Assembly: GCA_937124965.1 (NCBI GenBank) | Contig: CAKZLB010000013.1 | Span: 580,694 to 644,693 of the forward strand | Direction: 5' to 3' | DNA from: an uncultured Bacteroidota bacterium | GTDB taxonomy: Bacteria; Bacteroidota; Bacteroidia; NS11-12g; UBA9320 | Length of the DNA stretch: 64,000 nt | In this document: positions 1-64,000 of the stretch, piece after piece | Layout of the letters: each line of letters starts with the position of its first letter | Position numbering within the stretch: position 1 is the first letter of the stretch | Program-made: the position numbers and the translations under genes | Notes under the pieces: generated by a model | Seen by the model: only the letters and a program-made list of their open reading frames with translations | What the model was told of the DNA's origin: nothing | The model's database searches: none

Positions 1-1
1 A

Positions 2-430
2 TACCAGGAAAATCACGAGAAGACCAAATCACTTGTAGAATCAATCTCAGAAAAGCCTAACGAAGTAAGAAATCAATTACAAGAATGGAGAAAATCAGTG
101 GCACTAACCGAATCATTCTGGCGTACGGCTGCAATAAATACTAGCAGTTTAGACAGTTCTAACACCGTTAAAATGAATGAGTATTTAAAGAAAAAGCAAG
201 CTGACTTTAAAAAGCAGTACGCACACATGCATCAACAAGACTCTATAATTGAGCAAGAGTTAAAAGAGTTGCAGCAAGAGTTGGAAATGTTTACAATAAA
301 AGCGGCTCATAGTCAACTATTGGAAAATATCAAGGGTTCAGCTCTTCGAGAGTCGGAAATGCAAAAAATGATTGAGGAAATAGAAGCACTGACAAAAAAA
401 CTTGAAAGCTTTAGCCAACAAGAATTATAA
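2..430 (+). CDS. 3' end of a gene that begins upstream of the window; coiled-coil hypothetical protein (C-terminal fragment)
   Basis: The frame containing the 98..430 ORF stays open back to position 2 with no stop (YQENHEKTKSLVESISEKPNEVRNQLQEWRKSVALTESFWR...). The protein is heptad-rich and E/K/Q-rich. No family recognised. Confidence 0.5.
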   Translation, partial: YQENHEKTKSLVESISEKPNEVRNQLQEWRKSVALTESFWRTAAINTSSLDSSNTVKMNEYLKKKQADFKKQYAHMHQQDSIIEQELKELQQELEMFTIKAAHSQLLENIKGSALRESEMQKMIEEIEALTKKLESFSQQEL

Positions 431-431
431 T

Positions 432-2219
432 CTAAAAAAGATTTGCTTTAAGCCCTAAAAAGAGCTGTCGAGGAAGAGTAGGTCGTATAGCGTTTGTTGT
501 AAATGGTAGGCTATTCGTACCAGAGTTAAATACGTTCGAAACACCAGTTGTTACAGAGATACTTTGTAACTTACTATTTCCTTTACTCTTATACCTATAC
601 TGTTTATTAAAAACCCAAATCGCATAAAGATCTAAATACAATCCTTCCTTTGAGGTCGCTTGAACATTCACGTCGCTGAAAGGTAGTTTGTACTCCGAAA
701 GATATCCAAAATCAGATCTAAAATCTACATTAAAGGTTTTGTACTTTTTCTTAATGCGAATTGAGCGTTCGTTTGATTCGTACTTGTACGTTCCATGCAC
801 CCAATGAGCTGGCAAAATGTCAGCTGAATTGGTTTCTCCCAACGTGAATTGATACGTCAAATTAAGATTATGACGTTGAGTAAATCGTCGTGTATATTTA
901 ATAAACAGTTGACTATACCTCAATTCCGTTTGATGCAACTTGTTTAATTCATCTGAAAATAACCATTTATTTGGCGACTGATTGTATTGAAACTTTAGTT
1001 CCATCGTTGGTCCATAATTAGTTCCTCGTTTTACACTAATAAAGGCCTTACGGTAAACTTCCTGACTAAGAGTTCCAAGTATACTCAAGGGTGTTTGCAA
1101 TTGAAAAGACTGAAATTCCGAATAAAGTGATGGCGTTCTGCTGGTTTGTCTAAATCCGACGTCGTACAAAACAGTATTAAACCTCTGAAAAAACCGGAAT
1201 GCGGGATTGTAAACCATTCCTTCGTTACTTTGATTTCCGAGTTGATGATGATACGAGAACCCATAGTTTTTTGAAGGATTTTTTCTTAAATAGCTTGCTA
1301 CCCAAAGTAAAACGTCGTGATTCATGTTTTGATTCATTTCAAAATGTTTTATCTCCGTTTTATTTTGAGCAAAATGAATTTCATTAATGATTCGAGCTTT
1401 TTTAAAACGCATTTCATCCTTGATTTTGAGTAATAATCTATTAAAGGTTTTTTGATTACTGGATGACTGAAACGTGTCTGTCCCTTCAAAAATTTCTGAT
1501 TGACCTGAAAGTGTCAAGAAGTGGTTTGCGCTTAATTTACGTGTATAGCTCAAGCTTGATATAGAAACATACCCAGACTGACCGTCTAATTGAGTGACAG
1601 TGTTATTAAGTCCTCCCCAACGATTACTTGTCTGGTCGGTAATTAGTGAAGATCTAAAAACGAAAGAGTTGCGTTTTGAAAAAGCGTTGTTTTGTAAAAC
1701 GATGTTCGCGTTTACACCTTTACTTCGCGTTACAAGTGAATTACTCTTTTCTTCGAACCTATAATCTTGATCTTTGGCCGCAACCGTTGCTGTCATTCTA
1801 ACATCCTTGAAAAATCCAACATTTTTTTGGCTATGACTCCACGCAACAAATCCTTGTTTTTTATTGGGCGTCATAAGATTTGTTCCAAATGACAATCCTG
1901 TTTGCAATGACGGATAAGTAAACGACAATTTCTCTCCAGCTGATTCCCCAACATTGGCAGTTGCCATGCTTAAACTTGGATTGATTGCCGTTGGAGTCGA
2001 AAAATTGTAAGACGAAAGATGTTTCAATAGAAATGGCTTGCTTAATGAATGGGTAACTAGCATTCCAAATAATTCTACATCCTTAACCAAATCGTTTTCG
2101 GTAAAACCATATTTAAGATAAAATGAATTACCGTAGTCTTGGGCAGTGACATTGCCACTAGAAACACATATCAGAAGAGATACAACAACAACTCGAAATA
2201 TAGAATTCAATCGTTTCAT
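432..2219 (-). CDS. putative outer-membrane beta-barrel protein, 595 aa
   Basis: N-terminal signal peptide (MKRLNSIFRVVVVSLLICVSSGNVTAQ). Alternating amphipathic strands and a C-terminal aromatic residue (...LKANLF) typical of outer-membrane barrels. Its start overlaps the stop of the upstream alpha-2-macroglobulin gene by 4 nt. Confidence 0.5.
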   Translation of the reverse strand: MKRLNSIFRVVVVSLLICVSSGNVTAQDYGNSFYLKYGFTENDLVKDVELFGMLVTHSLSKPFLLKHLSSYNFSTPTAINPSLSMATANVGESAGEKLSFTYPSLQTGLSFGTNLMTPNKKQGFVAWSHSQKNVGFFKDVRMTATVAAKDQDYRFEEKSNSLVTRSKGVNANIVLQNNAFSKRNSFVFRSSLITDQTSNRWGGLNNTVTQLDGQSGYVSISSLSYTRKLSANHFLTLSGQSEIFEGTDTFQSSSNQKTFNRLLLKIKDEMRFKKARIINEIHFAQNKTEIKHFEMNQNMNHDVLLWVASYLRKNPSKNYGFSYHHQLGNQSNEGMVYNPAFRFFQRFNTVLYDVGFRQTSRTPSLYSEFQSFQLQTPLSILGTLSQEVYRKAFISVKRGTNYGPTMELKFQYNQSPNKWLFSDELNKLHQTELRYSQLFIKYTRRFTQRHNLNLTYQFTLGETNSADILPAHWVHGTYKYESNERSIRIKKKYKTFNVDFRSDFGYLSEYKLPFSDVNVQATSKEGLYLDLYAIWVFNKQYRYKSKGNSKLQSISVTTGVSNVFNSGTNSLPFTTNAIRPTLPRQLFLGLKANLF

Positions 2220-5200
2220 GGTTTTACATCTTTCAAAATAGTGATTGGTTTAGCAATAATGCTACTCCTAATTTCTGGGCTATAGTACTGGTACACATAA
2301 CTTTCAGCTGGAGTATATGTTCCTGCAACATAAGGTCTTAAAGCAAGTTGTATATTCTTTTGTTCATTTGGTTCAAGATTTAAGAAATACAAAACAAGTT
2401 GGTCATCCAACGACTCAAAATGATTAAAAACCCCTTCCTTTTTCAAATAATTCAAATCATTGATATCGTATGTTAAACCCGCTGGAATTCTAATCACAGC
2501 AACAGTCTGTGGTTTAAGTTTATTTGTTTTGTTTTGGATTAAAATAGAAGCCATCACTTCTTCCGACAAACGTGTTTCTGTTTTATCAAATGTAAAATCC
2601 ATGACCAACTCTTTATGCTCGACTTTGTCTAACTCTTCTAACCATGTTAGTTCGCACAGAAACATCGATTTATTTCCATCTTGACAGATAACTTTTAATT
2701 CGCCAGCTCCTTGTCTTAACTCATTTGCCTCTAAAACGAGTCGATACTCACGTTCGCTTGACTGCTCAAAACTGTGTGTTATTAGTTTTTTATCATTCAG
2801 CCACACATCAAAACTTCTATTCTTGGTTGTTTCATTAAAGTATGACTGATACATCCCAAGAGCTTCAAGTGCCAAAGCTGTTGATTGCGTGTTGCCAAAC
2901 CCATAACTTGATTGCAAACTTAGAATCTTTGTAATTAACAGAGAGCTATGATCATTGTACGTCGGGTCTACACCATTTTCCGCCATCAAGGTTAATGCAA
3001 GAATTTCTGCAATTAATGAATTACCTGAAGAATACATGATTGAACCATTGGACTTGATTTTTCTAAACTCGCTTTTTTGATAATGCTTTATTAATTGATC
3101 AAGCAACTCTCTTGCTTCAGCCTTACGGTTACGGTTTGTGTATACGTTTGCGAGTAATGCCATTTTGTAAGCATCAAATTGTTTTTCGACATCGTTTTCC
3201 AGTGCCTCAATTTGTTTAGTTAATGGGTCACTTGTAATTCGTGATAGAATCCATGTAACATAGGCGTTATTCGTTGCCTGATCAGAATGACTAAATCCAT
3301 ATTTAGCTCGAGTAAAAACGTAACCGCCATCATTTTTTCGTCGATTCAAGAGCCAACGTAAATTTCGTTGATACATGTTCTCATCAACATCAAGGCCTAA
3401 GTCCTTCATTAATTTGAACTGAAGCAAACCATAAGCTGTTAGAGTTGTATGTGGAGGGTTTGCCCCGTACCATTCAAATCCATTTTGTGATGTCTCATAA
3501 GCAACCAACTTTCGATACCCGTTGTAAATCATGTTCGTAACCGATGCGGTGTTAAAGTCTTTTTTCTGACGTAAAACCTTTAACGCTAATAGATTAGGAT
3601 AATTTGCTGAAGACACTTGCTCAAAACAGCCATTGGGCTGTCGTATCATACGTGCTGAGGTTGACTCAATAATATCTAAAAAGTCGTTCATGACTGTCAA
3701 CCGTATTTCTGCACTACCATTTATAACCTGGTTTGCAGTAAACCCTTTTGAAATGTTCTCATCATCGCTAACAAGTACCGATCGCTTATGACCTTTATCG
3801 AGCAGCGTTATAGCATAATTTGGTGTGGCTCTTTGTTTGCCATCAAACGAATACACGCACTTGAGATACGTTCGCTGTAGCTTGTTCCCTGTAACTAGAT
3901 TCGCAGTGACACTCTTACGTTCAAATGGTAGCAATTCCAACAAAACATCTGTTCCTTGGCTATTCTGGAGAATACGATATGTAACTTTCTGAATTCTATC
4001 CGAGTGATTGATAAATTGTAAGTCAATTGCTGCGACGTCTCCTTTTGTAAGGTATTTTGGAACATTTGTAAACACCTCGATTAAGTCCTGCACTTTGATT
4101 GTTTTCGTTTCCGTAAAACACTTACCCGAGCGTGTTATTCCCTCGCAAATTATTGTATAACCAGAGCTAACATTAGGAGAAGGTATGCTCAGCTTATGTT
4201 CACCTTTTTCATTTGACTCAACTTCAGAGCACCAAAAAGGAGTGGTTGTACTAACGAATAATGGCCCTTTAATAGAAATGGGTTGAGACCTGTTATAGTT
4301 GTAATCCAAGCGAATTTGAAATGGTGGATTATAACTTACGTAAGACTCATTGGTTAAGTAATAACCATCATATGGTAATGAATATATTCCAAAGCCCCAC
4401 CTATAACTAGGAATTGCAGTAACCGACAGCGATTTGTAGGATAAAGATTCTATTGAAGACGTGGTATAATTCGCACGTGCTCCAACCATCATAATTCTAC
4501 TATCGGCAAGACTCAATCCTTGAACTTTTTTTAACGCTTCAAAAGCACCTAGCTCTTTGGTCTTAACATCTACATATTGCGATTTATTTGGAAAACTGCG
4601 CTCTTCAAAACCCATTTGTCCTGGTTTTAATGAGAAATCAAATGAATTATTGAAATAGTTGTAGGTTGTTGGAACTTGGATCTCAACCTTTTCAATACCT
4701 TGTTGAGCCACAAGTATGAGCGGTTGGGACACTAATTCTCCTGGAATTCCTTCAAAAACGAAACGTCCTGATTTGTCAAGATCGGTTTTAAACGTTGTTC
4801 CTTTAATTTTAACAGAAACTTTTTCTAGATCGTTAATAGGATCATAGTACTGAGAAACATAACCCGATAATTGTGCAGCTACCCTTGGATACGCTACGTC
4901 TTGTTGTGCTTTGATTCTTCCATTTGAAAAGTCGCGTTTCCACGAATACTGGGACACCACTTCCAATAAACGTAATGCATTTTTAGACTTTTCTTCGGAT
5001 TCATCGAAATAAAAAGTTGGATCTTTGATTGTCGTATACAACTCAGAACCTAGATAAAACCACGATGAGATACTGTGCGACTCATCTTTTACTTGCTTCA
5101 TGGTTTGTTCATCTATCATTCGAATTGAAAAGCTTGCTGGTTCTTTGTTTGTGTTTACAGTAGTCATAAAAGATTCGCTAATGCCAAACACCTTTCGATC

Positions 5201-6451
5201 AAATGAAATATTCACATCAACTTTTTCTGGTTTTTTAATCCAAAGACGCTTTCCAATTACGTTTCCACTTTTATCGTATACACTTATACCATAAACCCCA
5301 GACTGAAGTTTTGAAACGCTGAACGAAGTTTTGTTTGTTGAAAATGATGTATCTATCCAGGTGGTTCCTTTGCCCACTAGTTTAATTTTCTTAGTGCCAA
5401 CGGCTTTCCCGAAAAAAGTAAAATGCAGTGTATTCTTGTGATACTGCATATCCCAAAGAACTCCCTCTTTTTTGACCTCAGGCAAAGAAACTGACTTCAT
5501 TGCTAATGGAGATGAAACAAAATATGTTCTGCCATGAACTGGCTTAAAGGTTACCTCTGACATCCCGTTGTGCGAACTTTTGAAGGACGTAATGGTATTC
5601 CCTAAATCATCCATAATTTCACCTCTAGAATCTTTATCATTGCCAAAGGCATCATATGATTTTACAACTAGCGTATTGAAAATACCTGCCACCAATTGTT
5701 TTACTCCTGTTGGATAAAACACTGCGAGTTCTAAATTCTTTTTAACCATTGGAACCCGTTTTATTAAAAACTCCGTATTTCCCTGATAAGAAGCCTCAAC
5801 CTTTAAAAACAAATCATCTTTTGTCGTGGATGGAAAACTGAAACCTACGTTGTCTTCACCGTTTTCATCCAATGTTCCACGATATTGGTTTAAGACCTCC
5901 CCATTTGACATTAATGTAGCCACATAACTCAATCCATCAATAGGTTCATCACCACGCTTCGTAACTTTAATGGATGACCGTATCGTATCTTCATGAGAAA
6001 AAGAAACTTGACTAAACGTTGAATTTATATAAAAATGACGTTTTGTTATTTCTTGTACGAATATCTCCTTAGAGAATACTTTATTATCCAGTTGATTTAA
6101 TTGCCATCTCGTTGTTGCTTTGATATAGTATACTCCTCCTTTTCTTGGTAGATTAAAAAAGTAGGAAAACCTTCCTTTTGCTGTACGAGTAATCAGGGAA
6201 TCCATGGTGCTTCCTTTTCCATCGACAAGCAACACTTTAACCATACTCGGTAATTGTTGAACGTGGGTTTGGTCGTCAGCCACAAAACATGAAAAGTACA
6301 TCCTCTCACCTAGATCATAAACATATCGATCCGTTAACACGTATATTGATTCACCATCGATATAATCTTTACCTTGAGTCTTTCCAATTTGAAAAGAGGT
6401 GATTATAGTTAATGCAATTAGAACTTTAGTTAGTTTTTTGAAGTACCTCAT
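2216..6451 (-). CDS. alpha-2-macroglobulin family protein (bacterial A2M/YfaS-like), 1411 aa
   Basis: Signal peptide. Size and layout fit bacterial A2M. Thioester-region motif NGCFEQ (CxEQ) at ...RQPNGCFEQVSSANYPNLLALKVL... followed by an alpha-helical TED-like region. Confidence 0.7.
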   Translation of the reverse strand: MRYFKKLTKVLIALTIITSFQIGKTQGKDYIDGESIYVLTDRYVYDLGERMYFSCFVADDQTHVQQLPSMVKVLLVDGKGSTMDSLITRTAKGRFSYFFNLPRKGGVYYIKATTRWQLNQLDNKVFSKEIFVQEITKRHFYINSTFSQVSFSHEDTIRSSIKVTKRGDEPIDGLSYVATLMSNGEVLNQYRGTLDENGEDNVGFSFPSTTKDDLFLKVEASYQGNTEFLIKRVPMVKKNLELAVFYPTGVKQLVAGIFNTLVVKSYDAFGNDKDSRGEIMDDLGNTITSFKSSHNGMSEVTFKPVHGRTYFVSSPLAMKSVSLPEVKKEGVLWDMQYHKNTLHFTFFGKAVGTKKIKLVGKGTTWIDTSFSTNKTSFSVSKLQSGVYGISVYDKSGNVIGKRLWIKKPEKVDVNISFDRKVFGISESFMTTVNTNKEPASFSIRMIDEQTMKQVKDESHSISSWFYLGSELYTTIKDPTFYFDESEEKSKNALRLLEVVSQYSWKRDFSNGRIKAQQDVAYPRVAAQLSGYVSQYYDPINDLEKVSVKIKGTTFKTDLDKSGRFVFEGIPGELVSQPLILVAQQGIEKVEIQVPTTYNYFNNSFDFSLKPGQMGFEERSFPNKSQYVDVKTKELGAFEALKKVQGLSLADSRIMMVGARANYTTSSIESLSYKSLSVTAIPSYRWGFGIYSLPYDGYYLTNESYVSYNPPFQIRLDYNYNRSQPISIKGPLFVSTTTPFWCSEVESNEKGEHKLSIPSPNVSSGYTIICEGITRSGKCFTETKTIKVQDLIEVFTNVPKYLTKGDVAAIDLQFINHSDRIQKVTYRILQNSQGTDVLLELLPFERKSVTANLVTGNKLQRTYLKCVYSFDGKQRATPNYAITLLDKGHKRSVLVSDDENISKGFTANQVINGSAEIRLTVMNDFLDIIESTSARMIRQPNGCFEQVSSANYPNLLALKVLRQKKDFNTASVTNMIYNGYRKLVAYETSQNGFEWYGANPPHTTLTAYGLLQFKLMKDLGLDVDENMYQRNLRWLLNRRKNDGGYVFTRAKYGFSHSDQATNNAYVTWILSRITSDPLTKQIEALENDVEKQFDAYKMALLANVYTNRNRKAEARELLDQLIKHYQKSEFRKIKSNGSIMYSSGNSLIAEILALTLMAENGVDPTYNDHSSLLITKILSLQSSYGFGNTQSTALALEALGMYQSYFNETTKNRSFDVWLNDKKLITHSFEQSSEREYRLVLEANELRQGAGELKVICQDGNKSMFLCELTWLEELDKVEHKELVMDFTFDKTETRLSEEVMASILIQNKTNKLKPQTVAVIRIPAGLTYDINDLNYLKKEGVFNHFESLDDQLVLYFLNLEPNEQKNIQLALRPYVAGTYTPAESYVYQYYSPEIRSSIIAKPITILKDVKP

Positions 6452-6573
6452 AACCTATAGTGTAAAACTAACTACTGAAACGTTGTATGAAAATTTAATT
6501 TTACCACTGCCTAATACTGCTTGATAAGAGGCATTTGTTTAAAAGAAAGTCTTTCTATATTTTTGCCTAACGA

Positions 6574-7149
6574 ATGTTAGTTATGACGAATCGTAAATTA
6601 GAAATTCTCACCTTAGCCCAACATCTTTTTAAAGAGCGCGGATACAGTGCAACATCCGTCAGAGATATTGCAAAAGCAGCAGGAGTAGAAGCTGCAAGTT
6701 TGTATAGTCACATTAATGGCAAGGAGGAATTATTAGACCGAACGTGTTTTACGATGGCTGAAAGATTCATTCTTGGAATAAAAGAAGTGAATGACATTTA
6801 CTTTGATGCCGCTTTAAAACTCAAAATGGCTGTTGATACGCATGTCAATATTCTTTCAAACAACATTGACGCTTCTGTAGTTTTTCAACGTGATTGGAGA
6901 CATCTTAACGAAGAACGCAGAGCAGAATTTATTGAGCTTCGAAATGCTTACGAGGAGGAGTTTCGAGTGATTGTTCAAAATGGAATAGACGAAGGATTGT
7001 TTAACGAAGTCGATGTAAAATTTGCAGCATTGACAATATTATCGAGCTTAAATTGGATTGTAGAATGGTACAATACCGAAGGAAGTTTGTCAGCATCTGA
7101 AATAGCTGAAAACTTATATAATTTTATATTAACAGGATTAAAAAAATAA
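6574..7149 (+). CDS. TetR/AcrR family transcriptional regulator, likely regulator of the adjacent paa cluster
   Basis: N-terminal TetR HTH (LFKERGYSATSVRDIAKAAGVEAASLYSHINGKEELL). About 190 aa. Sits immediately upstream of paaA on the same strand. Confidence 0.8.
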   Translation: MLVMTNRKLEILTLAQHLFKERGYSATSVRDIAKAAGVEAASLYSHINGKEELLDRTCFTMAERFILGIKEVNDIYFDAALKLKMAVDTHVNILSNNIDASVVFQRDWRHLNEERRAEFIELRNAYEEEFRVIVQNGIDEGLFNEVDVKFAALTILSSLNWIVEWYNTEGSLSASEIAENLYNFILTGLKK

Positions 7150-7155
7150 CAGAAA

Positions 7156-8142
7156 ATGTACGGAAACGCTTATATCGACCCTAACGAAAGACCTGATTTT
7201 TTACAAGATGAAGATCCAATCAAATTAGCTGAATTTGAAGCCCGAATTAACGCTGGCGAAAAAATCGAGCCTCAGGATTGGATGCCAAAAATGTATCGCA
7301 AGCAGCTTATTCGAATGATTGAGCAACATGCACATTCTGAAATAATTGGTTCATTACCAGAAGGTACGTGGATTACTCGAGCGCCAGGATTTAGGAGAAA
7401 ATTAGCCTTGATGGCTAAAGTTCAGGACGAAGTTGGCCATGCACAATTGTTGTATTCTGCAGCCGAAACATTAGGCAAAAAACGTGAGGATATGATTAAT
7501 GATTTAATCACAGGTAAGTCGAAATATTCGAACGTTTTTAATTATCCAGCGCTTACTTGGGCAGATTCTGCTGTAATCGCATGGTTAATTGATGCCGGTG
7601 CAATTGTAAATCAGTTAGCAAATTCGAAAGGTAGTTATGGCCCATACTGTAGAGCTCTCGAGCGTATCTGTTACGAAGAGTCTTTTCATTTAAAATATGG
7701 TCATGACAATGTGGTTCACTTGGCGACAGGTACACCAAAACAGCGTCAAATGGTTCAAGAAGCATTGACACGTTGGTGGCCACCAATCATGCATTTCTTT
7801 GGACCGAGTGATAAAATCTCAGTCCATTCAGAAATCTTAATGGGTTGGAAAGTGAAAATGGCATCCAACGACCAAATGCGTCAGACATTCTTAGATATGT
7901 ATGTGCCGAAAATTTGGGATCTTGGATTGGTATTGCCTGATCCAAGTCTTAAAAAGAATCAAGAAACCAATGAATGGGAATATACCGAGCCGGATTGGGA
8001 AGAGTTCAAGCGTGTAATTAATGGCGATGGCCCTTGTAATGCAGAGCGTTTGGCTGTTCGAAGAATGGCTGAAGAAAAAGGTCGATGGGTACGTCGAGCT
8101 ATACTTGGTGAAAATGCTGAGTATGTAAGGCCATTTGCTTAA
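7156..8142 (+). CDS. paaA: 1,2-phenylacetyl-CoA epoxidase subunit A
   Basis: Strong similarity to E. coli PaaA as remembered (EPQDWMPKMYRKQLIRMIEQHAHSEIIGSLPEGTWITRAPGFRRK...VQDEVGHAQLLYSAAETLG...FNYP...SYGPY). Di-iron ferritin-like fold residues present. Confidence 0.9.
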   Translation: MYGNAYIDPNERPDFLQDEDPIKLAEFEARINAGEKIEPQDWMPKMYRKQLIRMIEQHAHSEIIGSLPEGTWITRAPGFRRKLALMAKVQDEVGHAQLLYSAAETLGKKREDMINDLITGKSKYSNVFNYPALTWADSAVIAWLIDAGAIVNQLANSKGSYGPYCRALERICYEESFHLKYGHDNVVHLATGTPKQRQMVQEALTRWWPPIMHFFGPSDKISVHSEILMGWKVKMASNDQMRQTFLDMYVPKIWDLGLVLPDPSLKKNQETNEWEYTEPDWEEFKRVINGDGPCNAERLAVRRMAEEKGRWVRRAILGENAEYVRPFA

Positions 8143-8191
8143 AACATATCGTCCGAATAACGTATATTTGGTGTACACGATAATTCAATCT

Positions 8192-9568
8192 ATGAAAAAA
8201 ATCATCAACTTGCTGTTGGCTATGCTTGTTGTTGTGATTACTCAAGCTCAACAAAATATTCCAAATGGAGATTTTGAAGACTGGGGTGTACACGTAACTG
8301 AAACGTTAGACAACTGGGAAGTAACAGGAAATGTTGCGGCAAGTTCAGAGTCTGTTTCTGGCAAAAAATCGTTACGCTTAGAAAATAAAATTTCTGATAA
8401 ATCTCGTGGGTACATATCTACGGGACCATTTATCGGCAATCGCCTTCAAGGTATACCGTATGACGAGCAGCCTCTGAGTATCCGTTTTAAAGCAAAGTAC
8501 AACTTAGCCTTAGGAGATCAAGCGCAGTTTGCTGCTATTTTTTCTCTAAAAGGAAATACTTTAGCATTTGCCAATCTCACTATTGAAGGAACAAGCAAAG
8601 ACACGTTTGGGTATTTTTCAATTCCTATAACGTGGTCATTGAGCACAAACCCTGATTCAGTGGCAATCATCGTTAGCTCATTAAATTTAGAATCGCAAGA
8701 GTTTAATGGTGATGGATATATCATTTTTGATGATATCCATTTTGCCACGATATCAACCAGAAACAAAGAAATTCCGAATGGGGATTTCGAGAACTGGTCG
8801 GAGGAGACGAGACCAGACTTGTTAAACTGGTATACAACCGACGATTACTTGTTGGATTTAGTAGGATTCAAGAATCCTTTCCCGCTGGTTAAACAATCAA
8901 ATAAAGGACGTTCTGGCTCAAAAGGTTTAGAACTTACCACTAAAAAACTAGGTGATGATTTGTTGCCCGGAATGATTATCTCAGGAGAATCTTTTGTTGA
9001 TGTAGACAGACCGACAATCCCCATGAATCATCGTTGGACTTACCTAGAAGGTTATTACCAATACAAGCCTGTAGCTGGAGACTCCGCTTTTATCGCAGCA
9101 GTATTTTTCAAAACTGGAATTCCAGTAGGTTCCGTGGAAGTTACAATCGACAAAGAGGCTACATCATACACCTATTTCGCTGAAGAAATTTCCTTTTACA
9201 GTAGCATAGAACCAGACAGTGTCGTAGTTTTTATAACATCTTCTAATGCGGACAACCCTCAAGGAGATGGCTCTTGGTTAATGATTGATGACATTCGATT
9301 TACTGACCAAATTTCCAACGTATTCGATTTAAACTTAAACCGACTATACGTTTACCCAAATCCGTTTACGTCTACCATTCACTTGGACGGCATCGATCAA
9401 ATAATTGGTTCTGATTATAGCATTACAGACGTAGCTGGAAAACCCATTAAAGCAGGGAAGCTTTCTAGAAGTTTAACTATAGATTTAAATGACGAAGCTG
9501 CAGGTGTATATGTTCTGCATATCACAGGTAAGCACGTCAACACCTCTAAAATATTAATTAAAGAATGA
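8192..9568 (+). CDS. secreted protein with two tandem ~170-aa repeats and a T9SS type-A C-terminal sorting domain, lying inside the paa operon
   Basis: Probable start at MKKIINLLLAMLVVVITQAQ (signal peptide). The ORF track begins earlier at 8135, overlapping the paaA stop. Two internal repeats both open with IPNGDFE(D/N)W. C-terminus has the (LYVY)PNP motif and an ~80-aa beta-sandwich tail ending ...KILIKE (Por_Secre_tail-like). Stop overlaps the paaB start (ATGA). Confidence 0.7.
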   Translation: MKKIINLLLAMLVVVITQAQQNIPNGDFEDWGVHVTETLDNWEVTGNVAASSESVSGKKSLRLENKISDKSRGYISTGPFIGNRLQGIPYDEQPLSIRFKAKYNLALGDQAQFAAIFSLKGNTLAFANLTIEGTSKDTFGYFSIPITWSLSTNPDSVAIIVSSLNLESQEFNGDGYIIFDDIHFATISTRNKEIPNGDFENWSEETRPDLLNWYTTDDYLLDLVGFKNPFPLVKQSNKGRSGSKGLELTTKKLGDDLLPGMIISGESFVDVDRPTIPMNHRWTYLEGYYQYKPVAGDSAFIAAVFFKTGIPVGSVEVTIDKEATSYTYFAEEISFYSSIEPDSVVVFITSSNADNPQGDGSWLMIDDIRFTDQISNVFDLNLNRLYVYPNPFTSTIHLDGIDQIIGSDYSITDVAGKPIKAGKLSRSLTIDLNDEAAGVYVLHITGKHVNTSKILIKE

Positions 9569-9933
9569 TAAAGTCCTTAGACCCAAGAATTGACCGCGCT
9601 CAATTAGATCATGACCCCATTAAACCATTGGAGCAACTTGATCAGTTTCAAACATTTGAAGTGTTTCATCAGACAAAACGCGGACAGCAACATGTTCATG
9701 TTGGAATTGTGCATGCACCGAATGCGGACATGGCTCTCCTTTACGCTAAAGAACAATATGCTCGGCGCGGGGAAACTGCCAATATTTGGGTTGTAGATTC
9801 TCAGCACATCAGTGCGACTGAATATTTTGATCAAGACATATTCGAAACAACTCCAGAAAAGTTTCACAGAGATCCAGCTTCATACAAGGTGATGGATAGA
9901 ATTAAAGCATACAAAGAACGAGTAAAAGGATAA
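9565..9933 (+). CDS. paaB: 1,2-phenylacetyl-CoA epoxidase subunit B
   Basis: Core matches PaaB (FEVFHQTKRGQQHVHVGIVHAPNADMALLYAKEQYARRGETANIWVV). About 30 aa of N-terminal extension. Confidence 0.85.
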   Translation: MIKSLDPRIDRAQLDHDPIKPLEQLDQFQTFEVFHQTKRGQQHVHVGIVHAPNADMALLYAKEQYARRGETANIWVVDSQHISATEYFDQDIFETTPEKFHRDPASYKVMDRIKAYKERVKG

Positions 9934-9935
9934 CA

Positions 9936-10703
9936 ATGGATTTTTTTAACGATAAACACGTCGAAGCGGCGAAGGATTTACTTTATAAAATGGCCGATGA
10001 TCAATTAATCATTGGTCACAGAAATAGCGAGTGGACAGGCCTTGGCCCAATTCTCGAAGAGGATATTGCTTTCAGTAGTATGGCGCAAGATAAATTAGGT
10101 CAAAGCGAACACCTGTATAATTTGTTGCATGAACTAGGAGAAGCTGACGCCGATACCGTGGCTTTCACTCGAAACGAAAACCAATTTCATTGCTGCCATT
10201 TGGTGGAGCTTCCCATTGGAGAATACGATTTTAGTTTGATGCGACACTTCTTGTTTGATATGGCAGAAGCTATTCGATTTGAAATGCTTATTGATTCGAG
10301 CTACGAAAATCTTGCTCGACTTGCTCGCAAGTTTAAAGGTGAAATAAAATACCATACAATGCATGCAAATACTTGGGTAAAACAACTAGCTCAGGGAAAT
10401 GAAGAAAGCAAAGCTCGTATGCAATCATCGCTGAACGAAACCTGGCCATTGGCACTTGGAATTTTTGAAGAAGGTAAATACGAGTCAGTGTTGAAAGACG
10501 CTGGAATTTTTGCTGGAGAAAAAGAACTTCAAGAAAAATGGTTGACTGAAGTAACAGCGCTATTAGCCGCTGCAGGACTTCAAATCCCTGAAAACGCAAC
10601 ACCTACGAATGGTGGTCGATATGGACAGCACACTGAACATTTGCAGCCATTGTTGGATGAAATGACTGAAGTGTATTCAATTGACCCAACTGCAGACTGG
10701 TAA
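9936..10703 (+). CDS. paaC: 1,2-phenylacetyl-CoA epoxidase subunit C
   Basis: 255 aa, ferritin-like. Position and size match PaaC. Motifs QLIIGHRNSEWTGLGPILEEDIAFSSMAQDKLGQ are typical of PaaC/PaaI-oxygenase subunits. Confidence 0.8.
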   Translation: MDFFNDKHVEAAKDLLYKMADDQLIIGHRNSEWTGLGPILEEDIAFSSMAQDKLGQSEHLYNLLHELGEADADTVAFTRNENQFHCCHLVELPIGEYDFSLMRHFLFDMAEAIRFEMLIDSSYENLARLARKFKGEIKYHTMHANTWVKQLAQGNEESKARMQSSLNETWPLALGIFEEGKYESVLKDAGIFAGEKELQEKWLTEVTALLAAAGLQIPENATPTNGGRYGQHTEHLQPLLDEMTEVYSIDPTADW

Positions 10704-10708
10704 GTTGT

Positions 10709-11215
10709 ATGGATAAAACCACCAAACAAAAAATATCAAAGGACGATGTTTACTCCTTCCTGAAAGAAGTAAAGGATCCAGAAATTCCACCAATCTCTAT
10801 AGTCGATTTAGGCATTGTTACCAACGTTGATGTGGACACACAGCAAAATGTTCATGTTGTACTTACTCCTACTTTTGCTGGTTGCCCTGCTTTAAAAATC
10901 ATGGAAGACCTGGTAAAAGAAAGACTTGAAAAAGAGCCGAACATAGGCAATGTAACTGTTGAAACGAGCTTTGAGGTAACATGGACCACCGATTTGATTA
11001 GTGAAGAAGGTCGAGAAGCTTTGTTAAAACATGGTTTGGCTCCTCCTAAACAAAACGTAGGATATATGGAACTAGATGTTCTTTCGGACACAGCATGTCC
11101 GTTTTGCGGAAGTCGTAACACGGATTTAAAAAGTCCATTTGGTCCTACACTTTGTCGAAGTTTACATTACTGCAAAAACTGTTTACAAGCTTTTGAAGGT
11201 TTCAAACCTGTATAG
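10709..11215 (+). CDS. paaD: 1,2-phenylacetyl-CoA epoxidase subunit D (MIP18/DUF59 domain plus C-terminal Cys cluster)
   Basis: N-terminal DUF59-like region (VYSFLKEVKDPEIPPISIVDLGIV) and C-terminal CPFCGS...CKNC cysteines. 168 aa. Follows paaC. Confidence 0.8.
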   Translation: MDKTTKQKISKDDVYSFLKEVKDPEIPPISIVDLGIVTNVDVDTQQNVHVVLTPTFAGCPALKIMEDLVKERLEKEPNIGNVTVETSFEVTWTTDLISEEGREALLKHGLAPPKQNVGYMELDVLSDTACPFCGSRNTDLKSPFGPTLCRSLHYCKNCLQAFEGFKPV

Positions 11216-11247
11216 GTTTCTATCACTTTTCAATTTAAATTTGATTT

Positions 11248-12627
11248 GTGGAATACGCTGTCGTTGATATTGAAACTACAGGAGCCTCTAACAAGGTTAC
11301 CGAAGTAGCAATTTATGTTTACGATGACGAGAAAAAGCAAATCATAGACGAGTATTCGAGCCTCGTCAACCCGGAACGCACAATACCTCCTTTTATAACG
11401 AAACTTACAGGTATTGATGATGACATGGTATCGACTGCCCCCCGCTTTTTTGAAATAGCAAAAGAAGTTCATCGAATAACTGAAAATCGCATTTTTGTAG
11501 CACATAATGTCAGTTTTGACTACAATGTAATACGAGGGGAATTCAAAGAATTAGGTGCTGATTTTCGTCGAAAAAAGGCGTGCACAGTTCGCTTAACTAG
11601 GAAACTTATTCCTGGATTAAAATCCTATAGTCTTGGTAAACTCTGTAAAGAACTAAACATCCCAATTTTTGATAGGCACAGGGCAACGGGGGATGCAAAA
11701 GCAACAACTATTTTACTCCAGATGTTGCTTGAGAAAAACCAAGACGCCGTAAAAACTGTTGCTCAAGGAAAAACGAAAGAAGGAAGTCTGCCTCCACACT
11801 TACCCAAAGAGACCTATGATAGATTGCCAGACCAAACTGGTGTTTATTATATGCATAACGAAGAGGGTAAGGTTATCTATGTTGGAAAATCAAAAGAGAT
11901 TAAAACCAGAATAAGCAGTCACTTCTCAGATAATTCCAACAAAAAGTTAGCCTTTAAAAATCAGATACACGACATTTCGTATCAAATTACTGGCTCTGAG
12001 TTTCTTGCCTTACTGATTGAAGCTGTGGAGATTAAAAATCATTTCCCTGAATTTAATCGCGCTCAGAAATATACCGGAACTGGTTATGCATTGTACAAAT
12101 ATGAAGACCAAAAAGGTGTTCTTCGAATGGATGTTGTTAAAAACAAGAAGTACTTAGACAAGCCAATTGCGTCATTTTCGAACACAACACGCGCTAAGAC
12201 ATTTTTAAGAGAGTTAGTGGAGCAGTTCAACCTTTGTTCTAAGATGACTGGACTGCAAACAACTAATGGAGCATGTTTTGATCACCAAGTTGGTCGGTGT
12301 AAAGGAATTTGCATAGGTAAAGAGGCACCCGCAGATTATAACATTCGAGTTAAAGCTGCAATAGAACAATTCACGCTACAATTAGGGACTTATCTAGTTT
12401 GGCTCAAAGGTCGAAATCGTGAAGAAAAAGCATATATTTATATTGAAAATGGTCTTTATAAGGGCTATGGCTTTATTGATGAATTAACTCAAACTAACGA
12501 CATATCAGAATTACTTGAAACGTTGATAGCACAAAAACATAATGTAGATATTCAGCATATCTTAAATGCTCAACTTCAAAAAATTCACCCTAAAAACATC
12601 ATACATTTTTCCAATTCACAGCAATGA
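11248..12627 (+). CDS. DnaQ-like 3'-5' exonuclease (DEDD) fused to a GIY-YIG (UvrC/Cho-like) nuclease domain
   Basis: GTG start. N-terminus VVDIETTG...HNVSFD...HRATGDA matches the epsilon-exonuclease motifs Exo I/II/III. Middle region YYMHNEEGKVIYVGKSKEIKTRISSHF is a GIY-YIG motif. Confidence 0.75.
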   Translation: MEYAVVDIETTGASNKVTEVAIYVYDDEKKQIIDEYSSLVNPERTIPPFITKLTGIDDDMVSTAPRFFEIAKEVHRITENRIFVAHNVSFDYNVIRGEFKELGADFRRKKACTVRLTRKLIPGLKSYSLGKLCKELNIPIFDRHRATGDAKATTILLQMLLEKNQDAVKTVAQGKTKEGSLPPHLPKETYDRLPDQTGVYYMHNEEGKVIYVGKSKEIKTRISSHFSDNSNKKLAFKNQIHDISYQITGSEFLALLIEAVEIKNHFPEFNRAQKYTGTGYALYKYEDQKGVLRMDVVKNKKYLDKPIASFSNTTRAKTFLRELVEQFNLCSKMTGLQTTNGACFDHQVGRCKGICIGKEAPADYNIRVKAAIEQFTLQLGTYLVWLKGRNREEKAYIYIENGLYKGYGFIDELTQTNDISELLETLIAQKHNVDIQHILNAQLQKIHPKNIIHFSNSQQ

Positions 12628-12681
12628 TGGAATAAACTGTACATACTCTTTGTCTAACAATCGACATATGGTATAAAACTA

Positions 12682-13245
12682 GTGAGTGACCAACAACATA
12701 TTGACAAGCAACACATTGATCAAGTGTTAGCAGGCAACACCGATGTGTTTGCAGAGATTGTTAATGCCTATAAAAACCAGGTTGCTGGAGTTTGTTTTAA
12801 TATGTTAAAAGACGCTCATTTAGCGGAAGAAGTTGGACAAGAAACGTTCATTCGATTATTCAAATCCTTGGCTCAATACAATTACAAAAGCACCTTAGGA
12901 ACATATATAACTCGAATTGCAATCAACCTATCCTTAAACAAACTTGACTCCATAAAAAGGCGCCAAAATCGGTTTCAAGAGCAAACAAAAACTCACCACT
13001 CCTTTGTTGCCAATGAAGATCGTGCTGACGTCAAAATGGAGAACGCTGAATTGGTTCAATTGGCCCTTAATAGTTTGAAACCGGAAGCCCGAAGTGTTGT
13101 AGTACTCAGAATGATTGAAGGTTACTCTGTTACGGAAACTTCTGAAATATTGGGAATAGCTGAAGGAACTGTAATGTCTAAGTTGAACAGAGCAATGAAA
13201 AAAATGAAAGAAACATTAAACAGAAACGAAAAGAACAATGGATAA
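12682..13245 (+). CDS. RNA polymerase ECF-type sigma-70 factor
   Basis: Sigma region 2 (VCFNMLKDAHLAEEVGQETFIRLFKS) and region 4 HTH (YSVTETSEILGIAEGTVMSKLNRAMKKMKE). 187 aa. Confidence 0.85.
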   Translation: MSDQQHIDKQHIDQVLAGNTDVFAEIVNAYKNQVAGVCFNMLKDAHLAEEVGQETFIRLFKSLAQYNYKSTLGTYITRIAINLSLNKLDSIKRRQNRFQEQTKTHHSFVANEDRADVKMENAELVQLALNSLKPEARSVVVLRMIEGYSVTETSEILGIAEGTVMSKLNRAMKKMKETLNRNEKNNG

Positions 13246-13537
13246 TTTAGAATACTTACTGTCAGAACAAAGCAAAATAAAACATTCGTTTAGCGAATCG
13301 TTTACTAGCGATGTTATGTCATCTGTGAAGAAACTAGTGCGCAAGGAGATTGTTGTATTAAAAATGTGGCAAAAACGGATGTTCCAAATAGCTGCTGCAT
13401 GTTTGGTTGCATGTTTGGTGTCAGTCTATGTATTAGATGGCACTATCTCTATCGATTCATTACTAGGACTTTCTGAATATAATGACATAGAGCTATCACA
13501 AACCTATAAGACCTACGAAACATGGGAAATAGAATAA
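13238..13537 (+). CDS. putative anti-sigma factor, small single-pass membrane protein
   Basis: Overlaps the sigma-factor stop by 8 nt. One hydrophobic helix (MFQIAAACLVACLVSVYVL). Typical sigma/anti-sigma coupling. Confidence 0.5.
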   Translation: MDNLEYLLSEQSKIKHSFSESFTSDVMSSVKKLVRKEIVVLKMWQKRMFQIAAACLVACLVSVYVLDGTISIDSLLGLSEYNDIELSQTYKTYETWEIE

Positions 13538-13550
13538 TAAAACAAATGAT

Positions 13551-13970
13551 ATGAAAACATCTATACGACTTATATCAATTGGTGCAATATGCCTACTCAT
13601 AGGTTTAGTTGTTGGATTTTTCGTTTCAGGTAGAATCACAAAAAAACGGATTCATCAGAAAATGGAAATGCAACGCCCACCGGCTTTCAAGCAAAAACTT
13701 TTAGACAAACTAGAACTAACAGATGTTCAAGAAGTGGCTTTTGAAAAAGCATTTGACAACCATATGGATCGGATGCGAAGTCTAGATGATGCCATGAAAA
13801 AAGAACGTGAAGCAGAATTTAAAAGCTTCTTTTCTGAGCTAAGAGAAGGAATGACGGAATCACAAAAAAAGGAAATAAACCAATTGGAACAGCGTTTATT
13901 AAAAAGAGGAGCCAGACCAAGAGGAAGACATCGACCAACTGATGGACATCCTCCACCAATGCCGGAATAA
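13551..13970 (+). CDS. membrane-anchored Spy/CpxP-like (LTxxQ motif) periplasmic protein
   Basis: N-terminal TM anchor. LTxxQ motif (LELTDVQEVAFEKAF). Helical K/E-rich region. Confidence 0.55.
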   Translation: MKTSIRLISIGAICLLIGLVVGFFVSGRITKKRIHQKMEMQRPPAFKQKLLDKLELTDVQEVAFEKAFDNHMDRMRSLDDAMKKEREAEFKSFFSELREGMTESQKKEINQLEQRLLKRGARPRGRHRPTDGHPPPMPE

Positions 13971-14011
13971 AGACATAAACGGATATGTCAAACTATTAAA
14001 TTTTATAACAA

Positions 14012-14815
14012 ATGAAAAAACTACAAACACTTGCACTACTATTCGTCCTAGGGACGAGTTTAGTATTGGCTCAAGGGCCAAGAGGTCACAAAAGAGGTGG
14101 CGGAGATATGATGAAAAAACATATTGAGCGCTTAGACTCGATCGTTGATTTGACCGACGACCAGAAAGCGAAAATAGAAGCCTTAAACGCTTCTATGAAG
14201 ACAAAAATGCAAGAAACGCGCGAATCCAAGGATCGTGAAGCGATGAAGGCAATCCGCGATCAACACAAAAAAGACATCGAAGCAATTTTGACCGATGATC
14301 AAGTAGCCCTTTTAAAAGCCTCGAAAGATGACCGCAAAGAAAACATGAAGTCAATGCGTTCAGAGTTAAAGACGTACAAGAAAGAAAACATTAAACCAGC
14401 TATGAAGCTCAAACGCGCGGAGTTTGATAACGAGCTAACTGATGATGAGAAGGCGACAATTGCATCCCTGCGTGCGGAAATGAAGGAACTGAAAAAATCT
14501 GCTAAAGCTGAAGGTGTAAAACATAAAAAAATGGATCCTGAGAAGCGCAAAGAGCATAAAGCAAAACTTGATGAAAAGTTGGGACCAATAGTTGCAGCTC
14601 ATAAAACAGAATTAGAAAAAGTTGAGTCTGATTTGGCTCCTTTGCGAGCGACGTGGCAAGCAGACACTAAAGCTATTAAAGAAAAATACGCTAAAAGTTG
14701 CGGTGGTGATTGTAAAGGTAAAAAAGGCAAACACAAAAAAGGCAGAAAAGGTAAAAAAGGCGACACAGCTGAATCGATGAAATACTACCGATTCCTTTTA
14801 ATGAAATCTGAATAA
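14012..14815 (+). CDS. secreted LTxxQ-repeat (Spy/CpxP family-like) protein with a poly-Lys/Gly C-terminal tail
   Basis: Signal peptide (MKKLQTLALLFVLGTSLVLAQ). Three LTDDQ/LTDDE repeats (LTDDQKAKIEAL, LTDDQVALLKA, LTDDEKATIASL). C-terminus KGKKGKHKKGRKGKKGD. Confidence 0.6.
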   Translation: MKKLQTLALLFVLGTSLVLAQGPRGHKRGGGDMMKKHIERLDSIVDLTDDQKAKIEALNASMKTKMQETRESKDREAMKAIRDQHKKDIEAILTDDQVALLKASKDDRKENMKSMRSELKTYKKENIKPAMKLKRAEFDNELTDDEKATIASLRAEMKELKKSAKAEGVKHKKMDPEKRKEHKAKLDEKLGPIVAAHKTELEKVESDLAPLRATWQADTKAIKEKYAKSCGGDCKGKKGKHKKGRKGKKGDTAESMKYYRFLLMKSE

Positions 14816-14837
14816 GTTGGCTTTCATACTTGTTCTA

Positions 14838-14870
14838 AACTCCTGGTCGAAAGACTGGGAGTTTTTTTTG
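14838..14870. terminator. Rho-independent terminator between convergent genes, probably bidirectional
   Basis: Hairpin ctcctggtc-gaaa-gactgggag followed by T8 (gttttttttg). The same sequence serves as lysS terminator on the minus strand, with an A/T run on that side. Confidence 0.6.
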
Positions 14871-14873
14871 TGA

Positions 14874-16589
14874 TTACCCCAACCAAGTCTCAACATCCTG
14901 AGGACTAAGGGCCTTAATTTCAAGTTTCTTCTTTTTGCGGTAACCGTTTAATGTTTGTGATAATTTCCCAGCATTATCCTCCTTGCGAAGGATATTAACA
15001 GTAATGAATCCCATTTCTTTCAGGTGATCCACCCATTCTTCTGGCACCCCAATAGCGGTAAACTTATCATTCGAATCTGGCTGAGTAACCTTCTCTGGTC
15101 TCATTTGAGGGAAAAACAAGACTTCCTGAATGCTTTCATTGTTCGTTAGTAACATTACCAAACGGTCAATACCAATTCCAATTCCTGAAGTTGGCGGCAT
15201 CCCGTATTCTAAGGCGCGCAAGAAGTCTTGATCCAAGAACATCCCTTCATCATCACCCCGTTCTAATAACTTTACTTGATCTTCAAATCGCTCACGTTGA
15301 TCAATTGGATCATTTAACTCACTATAGCAATTCGCCATTTCTTTCTTGTTTATAATAAGCTCAAATCGCTCAGTCAACGCAGGATTATCTCTGTGTTTCT
15401 TTGTTAGTGGGCTCATTTCAACTGGGTAATCCATTAAGAATGTAGGCTGAATTAAATGATGTTCACACTTCTCCCCAAATATTTCGTCAATCAACTTACC
15501 AAGACCCATGGTCTCGTCAACAGGCACATGCAATTCCTTTGCAATTGCACGAACTTCGTCCTCCGATTTTCCCGTTAAATCATGACCCGTATATCTTTTA
15601 ATTCCTTCAAAAATTGGAAGTCTTTCAAATGGTTTTGAAAAATCTATTTCTACGTCGCCGAATCTTAAAACCTCACTACCTGTCACTTCCAAACAAATCG
15701 AACGAAGCATTTCCTCGGTCGTATTCATCATCCATTTGTAGTCCTTGTATGCAACATACAACTCCATCTGAGTAAACTCTGGGTTGTGCGTTTTGTCCAT
15801 TCCTTCGTTTCTAAAGTCTTTGGCAAATTCAAAGACGCCTTCAAAACCACCAACAATTAATCTTTTTAGGTATAACTCATTGGCAATACGCAAATACAAT
15901 GGAATGTCCAAAGCATTATGATGCGTAATGAACGGTCGCGCGGCCGCGCCTCCTGGTATCGATTGCAAAATGGGCGTTTCAACTTCTAAATAACCTTTAT
16001 TCTCCAGAAAATTTCGCATCGAACGAATCGTCTTTGTACGCGCGATAAACGTTTGCTTCACTTTTGGGTTTACCAAAAGATCAACATACCTCATTCTATA
16101 TCTTGCTTCTGGATCTGTAAAGGCGTCGAATGTTTTTCCATCCACTTCTTTTGGCATTGGTAGTGGGTTTAAAGACTTACATAAAATTGTATAACTCTTT
16201 ACATGTATGGATGTTTCCCCTGTTTGGGTTTTAAACATATGACCTTTAACGCCAATGATATCTCCAATGTCTAACAACTTTTTAAAAACGTCGTTATAGT
16301 AAGTTTTGTCTTCAGTTGGACAAATTTCATCGCGATTAAGATAAATCTGAATTCGACCTACTTCATCTTGCAAAACCGCAAAACTTGCTTTCCCTTGTAT
16401 TCGTCGAACCATGATACGTCCAGCAAATGACACCTCCAGGTGTTCTTCTGGGGATTCGTCAAATTGAGCTTTTAGCTGTTTTGACGTTCCAGTAATTGGA
16501 AATTCTTCAGGTGGATAAGGATCAATTCCTAACGCTCTTAATTTTGTGAGTGATTCACGACGTTGAAGCTGTTGTTCGTTTAGGGCCAT
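14874..16589 (-). CDS. lysS: lysine--tRNA ligase, class II, with a Bacteroidetes-type C-terminal extension
   Basis: Anticodon-binding OB fold plus class II motifs (…[28 protein letters not shown]…, …[14 protein letters not shown]…). 571 aa with a ~70-aa Lys-rich C-terminal tail. Confidence 0.9.
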
Positions 16590-17254
16590 TACGCAAAAAT
16601 TTCCGCGAATATACTTGAAACCTAAGTTCGATTAATATTTGTGAACACGGTTTATTCTTGGGTCCATTTCATATCCTTGATCGTGACACAAAAAACACCC
16701 AAATAGATCGTTTCCAAACCGAGAAATTCTTTATCTCAGAATAGTTTAAATTGCTTCTGCACTTTCATACAAGTACTAATAAAATTTGGCTTTGGTCAAA
16801 CCTAATGTCCCGTTCTTTTTGCATAGGGTTTATCACTTCTCCAATAGTCGTGCGCATCACGCCCGTAATGACAGAAGCGCAAGTATTCCTGTCTGGTCAT
16901 TGATTAACGGCTGAAGCAAGAATATCCATCAACAATGCGAAGTGCGGGCGGCCAAAAATAATCGGCGATGTGTGATGGCGGGTTTTGGTGGCCAAGGTGA
17001 GGCGGAGGGATTGTGTGCATCAAAACGAAGGGCATTATTATTTTTATGTTTTTCTTGTTTCGTTCTTTTTTCAAAAAAAGAATGAAAACCAGAGTTATAT
17101 AATAGAAAATTAAAGGTTTCAGATTGATGTTTAGTGCCTTCGTGCATAAACTATTTGAGATATTAAATCCGAACTTGGTGTAACTTTACGGTGAAGCATT
17201 TAATTTATAATAAAGTCCTACTACATATTCTGGGTTGAATAAAAAAGGTTTTAC

Positions 17255-17300
17255 ATCAAAGCAACGTATTGTAAATCAATAGTATCTTAACTTTGTTATT
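17255..17300 (+). promoter_or_regulatory. candidate Bacteroidetes sigma-A promoter (-33 TTG / -7 TAnnTTTG)
   Basis: TAACTTTG at 17288..17295 with a TTG about 20 bp upstream (tattgtaaatc). Lies just upstream of the probable start codon at 17308. Confidence 0.4.
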
Positions 17301-17307
17301 CATGCAG

Positions 17308-20300
17308 ATGAAGCACTTCATTCGATGGTTGATATTAGCTTGGACATTTACGGCGTTCGTTGTGAGTAGCTTTGCGGTATCGACGCATAATGATGACCCT
17401 GATAATGCTTATTTGTTTGAGGAAAACAAGGGTCAATTTCACCCAAACGTTCTTTACCGTTGTCGATTGCCAAATGGATATTTATTTCTTGAACGAGGAG
17501 GTTTTACCTACTTATTTGAAAATCAAAAAGATAAAGCGGAGTTAATGCATTTAATGCATGAACATAGTTTCATGGGTCCAAATCCGATTATTACTCAAAG
17601 AGCGCATAGCATTAAAGTACAATTTGTTGACGCTGACACCAACGGTCCAGCTTTAGGTTTTGATACTGTATCATATTACCACAACTATTTTGTAGGATCT
17701 GACCGTTCCAAATGGAGCTCGAACGTTAGACTGTATAAACACATTCTTTACACAGAACTGTATGACAACGTGATGTTGGACTTTTACACAGATTCAAATG
17801 GTGTGTTGAAGTACGATTGGCGAGTCCTTGCAAATGGAGACCCTTCAAGTATAAAATTGAAAATTACAGGAGCTGACAAACTGGAGATTCAAAATGATAG
17901 CTTGTTAGTTCATACGACCTGTGGCTTATTAAAAGAGTCTCCTCCAATTATTGACCAACCACGCCCTGGTTCAGAAGAATTACTTGCATCTGCAAACAGC
18001 CCAAAGTGTCGATTTAGTCTAGAAGAAAATATTCTTACATATGACGTTTATGGCTATCCTGAATGGACAGATAATCCAGACATGAAAGGTGGTTTCACCA
18101 TAGATCCTGCGTTGATTTTTTCAACCTATTCTGGATCAAGAGGTGACAATTTTGGGTTTACTGCGACTTATGATTCGAAAAGTAATCTTTATGCTGGAGG
18201 AATCACGGATGGAAACCAAGGAAATTACCCAGTCACAGCTGGTGCCATTCAAACGGATTATGGTGGTGGTGGAACAGGATTGCCAGAAGCAGGACTTCCA
18301 TGTGATATAACAATTAGCAAGTATGATTCTGCAGGTACAACCTTGTTATGGGCGACTTATGTGGGTGGTTTTAACGATGAGTATCCTCATAGCTTGGTCG
18401 TTAATCAAGATGATGATTTATATATACTGGGAACTACCTACTCGGAGGATTATCCAACATCCTTGAACGGTTTTGATACTTCTTTTAACGGCTCCGTCGA
18501 TATCGTAATTACAAAAATTTCGGAAGACGGAACAGTACTAATGGGGTCTACGTACATCGGTGGTTCTGACGTTGATGGATTAAATTCAAACTCTACATTA
18601 CGCTACAATTACGCGGATGACTTTCGTGGAGATATAATTCCAGATGAAACGAAAGACATCTTTGTAGCCAGTTGCACAAGGTCGCCAGACTTCCCAATGG
18701 TGGAACCTGTGGACAGCGTTCAAAAATTTCAAGAAGGGTGCTTGTTGCAATTAAATTCAGATTTAACCGACTTAAAGTGGTCTACCTTTTTAGGTGGAGG
18801 GGCCCAAGACGCTTTATACAGTATTAAAGTCGATGTTGATAGTATGGTTTATGTTGGAGGGGGAACTTCAAGTACAGACATCGAGACAACCGATGATGCC
18901 ATCGTTTCGGATTACCTTGGTAAGGTAGATGGTTACGTTGCGGCACTAAATCGTAAAACAAAAAAAATAGTCGATCTCTCTTATTGGGGGACCGCACAAT
19001 ACGATCAAATATATTTTATCGATTTAAATGAAAAAGGTGAATTATTTGTTGCAGGACAAACAACAGGAAACATTAACCCTTCGAACGCAACCATTTATGG
19101 AGAAGCAAACAAAGGACAGTTTATTGCCAAATTAGATGTTGAACTAGAAACCATAAAATGGCAAACGTCGTTTGGTGTAAGGGATAATGCAATCGATATA
19201 TCACCCAGTGCTTTTTTAGTAGATAATTGTGAGCATATATATATGAGTGGTTGGGGCAGCAGTGTTCGACCAGATTTAAATCCAGGATCTACTGTGGGTT
19301 TAGAAACATCGGCAAATGCCGTTCAAAAAACTACAGACGGTAATGATTTCTATCTCATCGTCTTAGACAAAGAAGCACAGAGCCTATTGTATGCGACGTA
19401 TTTTGGCGGAGATACGAGTGGCGATCATGTAGATGGTGGAACAAGTCGCTTTGACAAAAAGGGAGTGGTTTATCAATCAGTATGTTCAAGTTGCCCGGAT
19501 GGGTTTGATCCAGGTCATCAAGATTTTCCTGTAACAGCAGATGCCGCTTTTACAAAAAACTTAAGCCCTAGATGCAGCAATGCCAGTTTTAAAATTGATC
19601 TACAAATTAAAAGCGATGTAGACGCCTATTTTATTCCAGATCCAATAATTGGTTGTCAACCCGTACTAGTAAATTTTGATAACAGAAGTGATATTGCAGA
19701 AAAATTCTATTGGGATTTCGGCGATGGTGCGTTAGACTCAACAACGTTGAATCCAGCACACACCTATTCAGAGCCAGGAACATATGAAGTAACTCTAACG
19801 GTTATTGATTCCAACTCGTGCAACATCTCCGATGTTTTTAGAAGAACTATTGAGGTGGTTGAAAAATCAACCCCAGCCTTTGACTTCACATTAGATCCAT
19901 GTACGTTTGATGCAGAAATTAAACTTACATCGTCCGCTATGTCCGTTTTGTGGAAAATTAGCGATGGCACCACAGAAACTAAAGATAAATTTAAGCGAAC
20001 CTTTGCTCCTTCTTCTGTTAATATGGTGACGCTATATGTAGACTTAGGAACTCCTTGTGCCGATTCAATTACCAAAGAAATAAACACATCTGATTTAACG
20101 GAACGTGATGTGACTCAATACAACGTCTTTACGCCAAATGACGATGGTTTGAACGATACCTATTGCGTCGACGGGTTGCTTGACGGTTGTGACGAATTTC
20201 GATTATGGATTTATAACCGCTGGGGAGAGTTAGTCTTTGAAACGGATAAAATCGACGATTGCTGGAATGGTAACATTGATGCTTCTGGTAATCCGTATCC

Positions 20301-20415
20301 AGCAGGAACCTATTTTTATATCTTGGAGGTGACCGAAGGGAAATTCGGTTTAAACTCAGCCAATGAATTAAAAAATTATCGATCAGAAGGTACCGTTACT
20401 TTAATTCGAGAGTAA
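17308..20415 (+). CDS. T9SS type-B cargo: beta-propeller (SBBP-like) repeat protein with a PKD domain and a gliding-motility-associated C-terminal domain (CHU_C)
   Basis: Probable start MKHFIRWLILAWTFTAFVVSSFA (signal peptide). The ORF track starts at 17293. Repeated D(F/Y)P(V/T)(T/S) and YVGG motifs. PKD-like region (YWDFGDG...YEVTLTVIDSNSC). C-terminus FTPNDDGLNDTY...YNRWGELVF...GTYFYILEV...GTVTLIRE. Confidence 0.75.
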   Translation: MKHFIRWLILAWTFTAFVVSSFAVSTHNDDPDNAYLFEENKGQFHPNVLYRCRLPNGYLFLERGGFTYLFENQKDKAELMHLMHEHSFMGPNPIITQRAHSIKVQFVDADTNGPALGFDTVSYYHNYFVGSDRSKWSSNVRLYKHILYTELYDNVMLDFYTDSNGVLKYDWRVLANGDPSSIKLKITGADKLEIQNDSLLVHTTCGLLKESPPIIDQPRPGSEELLASANSPKCRFSLEENILTYDVYGYPEWTDNPDMKGGFTIDPALIFSTYSGSRGDNFGFTATYDSKSNLYAGGITDGNQGNYPVTAGAIQTDYGGGGTGLPEAGLPCDITISKYDSAGTTLLWATYVGGFNDEYPHSLVVNQDDDLYILGTTYSEDYPTSLNGFDTSFNGSVDIVITKISEDGTVLMGSTYIGGSDVDGLNSNSTLRYNYADDFRGDIIPDETKDIFVASCTRSPDFPMVEPVDSVQKFQEGCLLQLNSDLTDLKWSTFLGGGAQDALYSIKVDVDSMVYVGGGTSSTDIETTDDAIVSDYLGKVDGYVAALNRKTKKIVDLSYWGTAQYDQIYFIDLNEKGELFVAGQTTGNINPSNATIYGEANKGQFIAKLDVELETIKWQTSFGVRDNAIDISPSAFLVDNCEHIYMSGWGSSVRPDLNPGSTVGLETSANAVQKTTDGNDFYLIVLDKEAQSLLYATYFGGDTSGDHVDGGTSRFDKKGVVYQSVCSSCPDGFDPGHQDFPVTADAAFTKNLSPRCSNASFKIDLQIKSDVDAYFIPDPIIGCQPVLVNFDNRSDIAEKFYWDFGDGALDSTTLNPAHTYSEPGTYEVTLTVIDSNSCNISDVFRRTIEVVEKSTPAFDFTLDPCTFDAEIKLTSSAMSVLWKISDGTTETKDKFKRTFAPSSVNMVTLYVDLGTPCADSITKEINTSDLTERDVTQYNVFTPNDDGLNDTYCVDGLLDGCDEFRLWIYNRWGELVFETDKIDDCWNGNIDASGNPYPAGTYFYILEVTEGKFGLNSANELKNYRSEGTVTLIRE

Positions 20416-20424
20416 TTTTAATAT

Positions 20425-23400
20425 TTAGAGCTTAACTTGTTTAATGACTCTAACGACTTCATCATTTCGTCGAATAATTATAAAAAGAATACCAGCCTGA
20501 ATCTCAGACACATCCATGTTTGTTGAACGACTTGTTAATGTTGTCTTTTTCATAACAGTTTTACCAGACAAGTCAACTAACTCAACACTTACAGATGAAT
20601 ATTCCCATTCATCACATGAAATCCTTAACTTGTCAGAAATAGGGTTTGGACCAACCTTGACCACTCCTCTCTTCTGAGCATTGTCAAGACATCGTATATT
20701 GGAAAAATCAAAATTCCCATCAAAATCGATTTGTTTAATTCGATAACACACTGTCATAGCCAAAAGACTTTTTTGACTGTTGTCAATAAACGAATAAGTA
20801 TTCACTTCATAGGAATTCCCTTGTCCCATGATTGAACCTATTACCTCAAAATCATCTCCATCAATCGAGCGTTGAATATCAAACCGTTCGTTATTGATCT
20901 CGGAACCTGTAACCCAACGAAGCATATTCTCAGTAGAAGTACCTTTTTTCACCTCAAACGACAACCAAGAAACAGGAAGAGGGCCAGCACCGCCATTGCC
21001 ACCACCACCTGCTCCTACTCCAGAAAATCCATTGGTAAAAGTACCGATAACACATATATCGTCTCCATTAAACGTTGAGTCCCTTTCACTTGAAGTTGGT
21101 GCGGTTCCTTGAGCAACCGTGCTTGTAGAAATTGAATTAGTGGTTTTGAACAACTGAACATCTTTCGCATATTCTCCTGTGGTTGACTTCCAGCCGGACA
21201 ACTCCTCAGCAGTATAGTAAAGAGCTATTTTTACGGATGCTGTTCCATTATTTGTTGTCGGAGTAATTTTAATAGTTTTATCTAAGATTTTTTGCCCGTT
21301 TGCAGTGTTTGTACTAAAGTTTTTAGCGCCTGATCCCACTGCATCAATTTCGACAGTTGTGGCACCAAAATTATGACTGCCTAAATTCCAAATAGACGCA
21401 ATAAGTTTTCCTGAATTAGAATAATAATGTGCTGAATCGTTTCCAGGAAGGTCTAAAGTCTTTGTATACATACCGGTTTCAATTCCCCCTCCGGTAATCT
21501 TTTTGTTTGTTGGGCCACTGATAGTAAAATCATCTACTAAAAAACCAGCATTACTAAAACCATTGCTAAAATTATCCGAAACTTCAAACAAAATTCTAAA
21601 ACGCACATCAGCATTTCCTGCCAATGAGGATACATCGTGGGACGAAGCACTTTTAGAGTAGTTTCCGGCCCATCCCATTTCATCAGAAAAAATACTTGTG
21701 CTTATTTGACATCCACTTGAAGGTCCACGGTTGTACCAATTGGTACCAGTAGCATCTGTACCAAGTCGTGTCCAGGTAATTCCTTTATCAGTTGAGTATT
21801 GAACCTGTGATGCAAGAGGACCATTACAATATGTAATCTCCATACTTTTCACAAAACTTAGTGTGTATGTTCCACTTTCTGAGAAATTAAAACTAGGTGT
21901 AAGTAGCGCACATTCAATATCTGCATCTACCATATCTGCATCTAAATCTGTAACCCAGGCGTTTGAACCATTATAATCACTAGTGTTGAAACCATTACTC
22001 GGAGCTCCCCTTTCCCACAATTGAGTTCCACCTGAAACAATTTTACCCGCAAAATGCCATGGATTTGATTCCATGTCTCCTCCATCGGAAGTGGTATAAG
22101 GTACCGCTAAGTTGGGTAAAATTTGAATAGACTTCGTGGTTGTTAATGATCCGTTGATTGTCAGCTTAACCGTGTACAAACCTCCTTCTCCAAATGCATA
22201 ACTTGTATTCTGATCCGTCGACTCACTGATTCCATCATTATCGAAATCCCAAGACCAGCTTGTAGCTCCAAAAGAATCATCGTAAAAATCTATTTCCTCT
22301 CCAACGTAGGCCACAGATCCGCTTGATGCAATTTGTGCAACAATCCTGTTGGAAAAAAACTTAGTTGTAAAAACCCCTCTACCATGTGTTGCTGCTAAAA
22401 CTAAAGAATCTGATTCACGGTATTGCAGCATATCTACACGACAATTTGCTAAGCCTGTATTTGAAACGTCCCAGCTTGTACTTCCTCCGTTTAAATTCGT
22501 CGTGCTCCAAACTCCTAATTCAGTGGCTAATAAGACACTATCTCCACCCCAAGGACTAAATAGTGCCCATCGGACTGGCATATCGGGCAAGTCTCCTTCA
22601 ACACTAGACCATGATGTCCCACCGTTTGTAGATTCATATACACTAGTCGCTCCGTAATTTGAATAGGTTACTAGAAGATGCGATGCGTCGAATGGATCCT
22701 CCGCAATACAACTTACAGTAACACTTGTTGGTAAACCTGTTGAGATATTAGTTGCACTTGGACTTCCATTTGCGTTCGTAACTTTCACCACACGTCCTGC
22801 CTCAGTTCCTAAATAAATTGTAGTCGGGTTACTAGGAGAAACTAAAACCGCAGATGCTTGGCTTCCATTCATAGCAGATATTGATATGTTTGTCTGACTT
22901 GGAGTGCCTCCTATGTTTGACCAACGATAGAAATAGCCAGCATCACTGCCAGCATAAAGAATTTTGTTATCACTATCGTAATCAGAGGCGTTAATAAAGT
23001 TCCCTTTCCCACTTGAATAACTTGTATACGTGCTAAAACCGTCGGTTGATATTCGAATATTATTATTAGTATAAGCCGTAATCTGGGTGTCTGGGTGCTC
23101 GGTATCAATATGACAAAATCCTCCATCACCACCAGTAACTTCATCTGTAGAATTTACACCACCCGACTGAAACCGTTGAGAACCATTATCCTGCGATCCT
23201 GTCAAAAAATAGTTAACTAAAGGACTTGGATGAATTGCTCCAGCATAAAACTGGGTTACATTATATCCATTATTTATCATAGTCCAAGTTGGAGGAGAGG
23301 ATTGGACATTTTCCGTAAGGTAAATCCCTCCATCGTTGCCATTTAACATTGTATCGTCACTCCCTGGTGCAAATATTAACACATGATGATCCGAGTGTAC

Positions 23401-24684
23401 TTCGGAATATCCACCACAACCAACCCATGAAGATAATTGAGTCCAACTCGTTCCTGCATTTGTTGTTTTGAAAAGATTTATCCCACCAACGTATAAAGTT
23501 TCTTTGTCTGATGGATCGACCACAGATGCCAGGTTATACCACGCTTGATTTCTAGTAAAATCCGTTGATTTGGTTGAACCACATTGATCATACCATTCAA
23601 TAGTTGTACAGGAGGTCCAGTTACTTCCCCCATCTGTTGATTTCATTATTTTCTCAATAGGATTTCCAGAGCTTTGCACTAGTGCATAAACATAGTCAAC
23701 ATCAGACGGAGCACATACTATGTCAATTCGTCGTTCACTATTCGTGTTTGCATTGTAGACACTTGAAAAACTCTTTGCTGAATCTGTTGATTTGAATATC
23801 CCATCTGAGGTTCCAATTCCAAAAGATGCAAAAAAGGTTTTGCCATCTGCCGCCAATTCAATATCAGCACATCTGTCATATTCGGCACTACTAGTCGTAG
23901 TGTATCGTTCGAGCACTTCTGTAAACGAATTACCACCATTGGTTGATCTATACACACCACCATTATTTATGTAATACCCTCGAGTTCCAACAATTACATT
24001 CCCAGAACCGTCAACAATGATTTTGCTGATGTAGGAGAAATTATCATTGGTTGTTGCTGCTAATTGTGTCCATGTTGAGCCTGTATCCGTGCTTTTCCAA
24101 ATTCCGTCTCCTTGTACCGCGTCAATATTGAAGTATCCCTCACCAGTACCAAAGTACATAATGGCTGGGTTTGTTGGATCCTGAGCAATAGACGTAATTG
24201 CCATATTAGAAAAGAAATCATTCACTGGCGTCCATTCAATCGGAGTTCCGTAAACATTGGTAGTTTTCCATAAACCTCCCGATACTGAACCCGCAAAAAC
24301 AGTTTTGTGTGTTGGATCCGATTCGTCAAAGACAATAGTTCTAGTTCTGCCTCCAACATTATTCGGCCCTCGTTCTGACCAAGTTATTCCGCTAATCGCT
24401 GCCTTGTCATGTCGGCTTTGTTTGGCACGAATAACATTGTAGGCATCCATCAAGCGTTCTCTTGGAACCCTTCCAGTTTCTGGATCCTTTGTTCGCTCAA
24501 ATTCTTGAAGCATTGCAAGATCCATTCGATCTCTCAATGACATTTTTGATTTATTCCCAGTAACATTCTCTTCAATAGTGGCTAAATCATTTCCAGAGAA
24601 ATGCAAAACAACCATAAGAATGGCTGCAAAACTTATTAGTACAGCGTAAGCAAGTCTAGTTATTTTCATTACATAACGTTTCAA
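20425..24684 (-). CDS. T9SS type-A cargo: sortilin/VPS10-like BNR (Asp-box) repeat protein with PKD-like domains and a Por_Secre_tail C-terminal domain
   Basis: Signal anchor at N-terminus. At least ten S-x-D-x-G-x-(T/S)-W Asp-box repeats (STDTGSTWTQL, STNGGNSF, STDGGSNWTS, TNAGTSWTQL, STNGGTSWSSV...). C-terminal GPNP motif plus ~80-aa tail ending RVIKQVKL. 1419 aa. Confidence 0.75.
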   Translation of the reverse strand: MKRYVMKITRLAYAVLISFAAILMVVLHFSGNDLATIEENVTGNKSKMSLRDRMDLAMLQEFERTKDPETGRVPRERLMDAYNVIRAKQSRHDKAAISGITWSERGPNNVGGRTRTIVFDESDPTHKTVFAGSVSGGLWKTTNVYGTPIEWTPVNDFFSNMAITSIAQDPTNPAIMYFGTGEGYFNIDAVQGDGIWKSTDTGSTWTQLAATTNDNFSYISKIIVDGSGNVIVGTRGYYINNGGVYRSTNGGNSFTEVLERYTTTSSAEYDRCADIELAADGKTFFASFGIGTSDGIFKSTDSAKSFSSVYNANTNSERRIDIVCAPSDVDYVYALVQSSGNPIEKIMKSTDGGSNWTSCTTIEWYDQCGSTKSTDFTRNQAWYNLASVVDPSDKETLYVGGINLFKTTNAGTSWTQLSSWVGCGGYSEVHSDHHVLIFAPGSDDTMLNGNDGGIYLTENVQSSPPTWTMINNGYNVTQFYAGAIHPSPLVNYFLTGSQDNGSQRFQSGGVNSTDEVTGGDGGFCHIDTEHPDTQITAYTNNNIRISTDGFSTYTSYSSGKGNFINASDYDSDNKILYAGSDAGYFYRWSNIGGTPSQTNISISAMNGSQASAVLVSPSNPTTIYLGTEAGRVVKVTNANGSPSATNISTGLPTSVTVSCIAEDPFDASHLLVTYSNYGATSVYESTNGGTSWSSVEGDLPDMPVRWALFSPWGGDSVLLATELGVWSTTNLNGGSTSWDVSNTGLANCRVDMLQYRESDSLVLAATHGRGVFTTKFFSNRIVAQIASSGSVAYVGEEIDFYDDSFGATSWSWDFDNDGISESTDQNTSYAFGEGGLYTVKLTINGSLTTTKSIQILPNLAVPYTTSDGGDMESNPWHFAGKIVSGGTQLWERGAPSNGFNTSDYNGSNAWVTDLDADMVDADIECALLTPSFNFSESGTYTLSFVKSMEITYCNGPLASQVQYSTDKGITWTRLGTDATGTNWYNRGPSSGCQISTSIFSDEMGWAGNYSKSASSHDVSSLAGNADVRFRILFEVSDNFSNGFSNAGFLVDDFTISGPTNKKITGGGIETGMYTKTLDLPGNDSAHYYSNSGKLIASIWNLGSHNFGATTVEIDAVGSGAKNFSTNTANGQKILDKTIKITPTTNNGTASVKIALYYTAEELSGWKSTTGEYAKDVQLFKTTNSISTSTVAQGTAPTSSERDSTFNGDDICVIGTFTNGFSGVGAGGGGNGGAGPLPVSWLSFEVKKGTSTENMLRWVTGSEINNERFDIQRSIDGDDFEVIGSIMGQGNSYEVNTYSFIDNSQKSLLAMTVCYRIKQIDFDGNFDFSNIRCLDNAQKRGVVKVGPNPISDKLRISCDEWEYSSVSVELVDLSGKTVMKKTTLTSRSTNMDVSEIQAGILFIIIRRNDEVVRVIKQVKL

Positions 24685-24714
24685 GGGAAAGTTACAAATA
24701 CGATACGAAAAGTC

Positions 24715-24747
24715 ATAAAAAAAGTCGCAAGAAACTTGCGACTTTGT
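24715..24747 (-). terminator. Rho-independent terminator downstream of sucD
   Basis: Perfect 9-bp stem agtcgcaag-aaa-cttgcgact. On the minus strand it is followed by T7 (the A-run 24717..24723 on the plus strand). Confidence 0.65.
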
Positions 24748-24768
24748 ATAATATCTTGTTGACTAAAT

Positions 24769-25638
24769 TTAATTCAGTACCTCTGCCATTTTCTTTCCAA
24801 TTTCTGCAGGTGAGTCAACTACATGAATACCGCATTCTCTCATTATTGCTTTTTTAGCTGCAGCAGTATCATCTTTACCTCCAACAATAGCCCCTGCGTG
24901 ACCCATTCTACGACCTTTTGGTGCCGTTTCACCAGCAATAAAACCAACAACTGGTTTCGTTCCATTAGCTTTAATCCAACGTGCGGCATCTGCCTCCATG
25001 CTTCCACCTATTTCACCTATCATAATGATTCCATCTGTTTCAGGATCATTCATTAATAGTTCAACTGCTTCTTTTGTTGAAGTCCCAATAATTGGGTCTC
25101 CCCCAATACCGATTGCTGTTGACTGCCCTAAACCAGCTTTCGTTATTTGATCAACTGCTTCATAAGTCAATGTTCCTGATTTAGATACAATACCTATTCT
25201 TCCAGGATTAAAGATAAAACCTGGCATGATACCAACTTTTGCCTCACCAGCAGTCATTACACCTGGGCAATTTGGACCAACCATTCTACAATCTTTTCCA
25301 GAGAGGTATTCTTTCACAACAATCATATCTTTTGTTGGGATACCTTCTGTTATACAAACGATGACTTTAATTCCAGCGTCAGCAGCCTCCATAATTGCGT
25401 CCGCTGCAAAAGCTGGTGGAACAAAAATGATACTTACGTCCGCGCCTGTAGTTTTTACTGCTTCTTCAACAGTATTAAATACCGGCTTATCTAAATGTAT
25501 TTGTCCACCTTTTCCAGGAGTTACACCACCAACAACTTGAGTTCCATACTCTATCATTTGGCCAGCATGAAAAGTACCTTCTCCACCAGTGAAACCTTGA
25601 ACAATGATTTTCGAATTTTTATTGACTAAAACGCTCAT
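24769..25638 (-). CDS. sucD: succinate--CoA ligase [ADP-forming] subunit alpha
   Basis: [46 protein letters not shown] and the CoA-binding and phospho-His regions (…[10 protein letters not shown]…, …GHAGAI…). 289 aa. No sucC is adjacent in this window. Confidence 0.9.
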
Positions 25639-25708
25639 AATTATCTAATCCTTTACAGCGCGCAAAGGTATGGATTTACATGAAAGAAACTAGTTACCAA
25701 ATGATAAC

Positions 25709-28700
25709 CTATCGAATAATATGTAGTACTCCATTTATGGTTTCCCATCGCTCTGTTTCGATGTTTCTGTAGCGAACAATATAAACATAACTACCTAAGT
25801 GAGGCTCCTTACCATTGTAAGTTCCGTCCCACTTTTCTAATGGATTCTCCGAGTGGAAAACTTCTTCTCCCCAACTATTATAAATCTTCATTTCATAACC
25901 TTGTACATCTCCAACCATACCATCAATACCAAATAAGTCATTTACTAAATCACCGTTTGGAGAAAAAGCTGATGGAGCGTGAAGGAAAAAGTCAAGTTTA
26001 ACGTAGATATCTCGCATAGTAGTATCACTACATCCATTTGCTGCTGTTGCAACGAGTGTTGCAGTGTAATTTCCAGGTTCTAAGCTATGGTCAACTACAT
26101 CTCCTGTATGTGTTGTCCCGTCTGATACGAACCAATTAAACGTTATTGCATCTGGAGATGATTCGTTCACAAATTGAATAGCAGGCTCTAACAAGCTTGG
26201 TTCTTCAGGATTAAAGCTGAACGCAGCAACAGGCTTAGTTAAAACATCAATTGGATTTGCTAAAGTCAAAGATGACATACACCCTGCATTACTTATCGCA
26301 TCAATGGTAACCGAGTATGACCCTGGGTTCACATAAATATGGGAAGGAGAAATACCTGTCGTGCTATTTCCATCTCCAAAGTCGAAATCAAATTGACTAA
26401 TTGTACCGCTAGCAATTGAAGAATTATTTTGAAAATTCACCAAAAGCGGCTGACAACCTGATATCGGATCCGCCACTACATCAATAACAGGTAATGGTGA
26501 AATTGTAAAACTTCGTGAAAGTGAGTCAACACAACCGAAACCAGATGTAATAATCATATTTACACTGTACTCTTGAGCAGCAGGAAAAACTCTAGAAATG
26601 GTTCCACCTGATGCATTTGAACCGTCGTCGTAAACCCAATTTGTACTTGCAATTGACCCTGAAGCAATTGTCGAACCTGAGGTAAAACTAGTTGTTTGGT
26701 TTAAGCACGTATCCATATAAGTAAACGATGGGATTGGTAAAGGATATACCTCTACCGATTCCGTAACTGCATGATTACAGCCTTTGGAACTTGTAACAAT
26801 TAGTCGAATATTATTCGACCCTATTACGCTACTTGTAATCGTTGGGTTTGTATTCGTAGTCTCAAGAGAGTTATTTACGTACCAATTGGTGCTACTAATC
26901 GTCTCGCCAGCTTCAATTGAACTATTATTTGTAATTACAAAATCCTCACCTATACAAACAGGGCTTACCGTAAAGCTTGCAACAGGAGTTGCCCAAACAT
27001 TAAAGGAGTCTTTGTAGCTAAGTGCACAATTATTCTTTGTCACGGCATCTAGCGTAATCTCAAACTTTCCTGTTGTCGCTGAGTTAAATTTCAGTGTATC
27101 TGTGGAAGAAGTTGTTCCATTTGCATCCCAACTATAAGAGGATATAGTATCTCCGTCTAAATCAATGTTAGCAGTTATTGAACCGTCAGTATTTTGACAA
27201 ATATTAGGTATCGTAAAGTTGGTAATTTTAGGTTCATAAATCCGCATAGAAAGAGTCGATGTGTCTGCACAACCCTTATCTGAAATAGCAATCAATTGTA
27301 TGTCCTTGGTCCCTTTTGAGGAATACTTAACCTTAGCAGTATCATTTGTTGACGTGATTCCATCATCAAAATCCCAATTTGTTGCTGCCACTGTTCCTCC
27401 AGAAATTGTAGACGTGTTTGTAAACACAATTGAATCTACTAAACAACTTGAGCTAACCGTAAAGTTTGCATTAATATTAGGGTCCACTTCCACTTGCTTC
27501 GTCACAGAGTCTCGACATAAGGTATCCAACGAACCAACCAAGGTAATATCATAAGTACCTGTAGTTGAGAACGAGTGATTCACATCTTTTAAAGTGTACT
27601 CCGTACCTCCTGGAAACTTCCATAGCCAGTCTTTTAAAGTACCAGCATCAGCAGTCGACACGTTCTTGAAATCTACACCAAAACCAGCACACGTATCTTT
27701 CGAATCAAAATCAATGATAAATCGTGGATGCTTCATCAACGTATCTCTATAAGAACCCGTACAACCACTATCAGTAGTCACAATCAAATCTGCATAGTAT
27801 GTTCCTGAGTCTGCATAAAAATGTTTAGGAGAAGATAAATCGCTTGAATCACCATCGCCAAAATACCACTTGTTCATTTCAATGGAACCAGTTCTTACCG
27901 TTGACGTATTCATGAATTCACTAGAATCATTGAAACACACATCTTCGACATTAAAACTCGCGTCGGGTAGCGGATTAATCGTAATTGTTCGCTTCATGGT
28001 ATCATAACATTGATTGGCCGTTCGGACAATATACCTTATGTCGTAGTCACCCGCTGTATCATAATAAAACGATGCGTTGGCAGCATATTTTGTAGAATTA
28101 TTATGGAAAATATATTGTCTAACCTGAATTGTTTCTGATCCAAGTGCTTTACTCGAATCCGTAAAGTTCACAGTTCCTTTTTCACATCGAGTAGTCATGC
28201 CAAAATCTGAGATTGGTTTGCTGTTAACACGTATTTCCATTAAGGTAGAATCATATGTTGAGCATCCATCAAAAAGCACTTTGTATGTAAATAATGTTAC
28301 TTCATAATTTCCTGTGTCTTTATATACATGAGTCACATTCTGAGCGGTATCTCTTGTACCGTCTCCGTAATCCCAAATCCACTGACTTACCTTATATTCA
28401 GCAGTGCCATCAAACTTCGCAGCATCCCCCAAACAAATCGAATTAATGTCAGCTTGAGCAGAGTTTGCAAGTTCAATCTGTGCAGTTAAATCTCTTACGT
28501 TGGCTCCTGCAGAATACCCGTACGATTCATAGTTGGCAAATCCATAAGCGATTGCCAAGAAACCAACATCAGATGACATTTGATGATTTCCCTTGGTTAC
28601 TGTAATTTGGGCATAAGAGAAGTTCGAGTATTTAGGAACTTTTGTAAAACTTGCTGTTTTACCATCAATCCTAAAAGAGTTAACCCCGGCATTCGGAATA

Positions 28701-29848
28701 ATAACGTTGATATAATGATCGTCAATATCCTCGTATTCAGAGGAATACACAGTAATATTTTTTAACGTCTGCTCAATTGGATTGAGAATGGTCATTGATG
28801 GATCCCCATCTCCACCACACTTTCTAGACGTCTGATATTGTGCAACGCAAATAGGTTTCCCGGCCAAAATATATTTCGTTTCATCTACGTCATACAAATC
28901 GTAATACTCTCCAGCACTTAACCCTTTTACGGTAGGAGGTCCAGATTCATGCGTGATAACAATTTGTGTATTATCTTCTGCAGCAATAACTCTAAGATTG
29001 TCGACTTTTCGACCTTTGAACGGAATAGTAACAAATCGGGTACCCCAAGAACGAGTTGGATATAATTGCTGATACAAATTATCACGTGAGTTTTGCCCAC
29101 CTCCAGGGCTACCGCAAAGTAGATATGTATCACTACTCCCAGAAAACACTGCGACCGTTCTACAATTTGAGTTTGCCCCTGTATCAATTACTTCAATGTG
29201 AGTACCTGTGACATCTTGCGTCGACCCACTACTTTTAGCACGTCCTTGATAACACTCTCCTTCATCCAAAGTTATTTCATAGCTTTTATTGGCTGTTAAA
29301 TCTCCAGTACTTCCGCTTAATGTCACTGTAGGTGTTATGCGTACCTTTGTATCATCCTTACTAGCAATAATCATAAATTGAGATCGCCCACTACTTTGCC
29401 TTTGTTCGTATGACATTGCATAATATTCCTTACCAGTTGTTGGTGTTGGCAACACTAGCGTTGCATCCGAGCAATACTGATGGTAAATGTGAGAATACAC
29501 TACGATTCGTTCCACTGACGTCACGTGAATTCCTCTACCTTGGATGCAGTCAGAGCAAGACACGTACGCAACACTGGTTGGAATTTGAACCAGCGTCATT
29601 TCATTTGCCTTAACAGAGAAAGTTGTAGACCAAGACTGCCCTGGCACTTCAACTTTTCCAGTGGTATTTGAATCCGATGTTATGTAAAGGTACATCGAAG
29701 CAGAAGTACCATTTCGATGGTTCATAAATCCCACCCAAAAATCTGTTCCTTTATTTGAACTATTTTGAGCAGATACTGATTGATTGACTGCAATCAACGA
29801 CAATAAAAAAGTGCTTATTAATAAATATCGAGTGATTGTTTTCGACAT
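25709..29848 (-). CDS. T9SS type-B cargo: large multi-PKD/Ig-like-domain surface protein with a gliding-motility-associated C-terminal domain
   Basis: Probable start MSKTITRYLLISTFLLSLIAVNQSVSAQ. The ORF track starts 48 nt earlier at 29896. Many PKD-type repeats (WDFGDG..., FDFGDGNS..., YGDGT...). C-terminus FSPNGDLVNDLFGI...IYNSWGEEVF...GSYVYIVRY...LHIIR. Confidence 0.75.
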   Translation of the reverse strand: MSKTITRYLLISTFLLSLIAVNQSVSAQNSSNKGTDFWVGFMNHRNGTSASMYLYITSDSNTTGKVEVPGQSWSTTFSVKANEMTLVQIPTSVAYVSCSDCIQGRGIHVTSVERIVVYSHIYHQYCSDATLVLPTPTTGKEYYAMSYEQRQSSGRSQFMIIASKDDTKVRITPTVTLSGSTGDLTANKSYEITLDEGECYQGRAKSSGSTQDVTGTHIEVIDTGANSNCRTVAVFSGSSDTYLLCGSPGGGQNSRDNLYQQLYPTRSWGTRFVTIPFKGRKVDNLRVIAAEDNTQIVITHESGPPTVKGLSAGEYYDLYDVDETKYILAGKPICVAQYQTSRKCGGDGDPSMTILNPIEQTLKNITVYSSEYEDIDDHYINVIIPNAGVNSFRIDGKTASFTKVPKYSNFSYAQITVTKGNHQMSSDVGFLAIAYGFANYESYGYSAGANVRDLTAQIELANSAQADINSICLGDAAKFDGTAEYKVSQWIWDYGDGTRDTAQNVTHVYKDTGNYEVTLFTYKVLFDGCSTYDSTLMEIRVNSKPISDFGMTTRCEKGTVNFTDSSKALGSETIQVRQYIFHNNSTKYAANASFYYDTAGDYDIRYIVRTANQCYDTMKRTITINPLPDASFNVEDVCFNDSSEFMNTSTVRTGSIEMNKWYFGDGDSSDLSSPKHFYADSGTYYADLIVTTDSGCTGSYRDTLMKHPRFIIDFDSKDTCAGFGVDFKNVSTADAGTLKDWLWKFPGGTEYTLKDVNHSFSTTGTYDITLVGSLDTLCRDSVTKQVEVDPNINANFTVSSSCLVDSIVFTNTSTISGGTVAATNWDFDDGITSTNDTAKVKYSSKGTKDIQLIAISDKGCADTSTLSMRIYEPKITNFTIPNICQNTDGSITANIDLDGDTISSYSWDANGTTSSTDTLKFNSATTGKFEITLDAVTKNNCALSYKDSFNVWATPVASFTVSPVCIGEDFVITNNSSIEAGETISSTNWYVNNSLETTNTNPTITSSVIGSNNIRLIVTSSKGCNHAVTESVEVYPLPIPSFTYMDTCLNQTTSFTSGSTIASGSIASTNWVYDDGSNASGGTISRVFPAAQEYSVNMIITSGFGCVDSLSRSFTISPLPVIDVVADPISGCQPLLVNFQNNSSIASGTISQFDFDFGDGNSTTGISPSHIYVNPGSYSVTIDAISNAGCMSSLTLANPIDVLTKPVAAFSFNPEEPSLLEPAIQFVNESSPDAITFNWFVSDGTTHTGDVVDHSLEPGNYTATLVATAANGCSDTTMRDIYVKLDFFLHAPSAFSPNGDLVNDLFGIDGMVGDVQGYEMKIYNSWGEEVFHSENPLEKWDGTYNGKEPHLGSYVYIVRYRNIETERWETINGVLHIIR

Positions 29849-30140
29849 AAAGTGCACGGTAGGAAACGCCTTATCCATAATGCTATTTGCTTTCAACTTA
29901 TACTTAACTTAAATACCCTTGTTCCTAATAGGTTCAGGGCTACCAAAAATAAGATTTTATCAGAATATTTTTTTTAGTGGACAATTTCGTGACAGTCGCA
30001 CTACAAACACAATAAAACCTACTGATTACAAAGACGTTACCTTTAAACTTTTTTGACAAATGCGTCTAATTTAAATGTCACTGAGTAGTTATCGGTGATT
30101 TTCACTTATTTAAAAAGTCAATTCTGTGAGTATTAAAAAT

Positions 30141-30167
30141 GAAAAAAGACCTCGTCAGAGGTCTTAC
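30141..30167 (-). terminator. Rho-independent terminator downstream of rtcB
   Basis: Hairpin aagacctc-gtca-gaggtctt. On the minus strand it is followed by TTTTCATTTTT. Confidence 0.6.
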
Positions 30168-30187
30168 AATTATAAATAATTTTATAT

Positions 30188-31348
30188 CTATCCCTTCAAA
30201 ACTGCCAAAGGTGATAATCTTGTAACAACTTCAATTAAATCAAGTTGATTTCCCATCACCTCTTCGATGTTTTTGTACGCTCCGGGCGCTTCATCTAAAT
30301 CAGATTTATTTCGAATAGAATGAACAACACCAAGTTCATTTAATCGGTTTATTTCACCTGTTAAATCAAGAGTTCTTGAAGCTTGTTTTCTCCCAAGCTT
30401 ACGACCTGCACCATGCGAACAGGACTCAAAACTCTCAGGATTTCCAAGTCCTCTTACTATATACGAACTTGTTCCTTGAGAACCTGGAACCATTCCTAAC
30501 TCTCCTGCTCTTGCACGTGTTGCTCCTTTTCGATGAACAAGAACATTTTTGTCAAAGTGGTTTTCCCAAGATGCAAAATTGTGTGATTTGTTAAGTATAT
30601 CCCCTGGCTCAAAGTCACCAATAACATCCCCTAGTGACGTTATCATGCGATCCATCATCAATTTACGATTTGCCAATGCAAAATCAATACAGTAGTTCAT
30701 CTCCGAAATATAGTCTTGAGCAAGTTTGTCATCTAATGGCAAAAAAGCTAAGTCAACCTTTTTCGTTACCTCCGAAAAATATTTATCATTCAACTTCTGA
30801 GCTTCTTTGTTATAAAAGTTAGCAACGGTATACCCCAAATTTCTACTTCCAGAATGAATCATTATCCAGATGAATCCATCATCATCTTTTTGAATTTCAA
30901 CAAAGTGGTTTCCTCCTCCAAGAGTTCCTACTTGCTTCAATGCTTTCTGATATCCATTGGAAACTATTTTCAACTCTTCGTAACCTGCTGGCATAACTTC
31001 TTCATCTTGTGCTTCATTATGTGAATTCATTCCCAAAGGAATAACTTTCCGTGCATTCGAAAGAGTTTTCTTTAATTGCTTTTCGGAAACATCAGTGATG
31101 CTTGTTTTTACTGCACACATACCGCACCCAATATCAACACCGACTGCATTTGGAACCACAACATTTTCTGTGGCCAATATCGACCCAATTGGCATTCCAT
31201 AACCTTGGTGGCAATCAGGCATTAAAGGGATGTGCTTAAAAGCAAATGGCAAGTTTGCTAAATTTTTTGCTTGGCTTAATGCCCCGCCTTCAATGTCGTT
31301 TAACCATAACTTAATTGGCCTTTTTTCTGTTCCGATTACTGATTTCAT
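30188..31348 (-). CDS. rtcB: RNA-splicing ligase RtcB (3'-phosphate/5'-OH RNA ligase)
   Basis: Close to E. coli RtcB as remembered: FAFKHIPLMPDCHQGYGMPIGS..VVVPNAVGVDIGCGM, metal-binding His/Cys residues, the ...SCSHGAGRKLGR... motif (NHAGAGR-like) and a C-terminal HSIRNKSDLDEAPGAYK. 386 aa. Confidence 0.85.
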   Translation of the reverse strand: MKSVIGTEKRPIKLWLNDIEGGALSQAKNLANLPFAFKHIPLMPDCHQGYGMPIGSILATENVVVPNAVGVDIGCGMCAVKTSITDVSEKQLKKTLSNARKVIPLGMNSHNEAQDEEVMPAGYEELKIVSNGYQKALKQVGTLGGGNHFVEIQKDDDGFIWIMIHSGSRNLGYTVANFYNKEAQKLNDKYFSEVTKKVDLAFLPLDDKLAQDYISEMNYCIDFALANRKLMMDRMITSLGDVIGDFEPGDILNKSHNFASWENHFDKNVLVHRKGATRARAGELGMVPGSQGTSSYIVRGLGNPESFESCSHGAGRKLGRKQASRTLDLTGEINRLNELGVVHSIRNKSDLDEAPGAYKNIEEVMGNQLDLIEVVTRLSPLAVLKG

Positions 31349-31419
31349 CTCTTTATCTATTTTGTTACTTCAAACCAACTATTGCTCTACGCATCCTTTT
31401 TGCGCACTTAAAAAAATCA

Positions 31420-31451
31420 CAAAAAAAATCCGAGAAATAATTTCTCGGATT
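31420..31451 (-). terminator. Rho-independent terminator downstream of the SPFH gene, between it and rtcB
   Basis: Perfect hairpin atccgagaaat-aat-ttctcggat. On the minus strand it is followed by T8 (the aaaaaaaa run 31421..31428 on the plus strand). Confidence 0.65.
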
Positions 31452-31454
31452 CAT

Positions 31455-32546
31455 TTAGAAGAGTGACTTTAATTGTTTCAAGACATCTGTACCTCCCGAT
31501 ACGGTAATCTCTCCCACTTTCTCAGCGATTTTTTCAAGGTATTCCATTTCTTTAAGTTTATAAAGCATGGAATTTTCCTCTAACAATTTCGCCGTATTAA
31601 GCAGGGATCGTGTGCTCGCAACCTCTTCACGTCGTGTTATAACATTGGCTTGCGCTTTTTTTTGAGCAATCAACACTTGATTAATAATTACCTTCATATC
31701 TCCTGGGAGAATGATGTCTTTAATGCCTGCGTTGTAAATGGTCAATCCCAAAACGTTAGACGTTTTTTGAAGTTCATTCAATACATAATCTGTAACTTTT
31801 TGCTTCGACTCTAACACTTCGTCTAACGTCATCCCACCAACAACTTCTCGAAGCAATAATTGCGCACCTAAATAAAGTTGTTTTTCATGTTCTTTGTTTT
31901 TTAAGACTGCTCTCATTGTATCCACAACAGAGTATTGAACGTTAAACGTCAAGCGCAAATTTGCTTTATCGCTAGTCAAAATTTCTTGTCCAGACACCTC
32001 TAAAGACTGCATACGTAAATCTACCGTGCGTATTTCGATGGTCGATGAATTCTTGTAGAAGTAATACTTTCCAGCTTTCAAAATTCTTTCAAACCTTCCA
32101 TCTACTAAAAGCACTGACTCTTCATAGGCTTTAACCTCAACAAATCGTACATATGATGCCAACTTGTTATCCGCGTATTTCAATACTTCCTTGTTGGTTA
32201 CCTCATCTGTTTTAGTGATGTCTATCAATTCAAACCGATAGGTATTTAAATCAGACAAAAACAAATATCGATTTGAGGTTAAAATAGTCTCATACAATCC
32301 ATTTTTATAAACTATACAAATTTGTCCGTCACTCACTTCTACGAGTTTAGTCGTTTCTTTTATTTTAGAGTGTTTTAACAAAACGTTTACTTCGTTTCCT
32401 GTTGCTAAAACACCATCAGAGGATTTTATTACAACTGTGTCCAAAAAGAAATTTATGATATGATTTCCTTTGGTTAATACGTCATAAAGCTCCTGCTTTC
32501 TGTAAACTAAACCGATTTCTCCGATTCTAATTCTTACATTTTTCAT
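31455..32546 (-). CDS. SPFH/band-7 (stomatin/prohibitin-like) domain protein lacking a transmembrane segment, with a ~120-aa N-terminal extension of unknown function
   Basis: SPFH core (RTVDLRMQSLEVSGQEILTSDKANLRLTFNVQYSVVD ... GLTIYNAGIKDIILPGDMKVIINQVLIAQKKAQANVITRREEVAS ... coiled-coil). No N-terminal hydrophobic anchor seen. Confidence 0.65.
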   Translation of the reverse strand: MKNVRIRIGEIGLVYRKQELYDVLTKGNHIINFFLDTVVIKSSDGVLATGNEVNVLLKHSKIKETTKLVEVSDGQICIVYKNGLYETILTSNRYLFLSDLNTYRFELIDITKTDEVTNKEVLKYADNKLASYVRFVEVKAYEESVLLVDGRFERILKAGKYYFYKNSSTIEIRTVDLRMQSLEVSGQEILTSDKANLRLTFNVQYSVVDTMRAVLKNKEHEKQLYLGAQLLLREVVGGMTLDEVLESKQKVTDYVLNELQKTSNVLGLTIYNAGIKDIILPGDMKVIINQVLIAQKKAQANVITRREEVASTRSLLNTAKLLEENSMLYKLKEMEYLEKIAEKVGEITVSGGTDVLKQLKSLF

Positions 32547-32919
32547 TTCATTATTATTATAAATTTTAATACTTGTTAAGTAAAATAGTGCGGAGGGTCT
32601 CTTGAAGAAACGGGATTGTTATTAAGTGATCATTGACAAATCAGTGATGACAAAAACTTCATTTACCAACTCGCAATTAAAACGGTATCCTAAAAATCCA
32701 AGGCTTCAGCGAGAGGTTAGATAGTTGATTCAACCGTTTAAAAATTAACAGCCTTCATGTCAAATCGCGCCCCAGCGCACTATTTTTAAAAGTTCGCTCT
32801 GCGAACCGCGACTTTTTTAGAAGAGTCAACTTCATTTAACCAGGTAATTGCTGGAGTGTCATATACTATACGACTAAAGTCCCGATGTTATCGGGGATGA
32901 TATGGCATTTGCCAGAGAT

Positions 32920-32980
32920 ACATTACTCTACCCAATTGAGTTACATCGTTAAACGATGATGGGACTCGAACCCATAACAC
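32920..32980 (-). other. circularly permuted tRNA-derived sequence (T-arm and acceptor 3' strand abutting acceptor 5' strand and D-arm) in a long intergenic region
   Basis: Minus strand reads ...tATGGGTTCGAGTCCCATcatcgtt-t-aacgatg-ta-ACTCAATTGGGTAGAGT... . That is a T-stem/loop (GGTTCGAGTCC), a 7-nt acceptor 3' strand, then its exact complement as acceptor 5' strand, then a D-arm matching the tRNA consensus. No complete cloverleaf in canonical order, so this is not a functional tRNA call. Confidence 0.45.
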
Positions 32981-33386
32981 ATGTGCCAGTATCAAGATTG
33001 CAAACAATGCAGAACATGCAGTTAAGCATGCTAAGGAGCTATACAGAAACTCGCTACAAGGCGATTGAATGGTCTTGACTTCTTTTAAAAAGATTGCCGC
33101 TCTTGCAGGCATCATTTTTATATCTTTTAATAAATCTTTTAAACTCATACTCATTCTCTTTTCACTTCAGTGACCCCGCTAACTTTATAGCGGGGGACTC
33201 ATATTCCTAAATTAAAAAATTAACTTCCTTCGTTATTCATAGGTTCCTCCCCCAGCCAATTGCTAGGGGGCCTATATGTTTCTTGTTTTGTGTAGACAAA
33301 GATTTCTTCAGAACAACGCAGTCTTTTTGCGTAGAAAAAATTATTTTTGACAATAGTCATAACTGATTGAATATCAACAAGAAAAG

Positions 33387-35120
33387 ATGCCAGTAAATCG
33401 CAACGCCCTCATTCGATATAAAACAATTGATAAATGTTTACAGAATTATTATCGCAAATGGACCTTAGAAGATTTAATTGAAGCATGTTCAGAAGCCTTG
33501 TATGAATATGAGGGAATTGATAAAGGAGTGAGCAAACGAACTATCCAGGCAGATATCCAAATAATGCGTAGCGACAAGCTTGGCTACAACGCCCCAATAA
33601 TTGTTCTTGACAAGAAGTACTACCAGTATGAGTCTAAAGAATATTCAATTACGAACATCCCATTAACAGACCAAGACTTGTCTCAGTTAAACGAGGCTGT
33701 CTCCTTTCTCAAGCAGTTTTCAGGGTTCTCGCACTTTCGGCAACTTGATGGAATGGTTCAAAAATTAGAAGACCATATATACTCTCACCAAAAACAAACC
33801 CACCCCGTTATTGATTTTGAAAAAAATGAAAATCTAAAAGGTCTGAACTTTCTAGACTCTCTTTATAAATACATTATCAATAAAAAGGCTGTTGAATTGA
33901 CATACCAATCCTTTACTGCTCGAAATCAAAGTACCTTCATATTTAACCCCTATTTACTAAAAGAATATCGCAATCGCTGGTTTGTGCTTGGAACAAAAAT
34001 GGGCGAGAGTTCGATTATTAACCTTGCCCTAGATCGACTAATAAGTGTAAATTTATCTTCCGAAACATATGAATCATCCTTAACATTTCAACCTGAAACA
34101 TATTTCAGCTCATCAATTGGAGTATCTGTAAGCAGTAATGCAGAGATACATAAAGTGATATTAGAATTTGACCGTAAGCATGCTCCATACGTAGAAACAA
34201 AACCTCTTCATCCTTCTCAAAAAGTAATTGACCGAACACCGCATACTGTAATATTTTCGATTGATGTTCAACATAGTTTTGAGTTAGAAAAAGAGATACT
34301 TTCCTATGGAAGTTCGGTTACCGTTTTAAAACCAGTGTTTCTGCGTAGGAGAATCCTTGAGAATTTAAAGGAAAGTGTATCGACATACGAAACGCAACTA
34401 AATCCAAAGAGTCTCCGTAACTCCCAAAACTTGTTATCGACACGTGGATATGCAGTGTTAAACTCTGTGTACTCCCTACGCGAATTGAAAAAGATAAATC
34501 ACTCACTTAAAAAATATTTCAAGCAAAACCCGAAAAACACATCGTTTTACATTCGGTCGTTATTCAAGGTGCATTCAGAAATCACACCATTGATATTGAC
34601 CGACTCGATTCTTCGTATTGTTCAAACCATTAATCCAAATGCTTTTTTGACAAAAGCGATGTTTCTAAAAAAGGAGAATACGAGCAACTGGCATGTAACG
34701 TGGCATCAAGATTTGACCATTAATGTCACCGAAAAAATAGAAATTGAGGGATTTACAGGCTGGTCTAAAAAAGAAGACTTTTATAGTGTATTGCCTTCTG
34801 ACGAAATAAGCAAAGATCGTTTCACAATTCGGATACATTTAGATGAAACTACCCATAAGAATGGTGCCTTGGAGACCATTCCTGGATCCCACAAAAGCGT
34901 TCATTCTACTGAAACGTTAGAAAACATAACCAAAAACTCGGTTGGGACAGTATGTGACGTTAAAGAACGAGGTGTAATGCTTATGCATCCACTAATTATT
35001 CATAGGAGTAAACTCGCTTCAAATAATAAAAAGCGAAGAGTGATACACCTTGAATTTAGCACATCTGAATTACCTCATGGTTTAGAATACTCGGAAAAAA
35101 TGAAATTAGCTGAATTATAG
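33387..35120 (+). CDS. fusion protein: YafY-like HTH-WYL-WCX transcriptional regulator (N-terminal ~330 aa) joined to a phytanoyl-CoA dioxygenase (PhyH)-family Fe(II)/2-oxoglutarate oxygenase domain (C-terminal ~230 aa)
   Basis: N-terminal HTH (RNALIRYKTIDKCLQNYYRKWTLEDLIE). WYL-domain motif (FNPYLLKEYRNRWFVLGTK). WCX-like region (ELEKEILSYGSSVTVLKPVFLRRRI). C-terminal PhyH motifs: TWHQDL (HxD facial triad), ETIPGSHK, HPLIIHRSKLASNNKKRRVIHLEF (distal His and 2OG-binding Arg pattern). Confidence 0.7.
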   Translation: MPVNRNALIRYKTIDKCLQNYYRKWTLEDLIEACSEALYEYEGIDKGVSKRTIQADIQIMRSDKLGYNAPIIVLDKKYYQYESKEYSITNIPLTDQDLSQLNEAVSFLKQFSGFSHFRQLDGMVQKLEDHIYSHQKQTHPVIDFEKNENLKGLNFLDSLYKYIINKKAVELTYQSFTARNQSTFIFNPYLLKEYRNRWFVLGTKMGESSIINLALDRLISVNLSSETYESSLTFQPETYFSSSIGVSVSSNAEIHKVILEFDRKHAPYVETKPLHPSQKVIDRTPHTVIFSIDVQHSFELEKEILSYGSSVTVLKPVFLRRRILENLKESVSTYETQLNPKSLRNSQNLLSTRGYAVLNSVYSLRELKKINHSLKKYFKQNPKNTSFYIRSLFKVHSEITPLILTDSILRIVQTINPNAFLTKAMFLKKENTSNWHVTWHQDLTINVTEKIEIEGFTGWSKKEDFYSVLPSDEISKDRFTIRIHLDETTHKNGALETIPGSHKSVHSTETLENITKNSVGTVCDVKERGVMLMHPLIIHRSKLASNNKKRRVIHLEFSTSELPHGLEYSEKMKLAEL

Positions 35121-35133
35121 GTTTGGAGCTGAA

Positions 35134-37785
35134 TTATAGATTTGGACGAAGCCACTTTTTCACTTCGTCGAATCTTTTTCCTTTTCGTTGAGCCAAATCA
35201 TCTATTTGGTCTTCTTTTATCCTTCCTACTGCAAAATATTTACTGCGAGGATGCGCGAAGTAATAGCCAGAAACAGAGGCTGCTGGGTTCATAGCAAAGT
35301 TTTCAGTCAAACTACAACCTATAGCATCTTCGACACCCAAAAGCGACCATATTTTTCCTTTCTCGGTGTGGTCAGGACACGCAGGATAACCAGGTGCAGG
35401 TCTTATGCCTTGATACTTTTCGCGAATCAGTAAATTGTTATCCAATTGTTCATTCGGTTTATACCCCCATTCGTTGGTTCTAATTTCTTTATGAAGGTAT
35501 TCTGCGAAAGCCTCTACCAATCTATCTGCAAGTATCTTGACCATTATTGCGTGGTAATCATCGTGATCTTTTTCATATTCTTTAGCAAGCGCTTCAGCTC
35601 CGTGAATGGTTACAGCAAAAAAACCCATATGATCCTCGTACCCGACAGGAGCTACAAAATCAGCTAAGCTCAAGTTTGGAATCTTTGCCGCAAGCTTTCG
35701 TTGTTGTCTCACAAATTCAAATTTCTCGAGTTTCACACCTGACGTATCATACACCGTAATGGAATTTATTTCGCTATTTGCACGAAACAACCCAGAAATT
35801 CCCTTAGCCTGATATGCGTTGTTTTCTACCATGGCTCCAAGCATGCTTTGTGCATCCTGAAACAATTTAGTTGCCTCTACCCCAACGACATCATCTTTAA
35901 GAATTGCAGGATACTTTCCTGCCAACTCCCATGCTCTAAAAAATGGAGTCCAATCAATATAGTCAATCAGCGTAGTTATAGATGGTTCCCAAATTTTAAC
36001 ACCTAAAGAATTCGGCGCTGGTGTCGACTCAGTTTCCCAATCGATTTTTAATCGGTTTTCTGTTGCATCCTCAAACGAAAGGATCTCCTTAATATCTTGT
36101 CTTTGAGCATGTTCATTTGCAAGTTTTAGGTATTCTTGTCTAACCGTATCTTGAACATTCTGCGCTGAATCTGACAGAAGACTACCAACAACAGGGACAC
36201 TTCTTGAAGCGTCAAGAACATGAATGACAGTATTTGAATAATTAGGTGCTATTTTAACCGCTGTATGAATTCTTGATGTAGTTGCACCACCGATTAGTAG
36301 GGGTAGATTCATACCTAGTCGTTCCATTTCTGTCGCAACATCTACCATTTCATCTAAACTTGGGGTAATCAGACCACTTAACCCAATAACATCTACATTT
36401 TCTTCTTTAGCTGTTTTGAGGATTTTATCCATTGGAACCATAACACCTAGGTCAATAATTTCATAACTGTTACAAGCTAAAACTACTCCAACAATATTTT
36501 TCCCAATATCGTGAACATCTCCTTTTACAGTTGCTAGTAAAATTTTACCTCTAGTACTGCCAGCTTTTTTCTCTTTCTCTAAGAACGGTAATAAGTATGC
36601 CACGGATTTTTTCATCACACGGGCACTTTTAACAACCTGTGGTAAAAACATTTTCCCTGAACCAAACAGATCTCCGACCACATTCATTCCGTCCATTAAA
36701 GGCCCTTCAATCACTTCAATTGGTGCGCTAGCTTGTTGGCGAGCTTCTTCTGTGTCTTCGTCAATATAGTCCGTGATTCCTTTGATTAACGCATGCTTCA
36801 ACCTTTCGTTTACTGACTCTTTTCTCCAAGAATCGTCTTTTACGATTACCTTACCCTTTTGCTTAACTGTTTCCGCGAAATCGACAAGTCGTTCTGTCGC
36901 GTCAGGCCTTCTATTGAAGAGAACATCCTCTACACGAACTAAAAGTTCATCAGGTATTTCGTCATAGACTTCGATCATACCTGCATTCACAATTCCCATG
37001 TCCATGCCTGCTTTAATTGCATGAAAAAGAAATGCAGAATGCATTGCTTCACGAACTGCATTGTTTCCCCTAAAGGAAAATGAAATATTACTTACTCCTC
37101 CGCTTACTAGAGCATATGGCAAATTTTCTTTAATCCAACGAGTAGCATTTATAAAATCAACCGCGTAATTATTATGTTCTTCAATACCAGTCGCTATTGC
37201 TAAAATGTTTGGATCAAAAATGATATCTTGGGCAGGGAATTTTACATTGTTTACCAGAATATCATAACTTCTTTTACAGATTTCAATTCGACGTTCATAC
37301 GTATCCGCCTGACCTGTTTCATCAAAAGCCATTACCACAGTTGCAGCACCGTAGCGTTTAATTTTTGTAGCTCTTTCAATAAAAACTTCTTCTCCATCCT
37401 TGAGACTTATGGAGTTTACGATTCCTTTTCCTTGGAGGCATTTAAGACCAGCTTCAATAATTTCCCATTTAGACGAATCAAGCATAACTGGAACCTTTGA
37501 AATATCCGGTTCTGCAGCGATAAGATTAAGGAAATTAACCATGGCTTCTTTGCCGTCAAGCATACCATCGTCCATGTTAATATCAATAACTTGAGCGCCA
37601 TTCTCTACTTGTTGTCGGGCAACTGAAAGTGCTTCATCAAATTCATTATTTAATATTAGTCTAGCGAATTTTTTGGACCCCGTAACGTTGGTTCTTTCCC
37701 CAACATTCAGGAAATTTATGTTGCTGGTAACGTTAAGTGGTTCTAGCCCACTTAATCTTAGAAGTAAATCTTGTTTCTTGTTCAT
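35134..37785 (-). CDS. metH: methionine synthase (cobalamin-dependent) lacking the homocysteine-binding domain: pterin-binding, B12-binding and AdoMet-reactivation domains only
   Basis: Begins in the methyltetrahydrofolate (pterin) domain ([21 protein letters not shown]...). B12-binding D-x-H-x-x-G motif ([30 protein letters not shown]). C-terminal activation domain. At 883 aa it is ~350 aa shorter than full-length MetH. Confidence 0.85.
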
Positions 37786-37789
37786 AGCG

Positions 37790-37920
37790 TCTACTCTATC
37801 AAGAAACTCAGAGAAGCTATCTATTCAGCCTTAAGGCTAATAGGAAGTGGCACCTTGGTTAAAATTACCGGTTGCCAAGACATCATAGGACCCATTCCCT
37901 CCGTCTTTCTTGATAGTTCT
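37790..37920 (-). ncRNA. SAM-I (S-box) riboswitch in the metH leader
   Basis: Minus-strand sequence ctATCAAGAaAGacGGAGGGAatGGgtCCtATGAtgtCttGGCAACC...aaGGTGCCActTCCtat...AGATAgc. It matches the SAM-I conserved core element by element, including the P1 UCAAGA/AGAUA pairing and GGUGCCA. It sits directly upstream of the metH start codon. Confidence 0.85.
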
Positions 37921-37946
37921 GCGAAGATACTCAATTACATAGTATT

Positions 37947-37980
37947 AAAACAAAAAGCCCCGACATTACTGCCGGGGCTT
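37947..37980 (-). terminator. Rho-independent terminator downstream of the 1,922-aa T9SS gene
   Basis: Hairpin agccccg-acattactg-ccggggct. On the minus strand it is followed by TTTTTGTTTT. Confidence 0.6.
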
Positions 37981-38004
37981 GAATAAAAATATTTGAAAAA
38001 TGTA

Positions 38005-41000
38005 TTATCGAATCAAGGTAACCGTACCACTTACTGGCTCACCGTTCATTGCTGAACCATTTTCTGGTCTGTTTCTCAACTTGTAATTGATAACATAGAA
38101 GTATGTACCTGATGGACACTTGCTTCCTTTATTCATGATTGTACCATCCCAGCTAATTTCTGGATCATTTGTCTTAAAGACTAACTCACCCCATCTGTTG
38201 TAGATGTTAATCTCATATTCATCGTATCCTTCAATATCGATTATAAACGTTTGGTTTAGTCCATCTTCTGAATCTGGAGTAAATACGTTATAAGGAATAA
38301 ACTTGATAAAGAAATCATTTTGAATTGGCTTACAAACGGTGTCTTTACATTGTATATCATTTGTTACCTCAAGACATACTTCGAAAGAACCCACTGTTTC
38401 ACCCCAATTCAAACACAATGGATCGTCAACCTCATTTGTTTCAATATCGCGCAGTTCTGTTTCATAGAACCACTGATAGGTTGTATAATTCTGAGACGTG
38501 TTTGTAAAGCAGAACTCTGGTTTGTCTAAACTATCTATATCAAAATCTGCTGTTGGTTCAATGACCGTAACCGTACCACTATCGACTGATGGACATCTTG
38601 GTCCAAAGTCTCCAGGAGGTAAGTCATAGTCAGGAACTAAATGCACTTTGTACGTTCCAACACTCTTATAACCATGGTCTACTGAATTAACGGGGTCTCT
38701 TCTGACGGCGGTATCACCATCTCCAAAACTCCAACTGAACTCTTCATAAATTGTATCTGAATTACTGGTAAATGTTACAATTTGCTCTGGACAAACGATG
38801 GTATCGCTAATTTCAAGTTTTGATGGAGCTACTGGTTTAACAATAACTTTTATCTTTCTTGGAATCTTGCCATCTTTCGTACTTGTATCCGGGAAAATTC
38901 GGTAACATCGTTGTGCCGATCCTTCAATCGTATCTTCCATGTACATTAACAAGTAAAATGTACCAGTATCCTTGTATTCGTGAGTTAAGATTTCATTTAA
39001 GTCAGTTGAAGACGATGAAGACGTATCACCCCAGTAAACAATCCATTGAGGATTAAACATTGGATCTGCACTTGTGTTAGCTAATGAGACATCGTCACCA
39101 ATACATATAATTATAGAATCCTCTCCCCAGACGCTTCCTCCATCAAACTCAAATCCAGGCTGTGGCCCTTCAATATAAATTTGCTTCTCAATAGAATCTG
39201 AACAACCGAGTAGAGTACCTACAATAAGTTTAACTGTAAACCAACCACTAGAAGTATAATCGTGTGATGGATTTTTCAAAATACTTTTTCTTGATCCGTC
39301 ACCGAAATCCCACTCGTACGATACCACGCTATCACAAGGCTCATATACACCGTTTGGACAAGTATCTCTACCTCTACATGGATCAAATACAATAGACAAA
39401 TCGTAGAAGGAAATAATTCCATCACATGGATCACCACTTGTAGCTTGATTCGTTTCAAAGTCCGCTTTAGCTCCAGTTACGAAAGCTGTTACAAATGCTG
39501 TATCTCTACATCCGATACTATCCTTTGAAGCAATTGCTACAACGTATTCACCAGGGCTATCATATTGGTGGAAGAATGTTACTGAACGGTTGAAATCATC
39601 AACACCGTCACCATAATCCCAATCAACAGATTTTATCTCTTGTTTGCCGCTTGCATATCTTCCTGGATCTTCCCAGAATTTCCGTGGGTCGATTGGATAA
39701 TCGTTAGGGAATGCATCATCACCATATTGCCAGTACCGTATGCTGTCGTACAACTGGTGGATATCGTCCTTACAAACTGCTTCGTTTAGAAGTTCGAATT
39801 GATTCAAATACCCAACATTCAGCAATTTCGCACCACTCTTCTCACAACCAACTCTGTTGTTTAAGAATATACCTGGCACCATAGGCCCATTCGAGTTTAC
39901 TAAGAATGTATCTCTTTTCGTTGGGTCACAGAAGTTCAATCGAACTTCTCGGTGTTGATATGTAAACTTATATACATCTGGAATAACTGAACCTTTCTTA
40001 TAAACAGTATCCGTAGCAGTTAAATCGTAAGGAGCAATTAAGGTATCATATCCTTGAATTGACGAATCTCTGAAGTGGAACACTTCCTCAATAATTACTG
40101 ATTCGGTTTTTGCTTCGTTCGTATACTTGTATTTGTACTGATCCTTGAAATAAACATTCTCATCAATACCTTTTTTACCAATAATAAAGAACTCACTAAT
40201 ACCAGTCGTATCAATACAACCTACAGTTCCATCACCTAACATCAATGCGAACTCATCAGAAGGAATGTCTCTTATATCCAGATTAAGTTGCTTTAAAACA
40301 TTGATTAATATTCTATCAGCGTTGTATGTATTTACTTCATAGTCCCACTCTCGATAGATTCTTGTAACAATAGTGTCTATTATATCATCATTAACAGAAC
40401 TTCCTATTTCTTCCAATTTATGACGAACAACATAGTTGTACAACCACTTATCTCCTTTTTTCCAATCTGTACCTTCGTCATTTCTTCCTTTTACAGGACC
40501 TTTATATTCTTGGAAGTATTGGAACTGCTCATAATATCCCATCGTAAGGTCTGGGTAACCCCAGTTCCATCTCAAGGCAGCAATACTATCTTGAATTGGA
40601 TTTAACATTCTGAAATAAGCAGTTTCGCCAGCACAAAGTGCTAATGGCGTATTTTGTGGTAACAAGATGTCAAACTGAGCATCTAAATATTGGTATCGGA
40701 ACATGTCACTATACCAAGCAGTATCTGTACATTCCGGAGCGATTGGGTTTCCATCTTTATCAGCAGCTGGAGGTCCATTACCTATCACTAAACCAATGGT
40801 AAACGAACCATTTGGACGCTTACTTGGGTCACTACCTATTTCTCCTGAACTATACCCTTTTACAAATTGAGTTCCCCAAGTACCAATGATGTCATATGGC
40901 AATACGAATGGTATAGGTAATCCTGGAGGTGGAGGAGCTAAAATTCCACCACTTTTGTAGTTAATCCAATTATCTGGACCTGTAAGCGAATCGTAATTCA

Positions 41001-43686
41001 CTTCAAACCATTGTTGCGAACAACCAGGTTTTGTTTCATCCATATTGAAGGTCAAGTAATAATTTAACTTGTTACCATCTAATGGACAAGGAACCCCAGA
41101 CTCCCATCGCAATCCTCGTGCGTTTGGCGGAATAAGTGCCAACGACAAGTTAGAAGAACTTTCACACTCTAATGGATGGATCGTATCCTTGTGATATAAT
41201 GTTATGGAATTACAGTTTGCAGTATTTGAATAAAAGTTGTTTCTATGATATGCAGAATCGACAATAACTACTGAACGCTGAACCGTGGTAGCAACTCCAT
41301 TTATTACTGTATCAATTAAAATATTACTTGCAGCTGCAGCAACTTTTCGAGGTTGATTTATCACCATCATTGGAAGCGCCAGTATGGAATCTCCTTCTTC
41401 TACTTCAAATTGATAATCTTTTTCTATGGTGATTTTTCGTGGACCAGTAACCGTAGTCTCTGTTCCATTCTGTAAGTTCTTTAGGGTAATTGTTATACCA
41501 GCAGGAACGAAGTAATCTTGATCTTCCCAGATAATGGTATTAATAACACTTCCTTTATAAACAGGTTCTGCTCTCCAAATTTTGAGTCGATAATTATTTC
41601 GTTGTTCAAACTCCGGATACTTCTTCCATGATAGAATTTCTATTGTATCTGTCTTAGAAACACCGAACGAATCAACATATGGTATCTCAAACGTTTTTGC
41701 CGAATCGCGTGGTACAAATAAAACGACCTCTTGAGGGACACGAACTGTGTCGGCCGCATACACCTGTACTTGGTAGCATTGTCTCGCATTTTTACTAAAC
41801 AGCGTTCGAGGTGCAGGGTTAGTATAGAATTGACCGTTATTTCTATACTTATAAATATCATCCCAAGGCGTATACCAATGAACCGGCAAGCTGTCTAAGG
41901 TGAAATTACAATTTAGGTTTACATTCTTATTTGCTTTAGTGTCTGTGGTACAAGGAGGTGCAAAATTATCTCCCAATGTCCACAACCGATATACATGGTC
42001 TTTTCTTCTAATTACTTCTGAGTTCGGGATAGCTGTTTGATCACCTCCAACACCTTCAACATAGTTAAAAACATAACGACGTTTCATATAAAGTCCACCC
42101 ATCTGTTTACTATACCTAGTGGTGTCATTTGACGCATTAACGACAACAAAAGAGTCAAGCTTGTCGTCGAAATATACTTTATAACCATCGATGTTTAAAA
42201 CCTCGGTAATTGGATACTTAGCTACAAATGAATCTGAGTTTGTTTTAGTATTCTTGTATGTGTAGATACTATCAACCCCTGTCACAACGTGTCTTTCTAT
42301 CCTGAATGATTTTGGGTAGAAAAAGAAAAATGAATCTTCATCCCAGTAATTAGGGTCGTTGTGGTACCAGCTTGAGTTATTTACAAAATGGACACTATCT
42401 CTAATTTCACATTGGTACTTCTCAGATTCTAGAACCCTAACGAAAGGTACTTCAATAGTTGAAGATGGTCCAACCTTTGTGATTGTATCAAAAATCATGA
42501 TATCACAAGGACCTGACACTATTCTCAACGAAATCATCCAAGGACCACCACCATATGAATGGCAAGGTGTCCATGTTTTGTCGTCGGTATTTTGTGGACC
42601 AGATGGTGGATCTCCAAAATTCCAAAGGAACGCAGCACCAGGAATCGGTCCAGTTGATACACTAAAACAAGTTTCTGGATCGCTTGTACAAGCTGAATCT
42701 TTATCTGCAATAATCTTAGGAGCTAGCTTAATATTTGTCGCAGCACCTTTATATGTAAATGTTTCAGAACAACCGAAACGAGAAGTCACGGCTAAGGTGG
42801 CATTAAACGTACCGTGTGTCCGATACCATTTCTCGATAATACCATCAAGCGCCTTACCAGTCCAATAATCAACATTAGTATTTGAGTCACCGACGATAAC
42901 TTCACTGTCACCAAAATCAAAAACAAATTCAGAGATATCTTTCAACCCGATTGTTGTCTCATTATTTGACTTCCAGTCTATGTACGTTTGATTCGTAATC
43001 GTCGCCATTGTGGAATCACATTTTGTTGGCGAATTACTTTTTATGGTAACATTTAACCTTGGAAAAACTTGAAAGAAATCATCAAAATATGCCTCAGTTA
43101 CACAACCATTGGCATCTTCTAATTCCATTTTCATATTAAACCACCCACCTTTTGGGTCTATAATTTCATGACAAATTGTGTCTCCAAATGTTGGATTCAC
43201 CTTATCGTACTTCGCACCATCAGAAAATAAGATTGTTCTTCGAACAATTTTACTTCCTGGTGCAGGTGTACTACTATCAATTAAGCAGAATTGATTATCC
43301 TTAAAACACTGACGATTGGGGGTAATTAAAAAAGGCTTAGCTTTTGGACTAGGCTTAATAGTGATTTCAATTGTTTTCTCACAATTACCTGCCACCCCAG
43401 AAGCCTTTAAGGTCACTTCATAGGTGCCTGCTTTTGAAAAAGAAACCGCAGGATCTCGGTCTGTGGATGTTTGAACCACTGTTCCTGACGCCTTGTCTTT
43501 AAAAGACCAATCATAGGTCGAAAACCCCGGAGCATTGGCACTAAACTTAATACTAACATTCTCACACTCATTACCTGCAACGAAAGTAGGGTTACAACTC
43601 TGAGCTTGCGCCATGTTTATTTGACCCAATAACAACAGCATTGGGAAAAACAAATAGGCGAAAAACTTACTTCTGTTCTTTGTCAT
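38005..43686 (-). CDS. T9SS type-B cargo: giant (~1,890 aa) multi-PKD/Ig-like-domain adhesin-like protein with a gliding-motility-associated C-terminal domain
   Basis: Probable start MTKNRSKFFAYLFFPMLLLLGQINMAQAQ. The ORF track starts 87 nt earlier at 43773. Several PKD-like modules (WSFKDKASG..., WDFGDGS..., WSFGDGDTA...). C-terminus FTPDSEDGLNQTFIID...IYNRWGELVF...GTYFYVINY...GTVTLIR. Co-directional with, and 2 bp after, the preceding gene. Confidence 0.75.
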   Translation of the reverse strand: MTKNRSKFFAYLFFPMLLLLGQINMAQAQSCNPTFVAGNECENVSIKFSANAPGFSTYDWSFKDKASGTVVQTSTDRDPAVSFSKAGTYEVTLKASGVAGNCEKTIEITIKPSPKAKPFLITPNRQCFKDNQFCLIDSSTPAPGSKIVRRTILFSDGAKYDKVNPTFGDTICHEIIDPKGGWFNMKMELEDANGCVTEAYFDDFFQVFPRLNVTIKSNSPTKCDSTMATITNQTYIDWKSNNETTIGLKDISEFVFDFGDSEVIVGDSNTNVDYWTGKALDGIIEKWYRTHGTFNATLAVTSRFGCSETFTYKGAATNIKLAPKIIADKDSACTSDPETCFSVSTGPIPGAAFLWNFGDPPSGPQNTDDKTWTPCHSYGGGPWMISLRIVSGPCDIMIFDTITKVGPSSTIEVPFVRVLESEKYQCEIRDSVHFVNNSSWYHNDPNYWDEDSFFFFYPKSFRIERHVVTGVDSIYTYKNTKTNSDSFVAKYPITEVLNIDGYKVYFDDKLDSFVVVNASNDTTRYSKQMGGLYMKRRYVFNYVEGVGGDQTAIPNSEVIRRKDHVYRLWTLGDNFAPPCTTDTKANKNVNLNCNFTLDSLPVHWYTPWDDIYKYRNNGQFYTNPAPRTLFSKNARQCYQVQVYAADTVRVPQEVVLFVPRDSAKTFEIPYVDSFGVSKTDTIEILSWKKYPEFEQRNNYRLKIWRAEPVYKGSVINTIIWEDQDYFVPAGITITLKNLQNGTETTVTGPRKITIEKDYQFEVEEGDSILALPMMVINQPRKVAAAASNILIDTVINGVATTVQRSVVIVDSAYHRNNFYSNTANCNSITLYHKDTIHPLECESSSNLSLALIPPNARGLRWESGVPCPLDGNKLNYYLTFNMDETKPGCSQQWFEVNYDSLTGPDNWINYKSGGILAPPPPGLPIPFVLPYDIIGTWGTQFVKGYSSGEIGSDPSKRPNGSFTIGLVIGNGPPAADKDGNPIAPECTDTAWYSDMFRYQYLDAQFDILLPQNTPLALCAGETAYFRMLNPIQDSIAALRWNWGYPDLTMGYYEQFQYFQEYKGPVKGRNDEGTDWKKGDKWLYNYVVRHKLEEIGSSVNDDIIDTIVTRIYREWDYEVNTYNADRILINVLKQLNLDIRDIPSDEFALMLGDGTVGCIDTTGISEFFIIGKKGIDENVYFKDQYKYKYTNEAKTESVIIEEVFHFRDSSIQGYDTLIAPYDLTATDTVYKKGSVIPDVYKFTYQHREVRLNFCDPTKRDTFLVNSNGPMVPGIFLNNRVGCEKSGAKLLNVGYLNQFELLNEAVCKDDIHQLYDSIRYWQYGDDAFPNDYPIDPRKFWEDPGRYASGKQEIKSVDWDYGDGVDDFNRSVTFFHQYDSPGEYVVAIASKDSIGCRDTAFVTAFVTGAKADFETNQATSGDPCDGIISFYDLSIVFDPCRGRDTCPNGVYEPCDSVVSYEWDFGDGSRKSILKNPSHDYTSSGWFTVKLIVGTLLGCSDSIEKQIYIEGPQPGFEFDGGSVWGEDSIIICIGDDVSLANTSADPMFNPQWIVYWGDTSSSSSTDLNEILTHEYKDTGTFYLLMYMEDTIEGSAQRCYRIFPDTSTKDGKIPRKIKVIVKPVAPSKLEISDTIVCPEQIVTFTSNSDTIYEEFSWSFGDGDTAVRRDPVNSVDHGYKSVGTYKVHLVPDYDLPPGDFGPRCPSVDSGTVTVIEPTADFDIDSLDKPEFCFTNTSQNYTTYQWFYETELRDIETNEVDDPLCLNWGETVGSFEVCLEVTNDIQCKDTVCKPIQNDFFIKFIPYNVFTPDSEDGLNQTFIIDIEGYDEYEINIYNRWGELVFKTNDPEISWDGTIMNKGSKCPSGTYFYVINYKLRNRPENGSAMNGEPVSGTVTLIR

Positions 43687-43774
43687 ATTCTTTAAAATTC
43701 TAAATCGGGTTATTAAACTCAAGCCCGAAAAATTCAAGCTTGCTATATTATCTTTATTTATTGTCTTTATCAAA

Positions 43775-45094
43775 TTATTTTTCTTGATCAGTTACGCGAA
43801 TCTTATCTTGTTTCTTAATCATTTGTCCATTACACATATACACCAATCTATAAATGTAAATTCCTTTAGGAACTAATGGTCCGTCATTATTTATCTGCCC
43901 GTTCCAATTAACTTCCTGGCTTTTTGTATCAAAGACGATGTTACCGTCTAAGACGTTGTATATGGTCAATCGATATTCTTCTACTTGTGACAATGGAATG
44001 ATAAATTCATCATTCAATCCATCCTTATAATAAGGAGTGATCACATCGTAAATTGGAGTTTTAAGTTCGCAAGGCTCTTTTTTACTCAATTCAACCAATT
44101 GACTAACTGAATCTAAGCATCCATTTCGATCTTTCATTACATGAGCAATTCGGATTTGCTTTTCGTCAGTTCGGTACGTCAGCGTAGCTTTCCCTTCAGA
44201 AACCATAACATTATTTACAAACCATTGGTGTACAACACCAATTGAAGAAGATGTAGCGATTACATCTTCATTTATTTGTTTTGTAGTAAATCCAGCGTTT
44301 GCCTTAGCTATGGTTATAACCTTACGTGCTTTAAATTTCTCCCCAGTATGACCATTTCCGATCACTTCTAAAACTTGTTCACTTTCGTTATCAAACAATA
44401 GACGCGCGAAACTGATGTTACTAGAAACAACCTTTCCGTTTAGCAACCAAGTTGCATTTGCTATCTGTGTATTCGACTTTAAAACAAAGTCGATTGGCGT
44501 GTTAACACAACCCGTTGTTCTGTTCGACTCGATGGTTACCTGTATGTTTTGATTCTGTTCAGTTAACTGAGAAATTGTCTTTTCAGGTTGCCCTATGCTA
44601 TTATTATTTGAGTTATTATCATTAACAGTATTATGTGTGTTAATGTCAGACTTCCCTTCGGTAATGCCACTTTGTGTATCTGCATTATTAGTTTTAGTTG
44701 ATGTTGAAGAAGAGGTTAACTCATTACTCTTTTGTGTTTCAACCTTATGTATAGGTACAACTGACTTATCATTTCTAGTGCTCTCTTCAACAACCTCTGT
44801 GTTTGACGATATTACATTTTCAATTGCTGGAGTCACTGATTTAGAAACCTCCGTTTTCGGTGGTTTTGCAAGATAATAGATAGAAGAAACAACAACAGCT
44901 GCTCCTCCTAGTATTGCGACACCTTTAACGCCTGCCAATTTAGCCAAGACACTGGTTCCAGCAGCTCCTGCAGCAGCTCCAGTTGTCGACGCGGCAACAC
45001 CTTCCCAAACTCCAGGAGGAACATTACTAGAAACACCTTCAAACGATTGTTTGAAGAATGAATCCATTTGCTCTATGTTGTTTTTATTATCCAA
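43775..45094 (-). CDS. anti-sigma-factor-like single-pass membrane protein whose extracytoplasmic region ends in a T9SS type-B (CHU_C-like) domain
   Basis: Overlaps the ECF sigma stop by 8 nt. ~35-aa N-terminal cytoplasmic segment, then a Gly/Ala-rich TM (GAAAGAAGTSVLAKLAGVKGVAILGGAAVVV). S/T/N-rich linker. C-terminus ITPYYKDGLNDEFII...IYNVLDGNIVF...GIYIYRLVY. Confidence 0.55.
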   Translation of the reverse strand: MDNKNNIEQMDSFFKQSFEGVSSNVPPGVWEGVAASTTGAAAGAAGTSVLAKLAGVKGVAILGGAAVVVSSIYYLAKPPKTEVSKSVTPAIENVISSNTEVVEESTRNDKSVVPIHKVETQKSNELTSSSTSTKTNNADTQSGITEGKSDINTHNTVNDNNSNNNSIGQPEKTISQLTEQNQNIQVTIESNRTTGCVNTPIDFVLKSNTQIANATWLLNGKVVSSNISFARLLFDNESEQVLEVIGNGHTGEKFKARKVITIAKANAGFTTKQINEDVIATSSSIGVVHQWFVNNVMVSEGKATLTYRTDEKQIRIAHVMKDRNGCLDSVSQLVELSKKEPCELKTPIYDVITPYYKDGLNDEFIIPLSQVEEYRLTIYNVLDGNIVFDTKSQEVNWNGQINNDGPLVPKGIYIYRLVYMCNGQMIKKQDKIRVTDQEK

Positions 45095-45629
45095 GGGTTG
45101 CGTTTACTTTCTTCTGCAGAGCTAATCGTGCTTTAAATAATTGTGTTTTGCTAGTGCTTTCCGTCACACCCAACAATTCACCTATTTCTTTATGGCTATA
45201 GCCATCAATAACATATAAGTTAAAAACACTTCGATAGCCATCAGGCAATGTTCTAATGAGTTTCATCAAGTCCTCATATTTGAGCCTTTCAAAACTTTTT
45301 GGTTCAATAGCGATTTCAGGCATATCCTCACTTGAGTTTTCCTTCATCCTACCTTTCTTGCGTAACGACTCGATGGCAGTGTTCATTACTATTCTTCTGC
45401 ACCATCCTTCAAATGAACCGTTAAATTTAAACTGCTTTAAATTATTATAAATTCGGATAAACGCATCTTGCAACACATCTTGTGCATCAAAATCGCTTTG
45501 CGTGTATCTCAAACTTACAGTATACATTTTAGGTGATAACATCTTATATATTTCTTCAAAAGCCGAATGATCTCCTTGCAAACATTGCTCGACCAACTTC
45601 CATTCCGTATCTCGTTTGTCCGCTGCCAT
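45087..45629 (-). CDS. RNA polymerase ECF-type sigma-70 factor
   Basis: Region 2 (DVLQDAFIRIYNNLKQF) and region 4 (YVIDGYSHKEIGELLGVTESTSKTQLFKARLALQKK). 180 aa. Confidence 0.85.
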   Translation of the reverse strand: MAADKRDTEWKLVEQCLQGDHSAFEEIYKMLSPKMYTVSLRYTQSDFDAQDVLQDAFIRIYNNLKQFKFNGSFEGWCRRIVMNTAIESLRKKGRMKENSSEDMPEIAIEPKSFERLKYEDLMKLIRTLPDGYRSVFNLYVIDGYSHKEIGELLGVTESTSKTQLFKARLALQKKVNATLG

Positions 45630-45696
45630 TAAAAGACTTCATTCTTCTCGCTTTTGTTGTTAGATGCTATGCGAGTTTAATCGGTTGCCTGAATGG

Positions 45697-46200
45697 CTAA
45701 CTTTTTTCGATTTTTTTTAAACCGTACTTTTTGGTAAGGTAGTTTGAAAGGTTTTCAGCATAGAAACCAATGCTTTCAATTGGTTCAATCATTTCAACAC
45801 GATTGGCACCTTCTAGCAGTCTTTTAAAGCGAATTACAGCCATTTTTTCTTCCATATTGACGGTAAAACTGCCATAAAACATGTGGTGATTTATGTATAA
45901 CAATTCTTCCATAAAAGTAAGCCGATCTTGATCACTTTCAGGCACATAACAAACAGGAGCAACAACTTGAAATACTGCAGTAGGTTCATCTTCACGGAAA
46001 TACTCCCATTGATTGTGTTCCAGAGGTTGCCATATATCGATAAATATCTCAATTTCTTCTCGAACTAAAATCCACTGGCCTTCGCCTTCACACCTAGTTA
46101 TTTCAGGGTCTACTCCCAAGGTCTTGATGGCATCTTCAGCTACTTCGTAATAGGGTTTCAAATCCATAGAGCAAAAATAACATGGATGATGAAACTGCAA
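45697..46200 (-). CDS. hypothetical cytoplasmic protein, ~155-167 aa
   Basis: ORF only. Acidic, with no signal peptide. Likely start at the second Met (MDLKPYYEV). Divergent from the TPR/caspase gene. No family assigned with confidence. Confidence 0.4.
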   Translation of the reverse strand: MQFHHPCYFCSMDLKPYYEVAEDAIKTLGVDPEITRCEGEGQWILVREEIEIFIDIWQPLEHNQWEYFREDEPTAVFQVVAPVCYVPESDQDRLTFMEELLYINHHMFYGSFTVNMEEKMAVIRFKRLLEGANRVEMIEPIESIGFYAENLSNYLTKKYGLKKIEKS

Positions 46201-46273
46201 CTCGTTTTAAGAGAATCATTTACCATTATCCATCAATCACTATTTATTTTATAAATTTGACTATTACACTCCA

Positions 46274-49200
46274 TTGTTACACTTTATGAATCTTTTGAAA
46301 GTTTTTGCTCTTGCACTTTTCTTTATTGTGGCCTGTGATTCAAAGATTGCTGCACAAAATTCTCCAGAAGCAAAAAAGACCTATGAAAAAATATTAAAAC
46401 TCTTAGAAAAAGGTAAAAACGACAACATTCCAAGCCTGCTTGTACAAGCAATCAATCAAGAAAAGGAATTAGGAGAAGAAAAAGACAACCAATTTATTGC
46501 CTCAATTTATTACGCATATTCAGAGTTTTTCATAACCAACTCTGACTACTATGGTTATGCGAGCAAGACATACTTCTATGCTGCAATGTATTATTTGAAG
46601 GCTAACAATATTACTAGCGCTCAAACGTGTTTTACCCGATCATACAAATATGCTGACTCCATGAGCATATATAGTAGTGCCGTTCCATATAACAATGATT
46701 CAATGTCAATGGCATATGTGCGATATCCTGTCGACTCCATTTTGTACACACGGGGTGACACAACGTATTTTACCGTTCCATTGGGAACAAGAGATTCAAT
46801 TTCGTCGACACATTCGAGCATTTTTCAAACAATTTATGATAAATCAAAACCAGAAAGAAAATTATTAAACTATGGTGTAGCAACGTTTGTAGACGCTCGG
46901 TTTGGCGCGTCAACGTGGTATGTTACTCCAAGCAAGGAAGGTATGGAAAGTGGGTTTACGCCACAAAAAGGTGATTTGTTGTATACAAAAATGGCCTGTA
47001 CAAACAATTGGCACCGCGGACTAATTCGCGAATTGGTTCAACTAAACGTTAATCTTTCAGATGATTATAAAATACCATTGTTCAATTATCATGTTTCCCA
47101 ATTTATAACAGATGAGGATGATGAGGAACTTATCATTAGTTATATGACTAGGGTTATACATAAAACCGCAGAATCCCTTTATGACTCGATAAACGGCACA
47201 CACTTACACAAGCTTGATTCTGGCGCTTTTAAAAACCACAATATGTGGGAAGCGATGCTGCGAACTACAAACGACGACGTGAAAGCGTTTCTTCGATTTG
47301 TAATTGATTTCCCAGGGAAATATATGGGGCGATCTTACAGAATCGATGAAACCTACGCCACTTGGCTGATAAACTTCACCCCTCTCGCTAACAGCGAGGC
47401 TGACTCTTTGTTAAGTGAATACAACTCTCTAAACTCACAAGCAGAATTTAATGATTGGGTACGATTAAAAGGTCATTATTTAGAGCATGCTGAGTTTGAT
47501 TTCGCCAGTATTTCTGAAAATATTCAAGATTATATAACAGAAGAAAAATTTGTACTCGCTGACAGTATTATAAAACAATGGTACCCAACACTTAAAACAT
47601 TTACGACGAATGAACGATTGTTTGAGTTTATGTATTTAGATGCGTACAGCAATGTTGCTCAAAAGAAATATGATCCTGCCATACGTATTTACAAAGAGGT
47701 TTTAGCAATGGACACAAACGAAGTGAATGCCCATTTTCAATTAGGTCATGTTTATCTCGAACAAGATTATTTCAAAGCAGCTCTCGAAAGATATCAAAAA
47801 GTCATTGATGTTTACCCAAACATTCCGCAAGGATATGGCAGTTATGGTTGGACGTTGTTAAAACTTGGTAAAAATAAACCGGCACAAGAATACCTCAAGA
47901 AAGCTATTGATTTGGACAGTACGGATGTTTCATACACTATGAATTACGCTCACTCTCTGCTTTTACAAAACAAATCTCAAGAAGCCCGTAAACTATACTT
48001 GAAAGTACTCGAAAATTTGTCAACTGAGTACAATTATACGGAGGGTCTTATTGCCGATTTTGACTATTTTATTGACAATGGTCGTATGTCAGACTTAATG
48101 AAAGCTGAAAAATCATTTGTTGAATCTGAATGGGAAAAGCACTATAAATTTAAAGTAAAAGGTTCTGATTTTTTCTCAAAAGGCCAACGCTTAGAAGACA
48201 AAAAAGAATATTTAAAGGCAGCCGAATCGTTTGACCAAGCAATTGAGTTGGAAAAGCAAGGTCGATTTGTTCGATATGGACTACTACGAAACTACTATCG
48301 ATGGTCTGCATACAACTATTACAAATACAAAGATTACACATCTTCACTTGATCGCTATTATCAGGCGTGGTATGTCAACTTATCGCAGCTCAATGACGTC
48401 GACTTGGAAGTTTTAGATTTAGAGAACATTAGTAACTTACACGATTGGCTGGGCAATGATGCTATGGAGCACATGTATGGTAAAATGCAACGGGCAGCAC
48501 AACGGAAAGTTCAGAACAAAGTTCGTAGCAACAACCTGTATGTAGTTAGTATCGGAGCAAATGGTCAAGATCATAGGGGTTACCAATTTGCGGAAAAAGA
48601 TGCGAGTCAAATTGCCGATATCCTTGTAAACAAAGGACAACGTATTTTTGATAATTCATCAATTAGCGTTCTTAACTCTCCAACGAAAGATTCAGTTACC
48701 AATGTTATCGAAAACATTATTAGTGTTTCAAAACCTGGTGATTGCTTCGTTTTTTATTACACTGGTTTCACAAGCCAAGATCAAATAGTTTTAGGCGATG
48801 ACACCATTTCAAATGAACAAATCCTTGCATGGTTGTCATCTATCTCTGCAACAAAAAAACTTGTACTTATCGATGCTGCCAATGCATCTTTGGTAAGCAT
48901 GTATATACGCAACCAACAATCTACCTCGAACGACTTCAGTACTGAAAGCGTTAGTTTTTTGATTTCAGATGGTCGCGTAGAAATGCCCAACGCTAAAACT
49001 GGTTTATTTACTTCGTATTTGTTAGAGGGAATTTCCGGGAGTGCAGCTACTTCATGGAAAAACTCTTTTGTTGAATCTCGTGATTCAACTTCTCAAATTG
49101 CTTATGTTACTTCTAAGAGTTTGGAAGGCTTCATGTATGGCAATATGAGCACAGGTAATCTTGACTTCGATTTGAAAAGCTACAGTTCAGGTGTTGACTT

Positions 49201-50359
49201 TCCGATAACGTTTGTTAATTCATTAAGCTTTACTGTAGATACAATCCCACCTATGATTTACATCCCTAATGTTGTAAACACGGAAGGAAAACGCGGAGGA
49301 AAAACGAAAATCATTACAATTTCAAAAAATGTTGGTGGTCAAGCTTTGGACGAAAGTGGATTGCAGGAAGTGACCGTTAATGGTCAACCCGTTGCGTTTT
49401 CGCAAAATGGCAAATTCAACATCGATCAGAACTTTACAAATGTTTATACAAAACTGGTTATTCGAGCAGTCGACAAAAAAGGAAATGTTGCATTAGACTC
49501 CTTTCAAATCAGCAAATCTGATGAAAAGTACGTTGATCCAGGTCAGATTAATGACAGCCAAAAAAACTACGCATTATTATTTGCAACAAGCAACTATGAC
49601 GAATGGAGTGACTTAGAGAATCCGTTAAAAGATGTACGAAAAATTGAATATCAGTTAAAAACCTATTACAATTTTGAAGTTGACGTAAAAATTGATTACA
49701 CCATCGACCAAATGGACTCAATTATTAGAGTGTACAAGCAACAGATGCAATACTCTCCTAACGACCAATTACTGGTCTATTTTGCAGGCCATGGTCATTA
49801 CGAGCCTGGATATGGTGGTTATATTGTTGCAAAAAACTCACGTAAAAATGGAAATCTTAGAACCGACTATTTGAAGTTTGACGACATTCGAACGAGTTTC
49901 AATTTGTTGTACAACTGCAAACATATTATGTTAGTCTTTGATGTATGTTTTGGAGGTGCTGCTTTTGACAAAACAAATGCGACCAACAGCTCAGCCAGTG
50001 ATATAGAATATATGTATCAAGATCCGGAAGGATATTTAAAGAAAAAGTTGGCGATTCAGTCCAGACTATTTATGACTAGCGGTGGCAAAGAATATGTTCC
50101 TGATGTTAGTCAGTTTGCGCAACGCTTTATTGAAACGCTTGAATCAAAAGGAAGCAAAAAAAATGGGTTCATCACATTTGACGACTTCACGAATAACTTA
50201 CAAACGATTGCCCTTTTACCAGATTCAAAGCATCCAACTACTCCACGATACGGTGCATTTGACGACCACTATCCAGGCGGTGACTTCATCCTTCGTTATA
50301 CAAAGCCAAAAACGCAAGATTCATACGAAATGAAAAGACGTTTAAGCAATGCGCCTTAA
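46274..50359 (+). CDS. lipoprotein with TPR repeats, a degenerate caspase-like domain, an Ig-like domain and an intact caspase (peptidase C14) domain
   Basis: Lipoprotein-type signal (…LFFIVAC). TPR block (…NAHFQLGHVYLEQDYFKAALERYQKVIDVYPN…). First C14-like domain lacks the catalytic residues (YYTGFT, LIDAANAS). Second has the His-Gly dyad and the Cys motif (LLVYFAGHGHY…; MLVFDVCFGGAAFD). Confidence 0.65.
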   Translation: MLHFMNLLKVFALALFFIVACDSKIAAQNSPEAKKTYEKILKLLEKGKNDNIPSLLVQAINQEKELGEEKDNQFIASIYYAYSEFFITNSDYYGYASKTYFYAAMYYLKANNITSAQTCFTRSYKYADSMSIYSSAVPYNNDSMSMAYVRYPVDSILYTRGDTTYFTVPLGTRDSISSTHSSIFQTIYDKSKPERKLLNYGVATFVDARFGASTWYVTPSKEGMESGFTPQKGDLLYTKMACTNNWHRGLIRELVQLNVNLSDDYKIPLFNYHVSQFITDEDDEELIISYMTRVIHKTAESLYDSINGTHLHKLDSGAFKNHNMWEAMLRTTNDDVKAFLRFVIDFPGKYMGRSYRIDETYATWLINFTPLANSEADSLLSEYNSLNSQAEFNDWVRLKGHYLEHAEFDFASISENIQDYITEEKFVLADSIIKQWYPTLKTFTTNERLFEFMYLDAYSNVAQKKYDPAIRIYKEVLAMDTNEVNAHFQLGHVYLEQDYFKAALERYQKVIDVYPNIPQGYGSYGWTLLKLGKNKPAQEYLKKAIDLDSTDVSYTMNYAHSLLLQNKSQEARKLYLKVLENLSTEYNYTEGLIADFDYFIDNGRMSDLMKAEKSFVESEWEKHYKFKVKGSDFFSKGQRLEDKKEYLKAAESFDQAIELEKQGRFVRYGLLRNYYRWSAYNYYKYKDYTSSLDRYYQAWYVNLSQLNDVDLEVLDLENISNLHDWLGNDAMEHMYGKMQRAAQRKVQNKVRSNNLYVVSIGANGQDHRGYQFAEKDASQIADILVNKGQRIFDNSSISVLNSPTKDSVTNVIENIISVSKPGDCFVFYYTGFTSQDQIVLGDDTISNEQILAWLSSISATKKLVLIDAANASLVSMYIRNQQSTSNDFSTESVSFLISDGRVEMPNAKTGLFTSYLLEGISGSAATSWKNSFVESRDSTSQIAYVTSKSLEGFMYGNMSTGNLDFDLKSYSSGVDFPITFVNSLSFTVDTIPPMIYIPNVVNTEGKRGGKTKIITISKNVGGQALDESGLQEVTVNGQPVAFSQNGKFNIDQNFTNVYTKLVIRAVDKKGNVALDSFQISKSDEKYVDPGQINDSQKNYALLFATSNYDEWSDLENPLKDVRKIEYQLKTYYNFEVDVKIDYTIDQMDSIIRVYKQQMQYSPNDQLLVYFAGHGHYEPGYGGYIVAKNSRKNGNLRTDYLKFDDIRTSFNLLYNCKHIMLVFDVCFGGAAFDKTNATNSSASDIEYMYQDPEGYLKKKLAIQSRLFMTSGGKEYVPDVSQFAQRFIETLESKGSKKNGFITFDDFTNNLQTIALLPDSKHPTTPRYGAFDDHYPGGDFILRYTKPKTQDSYEMKRRLSNAP

Positions 50360-50400
50360 ACCACTTACATCCCATATTTTTGCACGCTTAAAAAGAACAG

Positions 50401-53400
50401 TTGAACGCGCGCGAAATACTTTCCCACTATGCTCATACGCCAAAGGTAATAGACCTTTTAAACTATCTGCAGGAAGACAAAAAACATGTTTATGTTTCTG
50501 GGACAGCTGGGTCATTCAAATCATTTTTGATTTCTGCAGCGTTTGTAGAACTTAAAAAAAGCATAGTTTACATTGCTCAAAGCTCAGAAGAAGCTCGATA
50601 TGTTTATCAAGATGTTCACAACATTCTTGGAAAATCTAGTGCGTATTATTTACCTCCAAGTTTCCATAAGTCGTATCAAATAGACACCCCTTCGAACAAC
50701 GCCATTCAAGAACGGTCAGAAATAATACTGCAGCTAAGAAAGTCTGACAAGCCAGTTATTTTAATCAGTTCGATTGAGGCTATAGCCGAAAAAGTTATAA
50801 GTGAAGAGAATTTAGAAAAAAATCAATTTGAAGTAAACGTTGGCGAGTTGCTCGACTTTGATTTTATGATGGAGGTGTTAAATACTTATGGTTTCGAACG
50901 TGAAGACTTTGTATACGAACCTGGTCATTATTCAATGCGTGGAGGTATTATCGATATTTTTAGCTTTTCACACGATTTGCCAATTCGTATTGAATTAGAC
51001 GGTAGAACCGTAGAATCCATTCGGCAATTTGACCCAATCACCCAACTTTCTGTTGCTCAATTACAATTCACCTCGATAGTTCCAAATCTGCAAGAAGACG
51101 AAATAGCGGGTAACCGAATAAGCATTTTCGAGTATTTCAAAAAAGAAACCTTATTTTTTGGTTCAGAGTTAAACACTTGCTTTGCTGAACTTAAAACAAA
51201 TATTTCAGGAGATCTGGAGCAACTGTACGATGACGCAACATATTTCAAAAAGCAGCTTACAAAGCGCTCAGGGGCAGAATTTGGTCAGATTCCACATTTT
51301 CGAAACATTGAAAAAATCCAGTTTGAACAAACTCCTCAAAAAACCTTTGGTAAAAACTTCAACCTTCTTATAAATCACTTTCAAGATCATGCAAAAATTG
51401 GAATTGACCAATATATTTTTTCCGAGACGGGGAAACAGGTTGAAAGGCTAGAAACCATTTTTCAAGACATTGGCACTACCGTAAAGTTCAATCCTGTATA
51501 CCTTGGCTTATCCAGTGGTTTCGTAGACAAAGAGCACCATTTAGCAATTTACACTGAACACCAGATATTTGGGAGGCATTATCAATTTAAAAACAAACAC
51601 AAGTACTCTAAAAGTCAAGCGTTAACATTACGAGAACTTAGCAACTTAAAACCTGGTGATTTCATTGTTCATATTGATCATGGTGTTGGTCGATTTGAAG
51701 GATTGCAAAAAATTGAAATGGGCGGTCGGCTGCAAGAATCTGTTCGTATTTCCTATAAAAACAGTGACTTACTGTATGTAAACATTGGGTCGTTACATAA
51801 AATTAGTCGGTATACCGGAAAAGAAGGTCATGCTCCGAAAGTAAATAAGCTCGGTAGCGATGCTTGGGTGAAGCTAAAAAACAAGACTAAGAAGCAGGTA
51901 AAAGACATTGCTCGGGATTTAATAAAACTGTATGCAAAGCGTAAAGCACAACCTGGTTTTCAGTTTTCTCCAGACAATTATTTACAGCATGAGCTAGAAG
52001 CTAGCTTTCTTTATGAAGACACGCCTGACCAAAGCAAAGCAACAGAAGATGTAAAAAAAGATATGGAATCACCTCATCCAATGGATCGATTGGTATGTGG
52101 TGATGTTGGGTTTGGGAAAACTGAAATTGCCTTACGTGCTGCGTTTAAGGCGGTTTGTGACAGCAAGCAAGTAGCCGTTCTTGTTCCAACTACAATTCTT
52201 GCTCAACAACATTACCATACATTTAAAGAACGAATGGATGGGTTTCCTTGTACAGTTGATTATATCAATCGATTTCGAACAGCAAAACAACAAACTCAAA
52301 CATTAAAAAATTTAGCAGAAGGCAAGACTGACATCATTATTGGCACCCATCGTTTGATTGGGAATAAAATTAAATTTCAAGATTTAGGGTTATTGATTAT
52401 TGATGAAGAGCAGAAATTCGGAGTAGCTGCTAAAGAAAAGTTGAAGTCTATTCGAGCGAACGTTGACACATTAACCTTAACGGCAACACCAATTCCAAGA
52501 ACACTGCATTTTTCATTGATGGGTGCACGTGATTTGAGCATAATCAACACGGCTCCGCCAAATCGTCAACCTATAACCACTCAGTTGCACGTATACGGGA
52601 CCGAAATCTTTGAGCAGGCAGTAAATTATGAATTGGATCGTGGCGGACAAGTTTTTGTGATACACAATCGTGTTAGAGATATTCAAGATGTTGCAAGTAT
52701 GATTCGTAGTGTTTCTCCAAACGCAAGAGTCGTTGTAGGCCATGGACAAATGGCTGGTGATGAATTAGAGAATGTAATGTTGCGTTTTATCGAAGGCGAA
52801 TATGACGTACTAGTTGCTACCACTATTATAGAAAGTGGTTTAGATATTCCGAATGCAAATACGATATTAATAAACAATGCGCATTACTTTGGCTTGAGTG
52901 ATCTTCATCAAATGCGTGGTCGTGTTGGAAGAAGTAATAAAAAAGCATTTGCGCATTTAATCACGCCACCATTGCATACATTGACTGATGAAGCTCGCAG
53001 ACGACTTCAAGCTATTGAGGAATTTTCTGAATTAGGCAGTGGATTTAATGTTGCCATGCGTGATTTAGACATTCGCGGGGCTGGGAATTTATTAGGCGGA
53101 GAACAAAGTGGTTTTATTTCTGAAATTGGCTTTGACATGTATCATAAAATTCTTGACGAAGCGGTTAAGGAGCTGCGTAATGACGAATTCAAAGAACTGT
53201 TTGAAGACGATGAAAAGAATTCTGAAATGAGTGATGATTGTCAGGTTGAGACAGACTTTGACATAATGATTCCAGACCAATACGTCAGCAATATATCGGA
53301 ACGATTGAGTCTATACACGGAACTTTCGAAGATAGAAACTGACGAAGCGTTAATAGCTTTTAGAGACGAACTGAAAGATCGATTTGGAGAGTTGCCGATT

Positions 53401-53682
53401 GCTGTAAAAGATTTGTTGTATAGCGTAAGGTTAAAACATGTTGGTATGCGTTTAGGGTGGCAAAAAATTCGAATCAAAAATGGTAAACTATTGGGTTACT
53501 TCCCTGATGAGACCAATACTCACTATTACAATTCTGAGCTATTTGGAAATATAATGACCAAGGTAAATCAACATTCAAACATGTTTAGTCTAAAGCAAAA
53601 AGGGAATCAATTACTACTGGTGACTGAGCAGAAAATATTGAACATAAAGGATTCGATCGCCTATTTAAAGCATCTATCATAA
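50401..53682 (+). CDS. mfd: transcription-repair coupling factor
   Basis: UvrB-homology N-terminal region. RNAP-interacting domain. Superfamily-2 translocase motifs (GDVGFGKTEIALRAAFKA, DEEQKFGV, TATPIPRTL, QMRGRVGRS). TRG motif. 1093 aa. Confidence 0.9.
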   Translation: MNAREILSHYAHTPKVIDLLNYLQEDKKHVYVSGTAGSFKSFLISAAFVELKKSIVYIAQSSEEARYVYQDVHNILGKSSAYYLPPSFHKSYQIDTPSNNAIQERSEIILQLRKSDKPVILISSIEAIAEKVISEENLEKNQFEVNVGELLDFDFMMEVLNTYGFEREDFVYEPGHYSMRGGIIDIFSFSHDLPIRIELDGRTVESIRQFDPITQLSVAQLQFTSIVPNLQEDEIAGNRISIFEYFKKETLFFGSELNTCFAELKTNISGDLEQLYDDATYFKKQLTKRSGAEFGQIPHFRNIEKIQFEQTPQKTFGKNFNLLINHFQDHAKIGIDQYIFSETGKQVERLETIFQDIGTTVKFNPVYLGLSSGFVDKEHHLAIYTEHQIFGRHYQFKNKHKYSKSQALTLRELSNLKPGDFIVHIDHGVGRFEGLQKIEMGGRLQESVRISYKNSDLLYVNIGSLHKISRYTGKEGHAPKVNKLGSDAWVKLKNKTKKQVKDIARDLIKLYAKRKAQPGFQFSPDNYLQHELEASFLYEDTPDQSKATEDVKKDMESPHPMDRLVCGDVGFGKTEIALRAAFKAVCDSKQVAVLVPTTILAQQHYHTFKERMDGFPCTVDYINRFRTAKQQTQTLKNLAEGKTDIIIGTHRLIGNKIKFQDLGLLIIDEEQKFGVAAKEKLKSIRANVDTLTLTATPIPRTLHFSLMGARDLSIINTAPPNRQPITTQLHVYGTEIFEQAVNYELDRGGQVFVIHNRVRDIQDVASMIRSVSPNARVVVGHGQMAGDELENVMLRFIEGEYDVLVATTIIESGLDIPNANTILINNAHYFGLSDLHQMRGRVGRSNKKAFAHLITPPLHTLTDEARRRLQAIEEFSELGSGFNVAMRDLDIRGAGNLLGGEQSGFISEIGFDMYHKILDEAVKELRNDEFKELFEDDEKNSEMSDDCQVETDFDIMIPDQYVSNISERLSLYTELSKIETDEALIAFRDELKDRFGELPIAVKDLLYSVRLKHVGMRLGWQKIRIKNGKLLGYFPDETNTHYYNSELFGNIMTKVNQHSNMFSLKQKGNQLLLVTEQKILNIKDSIAYLKHLS

Positions 53683-53922
53683 TTCTTTTATTGGACCAAA
53701 ACCCCTCGTTACATCTAACTAGCAAAAAGAAATAATTATGACATAGTTCTATGTTGGATATGATTTAGAACGTTTATATTTGCAGAACTACTTTATTAAC
53801 TATGTGCGTCTAGGAAACGACTTCCATTAGCCACATTATAACAACAGATTTATTCGTTAGCAATAACGATAAACATAAACGTCTTATCAATTAGGTAAGC
53901 ATGGTTAGTAATTTTAGTTCCA

Positions 53923-53948
53923 AACCCGGCGGGAGCCGGGTTTTTTGG
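53923..53948. terminator. Rho-independent terminator; strong on the plus strand (T6), weaker on the minus strand, where it lies immediately after the kynU stop
   Basis: Hairpin cccggc-ggga-gccggg followed by TTTTTTGG on the plus strand. On the minus strand it starts 2 nt after the kynureninase stop codon. Confidence 0.55.
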
Positions 53949-53949
53949 T

Positions 53950-55209
53950 TTAAAACGATTTTAAAATTTCTCCAAATCGATAGATATCTTCAAACGAATT
54001 GTACAAAGGGACTGGAGCCATTCTGATAACGTTTGGTTCTCTCCAATCAGCTATTACTCCATTTTTTGTTAGATGATCAAAAAGCATTTTCCCATTTTCA
54101 CCTGTCAGCACTGATAATTGACATCCGCGTTCTTCTGGGGTGATAATTTCAAACGTGAGTTTATCGTTTGATTTGGCGGCATCCTCTACAACAAACTGCA
54201 AAAAGGCATTAAGTGGTTTTGATTTTTCATTTAACTGAGCCATTGAAACTTCATCAAACATATCTAACGAAGCACGGTGTGCTGCCATTGATAAAACAGG
54301 TGCGTTGCTCAATTGCCAACCAGCAGCTCCAGACTCAGGGTTGAATCCTTTTTTCATTAAAAATCGTTCCGATTCATTATGTCCCCACCAACCTGCAAAT
54401 CGAGGAAGGTCTGGATTGTCAGCATGACGTTCATGAACAAATGCCCCTGACACTCCACCTGGTCCACTGTTTAAATATTTGTAGCTACACCATACCGCAA
54501 AATCAACATCCCAATCGTGTAATTGTAATTCTAAATTTCCAGCAGCATGTGCCAAATCAAAACCCGCAATCGCTCCAACTTCATGTGCCTTTTCCGTAAT
54601 CGCTTTCATGTTGAATGCTTGTCCTGTGTAGTACTGAACACCGCTGAACATAACAGTTGCAACAGAATCACCGTGTTCAGTAATTGTCGCTAAAATATCT
54701 TCGGTCCGAAGTGAATGCTCTCCTTCTCTTGGAAAAACTTCAATCACGGCATCTTCATAAGAGAAGCCATGAAATTTTACTTGAGACTCCATCGCATATT
54801 GGTCCGAAGGGAAGGCTCCACCTTCCATAATAATTTTGTATCGTGTTTTAGTTGGTCGATAAAACGAAACCATTAATAAATGCAGGTTAACCGTTAAATT
54901 GTTCATGACGACAACTTCTTTTGGGTTTGCTCCTACAACTTTTGCCGCAGATTCAGAAAAAAACTTGTGGTAATGAAACCACGGATTTTTACCATCGAAG
55001 TGACCATCTACACCGTATTTTGCCCAATCATCTAACTCTTGCTGAATTTTATCTTTCACACTCTTAGGCTGCAAACCAAGACTGTTTCCAGTAAGGTAGA
55101 CGCTGTCTTTCCCATTGTGTTGAGGAATAAAAAACTGAGACCGGTACGATTTTAACGAATCGTTTTGGTCCATTTTAAGAGCGAACTCTTGAGTGTTTTC
55201 AAATTGCAT
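53950..55209 (-). CDS. kynU: kynureninase
   Basis: PLP-dependent aminotransferase class V fold. Typical kynureninase N-terminus (…SYRSQFFIPQ…VYLTGNSLGLQPK…) and the conserved …SGPGGVSGAFVHE… Lys region. 419 aa. Confidence 0.8.
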   Translation of the reverse strand: MQFENTQEFALKMDQNDSLKSYRSQFFIPQHNGKDSVYLTGNSLGLQPKSVKDKIQQELDDWAKYGVDGHFDGKNPWFHYHKFFSESAAKVVGANPKEVVVMNNLTVNLHLLMVSFYRPTKTRYKIIMEGGAFPSDQYAMESQVKFHGFSYEDAVIEVFPREGEHSLRTEDILATITEHGDSVATVMFSGVQYYTGQAFNMKAITEKAHEVGAIAGFDLAHAAGNLELQLHDWDVDFAVWCSYKYLNSGPGGVSGAFVHERHADNPDLPRFAGWWGHNESERFLMKKGFNPESGAAGWQLSNAPVLSMAAHRASLDMFDEVSMAQLNEKSKPLNAFLQFVVEDAAKSNDKLTFEIITPEERGCQLSVLTGENGKMLFDHLTKNGVIADWREPNVIRMAPVPLYNSFEDIYRFGEILKSF

Positions 55210-55296
55210 GGGGCAAAGTTAGCCTATTTGCGATTTTATAGATATGTGAAATGTCTTTACCAAGAAAAGTGAACTATTGGTTGTAGACCGTTTAAT

Positions 55297-55932
55297 TTAC
55301 AATAACCCTAAATAAAATTTGCTGTTTGCAATATAGCCGATCCCATCGCGTGTTATTAGATCAAACTTAAAAGGGTAAACTAATTGGTTAAACGAGTTAA
55401 CCACACCCCATTTCCCTCCTTTTGATGCAATTATAAAAGTAGATCTAATTGCTAACGGTGGATGATCGTAATGGCAAGGAATCACCTCCCTGCCAAGTGT
55501 ATCAATCATTCCCCAAAGAGAATCTTTTTGGACTGCAGCTAACCCATATTCAAAAAACCTTACTCGGGAATATTGCAACTGGCATATTTCGCTTCCATTA
55601 TGGTCAATAAACCCATATTTTGAGTGTATTGTATCTCGACTTACCGCAGCATATCCATTGTAAAAATCCGATACATCTGCATAGCAAAACGCAGTAATAG
55701 AGTCTCCAACTTCGGTAATATATCCGTATAGCTCGCCTTTATTTACCCAGCAAAGACCTTCTTGAAAGTTAGAAACTTCAGTAAAAAGAAATTCCGTTAA
55801 AGCACTATCTTGATTAAAAAGCCCGTACCTATCCTTTTCACGTTTAAAATGAGTTTGTGCTTGAACACATAAGGAAGTAATTACGATCAATAAGACAAGA
55901 CTTATGCGTCGTATCTCATTGAATAGTATCAT
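55297..55932 (-). CDS. secreted WG-repeat (KWG-like) protein
   Basis: Signal peptide. Repeated (K/L)WG(V/M)(V/I)(D/N)..G..V(I/Y)P..(F/Y)D modules (KWGVVNSFNQLVYPFKFD, LWGMIDTLGREVIPCHYD, YGFIDHNGSEI). Confidence 0.6.
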   Translation of the reverse strand: MILFNEIRRISLVLLIVITSLCVQAQTHFKREKDRYGLFNQDSALTEFLFTEVSNFQEGLCWVNKGELYGYITEVGDSITAFCYADVSDFYNGYAAVSRDTIHSKYGFIDHNGSEICQLQYSRVRFFEYGLAAVQKDSLWGMIDTLGREVIPCHYDHPPLAIRSTFIIASKGGKWGVVNSFNQLVYPFKFDLITRDGIGYIANSKFYLGLL

Positions 55933-57323
55933 TATGAATGAATTGCTCTATTTTCTGTTGCAGCAAGAGCTGCCTCTTTTGTAACCTCTGAAGTTGTTGG
56001 ATGTGCATGACATGTTCGCGCAATGTCTTCTGCGCTAGCTCGGAACTCCATAGCTACTGCAATTTCAGCTATCATGTCTGCAGCTCGTGCACCAATCATG
56101 TGTGCCCCTAAGACTTCATCGGTTTCTTTATCTGCTAATATCTTAACAAAACCATCCAAATCTATTCCTGCAACCGCTCGACCATTTGCTCTGAATGGGA
56201 ATTGGCCCGCTTTGTATTCTATTCCAGCGGCTTTCAATTCTTCTTCTGTTTTACCAACAGAAGCAACCTCTGGCCAAGTATAAACAACGCCTGGAATTAG
56301 ATTGTAATTAATGTGCGGTTTTTGACCAGCCATTAGTTCTGCAACCATTACCCCCTCTTCTTCAGCTTTGTGAGCAAGCATAGCTCCTTTAACCACATCG
56401 CCAATAGCAAATATGTTTGGAACGTTAGTTTGTAAATGTTCATTTACGTCTACTCGTCCTCTATCGTCAACTTTAACACCGGCATTTTCTAGTCCTAGTC
56501 CATCCGTATATGGTCTTCTTCCCACAGAAACTAAGCAGTAATCACCTTCTAAAACAACTTCACCTTTTTTGCCTTCGGCCTTAACCGTGACTTTATTTCC
56601 TTTAGAGGTAACTGAAGTCACTTTATGACCCAAGTGGAACTTCATTTTTTCCTTTTTCATAACCCGTGCAAGCTCTTTACCCAGGCCTGCGTCCATTGTT
56701 GGTATAATACTCGGAGCATATTCAATTACAGAAACGTCAGAGCCTAAGCGATTATAAACAGACCCAAGTTCCATTCCTATTACACCACCACCAATTACAA
56801 TTAAGTGTTTTGGAATCTCTTTTAAACTTAATGCTTCCGTTGAAGAAATTATGCGTTTTTTGTCAATTTCCATACCTGGAAGAGAAGCTGGTTTGCTTCC
56901 AGTGGCAATAACAATATTGGTTCCCTCGATGGTAGTTTCAGTATCGCCAACAATCTTAACGGTTGTTTTATTGACAAGACTTCCTGTACCTGTATGAACA
57001 TCAATTTTGTTTTTCTTCATCAAGAAATCCACTCCTTTAGTCATTTGATCTACCACACCTTGTTTGCGGCTAATCATCTGTGTAAAGTCGATTTTCGGAG
57101 TTCCAATGTTTATCCCATGTGCTTCAAACTTGTGCAAAGCATCATGGTATTGGTGAGAACTATCTAATAGTGCTTTCGATGGAATACAACCAACATTTAA
57201 GCACGTTCCACCAAGCGTATTATATTTTTCTACGATAGCCGTTTTCATTCCAAGTTGGGCGCATCGGATTGCACAAACATATCCACCTGGTCCTGACCCA
57301 ATGACAATTACGTCGTATTTCAT
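55932..57323 (-). CDS. lpdA: dihydrolipoyl dehydrogenase
   Basis: FAD-binding GSGPGG. Redox-active disulfide GGTCLNVGCIPSK. NAD-binding domain. C-terminal HAHPT. 463 aa. Confidence 0.9.
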   Translation of the reverse strand: MKYDVIVIGSGPGGYVCAIRCAQLGMKTAIVEKYNTLGGTCLNVGCIPSKALLDSSHQYHDALHKFEAHGINIGTPKIDFTQMISRKQGVVDQMTKGVDFLMKKNKIDVHTGTGSLVNKTTVKIVGDTETTIEGTNIVIATGSKPASLPGMEIDKKRIISSTEALSLKEIPKHLIVIGGGVIGMELGSVYNRLGSDVSVIEYAPSIIPTMDAGLGKELARVMKKEKMKFHLGHKVTSVTSKGNKVTVKAEGKKGEVVLEGDYCLVSVGRRPYTDGLGLENAGVKVDDRGRVDVNEHLQTNVPNIFAIGDVVKGAMLAHKAEEEGVMVAELMAGQKPHINYNLIPGVVYTWPEVASVGKTEEELKAAGIEYKAGQFPFRANGRAVAGIDLDGFVKILADKETDEVLGAHMIGARAADMIAEIAVAMEFRASAEDIARTCHAHPTTSEVTKEAALAATENRAIHS

Positions 57324-57326
57324 AAT

Positions 57327-57833
57327 TTAAAAAATTTCTTGTCCTATACTTACTTTTATACCTTTATCATGGACACCTTCTAAAACTTCTCGGCGCATGT
57401 ATGGTACGATTTTAATTTTATATGCTCCAACCTGTTTGATAGGAAGTTTTTCAACCAATGGGAACTCATAACTATGTAAATCTCCAAATCCCTTTCCTAA
57501 CCATTTACCAGCTTTATCGGTTACTTCAAAACTTTTAATTTCAGTAATTTTTTGACCGGTTGGTCCAACTAAAATGTATTTAAAGTAGATATTGCTATAT
57601 GGATAAAGCGATGAAAACCTAACCAAACCAAAGATGTTGTGGTAGTGCTGTGTATCTGTTACATCAAATTGCGCAAAAAGTGTATCAGTGTCTTGCCACT
57701 GAGAGTCGGGGATAGTTTCGGATTCACTATAAACTGTAGAATTATCGCATGACGAAAAAACTAAAAGAGAGATAAATCCAAGCCCGATTAAATAAACACT
57801 TTTTACTTGCAATTTTGCCGTTTTACAAGGCAA
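57327..57833 (-). CDS. small lipoprotein (possibly gliding-motility GldH-like; the family assignment is not secure)
   Basis: Lipoprotein signal (…LLVFSSC). ~160 aa, matching the size and N-terminus expected for GldH-type lipoproteins. I could not confirm family motifs from memory. Confidence 0.35.
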   Translation of the reverse strand: MPCKTAKLQVKSVYLIGLGFISLLVFSSCDNSTVYSESETIPDSQWQDTDTLFAQFDVTDTQHYHNIFGLVRFSSLYPYSNIYFKYILVGPTGQKITEIKSFEVTDKAGKWLGKGFGDLHSYEFPLVEKLPIKQVGAYKIKIVPYMRREVLEGVHDKGIKVSIGQEIF

Positions 57834-57878
57834 AGTTAATCTATTCTGAAAGCTTCAAAACAGGATTATATCAAAATC

Positions 57879-58712
57879 TTATTGAACGGTAATTTTTTGC
57901 ACCACAGTATAAGAGTCTTGCAACCCTGAAACCGTGTAAATTCCAGGTTTTACGTCAAGCGAAATCGCTGAAGTCGCTTCTTCAGTTTCAAACACTATTT
58001 GTCCTGCAAAATTCCGAACCTGAATATTACTCAAGGAGTTCTTGAATTTAAGTTCTCCTGCTGATGGGTTTGGGTAAATCATATTTGTAACGGTAACCAC
58101 ACGTGAAACCGATAACGGGTTGTAGTTAAACTTTGTGCTATACGTTGTTTCGCATGCTTCTGGTGTTCTGACCAATAGTGTGAATGGGTAATCTTTTCCA
58201 TCTAAATACGGCTGAACATCATTATATAAAAACGTTGGTGTGATATCATTACTTTTAACAACACCAGCTAAATTCCATTGGTAAAAGTTCAATGGATCGG
58301 TTGTCGCTTGGCTGTCTATTTCTACATCCTGTGTTGTTCCTTTATTATTTACATCCCATCTAAAAAAGGCATTTGGGTTCGGGAAAATTTCTACAAAATC
58401 AGTTAAGCTATCTTTTTCGGAAGGAATCGATTGCGATTGCACGACTAATTTAACCTCGAAACTTTGCCCTGTGGTTTCATTATCAAGTGTATAGGTGTGT
58501 TTTGGAAATTGATCCGTTGACGTTGTTCCATCTCCGAACGTCCAAAAGTAGTTAGCATTACCAAATTTAATTGGCACTTTACTCGTATTGGTAAAGACGA
58601 CTTCGGCCTTATCACACGCATCAAGGACACTAAAACGTGCCTGAATAGAATCTTGCGCAAACACATTTCCGAATGCAAACAACATTAAAGTTAATACAGT
58701 AAAATTTTTCAT
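57879..58712 (-). CDS. T9SS type-A cargo: small secreted PKD-domain protein with a Por_Secre_tail C-terminal domain
   Basis: Probable start MKNFTVLTLMLFAFGNVFAQ. The ORF track starts at 58745. PKD motif (WTFGDGTTS). C-terminal IYPNPSAG motif plus beta-sandwich tail ending KITVQ. Confidence 0.7.
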   Translation of the reverse strand: MKNFTVLTLMLFAFGNVFAQDSIQARFSVLDACDKAEVVFTNTSKVPIKFGNANYFWTFGDGTTSTDQFPKHTYTLDNETTGQSFEVKLVVQSQSIPSEKDSLTDFVEIFPNPNAFFRWDVNNKGTTQDVEIDSQATTDPLNFYQWNLAGVVKSNDITPTFLYNDVQPYLDGKDYPFTLLVRTPEACETTYSTKFNYNPLSVSRVVTVTNMIYPNPSAGELKFKNSLSNIQVRNFAGQIVFETEEATSAISLDVKPGIYTVSGLQDSYTVVQKITVQ

Positions 58713-58800
58713 TATTATTTCAATTTCAATCCACCAAAAATACAAAATAAATTATGAGTTGATTGTGGGCGTTAACCTTTGATGCGTAATTATTCTATCT

Positions 58801-59169
58801 TTGATTTTTAATATGAAAATTCGCATAAAAGGTGACACTATAAGGTTGCGATTAAGTCAAACCGAAGTTGATGAAATCGCACAATTAAAACCAGTGATTG
58901 AAACAACTCACTTTGCTGCATCAGAGTTGCGTTATTGTTTGACGACACATGAAAAGAGTGCCACACAAGCAGTGTTCGAAAACAATCAAATCACAGTTTA
59001 TATTAATTGTGATATTGCGAAACAGTGGGCATCAACCGATCAAGTTGGCATTGAAACAGATTCGTCAGTCACACCATCGGTTTTGGTAGAAAAAGACTTT
59101 CAATGCTTGACGGTTCGCGAAGGTGAGGATGAGTCGGATTTATTCACCAACCCAAATACTAGTTGTTAA
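58801..59169 (+). CDS. hypothetical protein; its stop abuts the moaA start codon
   Basis: ORF only (122 aa). Stop codon directly abuts the moaA ATG, which suggests co-transcription and translational coupling. Confidence 0.4.
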   Translation: MIFNMKIRIKGDTIRLRLSQTEVDEIAQLKPVIETTHFAASELRYCLTTHEKSATQAVFENNQITVYINCDIAKQWASTDQVGIETDSSVTPSVLVEKDFQCLTVREGEDESDLFTNPNTSC

Positions 59170-60153
59170 ATGGCATTAATAGACTCGCACGGTAGAACAA
59201 TTAATTATGTAAGACTTGCAGTAACTGATCGTTGCAACTTGCGCTGTACGTATTGTATGCCCCAGGAAGGAATCGACTTCGTTTCTCGTCAGAAGCTGTT
59301 GAGTTATGAAGAAATGATTCGATTATTGAAAATATTCAAAACACTTCAAGTCAACAAGTTACGTATTACAGGTGGAGAGCCGTTGGTTCGAAAAGGGTTA
59401 TTACAATTTCTTAGCGAAATATCAGATCAAGAAATTATGCCTGGATTTCACCTCACAACTAATGCCACGTTAACACTACCACACATTGAAATATTAAAAG
59501 ATGTTGGATTAAAAAGTGTTAATATTAGCTTAGACACCTTGGATGCAAAGCGTTTTATTGACATTACACGAAGAGACCAGCTAGATGAAGTGCTAGCGTC
59601 TATCAACGGTTTTTACCAAAATGATATTCCCGTAAAAATAAACATGGTTGTAACAAAGGGAATGAATGACGAAGATATTCTTCCGATGGCACAATTGGCA
59701 GAACATCGTAACATTCAGGTTCGTTTTTTGGAAGAGATGCCATTTAACGGAACCAATGAAACCAAAACCCATTTTTTTACACACCACGAGATAAAAGAAA
59801 TTTTGGAAAAGGGGTTACCACCTCTTAAATCTCTGCCTTTTACAAAGGGTGGAACCAGTCAAAATTATAGCGTTGATGGGTGGAAAGGAGATATTGGAAT
59901 CATTGCCTCCTATTCACGAACTTTTTGTGGTAGTTGTAATCGTGTTCGTGTAACGCCAACAGGTCAACTCAAGACATGTTTATACGGAAATCATGTGTTG
60001 GACTTGCGACAATTGCTAAGAAACGGCAGCTCCGACCTGGAGATTGCAGATTCGATCAAACAAGTTGTTGCTGGAAAACCAATGGATGGATTTGAAGCAG
60101 AAAGAAGCCGCTTCGTCGATATAACAGAGAGCATGGCTACGATAGGAGGTTAA
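59170..60153 (+). CDS. moaA: GTP 3',8-cyclase (radical SAM molybdenum-cofactor biosynthesis enzyme)
   Basis: CNLRCTYC radical-SAM cluster motif near the N-terminus and a C-terminal second-cluster Cys triad (CGSCNRVRVTPTGQLKTCLY). 327 aa. Confidence 0.9.
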   Translation: MALIDSHGRTINYVRLAVTDRCNLRCTYCMPQEGIDFVSRQKLLSYEEMIRLLKIFKTLQVNKLRITGGEPLVRKGLLQFLSEISDQEIMPGFHLTTNATLTLPHIEILKDVGLKSVNISLDTLDAKRFIDITRRDQLDEVLASINGFYQNDIPVKINMVVTKGMNDEDILPMAQLAEHRNIQVRFLEEMPFNGTNETKTHFFTHHEIKEILEKGLPPLKSLPFTKGGTSQNYSVDGWKGDIGIIASYSRTFCGSCNRVRVTPTGQLKTCLYGNHVLDLRQLLRNGSSDLEIADSIKQVVAGKPMDGFEAERSRFVDITESMATIGG

Positions 60154-60157
60154 TCGA

Positions 60158-61339
60158 ATGATTACAGTTAATCAAGCAGAAGAAATTATTTTAGATCACT
60201 TAGGTTCGTTTGGAATTGAAACGATTCCTTTTGAGCAGAGTTTAGAGCGGGTGCTTGCAGAAGATATAGGTGCAGACAGAGATTTCCCACCGTTTGATCG
60301 TGTTGCAATGGATGGGATTTGCATTCGATATGCAGATTTTGAAAGTGGACAAAGAAGTTTTGAAATTGCTGGCGTCCAACCTGCGGGCAGTCCCTCGTTG
60401 CAGTTAAACAGTGGCCAAGCCATAGAAATAATGACAGGTTCGATGCTTTCGACCGACGCTGATACCGTAATTCGATATGAAGACTTACGTATTGAGAGCG
60501 GTGTAGCAACGATTCAAATTGATGATGTCGAATACGGCCAAAATATTCATAAACAGGGCAGTGATAGAAAGAAGGACAGTGTAATTCTTAAAAAAAATAC
60601 ATCAATAAATTCTGCTGTTATTGGCGTACTAACAACAGTAGGAAAATTGTTAGTTGATGTTTACAAAGCTCCAAACGTTACAATAGTAAGTACTGGAGAT
60701 GAGCTGGTTGACGTCGAAGATCGACCATTACCACATCAAATTCGCAAAAGCAATGTACACACGTTGCGTGCTTTACTACTGCGATATGGAATTGTTGCGC
60801 GCTTGGTTCATTTGAAGGACGACAAAGCGCAACTAGAAAAAACATTGAGCGAAATTTTAACATCAAACGATGTTGTGCTTTTGAGTGGTGCGGTAAGCAA
60901 GGGGAAATTTGACTTCGTTCCAGAGATAATGGAGCGCCTGGGAGTTAGGAAACTATTTCATCGTGTTGAGCAGCGCCCTGGCAAGCCATTTTGGTTTGGG
61001 ATTCAGGGCAACACCCGTGTTTTTGCATTTCCTGGAAATCCCGTTTCCACGTTTGTCTGTGCGATACGATTTTTTGAGCCTTGGCTCAAAAAATCGCTTC
61101 AACTACAACCTGAATTTGAAATGGCAATTCTTGGTGAGGATGTTCAATTTCGTCCAAACCTAACGTACTTTTTGCAGGTTAAACTAACAAATTCTAATGG
61201 GACATTAATTGCTCAGCCTATAAAAGGTAATGGTTCCGGAGACTTAGCGAATTTGGTAAATGTGGATGCATTTATGGAGTTGCCACCTGACCGAAACACA
61301 TTTCTTAAAGGGGAGGGTTTTCGTGTTTGGAGGTTTTGA
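60158..61339 (+). CDS. moeA: molybdopterin molybdotransferase
   Basis: MoeA N-terminal region (…LERVLAEDIGADRDFPPFDRVAMDGI…). MoCF-biosynthesis domain (…VVLLSGAVSKGKFDF…). 393 aa. Confidence 0.8.
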   Translation: MITVNQAEEIILDHLGSFGIETIPFEQSLERVLAEDIGADRDFPPFDRVAMDGICIRYADFESGQRSFEIAGVQPAGSPSLQLNSGQAIEIMTGSMLSTDADTVIRYEDLRIESGVATIQIDDVEYGQNIHKQGSDRKKDSVILKKNTSINSAVIGVLTTVGKLLVDVYKAPNVTIVSTGDELVDVEDRPLPHQIRKSNVHTLRALLLRYGIVARLVHLKDDKAQLEKTLSEILTSNDVVLLSGAVSKGKFDFVPEIMERLGVRKLFHRVEQRPGKPFWFGIQGNTRVFAFPGNPVSTFVCAIRFFEPWLKKSLQLQPEFEMAILGEDVQFRPNLTYFLQVKLTNSNGTLIAQPIKGNGSGDLANLVNVDAFMELPPDRNTFLKGEGFRVWRF

Positions 61340-61621
61340 TTCGTCGCTCACGTGGTTCTGTTCTTAACCGAAATTATTCAATTCACTCTGAATGACGTTG
61401 TAGGCAAGTATGTGTTCATTTCGAACTGTACGCCCTCGTGGAGGCAAAACCTCATTGATCACGTCACTCAGAGGCTTGCCTGTTGCAGACAGGGAGGCAC
61501 GACCGAAGAGTCTCCAGTTAGACTTCTGAGTCTACAAAAGCCAAGTTTTATCGCTTTTTTGACCTCTTCCTATACACTTCACTTCTACATTTTGAAATCA
61601 GTAGTCTAAAATCAGAAATCC

Positions 61622-62713
61622 ATGAAGTTTACGTTATTTGTCCATATGAAAAAACTTTTGACATTGTCGTTACTCATAGTTTCCATTGGGACAAATGCGC
61701 AAATCCAGGTTACCGATTCATTGATTGATTCGTTCTTAAAAACGAAGATTACAGATATAAGTCAAAAATTATATCTAGCTGCATTAAATAAGAAAGTTAA
61801 CGTTTATTGGAATGACTCGTTTAACACCCCAATACCTTTGAATGATCTTAAAACCGTTGGAAGTTATGAGTATTATATAGCCTCTGAAGAAGATTTAGCT
61901 GATACAACACATGTAATTCCCTTTGAATTCACCACTGATCTGAGAGGCTTTACGACGGTCTACACCTCTTCTACAGATGTTAAACATGGAACAATTTCAT
62001 ATCAATTACAAGGAATCGGTCCAATGTACACACTTATCGCTGGGGAAGGCATTGAATTGGGATTGACACAGTTGTTTCTTGCTAAAAGAAGTTCCTTTAA
62101 AAAGGCTTTATCAAAATCGGAAGTATCAATACTCAGCAGTATCATTTCTCAAACCTCACAGTTTGGTGATTTTAGAATTGTAGGTGAAAAATATTACGAA
62201 GCAACGCCAATAGAAGTCGCAACTGAGAATGCATTTAGGTCAATTCAATCAAGCAAGCAAATGGTTTATCATCGGACAACATTTACAGAAAATACGATTC
62301 AGTTATCGCAATACAATCAGCACTTGAATTCTTTGGTTATGAGCCGCATAGCTTCTGAACAAGAACCGAAATACAAGGTGGAAAAATATTTATTTCAAGA
62401 TCTTAAATTGACAAAGCCTTATACCAATCCAGGGTATGAACTTAGAACAGGGCTTCATACACAATATGGTGACGAAACTGGTGAATTAAAGGATACTTTT
62501 ATTGAAGTTAACAATGAGTTTTTTGAAAAATATGAATACTCCGTTCATAAGGTTGGTGGACAATTCATTCTTGATTTCACTATTGAGCAATATGGTTACA
62601 CCTACAAAAACGGCCACGTATATATGTCTTTCGATGACGTCAAGGCTCTTTACCCTAAACACGATCGAATTGTAATGGAAGCTTTTTTCAATTATTTGTT
62701 TGAAGGAAGATAG
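61622..62713 (+). CDS. secreted hypothetical protein, first of two tandem paralogs with near-identical N- and C-termini
   Basis: Signal peptide MKFTLFVHMKKLLTLSLLIVSIGTNAQ. N-terminal ~50 aa and C-terminal ~22 aa (…KALYPKHDRIVMEAFFNYLFEGR) are shared almost exactly with the next gene. The central region is divergent. Confidence 0.6.
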   Translation: MKFTLFVHMKKLLTLSLLIVSIGTNAQIQVTDSLIDSFLKTKITDISQKLYLAALNKKVNVYWNDSFNTPIPLNDLKTVGSYEYYIASEEDLADTTHVIPFEFTTDLRGFTTVYTSSTDVKHGTISYQLQGIGPMYTLIAGEGIELGLTQLFLAKRSSFKKALSKSEVSILSSIISQTSQFGDFRIVGEKYYEATPIEVATENAFRSIQSSKQMVYHRTTFTENTIQLSQYNQHLNSLVMSRIASEQEPKYKVEKYLFQDLKLTKPYTNPGYELRTGLHTQYGDETGELKDTFIEVNNEFFEKYEYSVHKVGGQFILDFTIEQYGYTYKNGHVYMSFDDVKALYPKHDRIVMEAFFNYLFEGR

Positions 62714-62838
62714 CATTACGACGTTTAATGAAAAATGAATAGTGAAAAACGTACAATAGTCAGGTCTATTCAGGGATATACAGGATTCCACCTTCCAACC
62801 TTCTCCATTCTGAAATCATTTATCAAAATCAGAAATCC

Positions 62839-63921
62839 ATGAAGTTTTCGTTATTTGTTTACATGAAAAATCTATTAACCGTGATTTTGTCCGTGACTTC
62901 CTTTATGGCATCGGCTCAAATACAGGTCACCGATTCGTTGATTGAGTCATTTTTAAAAACGAAGATTATAGATATCAGCCAGAAGATTTATAAAGCAGCT
63001 TTGGATGGGGAGGTGACAGCTTTTTATACTGACTCTTTATCTAAAAAAATATTCCCAGCTGAGATCTCGAAATTTGGTAATGAATCAATCTTGGTTTTGG
63101 AAGATGACCTTGGTCCGATAGATTCAACTATAATTGTTCCTTTCGATGTTGAAAAGGATATTGCTGGAGTGACGATGGTATACTCGGCAAGTCCAGGTGA
63201 TGACAAATACTCAAAAATAGAAAAGCTCAATTATATAGGAATTCTGCATCCTTATATTCTTTACGACATTGACTTAGGGACGACCTCACTTTTTTACTGC
63301 CCACTCAAAGATTTAGAGGGTTTATTGGACTCAAATGAAATGACCTTTCTACTAAGTGTTATTTCACAAAACAAAGGATTAAGTCTAATAAATTACTCAT
63401 CCGAAATGAGACATTTCGTTGACCCGTATGACCTCCCAAAGAAAATACAAAATCACAAAATTCGGGGTTCGATAAATGATAATTATATATTTTATGAAAG
63501 CAAAATCGATTTAAGCAAAAATATAACGTTTATCAGCAAGTACAACTTGGGCGTACTTTCTATAATCTTAAATCAACTTATTGAAACGACAGCGAGACCG
63601 TTCAATGACCATGAGATATTTTTTAGTGATAACGAACTGACAAAGAAAATCACAAAACCACTTAGCAATTTAGTCTGTTCTCGCAACTATGAAAGCGGTT
63701 GGGTAATATATTCGGATGTATCCACTCTTGACCACTGGTATACTTATTCATTTTACAAATTGAACAATGATATTGTCATAAAGCTACACCTTGACCGTTC
63801 TGAATGTGATGAGGACGATATTCAGTTTTTTGTATCGTACAATTCCATTAAAGCACTTTACCCAAAACATGATCGAATTGTAATGGAAGCATTTTTTAAT
63901 TATTTGTTTGAAGGAAGGTAA
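62839..63921 (+). CDS. secreted hypothetical protein, second tandem paralog
   Basis: Signal peptide MKFSLFVYMKNLLTVILSVTSFMASAQ. Conserved IQVTDSLIESFLKTKIIDISQK… N-terminus. Identical C-terminal KALYPKHDRIVMEAFFNYLFEGR. The upstream ~40 nt (aaatcagaaatccATGaag) is also shared with copy 1. Confidence 0.6.
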   Translation: MKFSLFVYMKNLLTVILSVTSFMASAQIQVTDSLIESFLKTKIIDISQKIYKAALDGEVTAFYTDSLSKKIFPAEISKFGNESILVLEDDLGPIDSTIIVPFDVEKDIAGVTMVYSASPGDDKYSKIEKLNYIGILHPYILYDIDLGTTSLFYCPLKDLEGLLDSNEMTFLLSVISQNKGLSLINYSSEMRHFVDPYDLPKKIQNHKIRGSINDNYIFYESKIDLSKNITFISKYNLGVLSIILNQLIETTARPFNDHEIFFSDNELTKKITKPLSNLVCSRNYESGWVIYSDVSTLDHWYTYSFYKLNNDIVIKLHLDRSECDEDDIQFFVSYNSIKALYPKHDRIVMEAFFNYLFEGR

Positions 63922-64000
63922 AAAGAGACGATGCGTTAATGCTGAAATGCGACAATGTTAACAATTTGGAATCTTGATCTAGGCTTCAACTTTCGAACTT

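Follow-up and report, generated by a model that had tools for sequence, protein, structure and literature searches.

In this study, the window, by which we mean the whole 64-kb stretch of DNA that was analysed, was found to contain on its minus strand an element that, judged from its sequence, is a YrlA-type (Y RNA-like) tRNA mimic, a new Ro-independent member of an already known class. The module is embedded in a structured leader, or a non-coding RNA, of roughly 740 nt upstream of the genes for an SPFH/Band-7 protein and for the RNA ligase RtcB, and the YrlA-type mimic in this leader, which is presumably under WYL control, is probably the RNA partner of the Band-7/RtcB repair module. The core module should fold as an L-shaped tRNA elbow without decoding ability, and its parts, as read in the letters of the minus strand, are as follows.

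32919..32985, minus strand: core tRNA-mimic module (sequence, match of the covariance model R1, helix covariation, and A15:U48 fitting the 15:48 pattern of the family)
32985-32981 and 32923-32919, minus strand: closing stem, CACAT with ATGTA, 4 of 5 pairs formed
Between CACAT and the T-arm, minus strand: variable loop, GTGTT
32975-32959, minus strand: T-arm, ATGGG-TTCGAGT-CCCAT
32958-32944, minus strand: acceptor-like hairpin, CATCGTTTAACGATG
Between the acceptor-like hairpin and the D-arm, minus strand: U8-A9, 'TA'
32941-32925, minus strand: D-arm, ACTC-AATTGGGTA-GAGT
Between the D-arm and ATGTA, minus strand: A26, a single A

The T-arm, the acceptor strands, the D-arm and their permuted order are letter for letter those of an earlier note on the same DNA, which had proposed a permuted, tRNA-derived structured RNA, and this proposal is borne out by the order of the parts and by the covariation reported below. 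The 7-bp acceptor with a 1-nt loop that the note had drawn cannot form as written; instead, the acceptor-like hairpin has a stem of 5-6 bp with a loop of 3-5 nt. The anticodon-stem position of the module is occupied by a 4-5 bp helix without a loop, which in relatives leads without a break into the variable loop and T-arm of the module that follows, and the tertiary 15:48 pair is A15:U48 in the window copy. The window carries one copy of the core module, and its relatives often chain two or three. Like YrlA, the element possesses a tRNA-like domain in which a T-arm, a closed acceptor-like stem-loop and a D-arm follow one another in permuted order, together with the tertiary nucleotides that characterize YrlA, including the compensatory G15:C48 / A15:U48 exchange.

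ARAGORN detected no tRNA or tmRNA in the whole 64-kb window, in agreement with the earlier statement that a tRNA in normal order cannot be folded here, and the Rfam tRNA model had no match in the window gap at E<=10. At the Rfam gathering thresholds, the sole match in the window was a SAM riboswitch at 37814-37919. In a permissive Rfam scan that covered 32400-33500, the best match was YrlA (RF02553, Y RNA-like) at 32896-32999 on the minus strand, with 53 bits, E = 7.3e-11 and the full model (1-114) aligned; as the gathering score of the family is 69 bits, this match is absent from the gathering-threshold scan. For the homologous modules of two related loci, L014 and L086, YrlA likewise ranked first or second among the matches. 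The covariance model R1, which was built from 45 aligned modules (44 from other genomes and the window copy itself) with a hand-written four-helix structure, had a single match in the 64-kb window, at 32919-32985 on the minus strand, with 68.7 bits and E = 4.9e-18. Both the YrlA and the R1 scores sustain the earlier opinion that the resemblance is beyond chance. A metagenome pattern scan returned one additional locus (L086, from a different organism) and no close relative of the window RNA.

The YrlA match extends beyond the core module on both sides, and one further feature has to be listed.

32896..32999, minus strand: envelope of the Rfam YrlA match, including a possible but poorly supported outer helix, GATA-c-TGG(CA) with (TG)CCA-TATC

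This outer helix is drawn by the Rfam alignment as well as by the minimum free energy (MFE) fold, contains non-canonical positions in its stem, and has a 3' side (UGGCAAAUGCCA) that coincides with the position of the second T-arm of relatives. The MFE fold of 141 nt has z = -2.3 and forms the outer helix, and since it mis-pairs the D-arm region, it was not counted as evidence for a tRNA-like fold.

The main evidence for the fold comes from related loci, of which 80 were fetched via homologues of the Band-7 protein, five were obtained from three of the closest proteins and one (L086) came from the metagenome scan. The module is conserved in 80+ Bacteroidota loci together with a Band-7 homologue; nearly every locus contains one to three permuted modules in the same order, on the strand of the Band-7 gene and 300-800 nt upstream of it. 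About 85 R1 matches of at least 50 bits were found across the loci, all of them on the Band-7 strand and within this same distance range, and the weaker matches correspond to junctions between adjacent real tRNA genes, an expected cross-reaction. In the 45 seed modules, pairing is seen in 98.4% of the cells and the covariation score reaches 0.829, compared with 0.24 for shuffled and 0.07-0.21 for slid controls; in the 150 matches aligned by the model, 95% of the cells are paired and the score is 0.757, compared with 0.237 and 0.07-0.17, respectively, where both percentages are inflated, as the seed parser demanded pairing in three helices and the 150-match alignment was fitted to the model. 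The count of distinct pair types escapes this bias of parser and model; changes on both sides were observed at 16 of the 19 pairs on the seed and at 18 of the 19 on the 150 matches, and covariation is seen in all four helices. The closing stem, for instance, occurs as GUUGU/ACAAC, UCUAU/AUAGA, GCUUG/CAAGC, CCUGU/ACAGG and UUUGU/ACAAA. U8-A9, A14, G18-G19, A21 and the T-loop UUCRANY are near-invariant. The parser and the model both leave the tertiary 15:48 (Levitt) pair unconstrained; 82 modules have G:C at these positions, 19 have A:U and four have another combination (Fisher p about 5e-18, phylogeny being ignored). From the covariation of the helices and of the 15:48 pair, it follows that the module is selected to fold as a tRNA-like elbow and is not a scar or a decayed duplicate.

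In the relatives, a second way of reading the chained modules had to be considered, because the Rfam tRNA model gives 27-37 bits to a normal-order reading that spans two modules and consists of the 3' acceptor strand, the D-arm, a short linker that replaces the anticodon arm, and the T-arm and 5' acceptor strand of the following module. In 24 two-module loci, the acceptor strands form 3.6 of 7 pairs in the normal-order reading versus 6.2-6.4 of 7 in the local hairpins, a comparison in which the parser favours the local ones. The closing stem covaries, which is explained by the permuted reading only. A chain of permuted modules is therefore favoured, as the acceptors pair poorly across modules and the closing stem covaries. 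Since the window has one T-arm only, the permuted, YrlA-like reading is the only one possible there.

The genes around the RNA are listed below.

31455..32546, minus strand: SPFH/Band-7 ('slipin') protein, 363 aa (Pfam PF01145, E 3e-24)
30188..31348, minus strand: RtcB RNA ligase, 386 aa (Pfam PF01139, E 8e-107)
33387..35120, plus strand: divergent regulator with WYL, WCX and C-terminal PhyH dioxygenase domains, 577 aa (Pfam PF13280, PF25583 and PF05721)

On the minus strand the order is the RNA, Band-7 and then RtcB, so the element does not lie exactly between the WYL and RtcB genes, as had been thought earlier: the SPFH/Band-7 gene, which the earlier note had missed, intervenes. The proposed linkage to RtcB itself holds, as the element is upstream of Band-7/RtcB on the same strand, and WYL, Band-7 and RtcB recur together. 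The WYL gene is divergent and upstream in about 35 related loci, and RtcB lies within 4 kb in about 45. The NCBIfam RtcB models match the window protein under their cut-offs. The Band-7 protein has more than 7,900 homologues, mostly annotated as 'slipin family protein', and no long hydrophobic stretch is visible by eye in its translation. Real tRNA genes on the same strand precede Band-7 in 47 of 83 related loci, and the three closest relatives of the window, L081, L083 and L001, carry 17, 17 and eight tRNA genes in the leader, respectively. No TROVE (Ro60/Rsr) domain was detected in the 16 window ORFs tested, the neighbours included. The locus is flanked by MetH and large PKD/T9SS proteins; its other ORFs are housekeeping genes, e.g. 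lysyl-tRNA synthetase, succinyl-CoA ligase and dihydrolipoyl dehydrogenase. The CHU_C and Por_Secre_tail domains present in the window, as well as the homologues, assign it to the chromosome of a member of the Bacteroidota.

The remainder of the leader, from its 5' to its 3' end, contains the following features.

33316-33332, minus strand: operator-like palindrome, ACGCAAAAAGACTGCGT; the same RCGCA-N7-TGCGY palindrome followed by nTTTG occurs in 60/86 loci
33297-33304, minus strand: -7 box, AATCTTTG, resembling the Bacteroidota TAnnTTTG
33025..33060, minus strand: conserved 5' leader motif, cttgtaGCGAGTTTCTGTATAGCTCCTTAGCATGCT, with similar motifs in L085, L086, L002 and L081
32881..32895, minus strand: hairpin CCCGAT-AAC-ATCGGG, present in the MFE fold, at the place of the second acceptor-like hairpin (AS2) of relatives
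32858-32874, minus strand: hairpin GTCGTATAGTATATGAC, assigned by position only to the second D-arm of relatives
32840-32854, minus strand: hairpin CCAG-CAATTAC-CTGG, assigned by position only to the anticodon-like arm of relatives
32809..32833, minus strand: candidate H-type pseudoknot (family-level test), consisting of GAAG-tTGACt-CTTC, TAAAAAA and GTCG complementary to the hairpin loop
32788..32806, minus strand: terminator-like hairpin GTTCGC-AGA-GCGAAC followed by TTTT, as read in the sequence

The palindrome and the -7 box probably mark the operator and the promoter of the leader, the divergent WYL regulator probably binding the conserved palindrome, and we infer a transcript start near 33290; a sigma-70 promoter scan was uninformative for a Bacteroidota promoter. 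In the 5' leader motif, a 3-bp GnG/CnC stem seems, by eye, to covary. Downstream of the core module, the collinearity of the 32881..32895 hairpin with the two-module relatives was likewise judged by eye; the T-arm that precedes AS2 in the relatives is missing in the window, and TGGCAAATGCCA (32902-32913) stands in its place. Both hairpins of 32840-32874 look degenerate, the first loop being devoid of GG and the second of the CU...AA pattern. The pseudoknot was tested in 34 loci with the hairpin and the A-run as the only anchor: at least four Watson-Crick pairs between loop and tail were found in 22 of the 34, forming 19 different helices, and p<=0.05 was reached per locus in 12 of the 34. These sequence comparisons support the existence of an H-type pseudoknot in the family, of which the window copy is weak (three Watson-Crick pairs and one G-U; p = 0.32). 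The terminator-like hairpin was not called by the terminator scan, as it is followed by only four T, and it is not conserved in the relatives. The window copy could be partly decayed, as it has a single module where relatives have two or three, its downstream arms are degenerate and its pseudoknot is weak.

The class is already known as YrlA, a Y RNA-like tRNA mimic (Chen et al., 2014; PMC4201824; Rfam RF02553). According to that paper, YrlA adopts a tRNA-like fold and is a substrate of tRNA-modifying and tRNA-processing enzymes, it is encoded on the same strand as rsr at a distance of up to about 4 kb, a GNCGAA(N0-1)G sequence near its 5' end is a putative Rsr-binding site, and the G15:C48 / A15:U48 signature is reported for it. 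YrlA and the window element share the same permuted order (stem, variable loop, T-arm, closed acceptor-like stem-loop, D-arm, stem), the same conserved tRNA nucleotides with 15:48 covariation, and a linkage to RtcB RNA-repair operons. However, the window element differs from YrlA in having no nearby Ro60/Rsr (TROVE) gene, no GNCGAA motif and a sub-gathering score, in having an SPFH/Band-7 gene as its partner and a WYL protein instead of RtcR as its regulator, and in being embedded in a long multi-module leader, in which relatives chain two or three modules. In Salmonella, the rsr-yrlBA-rtcBA operon is induced by damaged tRNAs, and YrlA is not cut by the anticodon nuclease studied there, the inhibition of an anticodon nuclease by YrlA being offered as speculation (Hughes et al., 2020; PMC7790460).

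A second precedent concerns the partner genes. As stated by Wang et al. (2018; bioRxiv 10.1101/312249), RtcB adjoins a Band-7 protein and a predicted tRNA-like RNA in some bacteria; a Band-7-associated tRNA-like RNA had been predicted by Burroughs & Aravind (2016), as cited there, these RNAs are described as not validated, and tRNA-like molecules are proposed to aid RNA ligation. The b7a-tRNA so described and the window element are both predicted non-coding tRNA-like RNAs that adjoin Band-7 and RtcB, whereas the b7a-tRNA is described as strongly resembling authentic tRNA and the window element is permuted, without a match of the Rfam tRNA model in the gap. What was called b7a-tRNA may be the normal-order two-module reading considered above.

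A third comparison is offered by Anabaena, in which the trn array and rtcB are induced by translational stress (PMC10272220; PMC8421152) and in which deletion of trcR strongly derepresses the tRNA array, rtcB and a slipin gene together (PMC10272220). Both the Anabaena and the Bacteroidota loci link tRNA arrays, RtcB and SPFH/slipin, by shared TrcR control in the former and by same-strand adjacency in the latter. The Anabaena regulator is the RHH repressor TrcR acting on direct repeats, whereas a WYL protein and a palindrome are found here; the Anabaena genes are dispersed and a tRNA mimic was not reported, whereas the genes are clustered here and the window is without tRNA genes.

By analogy with these systems, a WYL-controlled transcript from the palindrome-adjacent promoter would carry the mimic, Band-7 and RtcB, and the mimic would be to the Band-7/RtcB repair module what Y RNA is to Ro60, its cognate RNA partner. 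Its tRNA-shaped surface might recruit or titrate tRNA-recognising proteins such as RtcB, modification and processing enzymes, or tRNA-cleaving toxins, and the whole unit would be induced by tRNA or translation damage. We infer from this analogy that the RNA most likely serves an inducible response to tRNA damage, as a cofactor or decoy. The regulatory or decoy role that the earlier note had conceived of is retained among the live hypotheses, and the RNA-partner model is preferred.

Among the alternatives, the one that deserves most attention, unlikely as we consider it, is that the module works in cis as a processing or stability signal and not in trans as a cofactor: recognition of the modules by RNase P, RNase Z or tRNA-modifying enzymes would lead to cutting of the leader and to release of the upstream tRNAs where these are present, and the pseudoknot would form a protected 5' end of the Band-7/RtcB mRNA. 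RNase P and RNase Z mainly recognise the acceptor/T-arm minihelix, and the conservation of the D-arm and of the 15:48 pair seems to be beyond the needs of these two enzymes. The modules share a presumed transcription unit with the genes, they follow same-strand real tRNA genes in many relatives, and a conserved pseudoknot comes after them; in addition, the YrlA of M. smegmatis is cleaved by RNase P and receives CCA, according to PMC4201824. However, the acceptor-like stems are closed hairpins, so that they offer neither a 5' leader nor a 3' trailer for removal, and the window has no upstream tRNAs to release.

Somewhat less probable still is that the module, as a decoy or sponge, absorbs ribonuclease toxins that target tRNAs or, as a damage sensor, signals the presence of such anticodon nucleases, while RtcB repairs the real tRNAs. 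Competitive inhibition has been suggested for YrlA (PMC7790460) and a 'sponge' role for operonic tRNAs (PMC8421152), and immediately downstream of their modules the relatives have anticodon-like arms whose loops read CUNNNAA, whereas the window module itself has no anticodon loop and the downstream anticodon-like hairpin of the window has the atypical loop CAATTAC.

That the module is a bona fide Ro60/Rsr-binding Y RNA, i.e. YrlA proper with its partner encoded elsewhere in the genome, appears very improbable. YrlA is indeed the best Rfam family over the full model, and an outer bulged helix can be drawn, but the score remains below the gathering score, the GNCGAA(N)G motif occurs nowhere on the RNA strand of the 840-nt gap, the neighbours and the other large ORFs tested contain no TROVE domain, and in the relatives the module runs directly into another module and not into a Ro-binding stem.

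The permuted tRNA genes of Cyanidioschyzon merolae and the two-piece (permuted) tmRNA have the 3' half encoded before the 5' half and yield functional tRNA and tmRNA after processing; the window element shares this order of halves, whereas it has no anticodon arm, has a closed acceptor and is ARAGORN-negative. The ideas that the element is a tRNA fragment in decay, an att junction or a functional permuted tRNA gene religated by RtcB can hardly be credited at all. Only the permuted order itself and the ability of RtcB to ligate tRNA halves speak for them. Against them, compensatory changes accompany the conservation of the element at one and the same position in 80+ genomes, the locus is surrounded by chromosomal housekeeping genes, no anticodon arm is possible, the 4-5 bp closing stem abuts the next element, and neither ARAGORN nor the Rfam tRNA model has a match in the gap. 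The same conservation in 80+ loci disposes of the recombination junction, att scar or decayed duplicate of the earlier note, whose further suggestion that the 5'-like half could be coincidental fails since covariation is seen in the D-arm and the acceptor hairpin as well as in the closing stem. A functional tRNA gene, canonical or permuted, was rejected, the anticodon arm being absent and the acceptor being closed by a loop of 3-5 nt.

With regard to the RNA-partner model preferred here, the comparison of loci suggests a wider picture, which we put forward only tentatively and hold to be rather doubtful as yet: the window element would represent, in its minimal form, a family of leader RNAs that is spread across the Bacteroidota and whose architecture is possibly undescribed. 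The proposed order of this family is a palindromic operator probably controlled by WYL, 0-17 real tRNA genes, the conserved 5' motif, one to three modules, an anticodon-like arm, an A-rich H-type pseudoknot, Band-7 and RtcB, with the acceptor strands of the modules pairing within themselves and not across modules. If this is true, the better reading of the b7a-tRNA would be a poly-tRNA-mimic scaffold that serves a soluble SPFH assembly. The chained modules, the pseudoknot, the WYL operator and the linked tRNA arrays may exceed the published description, and junctions between tandem tRNA genes may have been the origin of the permuted YrlA modules.

The 80+ homologous loci provide a set of Ro-independent tRNA mimics with clear covariation, and the locus supplies a candidate operator for its WYL regulator. 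The overlying ORF at 32888-33154 (88 aa), which overlaps the RNA, was rejected as a protein, having no Pfam match and no conserved translation in the relatives. With respect to annotation, the 840-bp 'gap' is a structured RNA leader and this ORF is spurious. The hosts of the homologous loci include the culturable Pedobacter, Aquimarina, Fulvivirga and Flavobacterium.

The palindrome RCGCA-N7-TGCGY upstream of the leader, an inferred structured RNA of about 740 nt preceding the Band-7 and RtcB genes, is followed after 12–14 nt by an nTTTG box, and this pair is kept in 60 of the 86 related loci with a Band-7 homologue (L001–L086). The two elements may serve the divergent WYL regulator as operator and promoter, and they are also found in Band-7 loci that have no adjacent WYL gene. 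The relevant features of the window are as follows.

33387–35120 (+), WYL–WCX regulator with a C-terminal PhyH (Fe/2-oxoglutarate dioxygenase) domain
33316–33332 (−), palindrome RCGCA-N7-TGCGY
33297–33304 (−), nTTTG box
33025–33060 (−), leader motif GCGAGTTTCTGTATAGCTCCTTAGCATGCT, common to the window and distant relatives
32888–33154 (−), 88-aa open reading frame overlying the RNA
32809–32833 (−), small hairpin (GAAG...CTTC), then an A-run and a loop-complementary tail
32683–32690 (−), leader motif GGATACCG, common to the window and distant relatives

It is unusual for an RNA-repair operon to have a ligand-sensing regulator that is fused to an enzyme domain. Matches to the regulator span around 1 kb in Pedobacter-type loci, whereas they span around 1.7 kb in the window; judging from this shorter span, the Pedobacter-type regulators probably do not contain the PhyH part. 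In L084 and L085, the only loci for which the domain content was confirmed, the regulator consists of WYL and WCX alone. The gene content on the 3′ side of Band-7 also differs among loci, as seen on comparing L081 with L084 and L085, in which RtcB is absent downstream of Band-7.

In many loci (for example L044, L046 and L080) the Band-7 strand carries arrays of canonical tRNA genes, with up to 18 genes in an array. In the closest relatives of the window (L081, L083 and L001) the array lies between the operator and the permuted tRNA-mimic modules. Several Flavobacteriia loci have an array that stops a short distance 5′ of the operator, and in a few loci (for example L062) the array extends beyond the Band-7 gene. 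The window itself contains no such array.

L081 1608–3258, tRNA array, Band-7 strand
L083 1455–3232, tRNA array, Band-7 strand
L001 2525–3325, tRNA array, Band-7 strand
L081 6442–7203, RtcB and RlaP nucleotidyltransferase, downstream of Band-7
L084/L085 5229–9092, M48/SprT-like peptidase and large AAA_11/AAA_12 helicase-like protein, downstream of Band-7

The hairpin, A-run and complementary tail recur in about 34 loci, some 280–510 nt upstream of Band-7, with 19 different loop–tail helices, and form a candidate A-rich H-type pseudoknot, which matched no Rfam family in any of the Rfam scans that were run. Separately, Flavobacteriia-type loci (L076, L025, L039, L038, L052, L057 and L029) carry a second pseudoknot-like motif (GGTT, loop, AGCC, AAAAAA and a loop-complementary strand) directly 5′ of the first module.

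Segments of the leader chain in four loci score above the gathering threshold of the Rfam tRNA model, and pipelines could annotate these matches as odd tRNAs or pseudogenes.

L014 3573–3635, tRNA-model match across two consecutive permuted modules, D-arm of the first to T-arm of the second
L027 3547–3613, tRNA-model match that starts at the last D-arm, crosses an anticodon-like arm and reaches the hairpin of the pseudoknot
L020 3558–3618, tRNA-model match
L004 3564–3630, tRNA-model match

The 88-aa open reading frame has neither a Pfam match nor a conserved translation in relatives, and calling it a gene would be false.

Elsewhere in the window, a SAM riboswitch (RF00162, 78.5 bits; 37814–37919, −) lies directly 5′ of a B12-dependent methionine synthase gene (35134–37785), which is an ordinary arrangement.

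Follow-up and report, generated by a model that had tools for sequence, protein, structure and literature searches.

Why a catalytically intact (by sequence) Fe(II)/2-oxoglutarate (2OG) oxygenase should be joined to a presumed nucleic-acid-sensing transcription factor, and what such a protein would control, is the question raised by one gene in the window, the 64,000-nt stretch of DNA from an uncultured Bacteroidota bacterium that was analyzed here. The reading that we favor, to which we give a probability of roughly 0.55, is that of a one-component wHTH-WYL-WCX factor controlling a Bacteroidota RNA-repair regulon, with the PhyH-type Fe(II)/2OG oxygenase as an accessory C-terminal domain. The features on which the argument draws are collected in Table 1.

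Table 1 Coordinates of the regulator gene, its domains and active-site codons, and the divergent operon in the window
Feature	Position	Strand	Evidence or remark
RtcB RNA ligase, 386 aa	30188..31348	-	PF01139, E 7.8e-107
TTTG, -7-like element, predicted promoter P2	31371..31374	-	14 nt from Box 2 core, 23 nt upstream of rtcB ATG
Box 2, second palindrome copy CTACGCATCCTTTTTGCGCAC	31387..31407		Between SPFH stop codon and rtcB start codon
SPFH/Band-7 protein, 363 aa	31455..32546	-	PF01145, E 3.2e-24
YrlA-like Y RNA, permuted tRNA-like domain	32896..32999	-	Rfam YrlA (RF02553) and covariance model R1
TTTG, Bacteroidota-type -7 element, predicted promoter P1	33297..33300	-	15 nt from Box 1 core
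Box 1, operator candidate CAACGCAGTCTTTTTGCGTAG	33314..33334		52 nt upstream of regulator ATG
TTTG, possible -7 element (TATTTTTG)	33346..33349	+	13 nt from Box 1 core, facing regulator gene
Gene for wHTH-WYL-WCX-PhyH protein	33387..35120	+	ORF, Pfam domains, full-length homologues, AF2 model
Winged-HTH DNA-binding domain, N-terminal, ~residues 1-90	33387..33656	+	Weak HTH_11 match, model, Foldseek, conservation
WYL domain, residues 155-221	33849..34049	+	PF13280, E 3.4e-9, 37 bits (cut-off 21.8)
WCX domain, residues 255-329	34149..34373	+	PF25583, E 3.6e-10, 40.5 bits (cut-off 23.9)
PhyH-type Fe(II)/2OG oxygenase domain, residues 353-551	34443..35039	+	PF05721
Metal ligand H440	34704-34706	+	PhyH domain
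Metal ligand D442	34710-34712	+	PhyH domain
Metal ligand H539	35001-35003	+	PhyH domain
2OG-binding Arg R550	35034-35036	+	PhyH domain

Domain architecture of the fused protein

The gene starts with ATG, contains no internal stops and encodes a product of 577 aa. Searches with Pfam and NCBIfam profiles at curated cut-offs identified WYL, WCX and PhyH domains, each exceeding its Pfam cut-off; the PhyH match (E 1.7e-10, 42 bits against a cut-off of 22) covers profile positions 4-212 of 213. The HTH_11 match at residues 47-80 was weak (E 0.17, below the cut-off), and the winged HTH was accepted on the alignment of the structural model to DriD and PafBC together with the conservation of the N-terminus. 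The AF2 model has a mean pLDDT of 83.3 and a pTM of 0.60, so that the relative orientation of the domains is not fixed. Its N-terminal half matched full-length DriD (8tp8) in Foldseek with an E value of 3e-14, and the model aligned over ~345 columns with full-length DriD and PafBC, the helical linker that follows the wHTH (~residues 95-135) being the counterpart of the three-helix bundle of DriD. The WCX domain is the dimerization module of DriD and PafBC. The N-terminal half had no matches by sequence in the PDB; assignment to the WYL class therefore rests on Pfam and fold comparison, by which the protein is a member of the wHTH-WYL-WCX class (YafY/PafBC/DriD/CapW/BrxR).

The modeled C-terminal half resembles the PhyH class and has its double-stranded beta-helix fold. 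The protein contains the motif FNPYLLKEYRNRWFVLG, and the PhyH domain contains WHQD (residues 439-442), IPGSH (498-502) and HPLIIHRSKLASNNKKRR. Thus, the HTH-WYL-WCX layout and the C-terminal PhyH signature that the earlier note had read from the DNA are both borne out, the former by WYL and WCX with a weak HTH_11 match, the latter with every quoted motif in place, and structure prediction gave the same division into a DriD/PafBC-like and a PhyH-like half.

The earlier note had also raised the worry that the fusion might be an artefact. The best 120 database matches are 569-618 aa long and collinear with the window protein, and 119 of these 120 combine WYL, WCX and PhyH; the same full-length three-domain architecture is present in most of 80 loci from species-representative genomes. 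Full-length, collinear homologues in many independent assemblies exclude a frameshift or fusion artefact. In the homologue alignment, conservation is highest at the N-terminus, with many invariant residues at positions 1-98. Conserved basic and aromatic residues of the WYL domain (R179, K192, R195, N196, R197, W198 and F199) lie in what is presumed to be the site for single-stranded nucleic acid. The literature that we searched contains no description of a role for a PhyH-type oxygenase domain in such a regulator.

Divergent RNA-repair genes and a tRNA-like RNA

The predicted regulatory role of the protein is fixed by its genomic context. Divergent from the gene lie rtcB and the SPFH/Band-7 gene, with a tRNA-derived element between the pair and the regulator, as the earlier note had stated; this element is a YrlA-like RNA with the layout T-arm, closed acceptor hairpin and D-arm (core 32920-32989). 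The full-length match to Rfam YrlA reached 53 bits (E 3.6e-10), under the gathering score of 69, and the RNA is thus YrlA-like but no curated Rfam YrlA member. Our own covariance model, R1, scored 85.5 bits at this RNA; in related loci it recovered 94 sites, of which nearly all lie on the strand of the operon. Covariation over these 94 sites (95% of cells paired; both-side changes in 18 of 19 pairs) supports the YrlA-like fold despite the sub-threshold score. ARAGORN called no true tRNAs in the window.

Of 69 informative loci in Bacteroidota, which have at least 3 kb of upstream sequence, 58 carry RNA-repair genes and a YrlA-like tRNA-like RNA on the opposite strand, divergent to the regulator. 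Among all 80 loci, RtcB is found upstream in 50 and SPFH in 38; other upstream partners are a TPR protein (22 loci), RlaP (11), a PrfH-like protein (8) and Ro60 (7), with Pnkp and Hen1 in one locus (L005). No conserved genes were found downstream of the regulator across the 80 loci. The earlier interpretation is partly supported. A defence-system regulator was considered and rejected, since the PADLOC matches were generic WYL only and no defence genes recur nearby.

A candidate operator at a fixed distance from a TTTG element

A conserved palindrome with the consensus ACTGCGCA-N7-TGCGCAGT (8-bp arms, N7 spacer) lies upstream of the regulator and recurs before rtcB and Ro60. In 1.17 Mb of related loci, its core, RCGCA-N7-TGCGY, is present in 110 copies, where 1-5 would be expected by chance (our own estimate); the window has two copies against 0.12 expected. 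The box was found in 68 of 80 loci. Fifty-six copies adjoin the regulator gene and 54 lie elsewhere, the latter including 21 before rtcB, 7 before Ro60 (every Ro60 locus), 4 before c12 and 1 before RlaP. By the strict pattern, 21 of 50 rtcB genes have a box 35-50 nt upstream of the ATG. The box is absent from ~68 kb of control loci with stand-alone PhyH genes or an Echinicola HTH-PhyH gene.

For 87 of 96 boxes, a TTTG follows toward the operon at a distance of exactly 14-15 nt from the edge of the core. In the window, the TTTG of P1 faces the YrlA-like RNA, SPFH and rtcB. The TTTG on the regulator side is conserved far less across loci than that on the operon side; autoregulation from Box 1 is possible.

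An RNA hairpin was considered as the function of the palindrome and rejected: the arms are nearly invariant, the excess of pairing is weak (the variable pair is A..T in 18 cases, G..C in 17, G..T in 16 and A..C in 5), and both strands are served with a fixed TTTG spacing. We therefore prefer to view the palindrome as a putative DNA operator, and its co-occurrence with the gene and its promoter geometry suggest that it is bound by the fused regulator. A weak RAGATH-22 match that overlaps Box 2 (31333-31448, E 0.21) was treated as chance.

Active site and origin of the oxygenase domain

The tetrad of H440, D442, H539 and R550 is complete in the window protein, in 154 of 162 fused homologues (95%) and in 251 of 257 stand-alone PhyH homologues, and it is invariant among the typical long forms of the 80 loci. 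Its retention in the fused homologues points to selection for metal and 2OG binding; the oxygenase domain is under selection and apparently catalytically competent.

The nearest relatives of the domain are uncharacterized Bacteroidota proteins of ~235 aa (30-46% identity), and it is from this stand-alone PhyH family that the domain derives. A shared genomic context of these relatives was sought in four genomes, which gave four unrelated neighborhoods; the stand-alone homologues thus provide no pointer to a substrate. HTH-PhyH proteins without WYL, probably a relic, occur in only two Echinicola species, where neither a box nor adjacent repair genes accompany them; they were rejected as proof that PhyH alone can sense. 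A split of the two functions between a WYL-only regulator and a neighboring PhyH gene was likewise discarded, because the downstream genes are unrelated in loci L077-L080; no adjoining PhyH gene was seen in L087.

Proposed mechanism

Assignment of the protein as a regulator is well supported, and we propose the following scheme for its action. A dimer would bind ACTGCGCA-N7-TGCGCAGT through its wHTH domains, as co-occurrence and geometry suggest. The box occupies the place expected of a -33 promoter element, at a fixed 14-15 nt from the -7 TTTG, and such predicted promoters precede the YrlA-like RNA/SPFH unit and rtcB in the window, and Ro60, RlaP and c12 in other genomes. Because the box replaces the -33 element at a fixed distance from TTTG, the protein most likely acts as an activator of the DriD/PafBC type, and would most likely switch on the neighboring RNA-repair genes. 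A repressor that blocks access to the -33 region, as CapW and BrxR do, would fit the position of the box as well.

By homology, the WYL domain would sense damage-derived single-stranded nucleic acid, either ssDNA or RNA fragments. The characterized wHTH-WYL-WCX factors all sense ssDNA, and CapW does not bind poly-U RNA (PMC11662680), which makes RNA only a possible ligand. WYL transcription factors were predicted earlier to be regulators of RNA-repair pathways (PMC9503650). For the oxygenase, we favor a 'trigger enzyme' role, by which the domain would supply a second signal: substrate binding or turnover with Fe(II), O2 and 2OG would tune the regulator. This is the weakest step of the scheme. 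The substrate is probably the small molecule on which the stand-alone Bacteroidota PhyH proteins of ~235 aa act.

Alternative roles for the oxygenase

A more far-reaching version makes catalysis itself the switch: WYL would capture a damage-derived single-stranded nucleic acid or nucleotide, the oxygenase would read or edit that ligand, or read O2/Fe/2OG status, and catalysis would decide the induction of the RtcB/Ro60/Y-RNA regulon. We consider this less likely than not. We know of no other bacterial one-component regulator that is gated by a 2OG oxygenase, and the protein would, if so, be the first; were the substrate a nucleic acid, the domain would also be the first PhyH-class enzyme known to act on one.

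It is somewhat doubtful that the domain serves instead as a gate that reports oxygen, iron or 2-oxoglutarate status, for example by self-hydroxylation or cofactor occupancy, with no external damage-derived substrate. Such a gate would couple the induction of RNA repair to the oxidative or metabolic state, in the manner of the PHD/FIH sensors. In a Rosetta-stone reading, which we think unlikely, the oxygenase would belong to the pathway as one of its own repair or clean-up enzymes; it might then remove a damaged or alkylated base, a nucleotide or an RNA modification, as AlkB does for RNA, with the fusion serving co-expression, or with the repair event being the sensing event, as in Ada. By fold and sequence comparison, the PhyH domain does not stand nearer to AlkB/TET than to the remaining classes of 2OG oxygenase.

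The domain could also be mainly structural, a pseudoenzyme module for oligomerization or RNA polymerase contact whose chemistry is irrelevant to regulation. A degenerate or divergent PhyH domain is present in 9 of 80 loci, most without H440, D442, H539 and R550 but with the fold markers G354, Q441, L485, G500-S501 and N517, and the domain is wholly absent in 4 of 80. Two such WYL-only orthologues (L080 and L087), ~60% identical, retain the box, the tRNA-like RNA, Band-7 and RtcB. That these close orthologues keep the same box, RNA and operon indicates that the oxygenase is an add-on, and its degeneration or loss indicates that catalysis is dispensable for the core regulatory job. However, the complete tetrad in nearly all fused homologues would be unexpected without selection for metal and 2OG binding, and we regard a purely structural role as very improbable. 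Two further readings, an assembly or frameshift artefact that joins two genes and a BrxR/CapW-type regulator of phage defence, are already refuted: WYL regulators are frequently tied to defence systems, and PADLOC gives generic WYL and Cas3c-WYL matches, but the protein recurs, collinear and at ~575 aa, in hundreds of independent assemblies, and its recurrent neighbors are RNA-repair genes.

Implications

Outside Proteobacteria, where RtcR serves, we know of no activator of bacterial RtcB/Ro60/Y-RNA repair operons. The accessory-domain reading makes this family a phylum-wide candidate regulator for RNA repair in Bacteroidota, whose candidate operator and promoter geometry are sharply defined, and RNA repair would join the DNA-damage response and phage defence among the regulons under WYL control. 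Loci with an intact, a degenerate or no oxygenase domain beside the same operon offer natural controls, and identification of the substrate would also give a function to the large stand-alone Bacteroidota PhyH family.

Comparison with known systems

In 'trigger enzymes' such as Ada, PutA and BirA, the activity of a DNA-binding regulator is set by its own catalytic domain. The likeness is one of concept only, with no homology to the window protein, and to our knowledge none of the three uses a 2OG oxygenase. Small PhyH-class enzymes (AviO1/EvdO/HygX, SnoK/SnoN, EctD, PHYHD1 and proline hydroxylases) share 15-19% identity with the domain; they occur as separate enzymes whose substrates are natural products or metabolites, whereas the domain described here is covalently joined to a transcription factor.

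The adjacency of RtcB, Band-7/SPFH and a tRNA-like ncRNA in the window is that of the RNA-repair systems of Burroughs & Aravind 2016, as summarized in bioRxiv 10.1101/312249, with RlaP, PrfH and Ro60 as substitutes in related loci. The literature available to us covers the components of the operon; neither the WYL-PhyH fusion nor its operator is described there.

The same functional niche is filled in Proteobacteria by RtcR, a CARF/sigma-54 activator of rtcBA. RtcR is a nucleic-acid-sensing regulator divergent from an RtcB operon that may include Ro60 and a YrlA RNA (PMC7790460). The two proteins are unrelated: Pfam and NCBIfam searches found no CARF, AAA+ or sigma-54 interaction domains of the RtcR type in the window protein, and the promoter module here combines a palindromic box with a TTTG -7 element, as in Bacteroidota promoters of the sigma-A type.

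A further parallel is with the wHTH-WYL-WCX activators DriD (Caulobacter) and PafBC (Actinobacteria), although their identity to the window protein is only ~15%. DriD binds ATACGAC-N7-GTCGTAT, which overlaps the -35 position and keeps a constant spacing to the -10 element (PMC13004042), a geometry that the box and promoter of the window regulator match. The window protein differs by its extra 240-aa Fe(II)/2OG oxygenase, which is present in no characterized WYL regulator, and by its predicted regulon, which is RNA repair in place of the DNA-damage response controlled by DriD and PafBC.

Architecture and spread of the fused regulator

The earlier note had described a single gene joining a WYL-type regulator to a PhyH-type Fe(II)/2-oxoglutarate (2OG) oxygenase, and this open reading frame is real, running without interruption from an ATG start to encode 577 aa. 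The WYL, WCX and PhyH domains that it named were all recovered by Pfam scan, each beyond its curated cut-off, and every motif that it quoted was found in the protein; its N-terminal HTH has a counterpart in HTH_11, but this match is weak (Table). An NCBIfam scan of the protein added nothing specific. AlphaFold2 modeled the protein with a mean pLDDT of 83.3 (~90 or above across most of the C-terminal domain) and a pTM of 0.60, so the model does not settle how the domains are oriented relative to one another. On every testable point, the protein is a member of both the wHTH-WYL-WCX class and the PhyH class.

A search of 5.8 billion proteins with the 577-aa protein returned 7,819 matches at E ≤ 1e-5. 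The best 120 of these are 569-618 aa long, are 52-59% identical and cover at least 97% of the query, with WYL, WCX and PhyH all present in 119. These full-length homologues, together with a collinear alignment of 41 family sequences (mean column identity 64%), rule out a fusion artefact. As the earlier note had proposed to check, the same architecture occurs elsewhere in Bacteroidota: in a scan restricted to a single genome for each species, at least 169 loci encoding the regulator were identified, a lower bound because the scan was pattern-limited, and 79 of the 80 loci retrieved were labelled Bacteroidota (Flavobacteriales, Cytophagales, Saprospiraceae, Cryomorphaceae and others). The other locus came from a MAG labelled Comamonadaceae, which is suspected to be misbinned.

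Identities as RtcR for the protein, as an AlkB/TET enzyme for the oxygenase domain and as a defence-associated WYL regulator were rejected; PADLOC matches were to generic WYL models only.

Table. Features of the regulator locus (window coordinates or protein residues)
Feature	Position	Strand	Details
Regulator gene	33387..35120	+	wHTH-WYL-WCX-PhyH
HTH_11	residues 47-80		Pfam
WYL	residues 155-221		Pfam, E 3.4e-9
WCX	residues 255-329		Pfam, E 3.6e-10
PhyH	residues 353-551		Pfam, E 1.7e-10; profile positions 4-212 of 213
rtcB	30188..31348	-	Pfam, E 7.8e-107
SPFH/Band-7 gene	31455..32546	-	Pfam, E 3.2e-24
YrlA-like RNA	32896..32999	-	Rfam, 53 bits (gathering score 69), E 3.6e-10
Box 1	33314-33334		TTTG 33300-33297 (-), toward Y-like RNA, SPFH, rtcB
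Box 2	31387-31407		TTTG 31374-31371 (-), 23 nt before rtcB ATG
Weaker TATTTTTG	33342-33349	+	
Region of predicted operon transcript	32547-33295	-	GC-rich hairpins at ~33245-33275, 33171-33200, 32760-32815
88-aa ORF	32888-33154	-	no Pfam match
MetH-like gene	35134-37785	-	883 aa
Large flanking gene	25709-29896	-	1,395 aa
Large flanking gene	38005-43773	-	1,922 aa

RNA-repair neighborhood and YrlA-like RNA

The rtcB/SPFH pair that the earlier note had placed beside the regulator gene was found on the opposite strand, both genes with Pfam support. When all ORFs in the 80 loci were clustered, only genes upstream of the regulator and on the opposite strand recurred, and the conservation of the pair raised in the earlier note was evident (RtcB in 50 loci, SPFH in 38). 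Other recurring partners are paired RlaP nucleotidyltransferases (11/80), a PrfH-like RF-1 domain protein (8/80), Ro60 with TROVE and vWA domains (7/80) and a TPR protein of ~180 aa (22/80; cluster c3, e.g., 5455-5997 (-) of locus L023), which usually accompanies RtcB and PrfH, is also found at 10530-11057 (+) of locus L087, and may assist the RtcB-PrfH module as a cofactor. Divergent RNA-repair partners are thus conserved, with at least one RNA-repair component upstream in 58 of the 69 loci that have at least 3 kb of upstream sequence. At L005, their place is taken by Pnkp and Hen1, which belong to a different RNA-repair system; at L045 and L061 (Aureivirga), the gene directly upstream is a divergent DNA_alkylation repair gene (PF08713, E 6e-63), not RNA repair.

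No tRNA was found by ARAGORN in the 64-kb window. The tRNA-derived element of the earlier note corresponds to a YrlA-like RNA between the regulator and SPFH genes, whose Rfam match is full-length but under the gathering score. When the permuted tRNA-like core (T-arm, closed acceptor hairpin, D-arm) was turned into a covariance model, 94 sites matched it, and the one in the window scored 85.5 bits. Almost all of the sites lie on the strand of the operon, between the regulator gene and SPFH or RtcB, and they often occur in tandem, with 2-3 copies in other loci. In an alignment that was fitted to the model, the structure was 95% paired, versus 41-52% in slid controls, and showed two-sided changes at 18 of 19 pairs. 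The neighborhood is the RtcB/Band-7/tRNA-like RNA system that a preprint (10.1101/312249) attributes to Burroughs & Aravind 2016.

In the predicted operon transcript, a leader of ~300 nt would precede the YrlA-like core and ~370 nt would follow it; this whole region folds only modestly better than shuffles (z = -2.0). The 88-aa ORF overlapping the RNA is almost certainly spurious, read through structured RNA; comparable spurious ORFs (cluster c16) occur in other loci. Elsewhere in the window, the MetH-like protein has Pterin_bind, B12-binding_2, B12-binding and Met_synt_B12 domains, and Pfam reported no homocysteine S-methyltransferase domain in it, which is expected at the N-terminus of full-length MetH; the gene could encode a methionine synthase that has been split or truncated. 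In the two very large proteins on either side of the locus, PKD repeats are combined with a CHU_C type IX secretion signal at the C-terminus, which fits an origin of the window in Bacteroidota.

A candidate operator-promoter module

By k-mer enrichment, a 23-bp palindrome, ACTGCGCA-N7-TGCGCAGT, was found upstream of regulator genes. Its core, RCGCA-N7-TGCGY, occurs in 110 copies in 1.17 Mb of loci, compared with 1-5 by chance on our own estimate; 56 lie just upstream of a regulator gene and 54 elsewhere, the non-regulator copies being 35-50 nt before start codons. The strict pattern precedes rtcB in 21 of 50 genes, Ro60 at every Ro60 locus, RlaP once and c12 in four cases. Of the 110 copies, 96 have a spacer that is rich in T when read in the sense of the regulator gene. 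The operon-direction consensus is tttAcTaCGCAAAAAgAcTGCGcA-N14-TTTG, and in 87 of these 96 boxes the distance between core and TTTG is exactly 14-15 nt. TTTG forms the conserved portion of TAnnTTTG, the -7 promoter element of Bacteroidota; therefore, the box takes the -33 position of predicted promoters firing into the repair genes. The conserved box thus holds a fixed promoter position before the RNA-repair partners and also lies beside the regulator gene.

Two box-TTTG modules are present in the window, against 0.12 matches expected, and the weaker TATTTTTG may drive the regulator gene itself. The box is absent from control loci with stand-alone PhyH genes or the Echinicola HTH-PhyH gene, and a canonical box was not found at the two Aureivirga loci. 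Box and operon are independent of the PhyH domain: at L087, where the regulator is WYL-only, box, RNA, Band-7 and RtcB are all present. The palindrome with its TTTG appears to be a previously undescribed operator/promoter module that serves a Bacteroidota RNA-repair regulon, and no mention of the palindrome was found in the literature searched.

The c12 protein (~200 aa, no Pfam match; e.g., L022 7332-7931 (-)) lies between the regulator and repair genes in five Flavobacteriaceae loci, and in at least four of these a separate box precedes its gene. It may belong to the regulon as a member not recognised before.

Proposed mechanism and role of the oxygenase

We propose that the regulator binds the box as a dimer and, by analogy with DriD and PafBC, would activate transcription; a repressor acting in a CapW/BrxR-like mode is also possible. 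The WYL domain would sense single-stranded nucleic acid. All characterised relatives have ssDNA as ligand, and CapW did not bind poly-U RNA (PMC11662680), so an RNA ligand is purely hypothetical here.

Across the 80 loci, the typical long forms share an invariant metal triad and 2OG-binding arginine (H440, D442, H539 and R550). The four residues are also retained by 154 of 162 fused homologues and by 251 of 257 stand-alone relatives, a conservation that predicts an active enzyme. We tentatively suggest that this oxygenase adds a second signal input. Alternatively, it may gate the regulator by O2, Fe or 2OG, or serve as a repair enzyme of the pathway, comparable to Ada or AlkB. Residues 336-577 were used as query in an exhaustive search, which gave 2,020 cluster representatives at E ≤ 1e-3; most of the best matches are stand-alone proteins of 225-250 aa with 30-46% identity. 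These are common in Chryseobacterium, Flavobacterium, Chitinophagaceae and Aquimarina, and their sole annotation is "phytanoyl-CoA dioxygenase family"; no shared gene neighborhood was found in the four genomes compared, so the stand-alone relatives do not point to a substrate.

A mainly structural pseudoenzyme module would suit the divergent proteins at 9 of the 80 loci (ORFs of ~530-590 codons), most of which have lost the metal and 2OG ligands while keeping fold-marker residues, but it agrees poorly with the intact residues of the typical forms. WYL-only proteins of ~335 aa, ~60% identical to the N-terminal half, occur at 4 loci. In two Echinicola species, an HTH-PhyH protein occurs without WYL-WCX; its gene does not adjoin repair genes, and it looks like a relic.

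Assignment of the protein as the regulator is very probable; combined with an oxygenase serving as second signal input, we put the reading at roughly 0.55. Regulator and box make Bacteroidota RNA-repair control directly testable, and the fused oxygenase poses a defined biochemical puzzle.

Some WYL transcription factors have been predicted, in general terms, to regulate RNA repair (PMC9503650). No mention of a WYL-PhyH or WYL-2OG-oxygenase fusion was found in the literature searched; the architecture is present in databases but unremarked. DriD binds ATACGAC-N7-GTCGTAT, a site that overlaps position -35 and keeps a constant distance from the -10 element (PMC13004042). The candidate box of the regulator shares this geometry of palindrome, N7 spacer and fixed promoter position.
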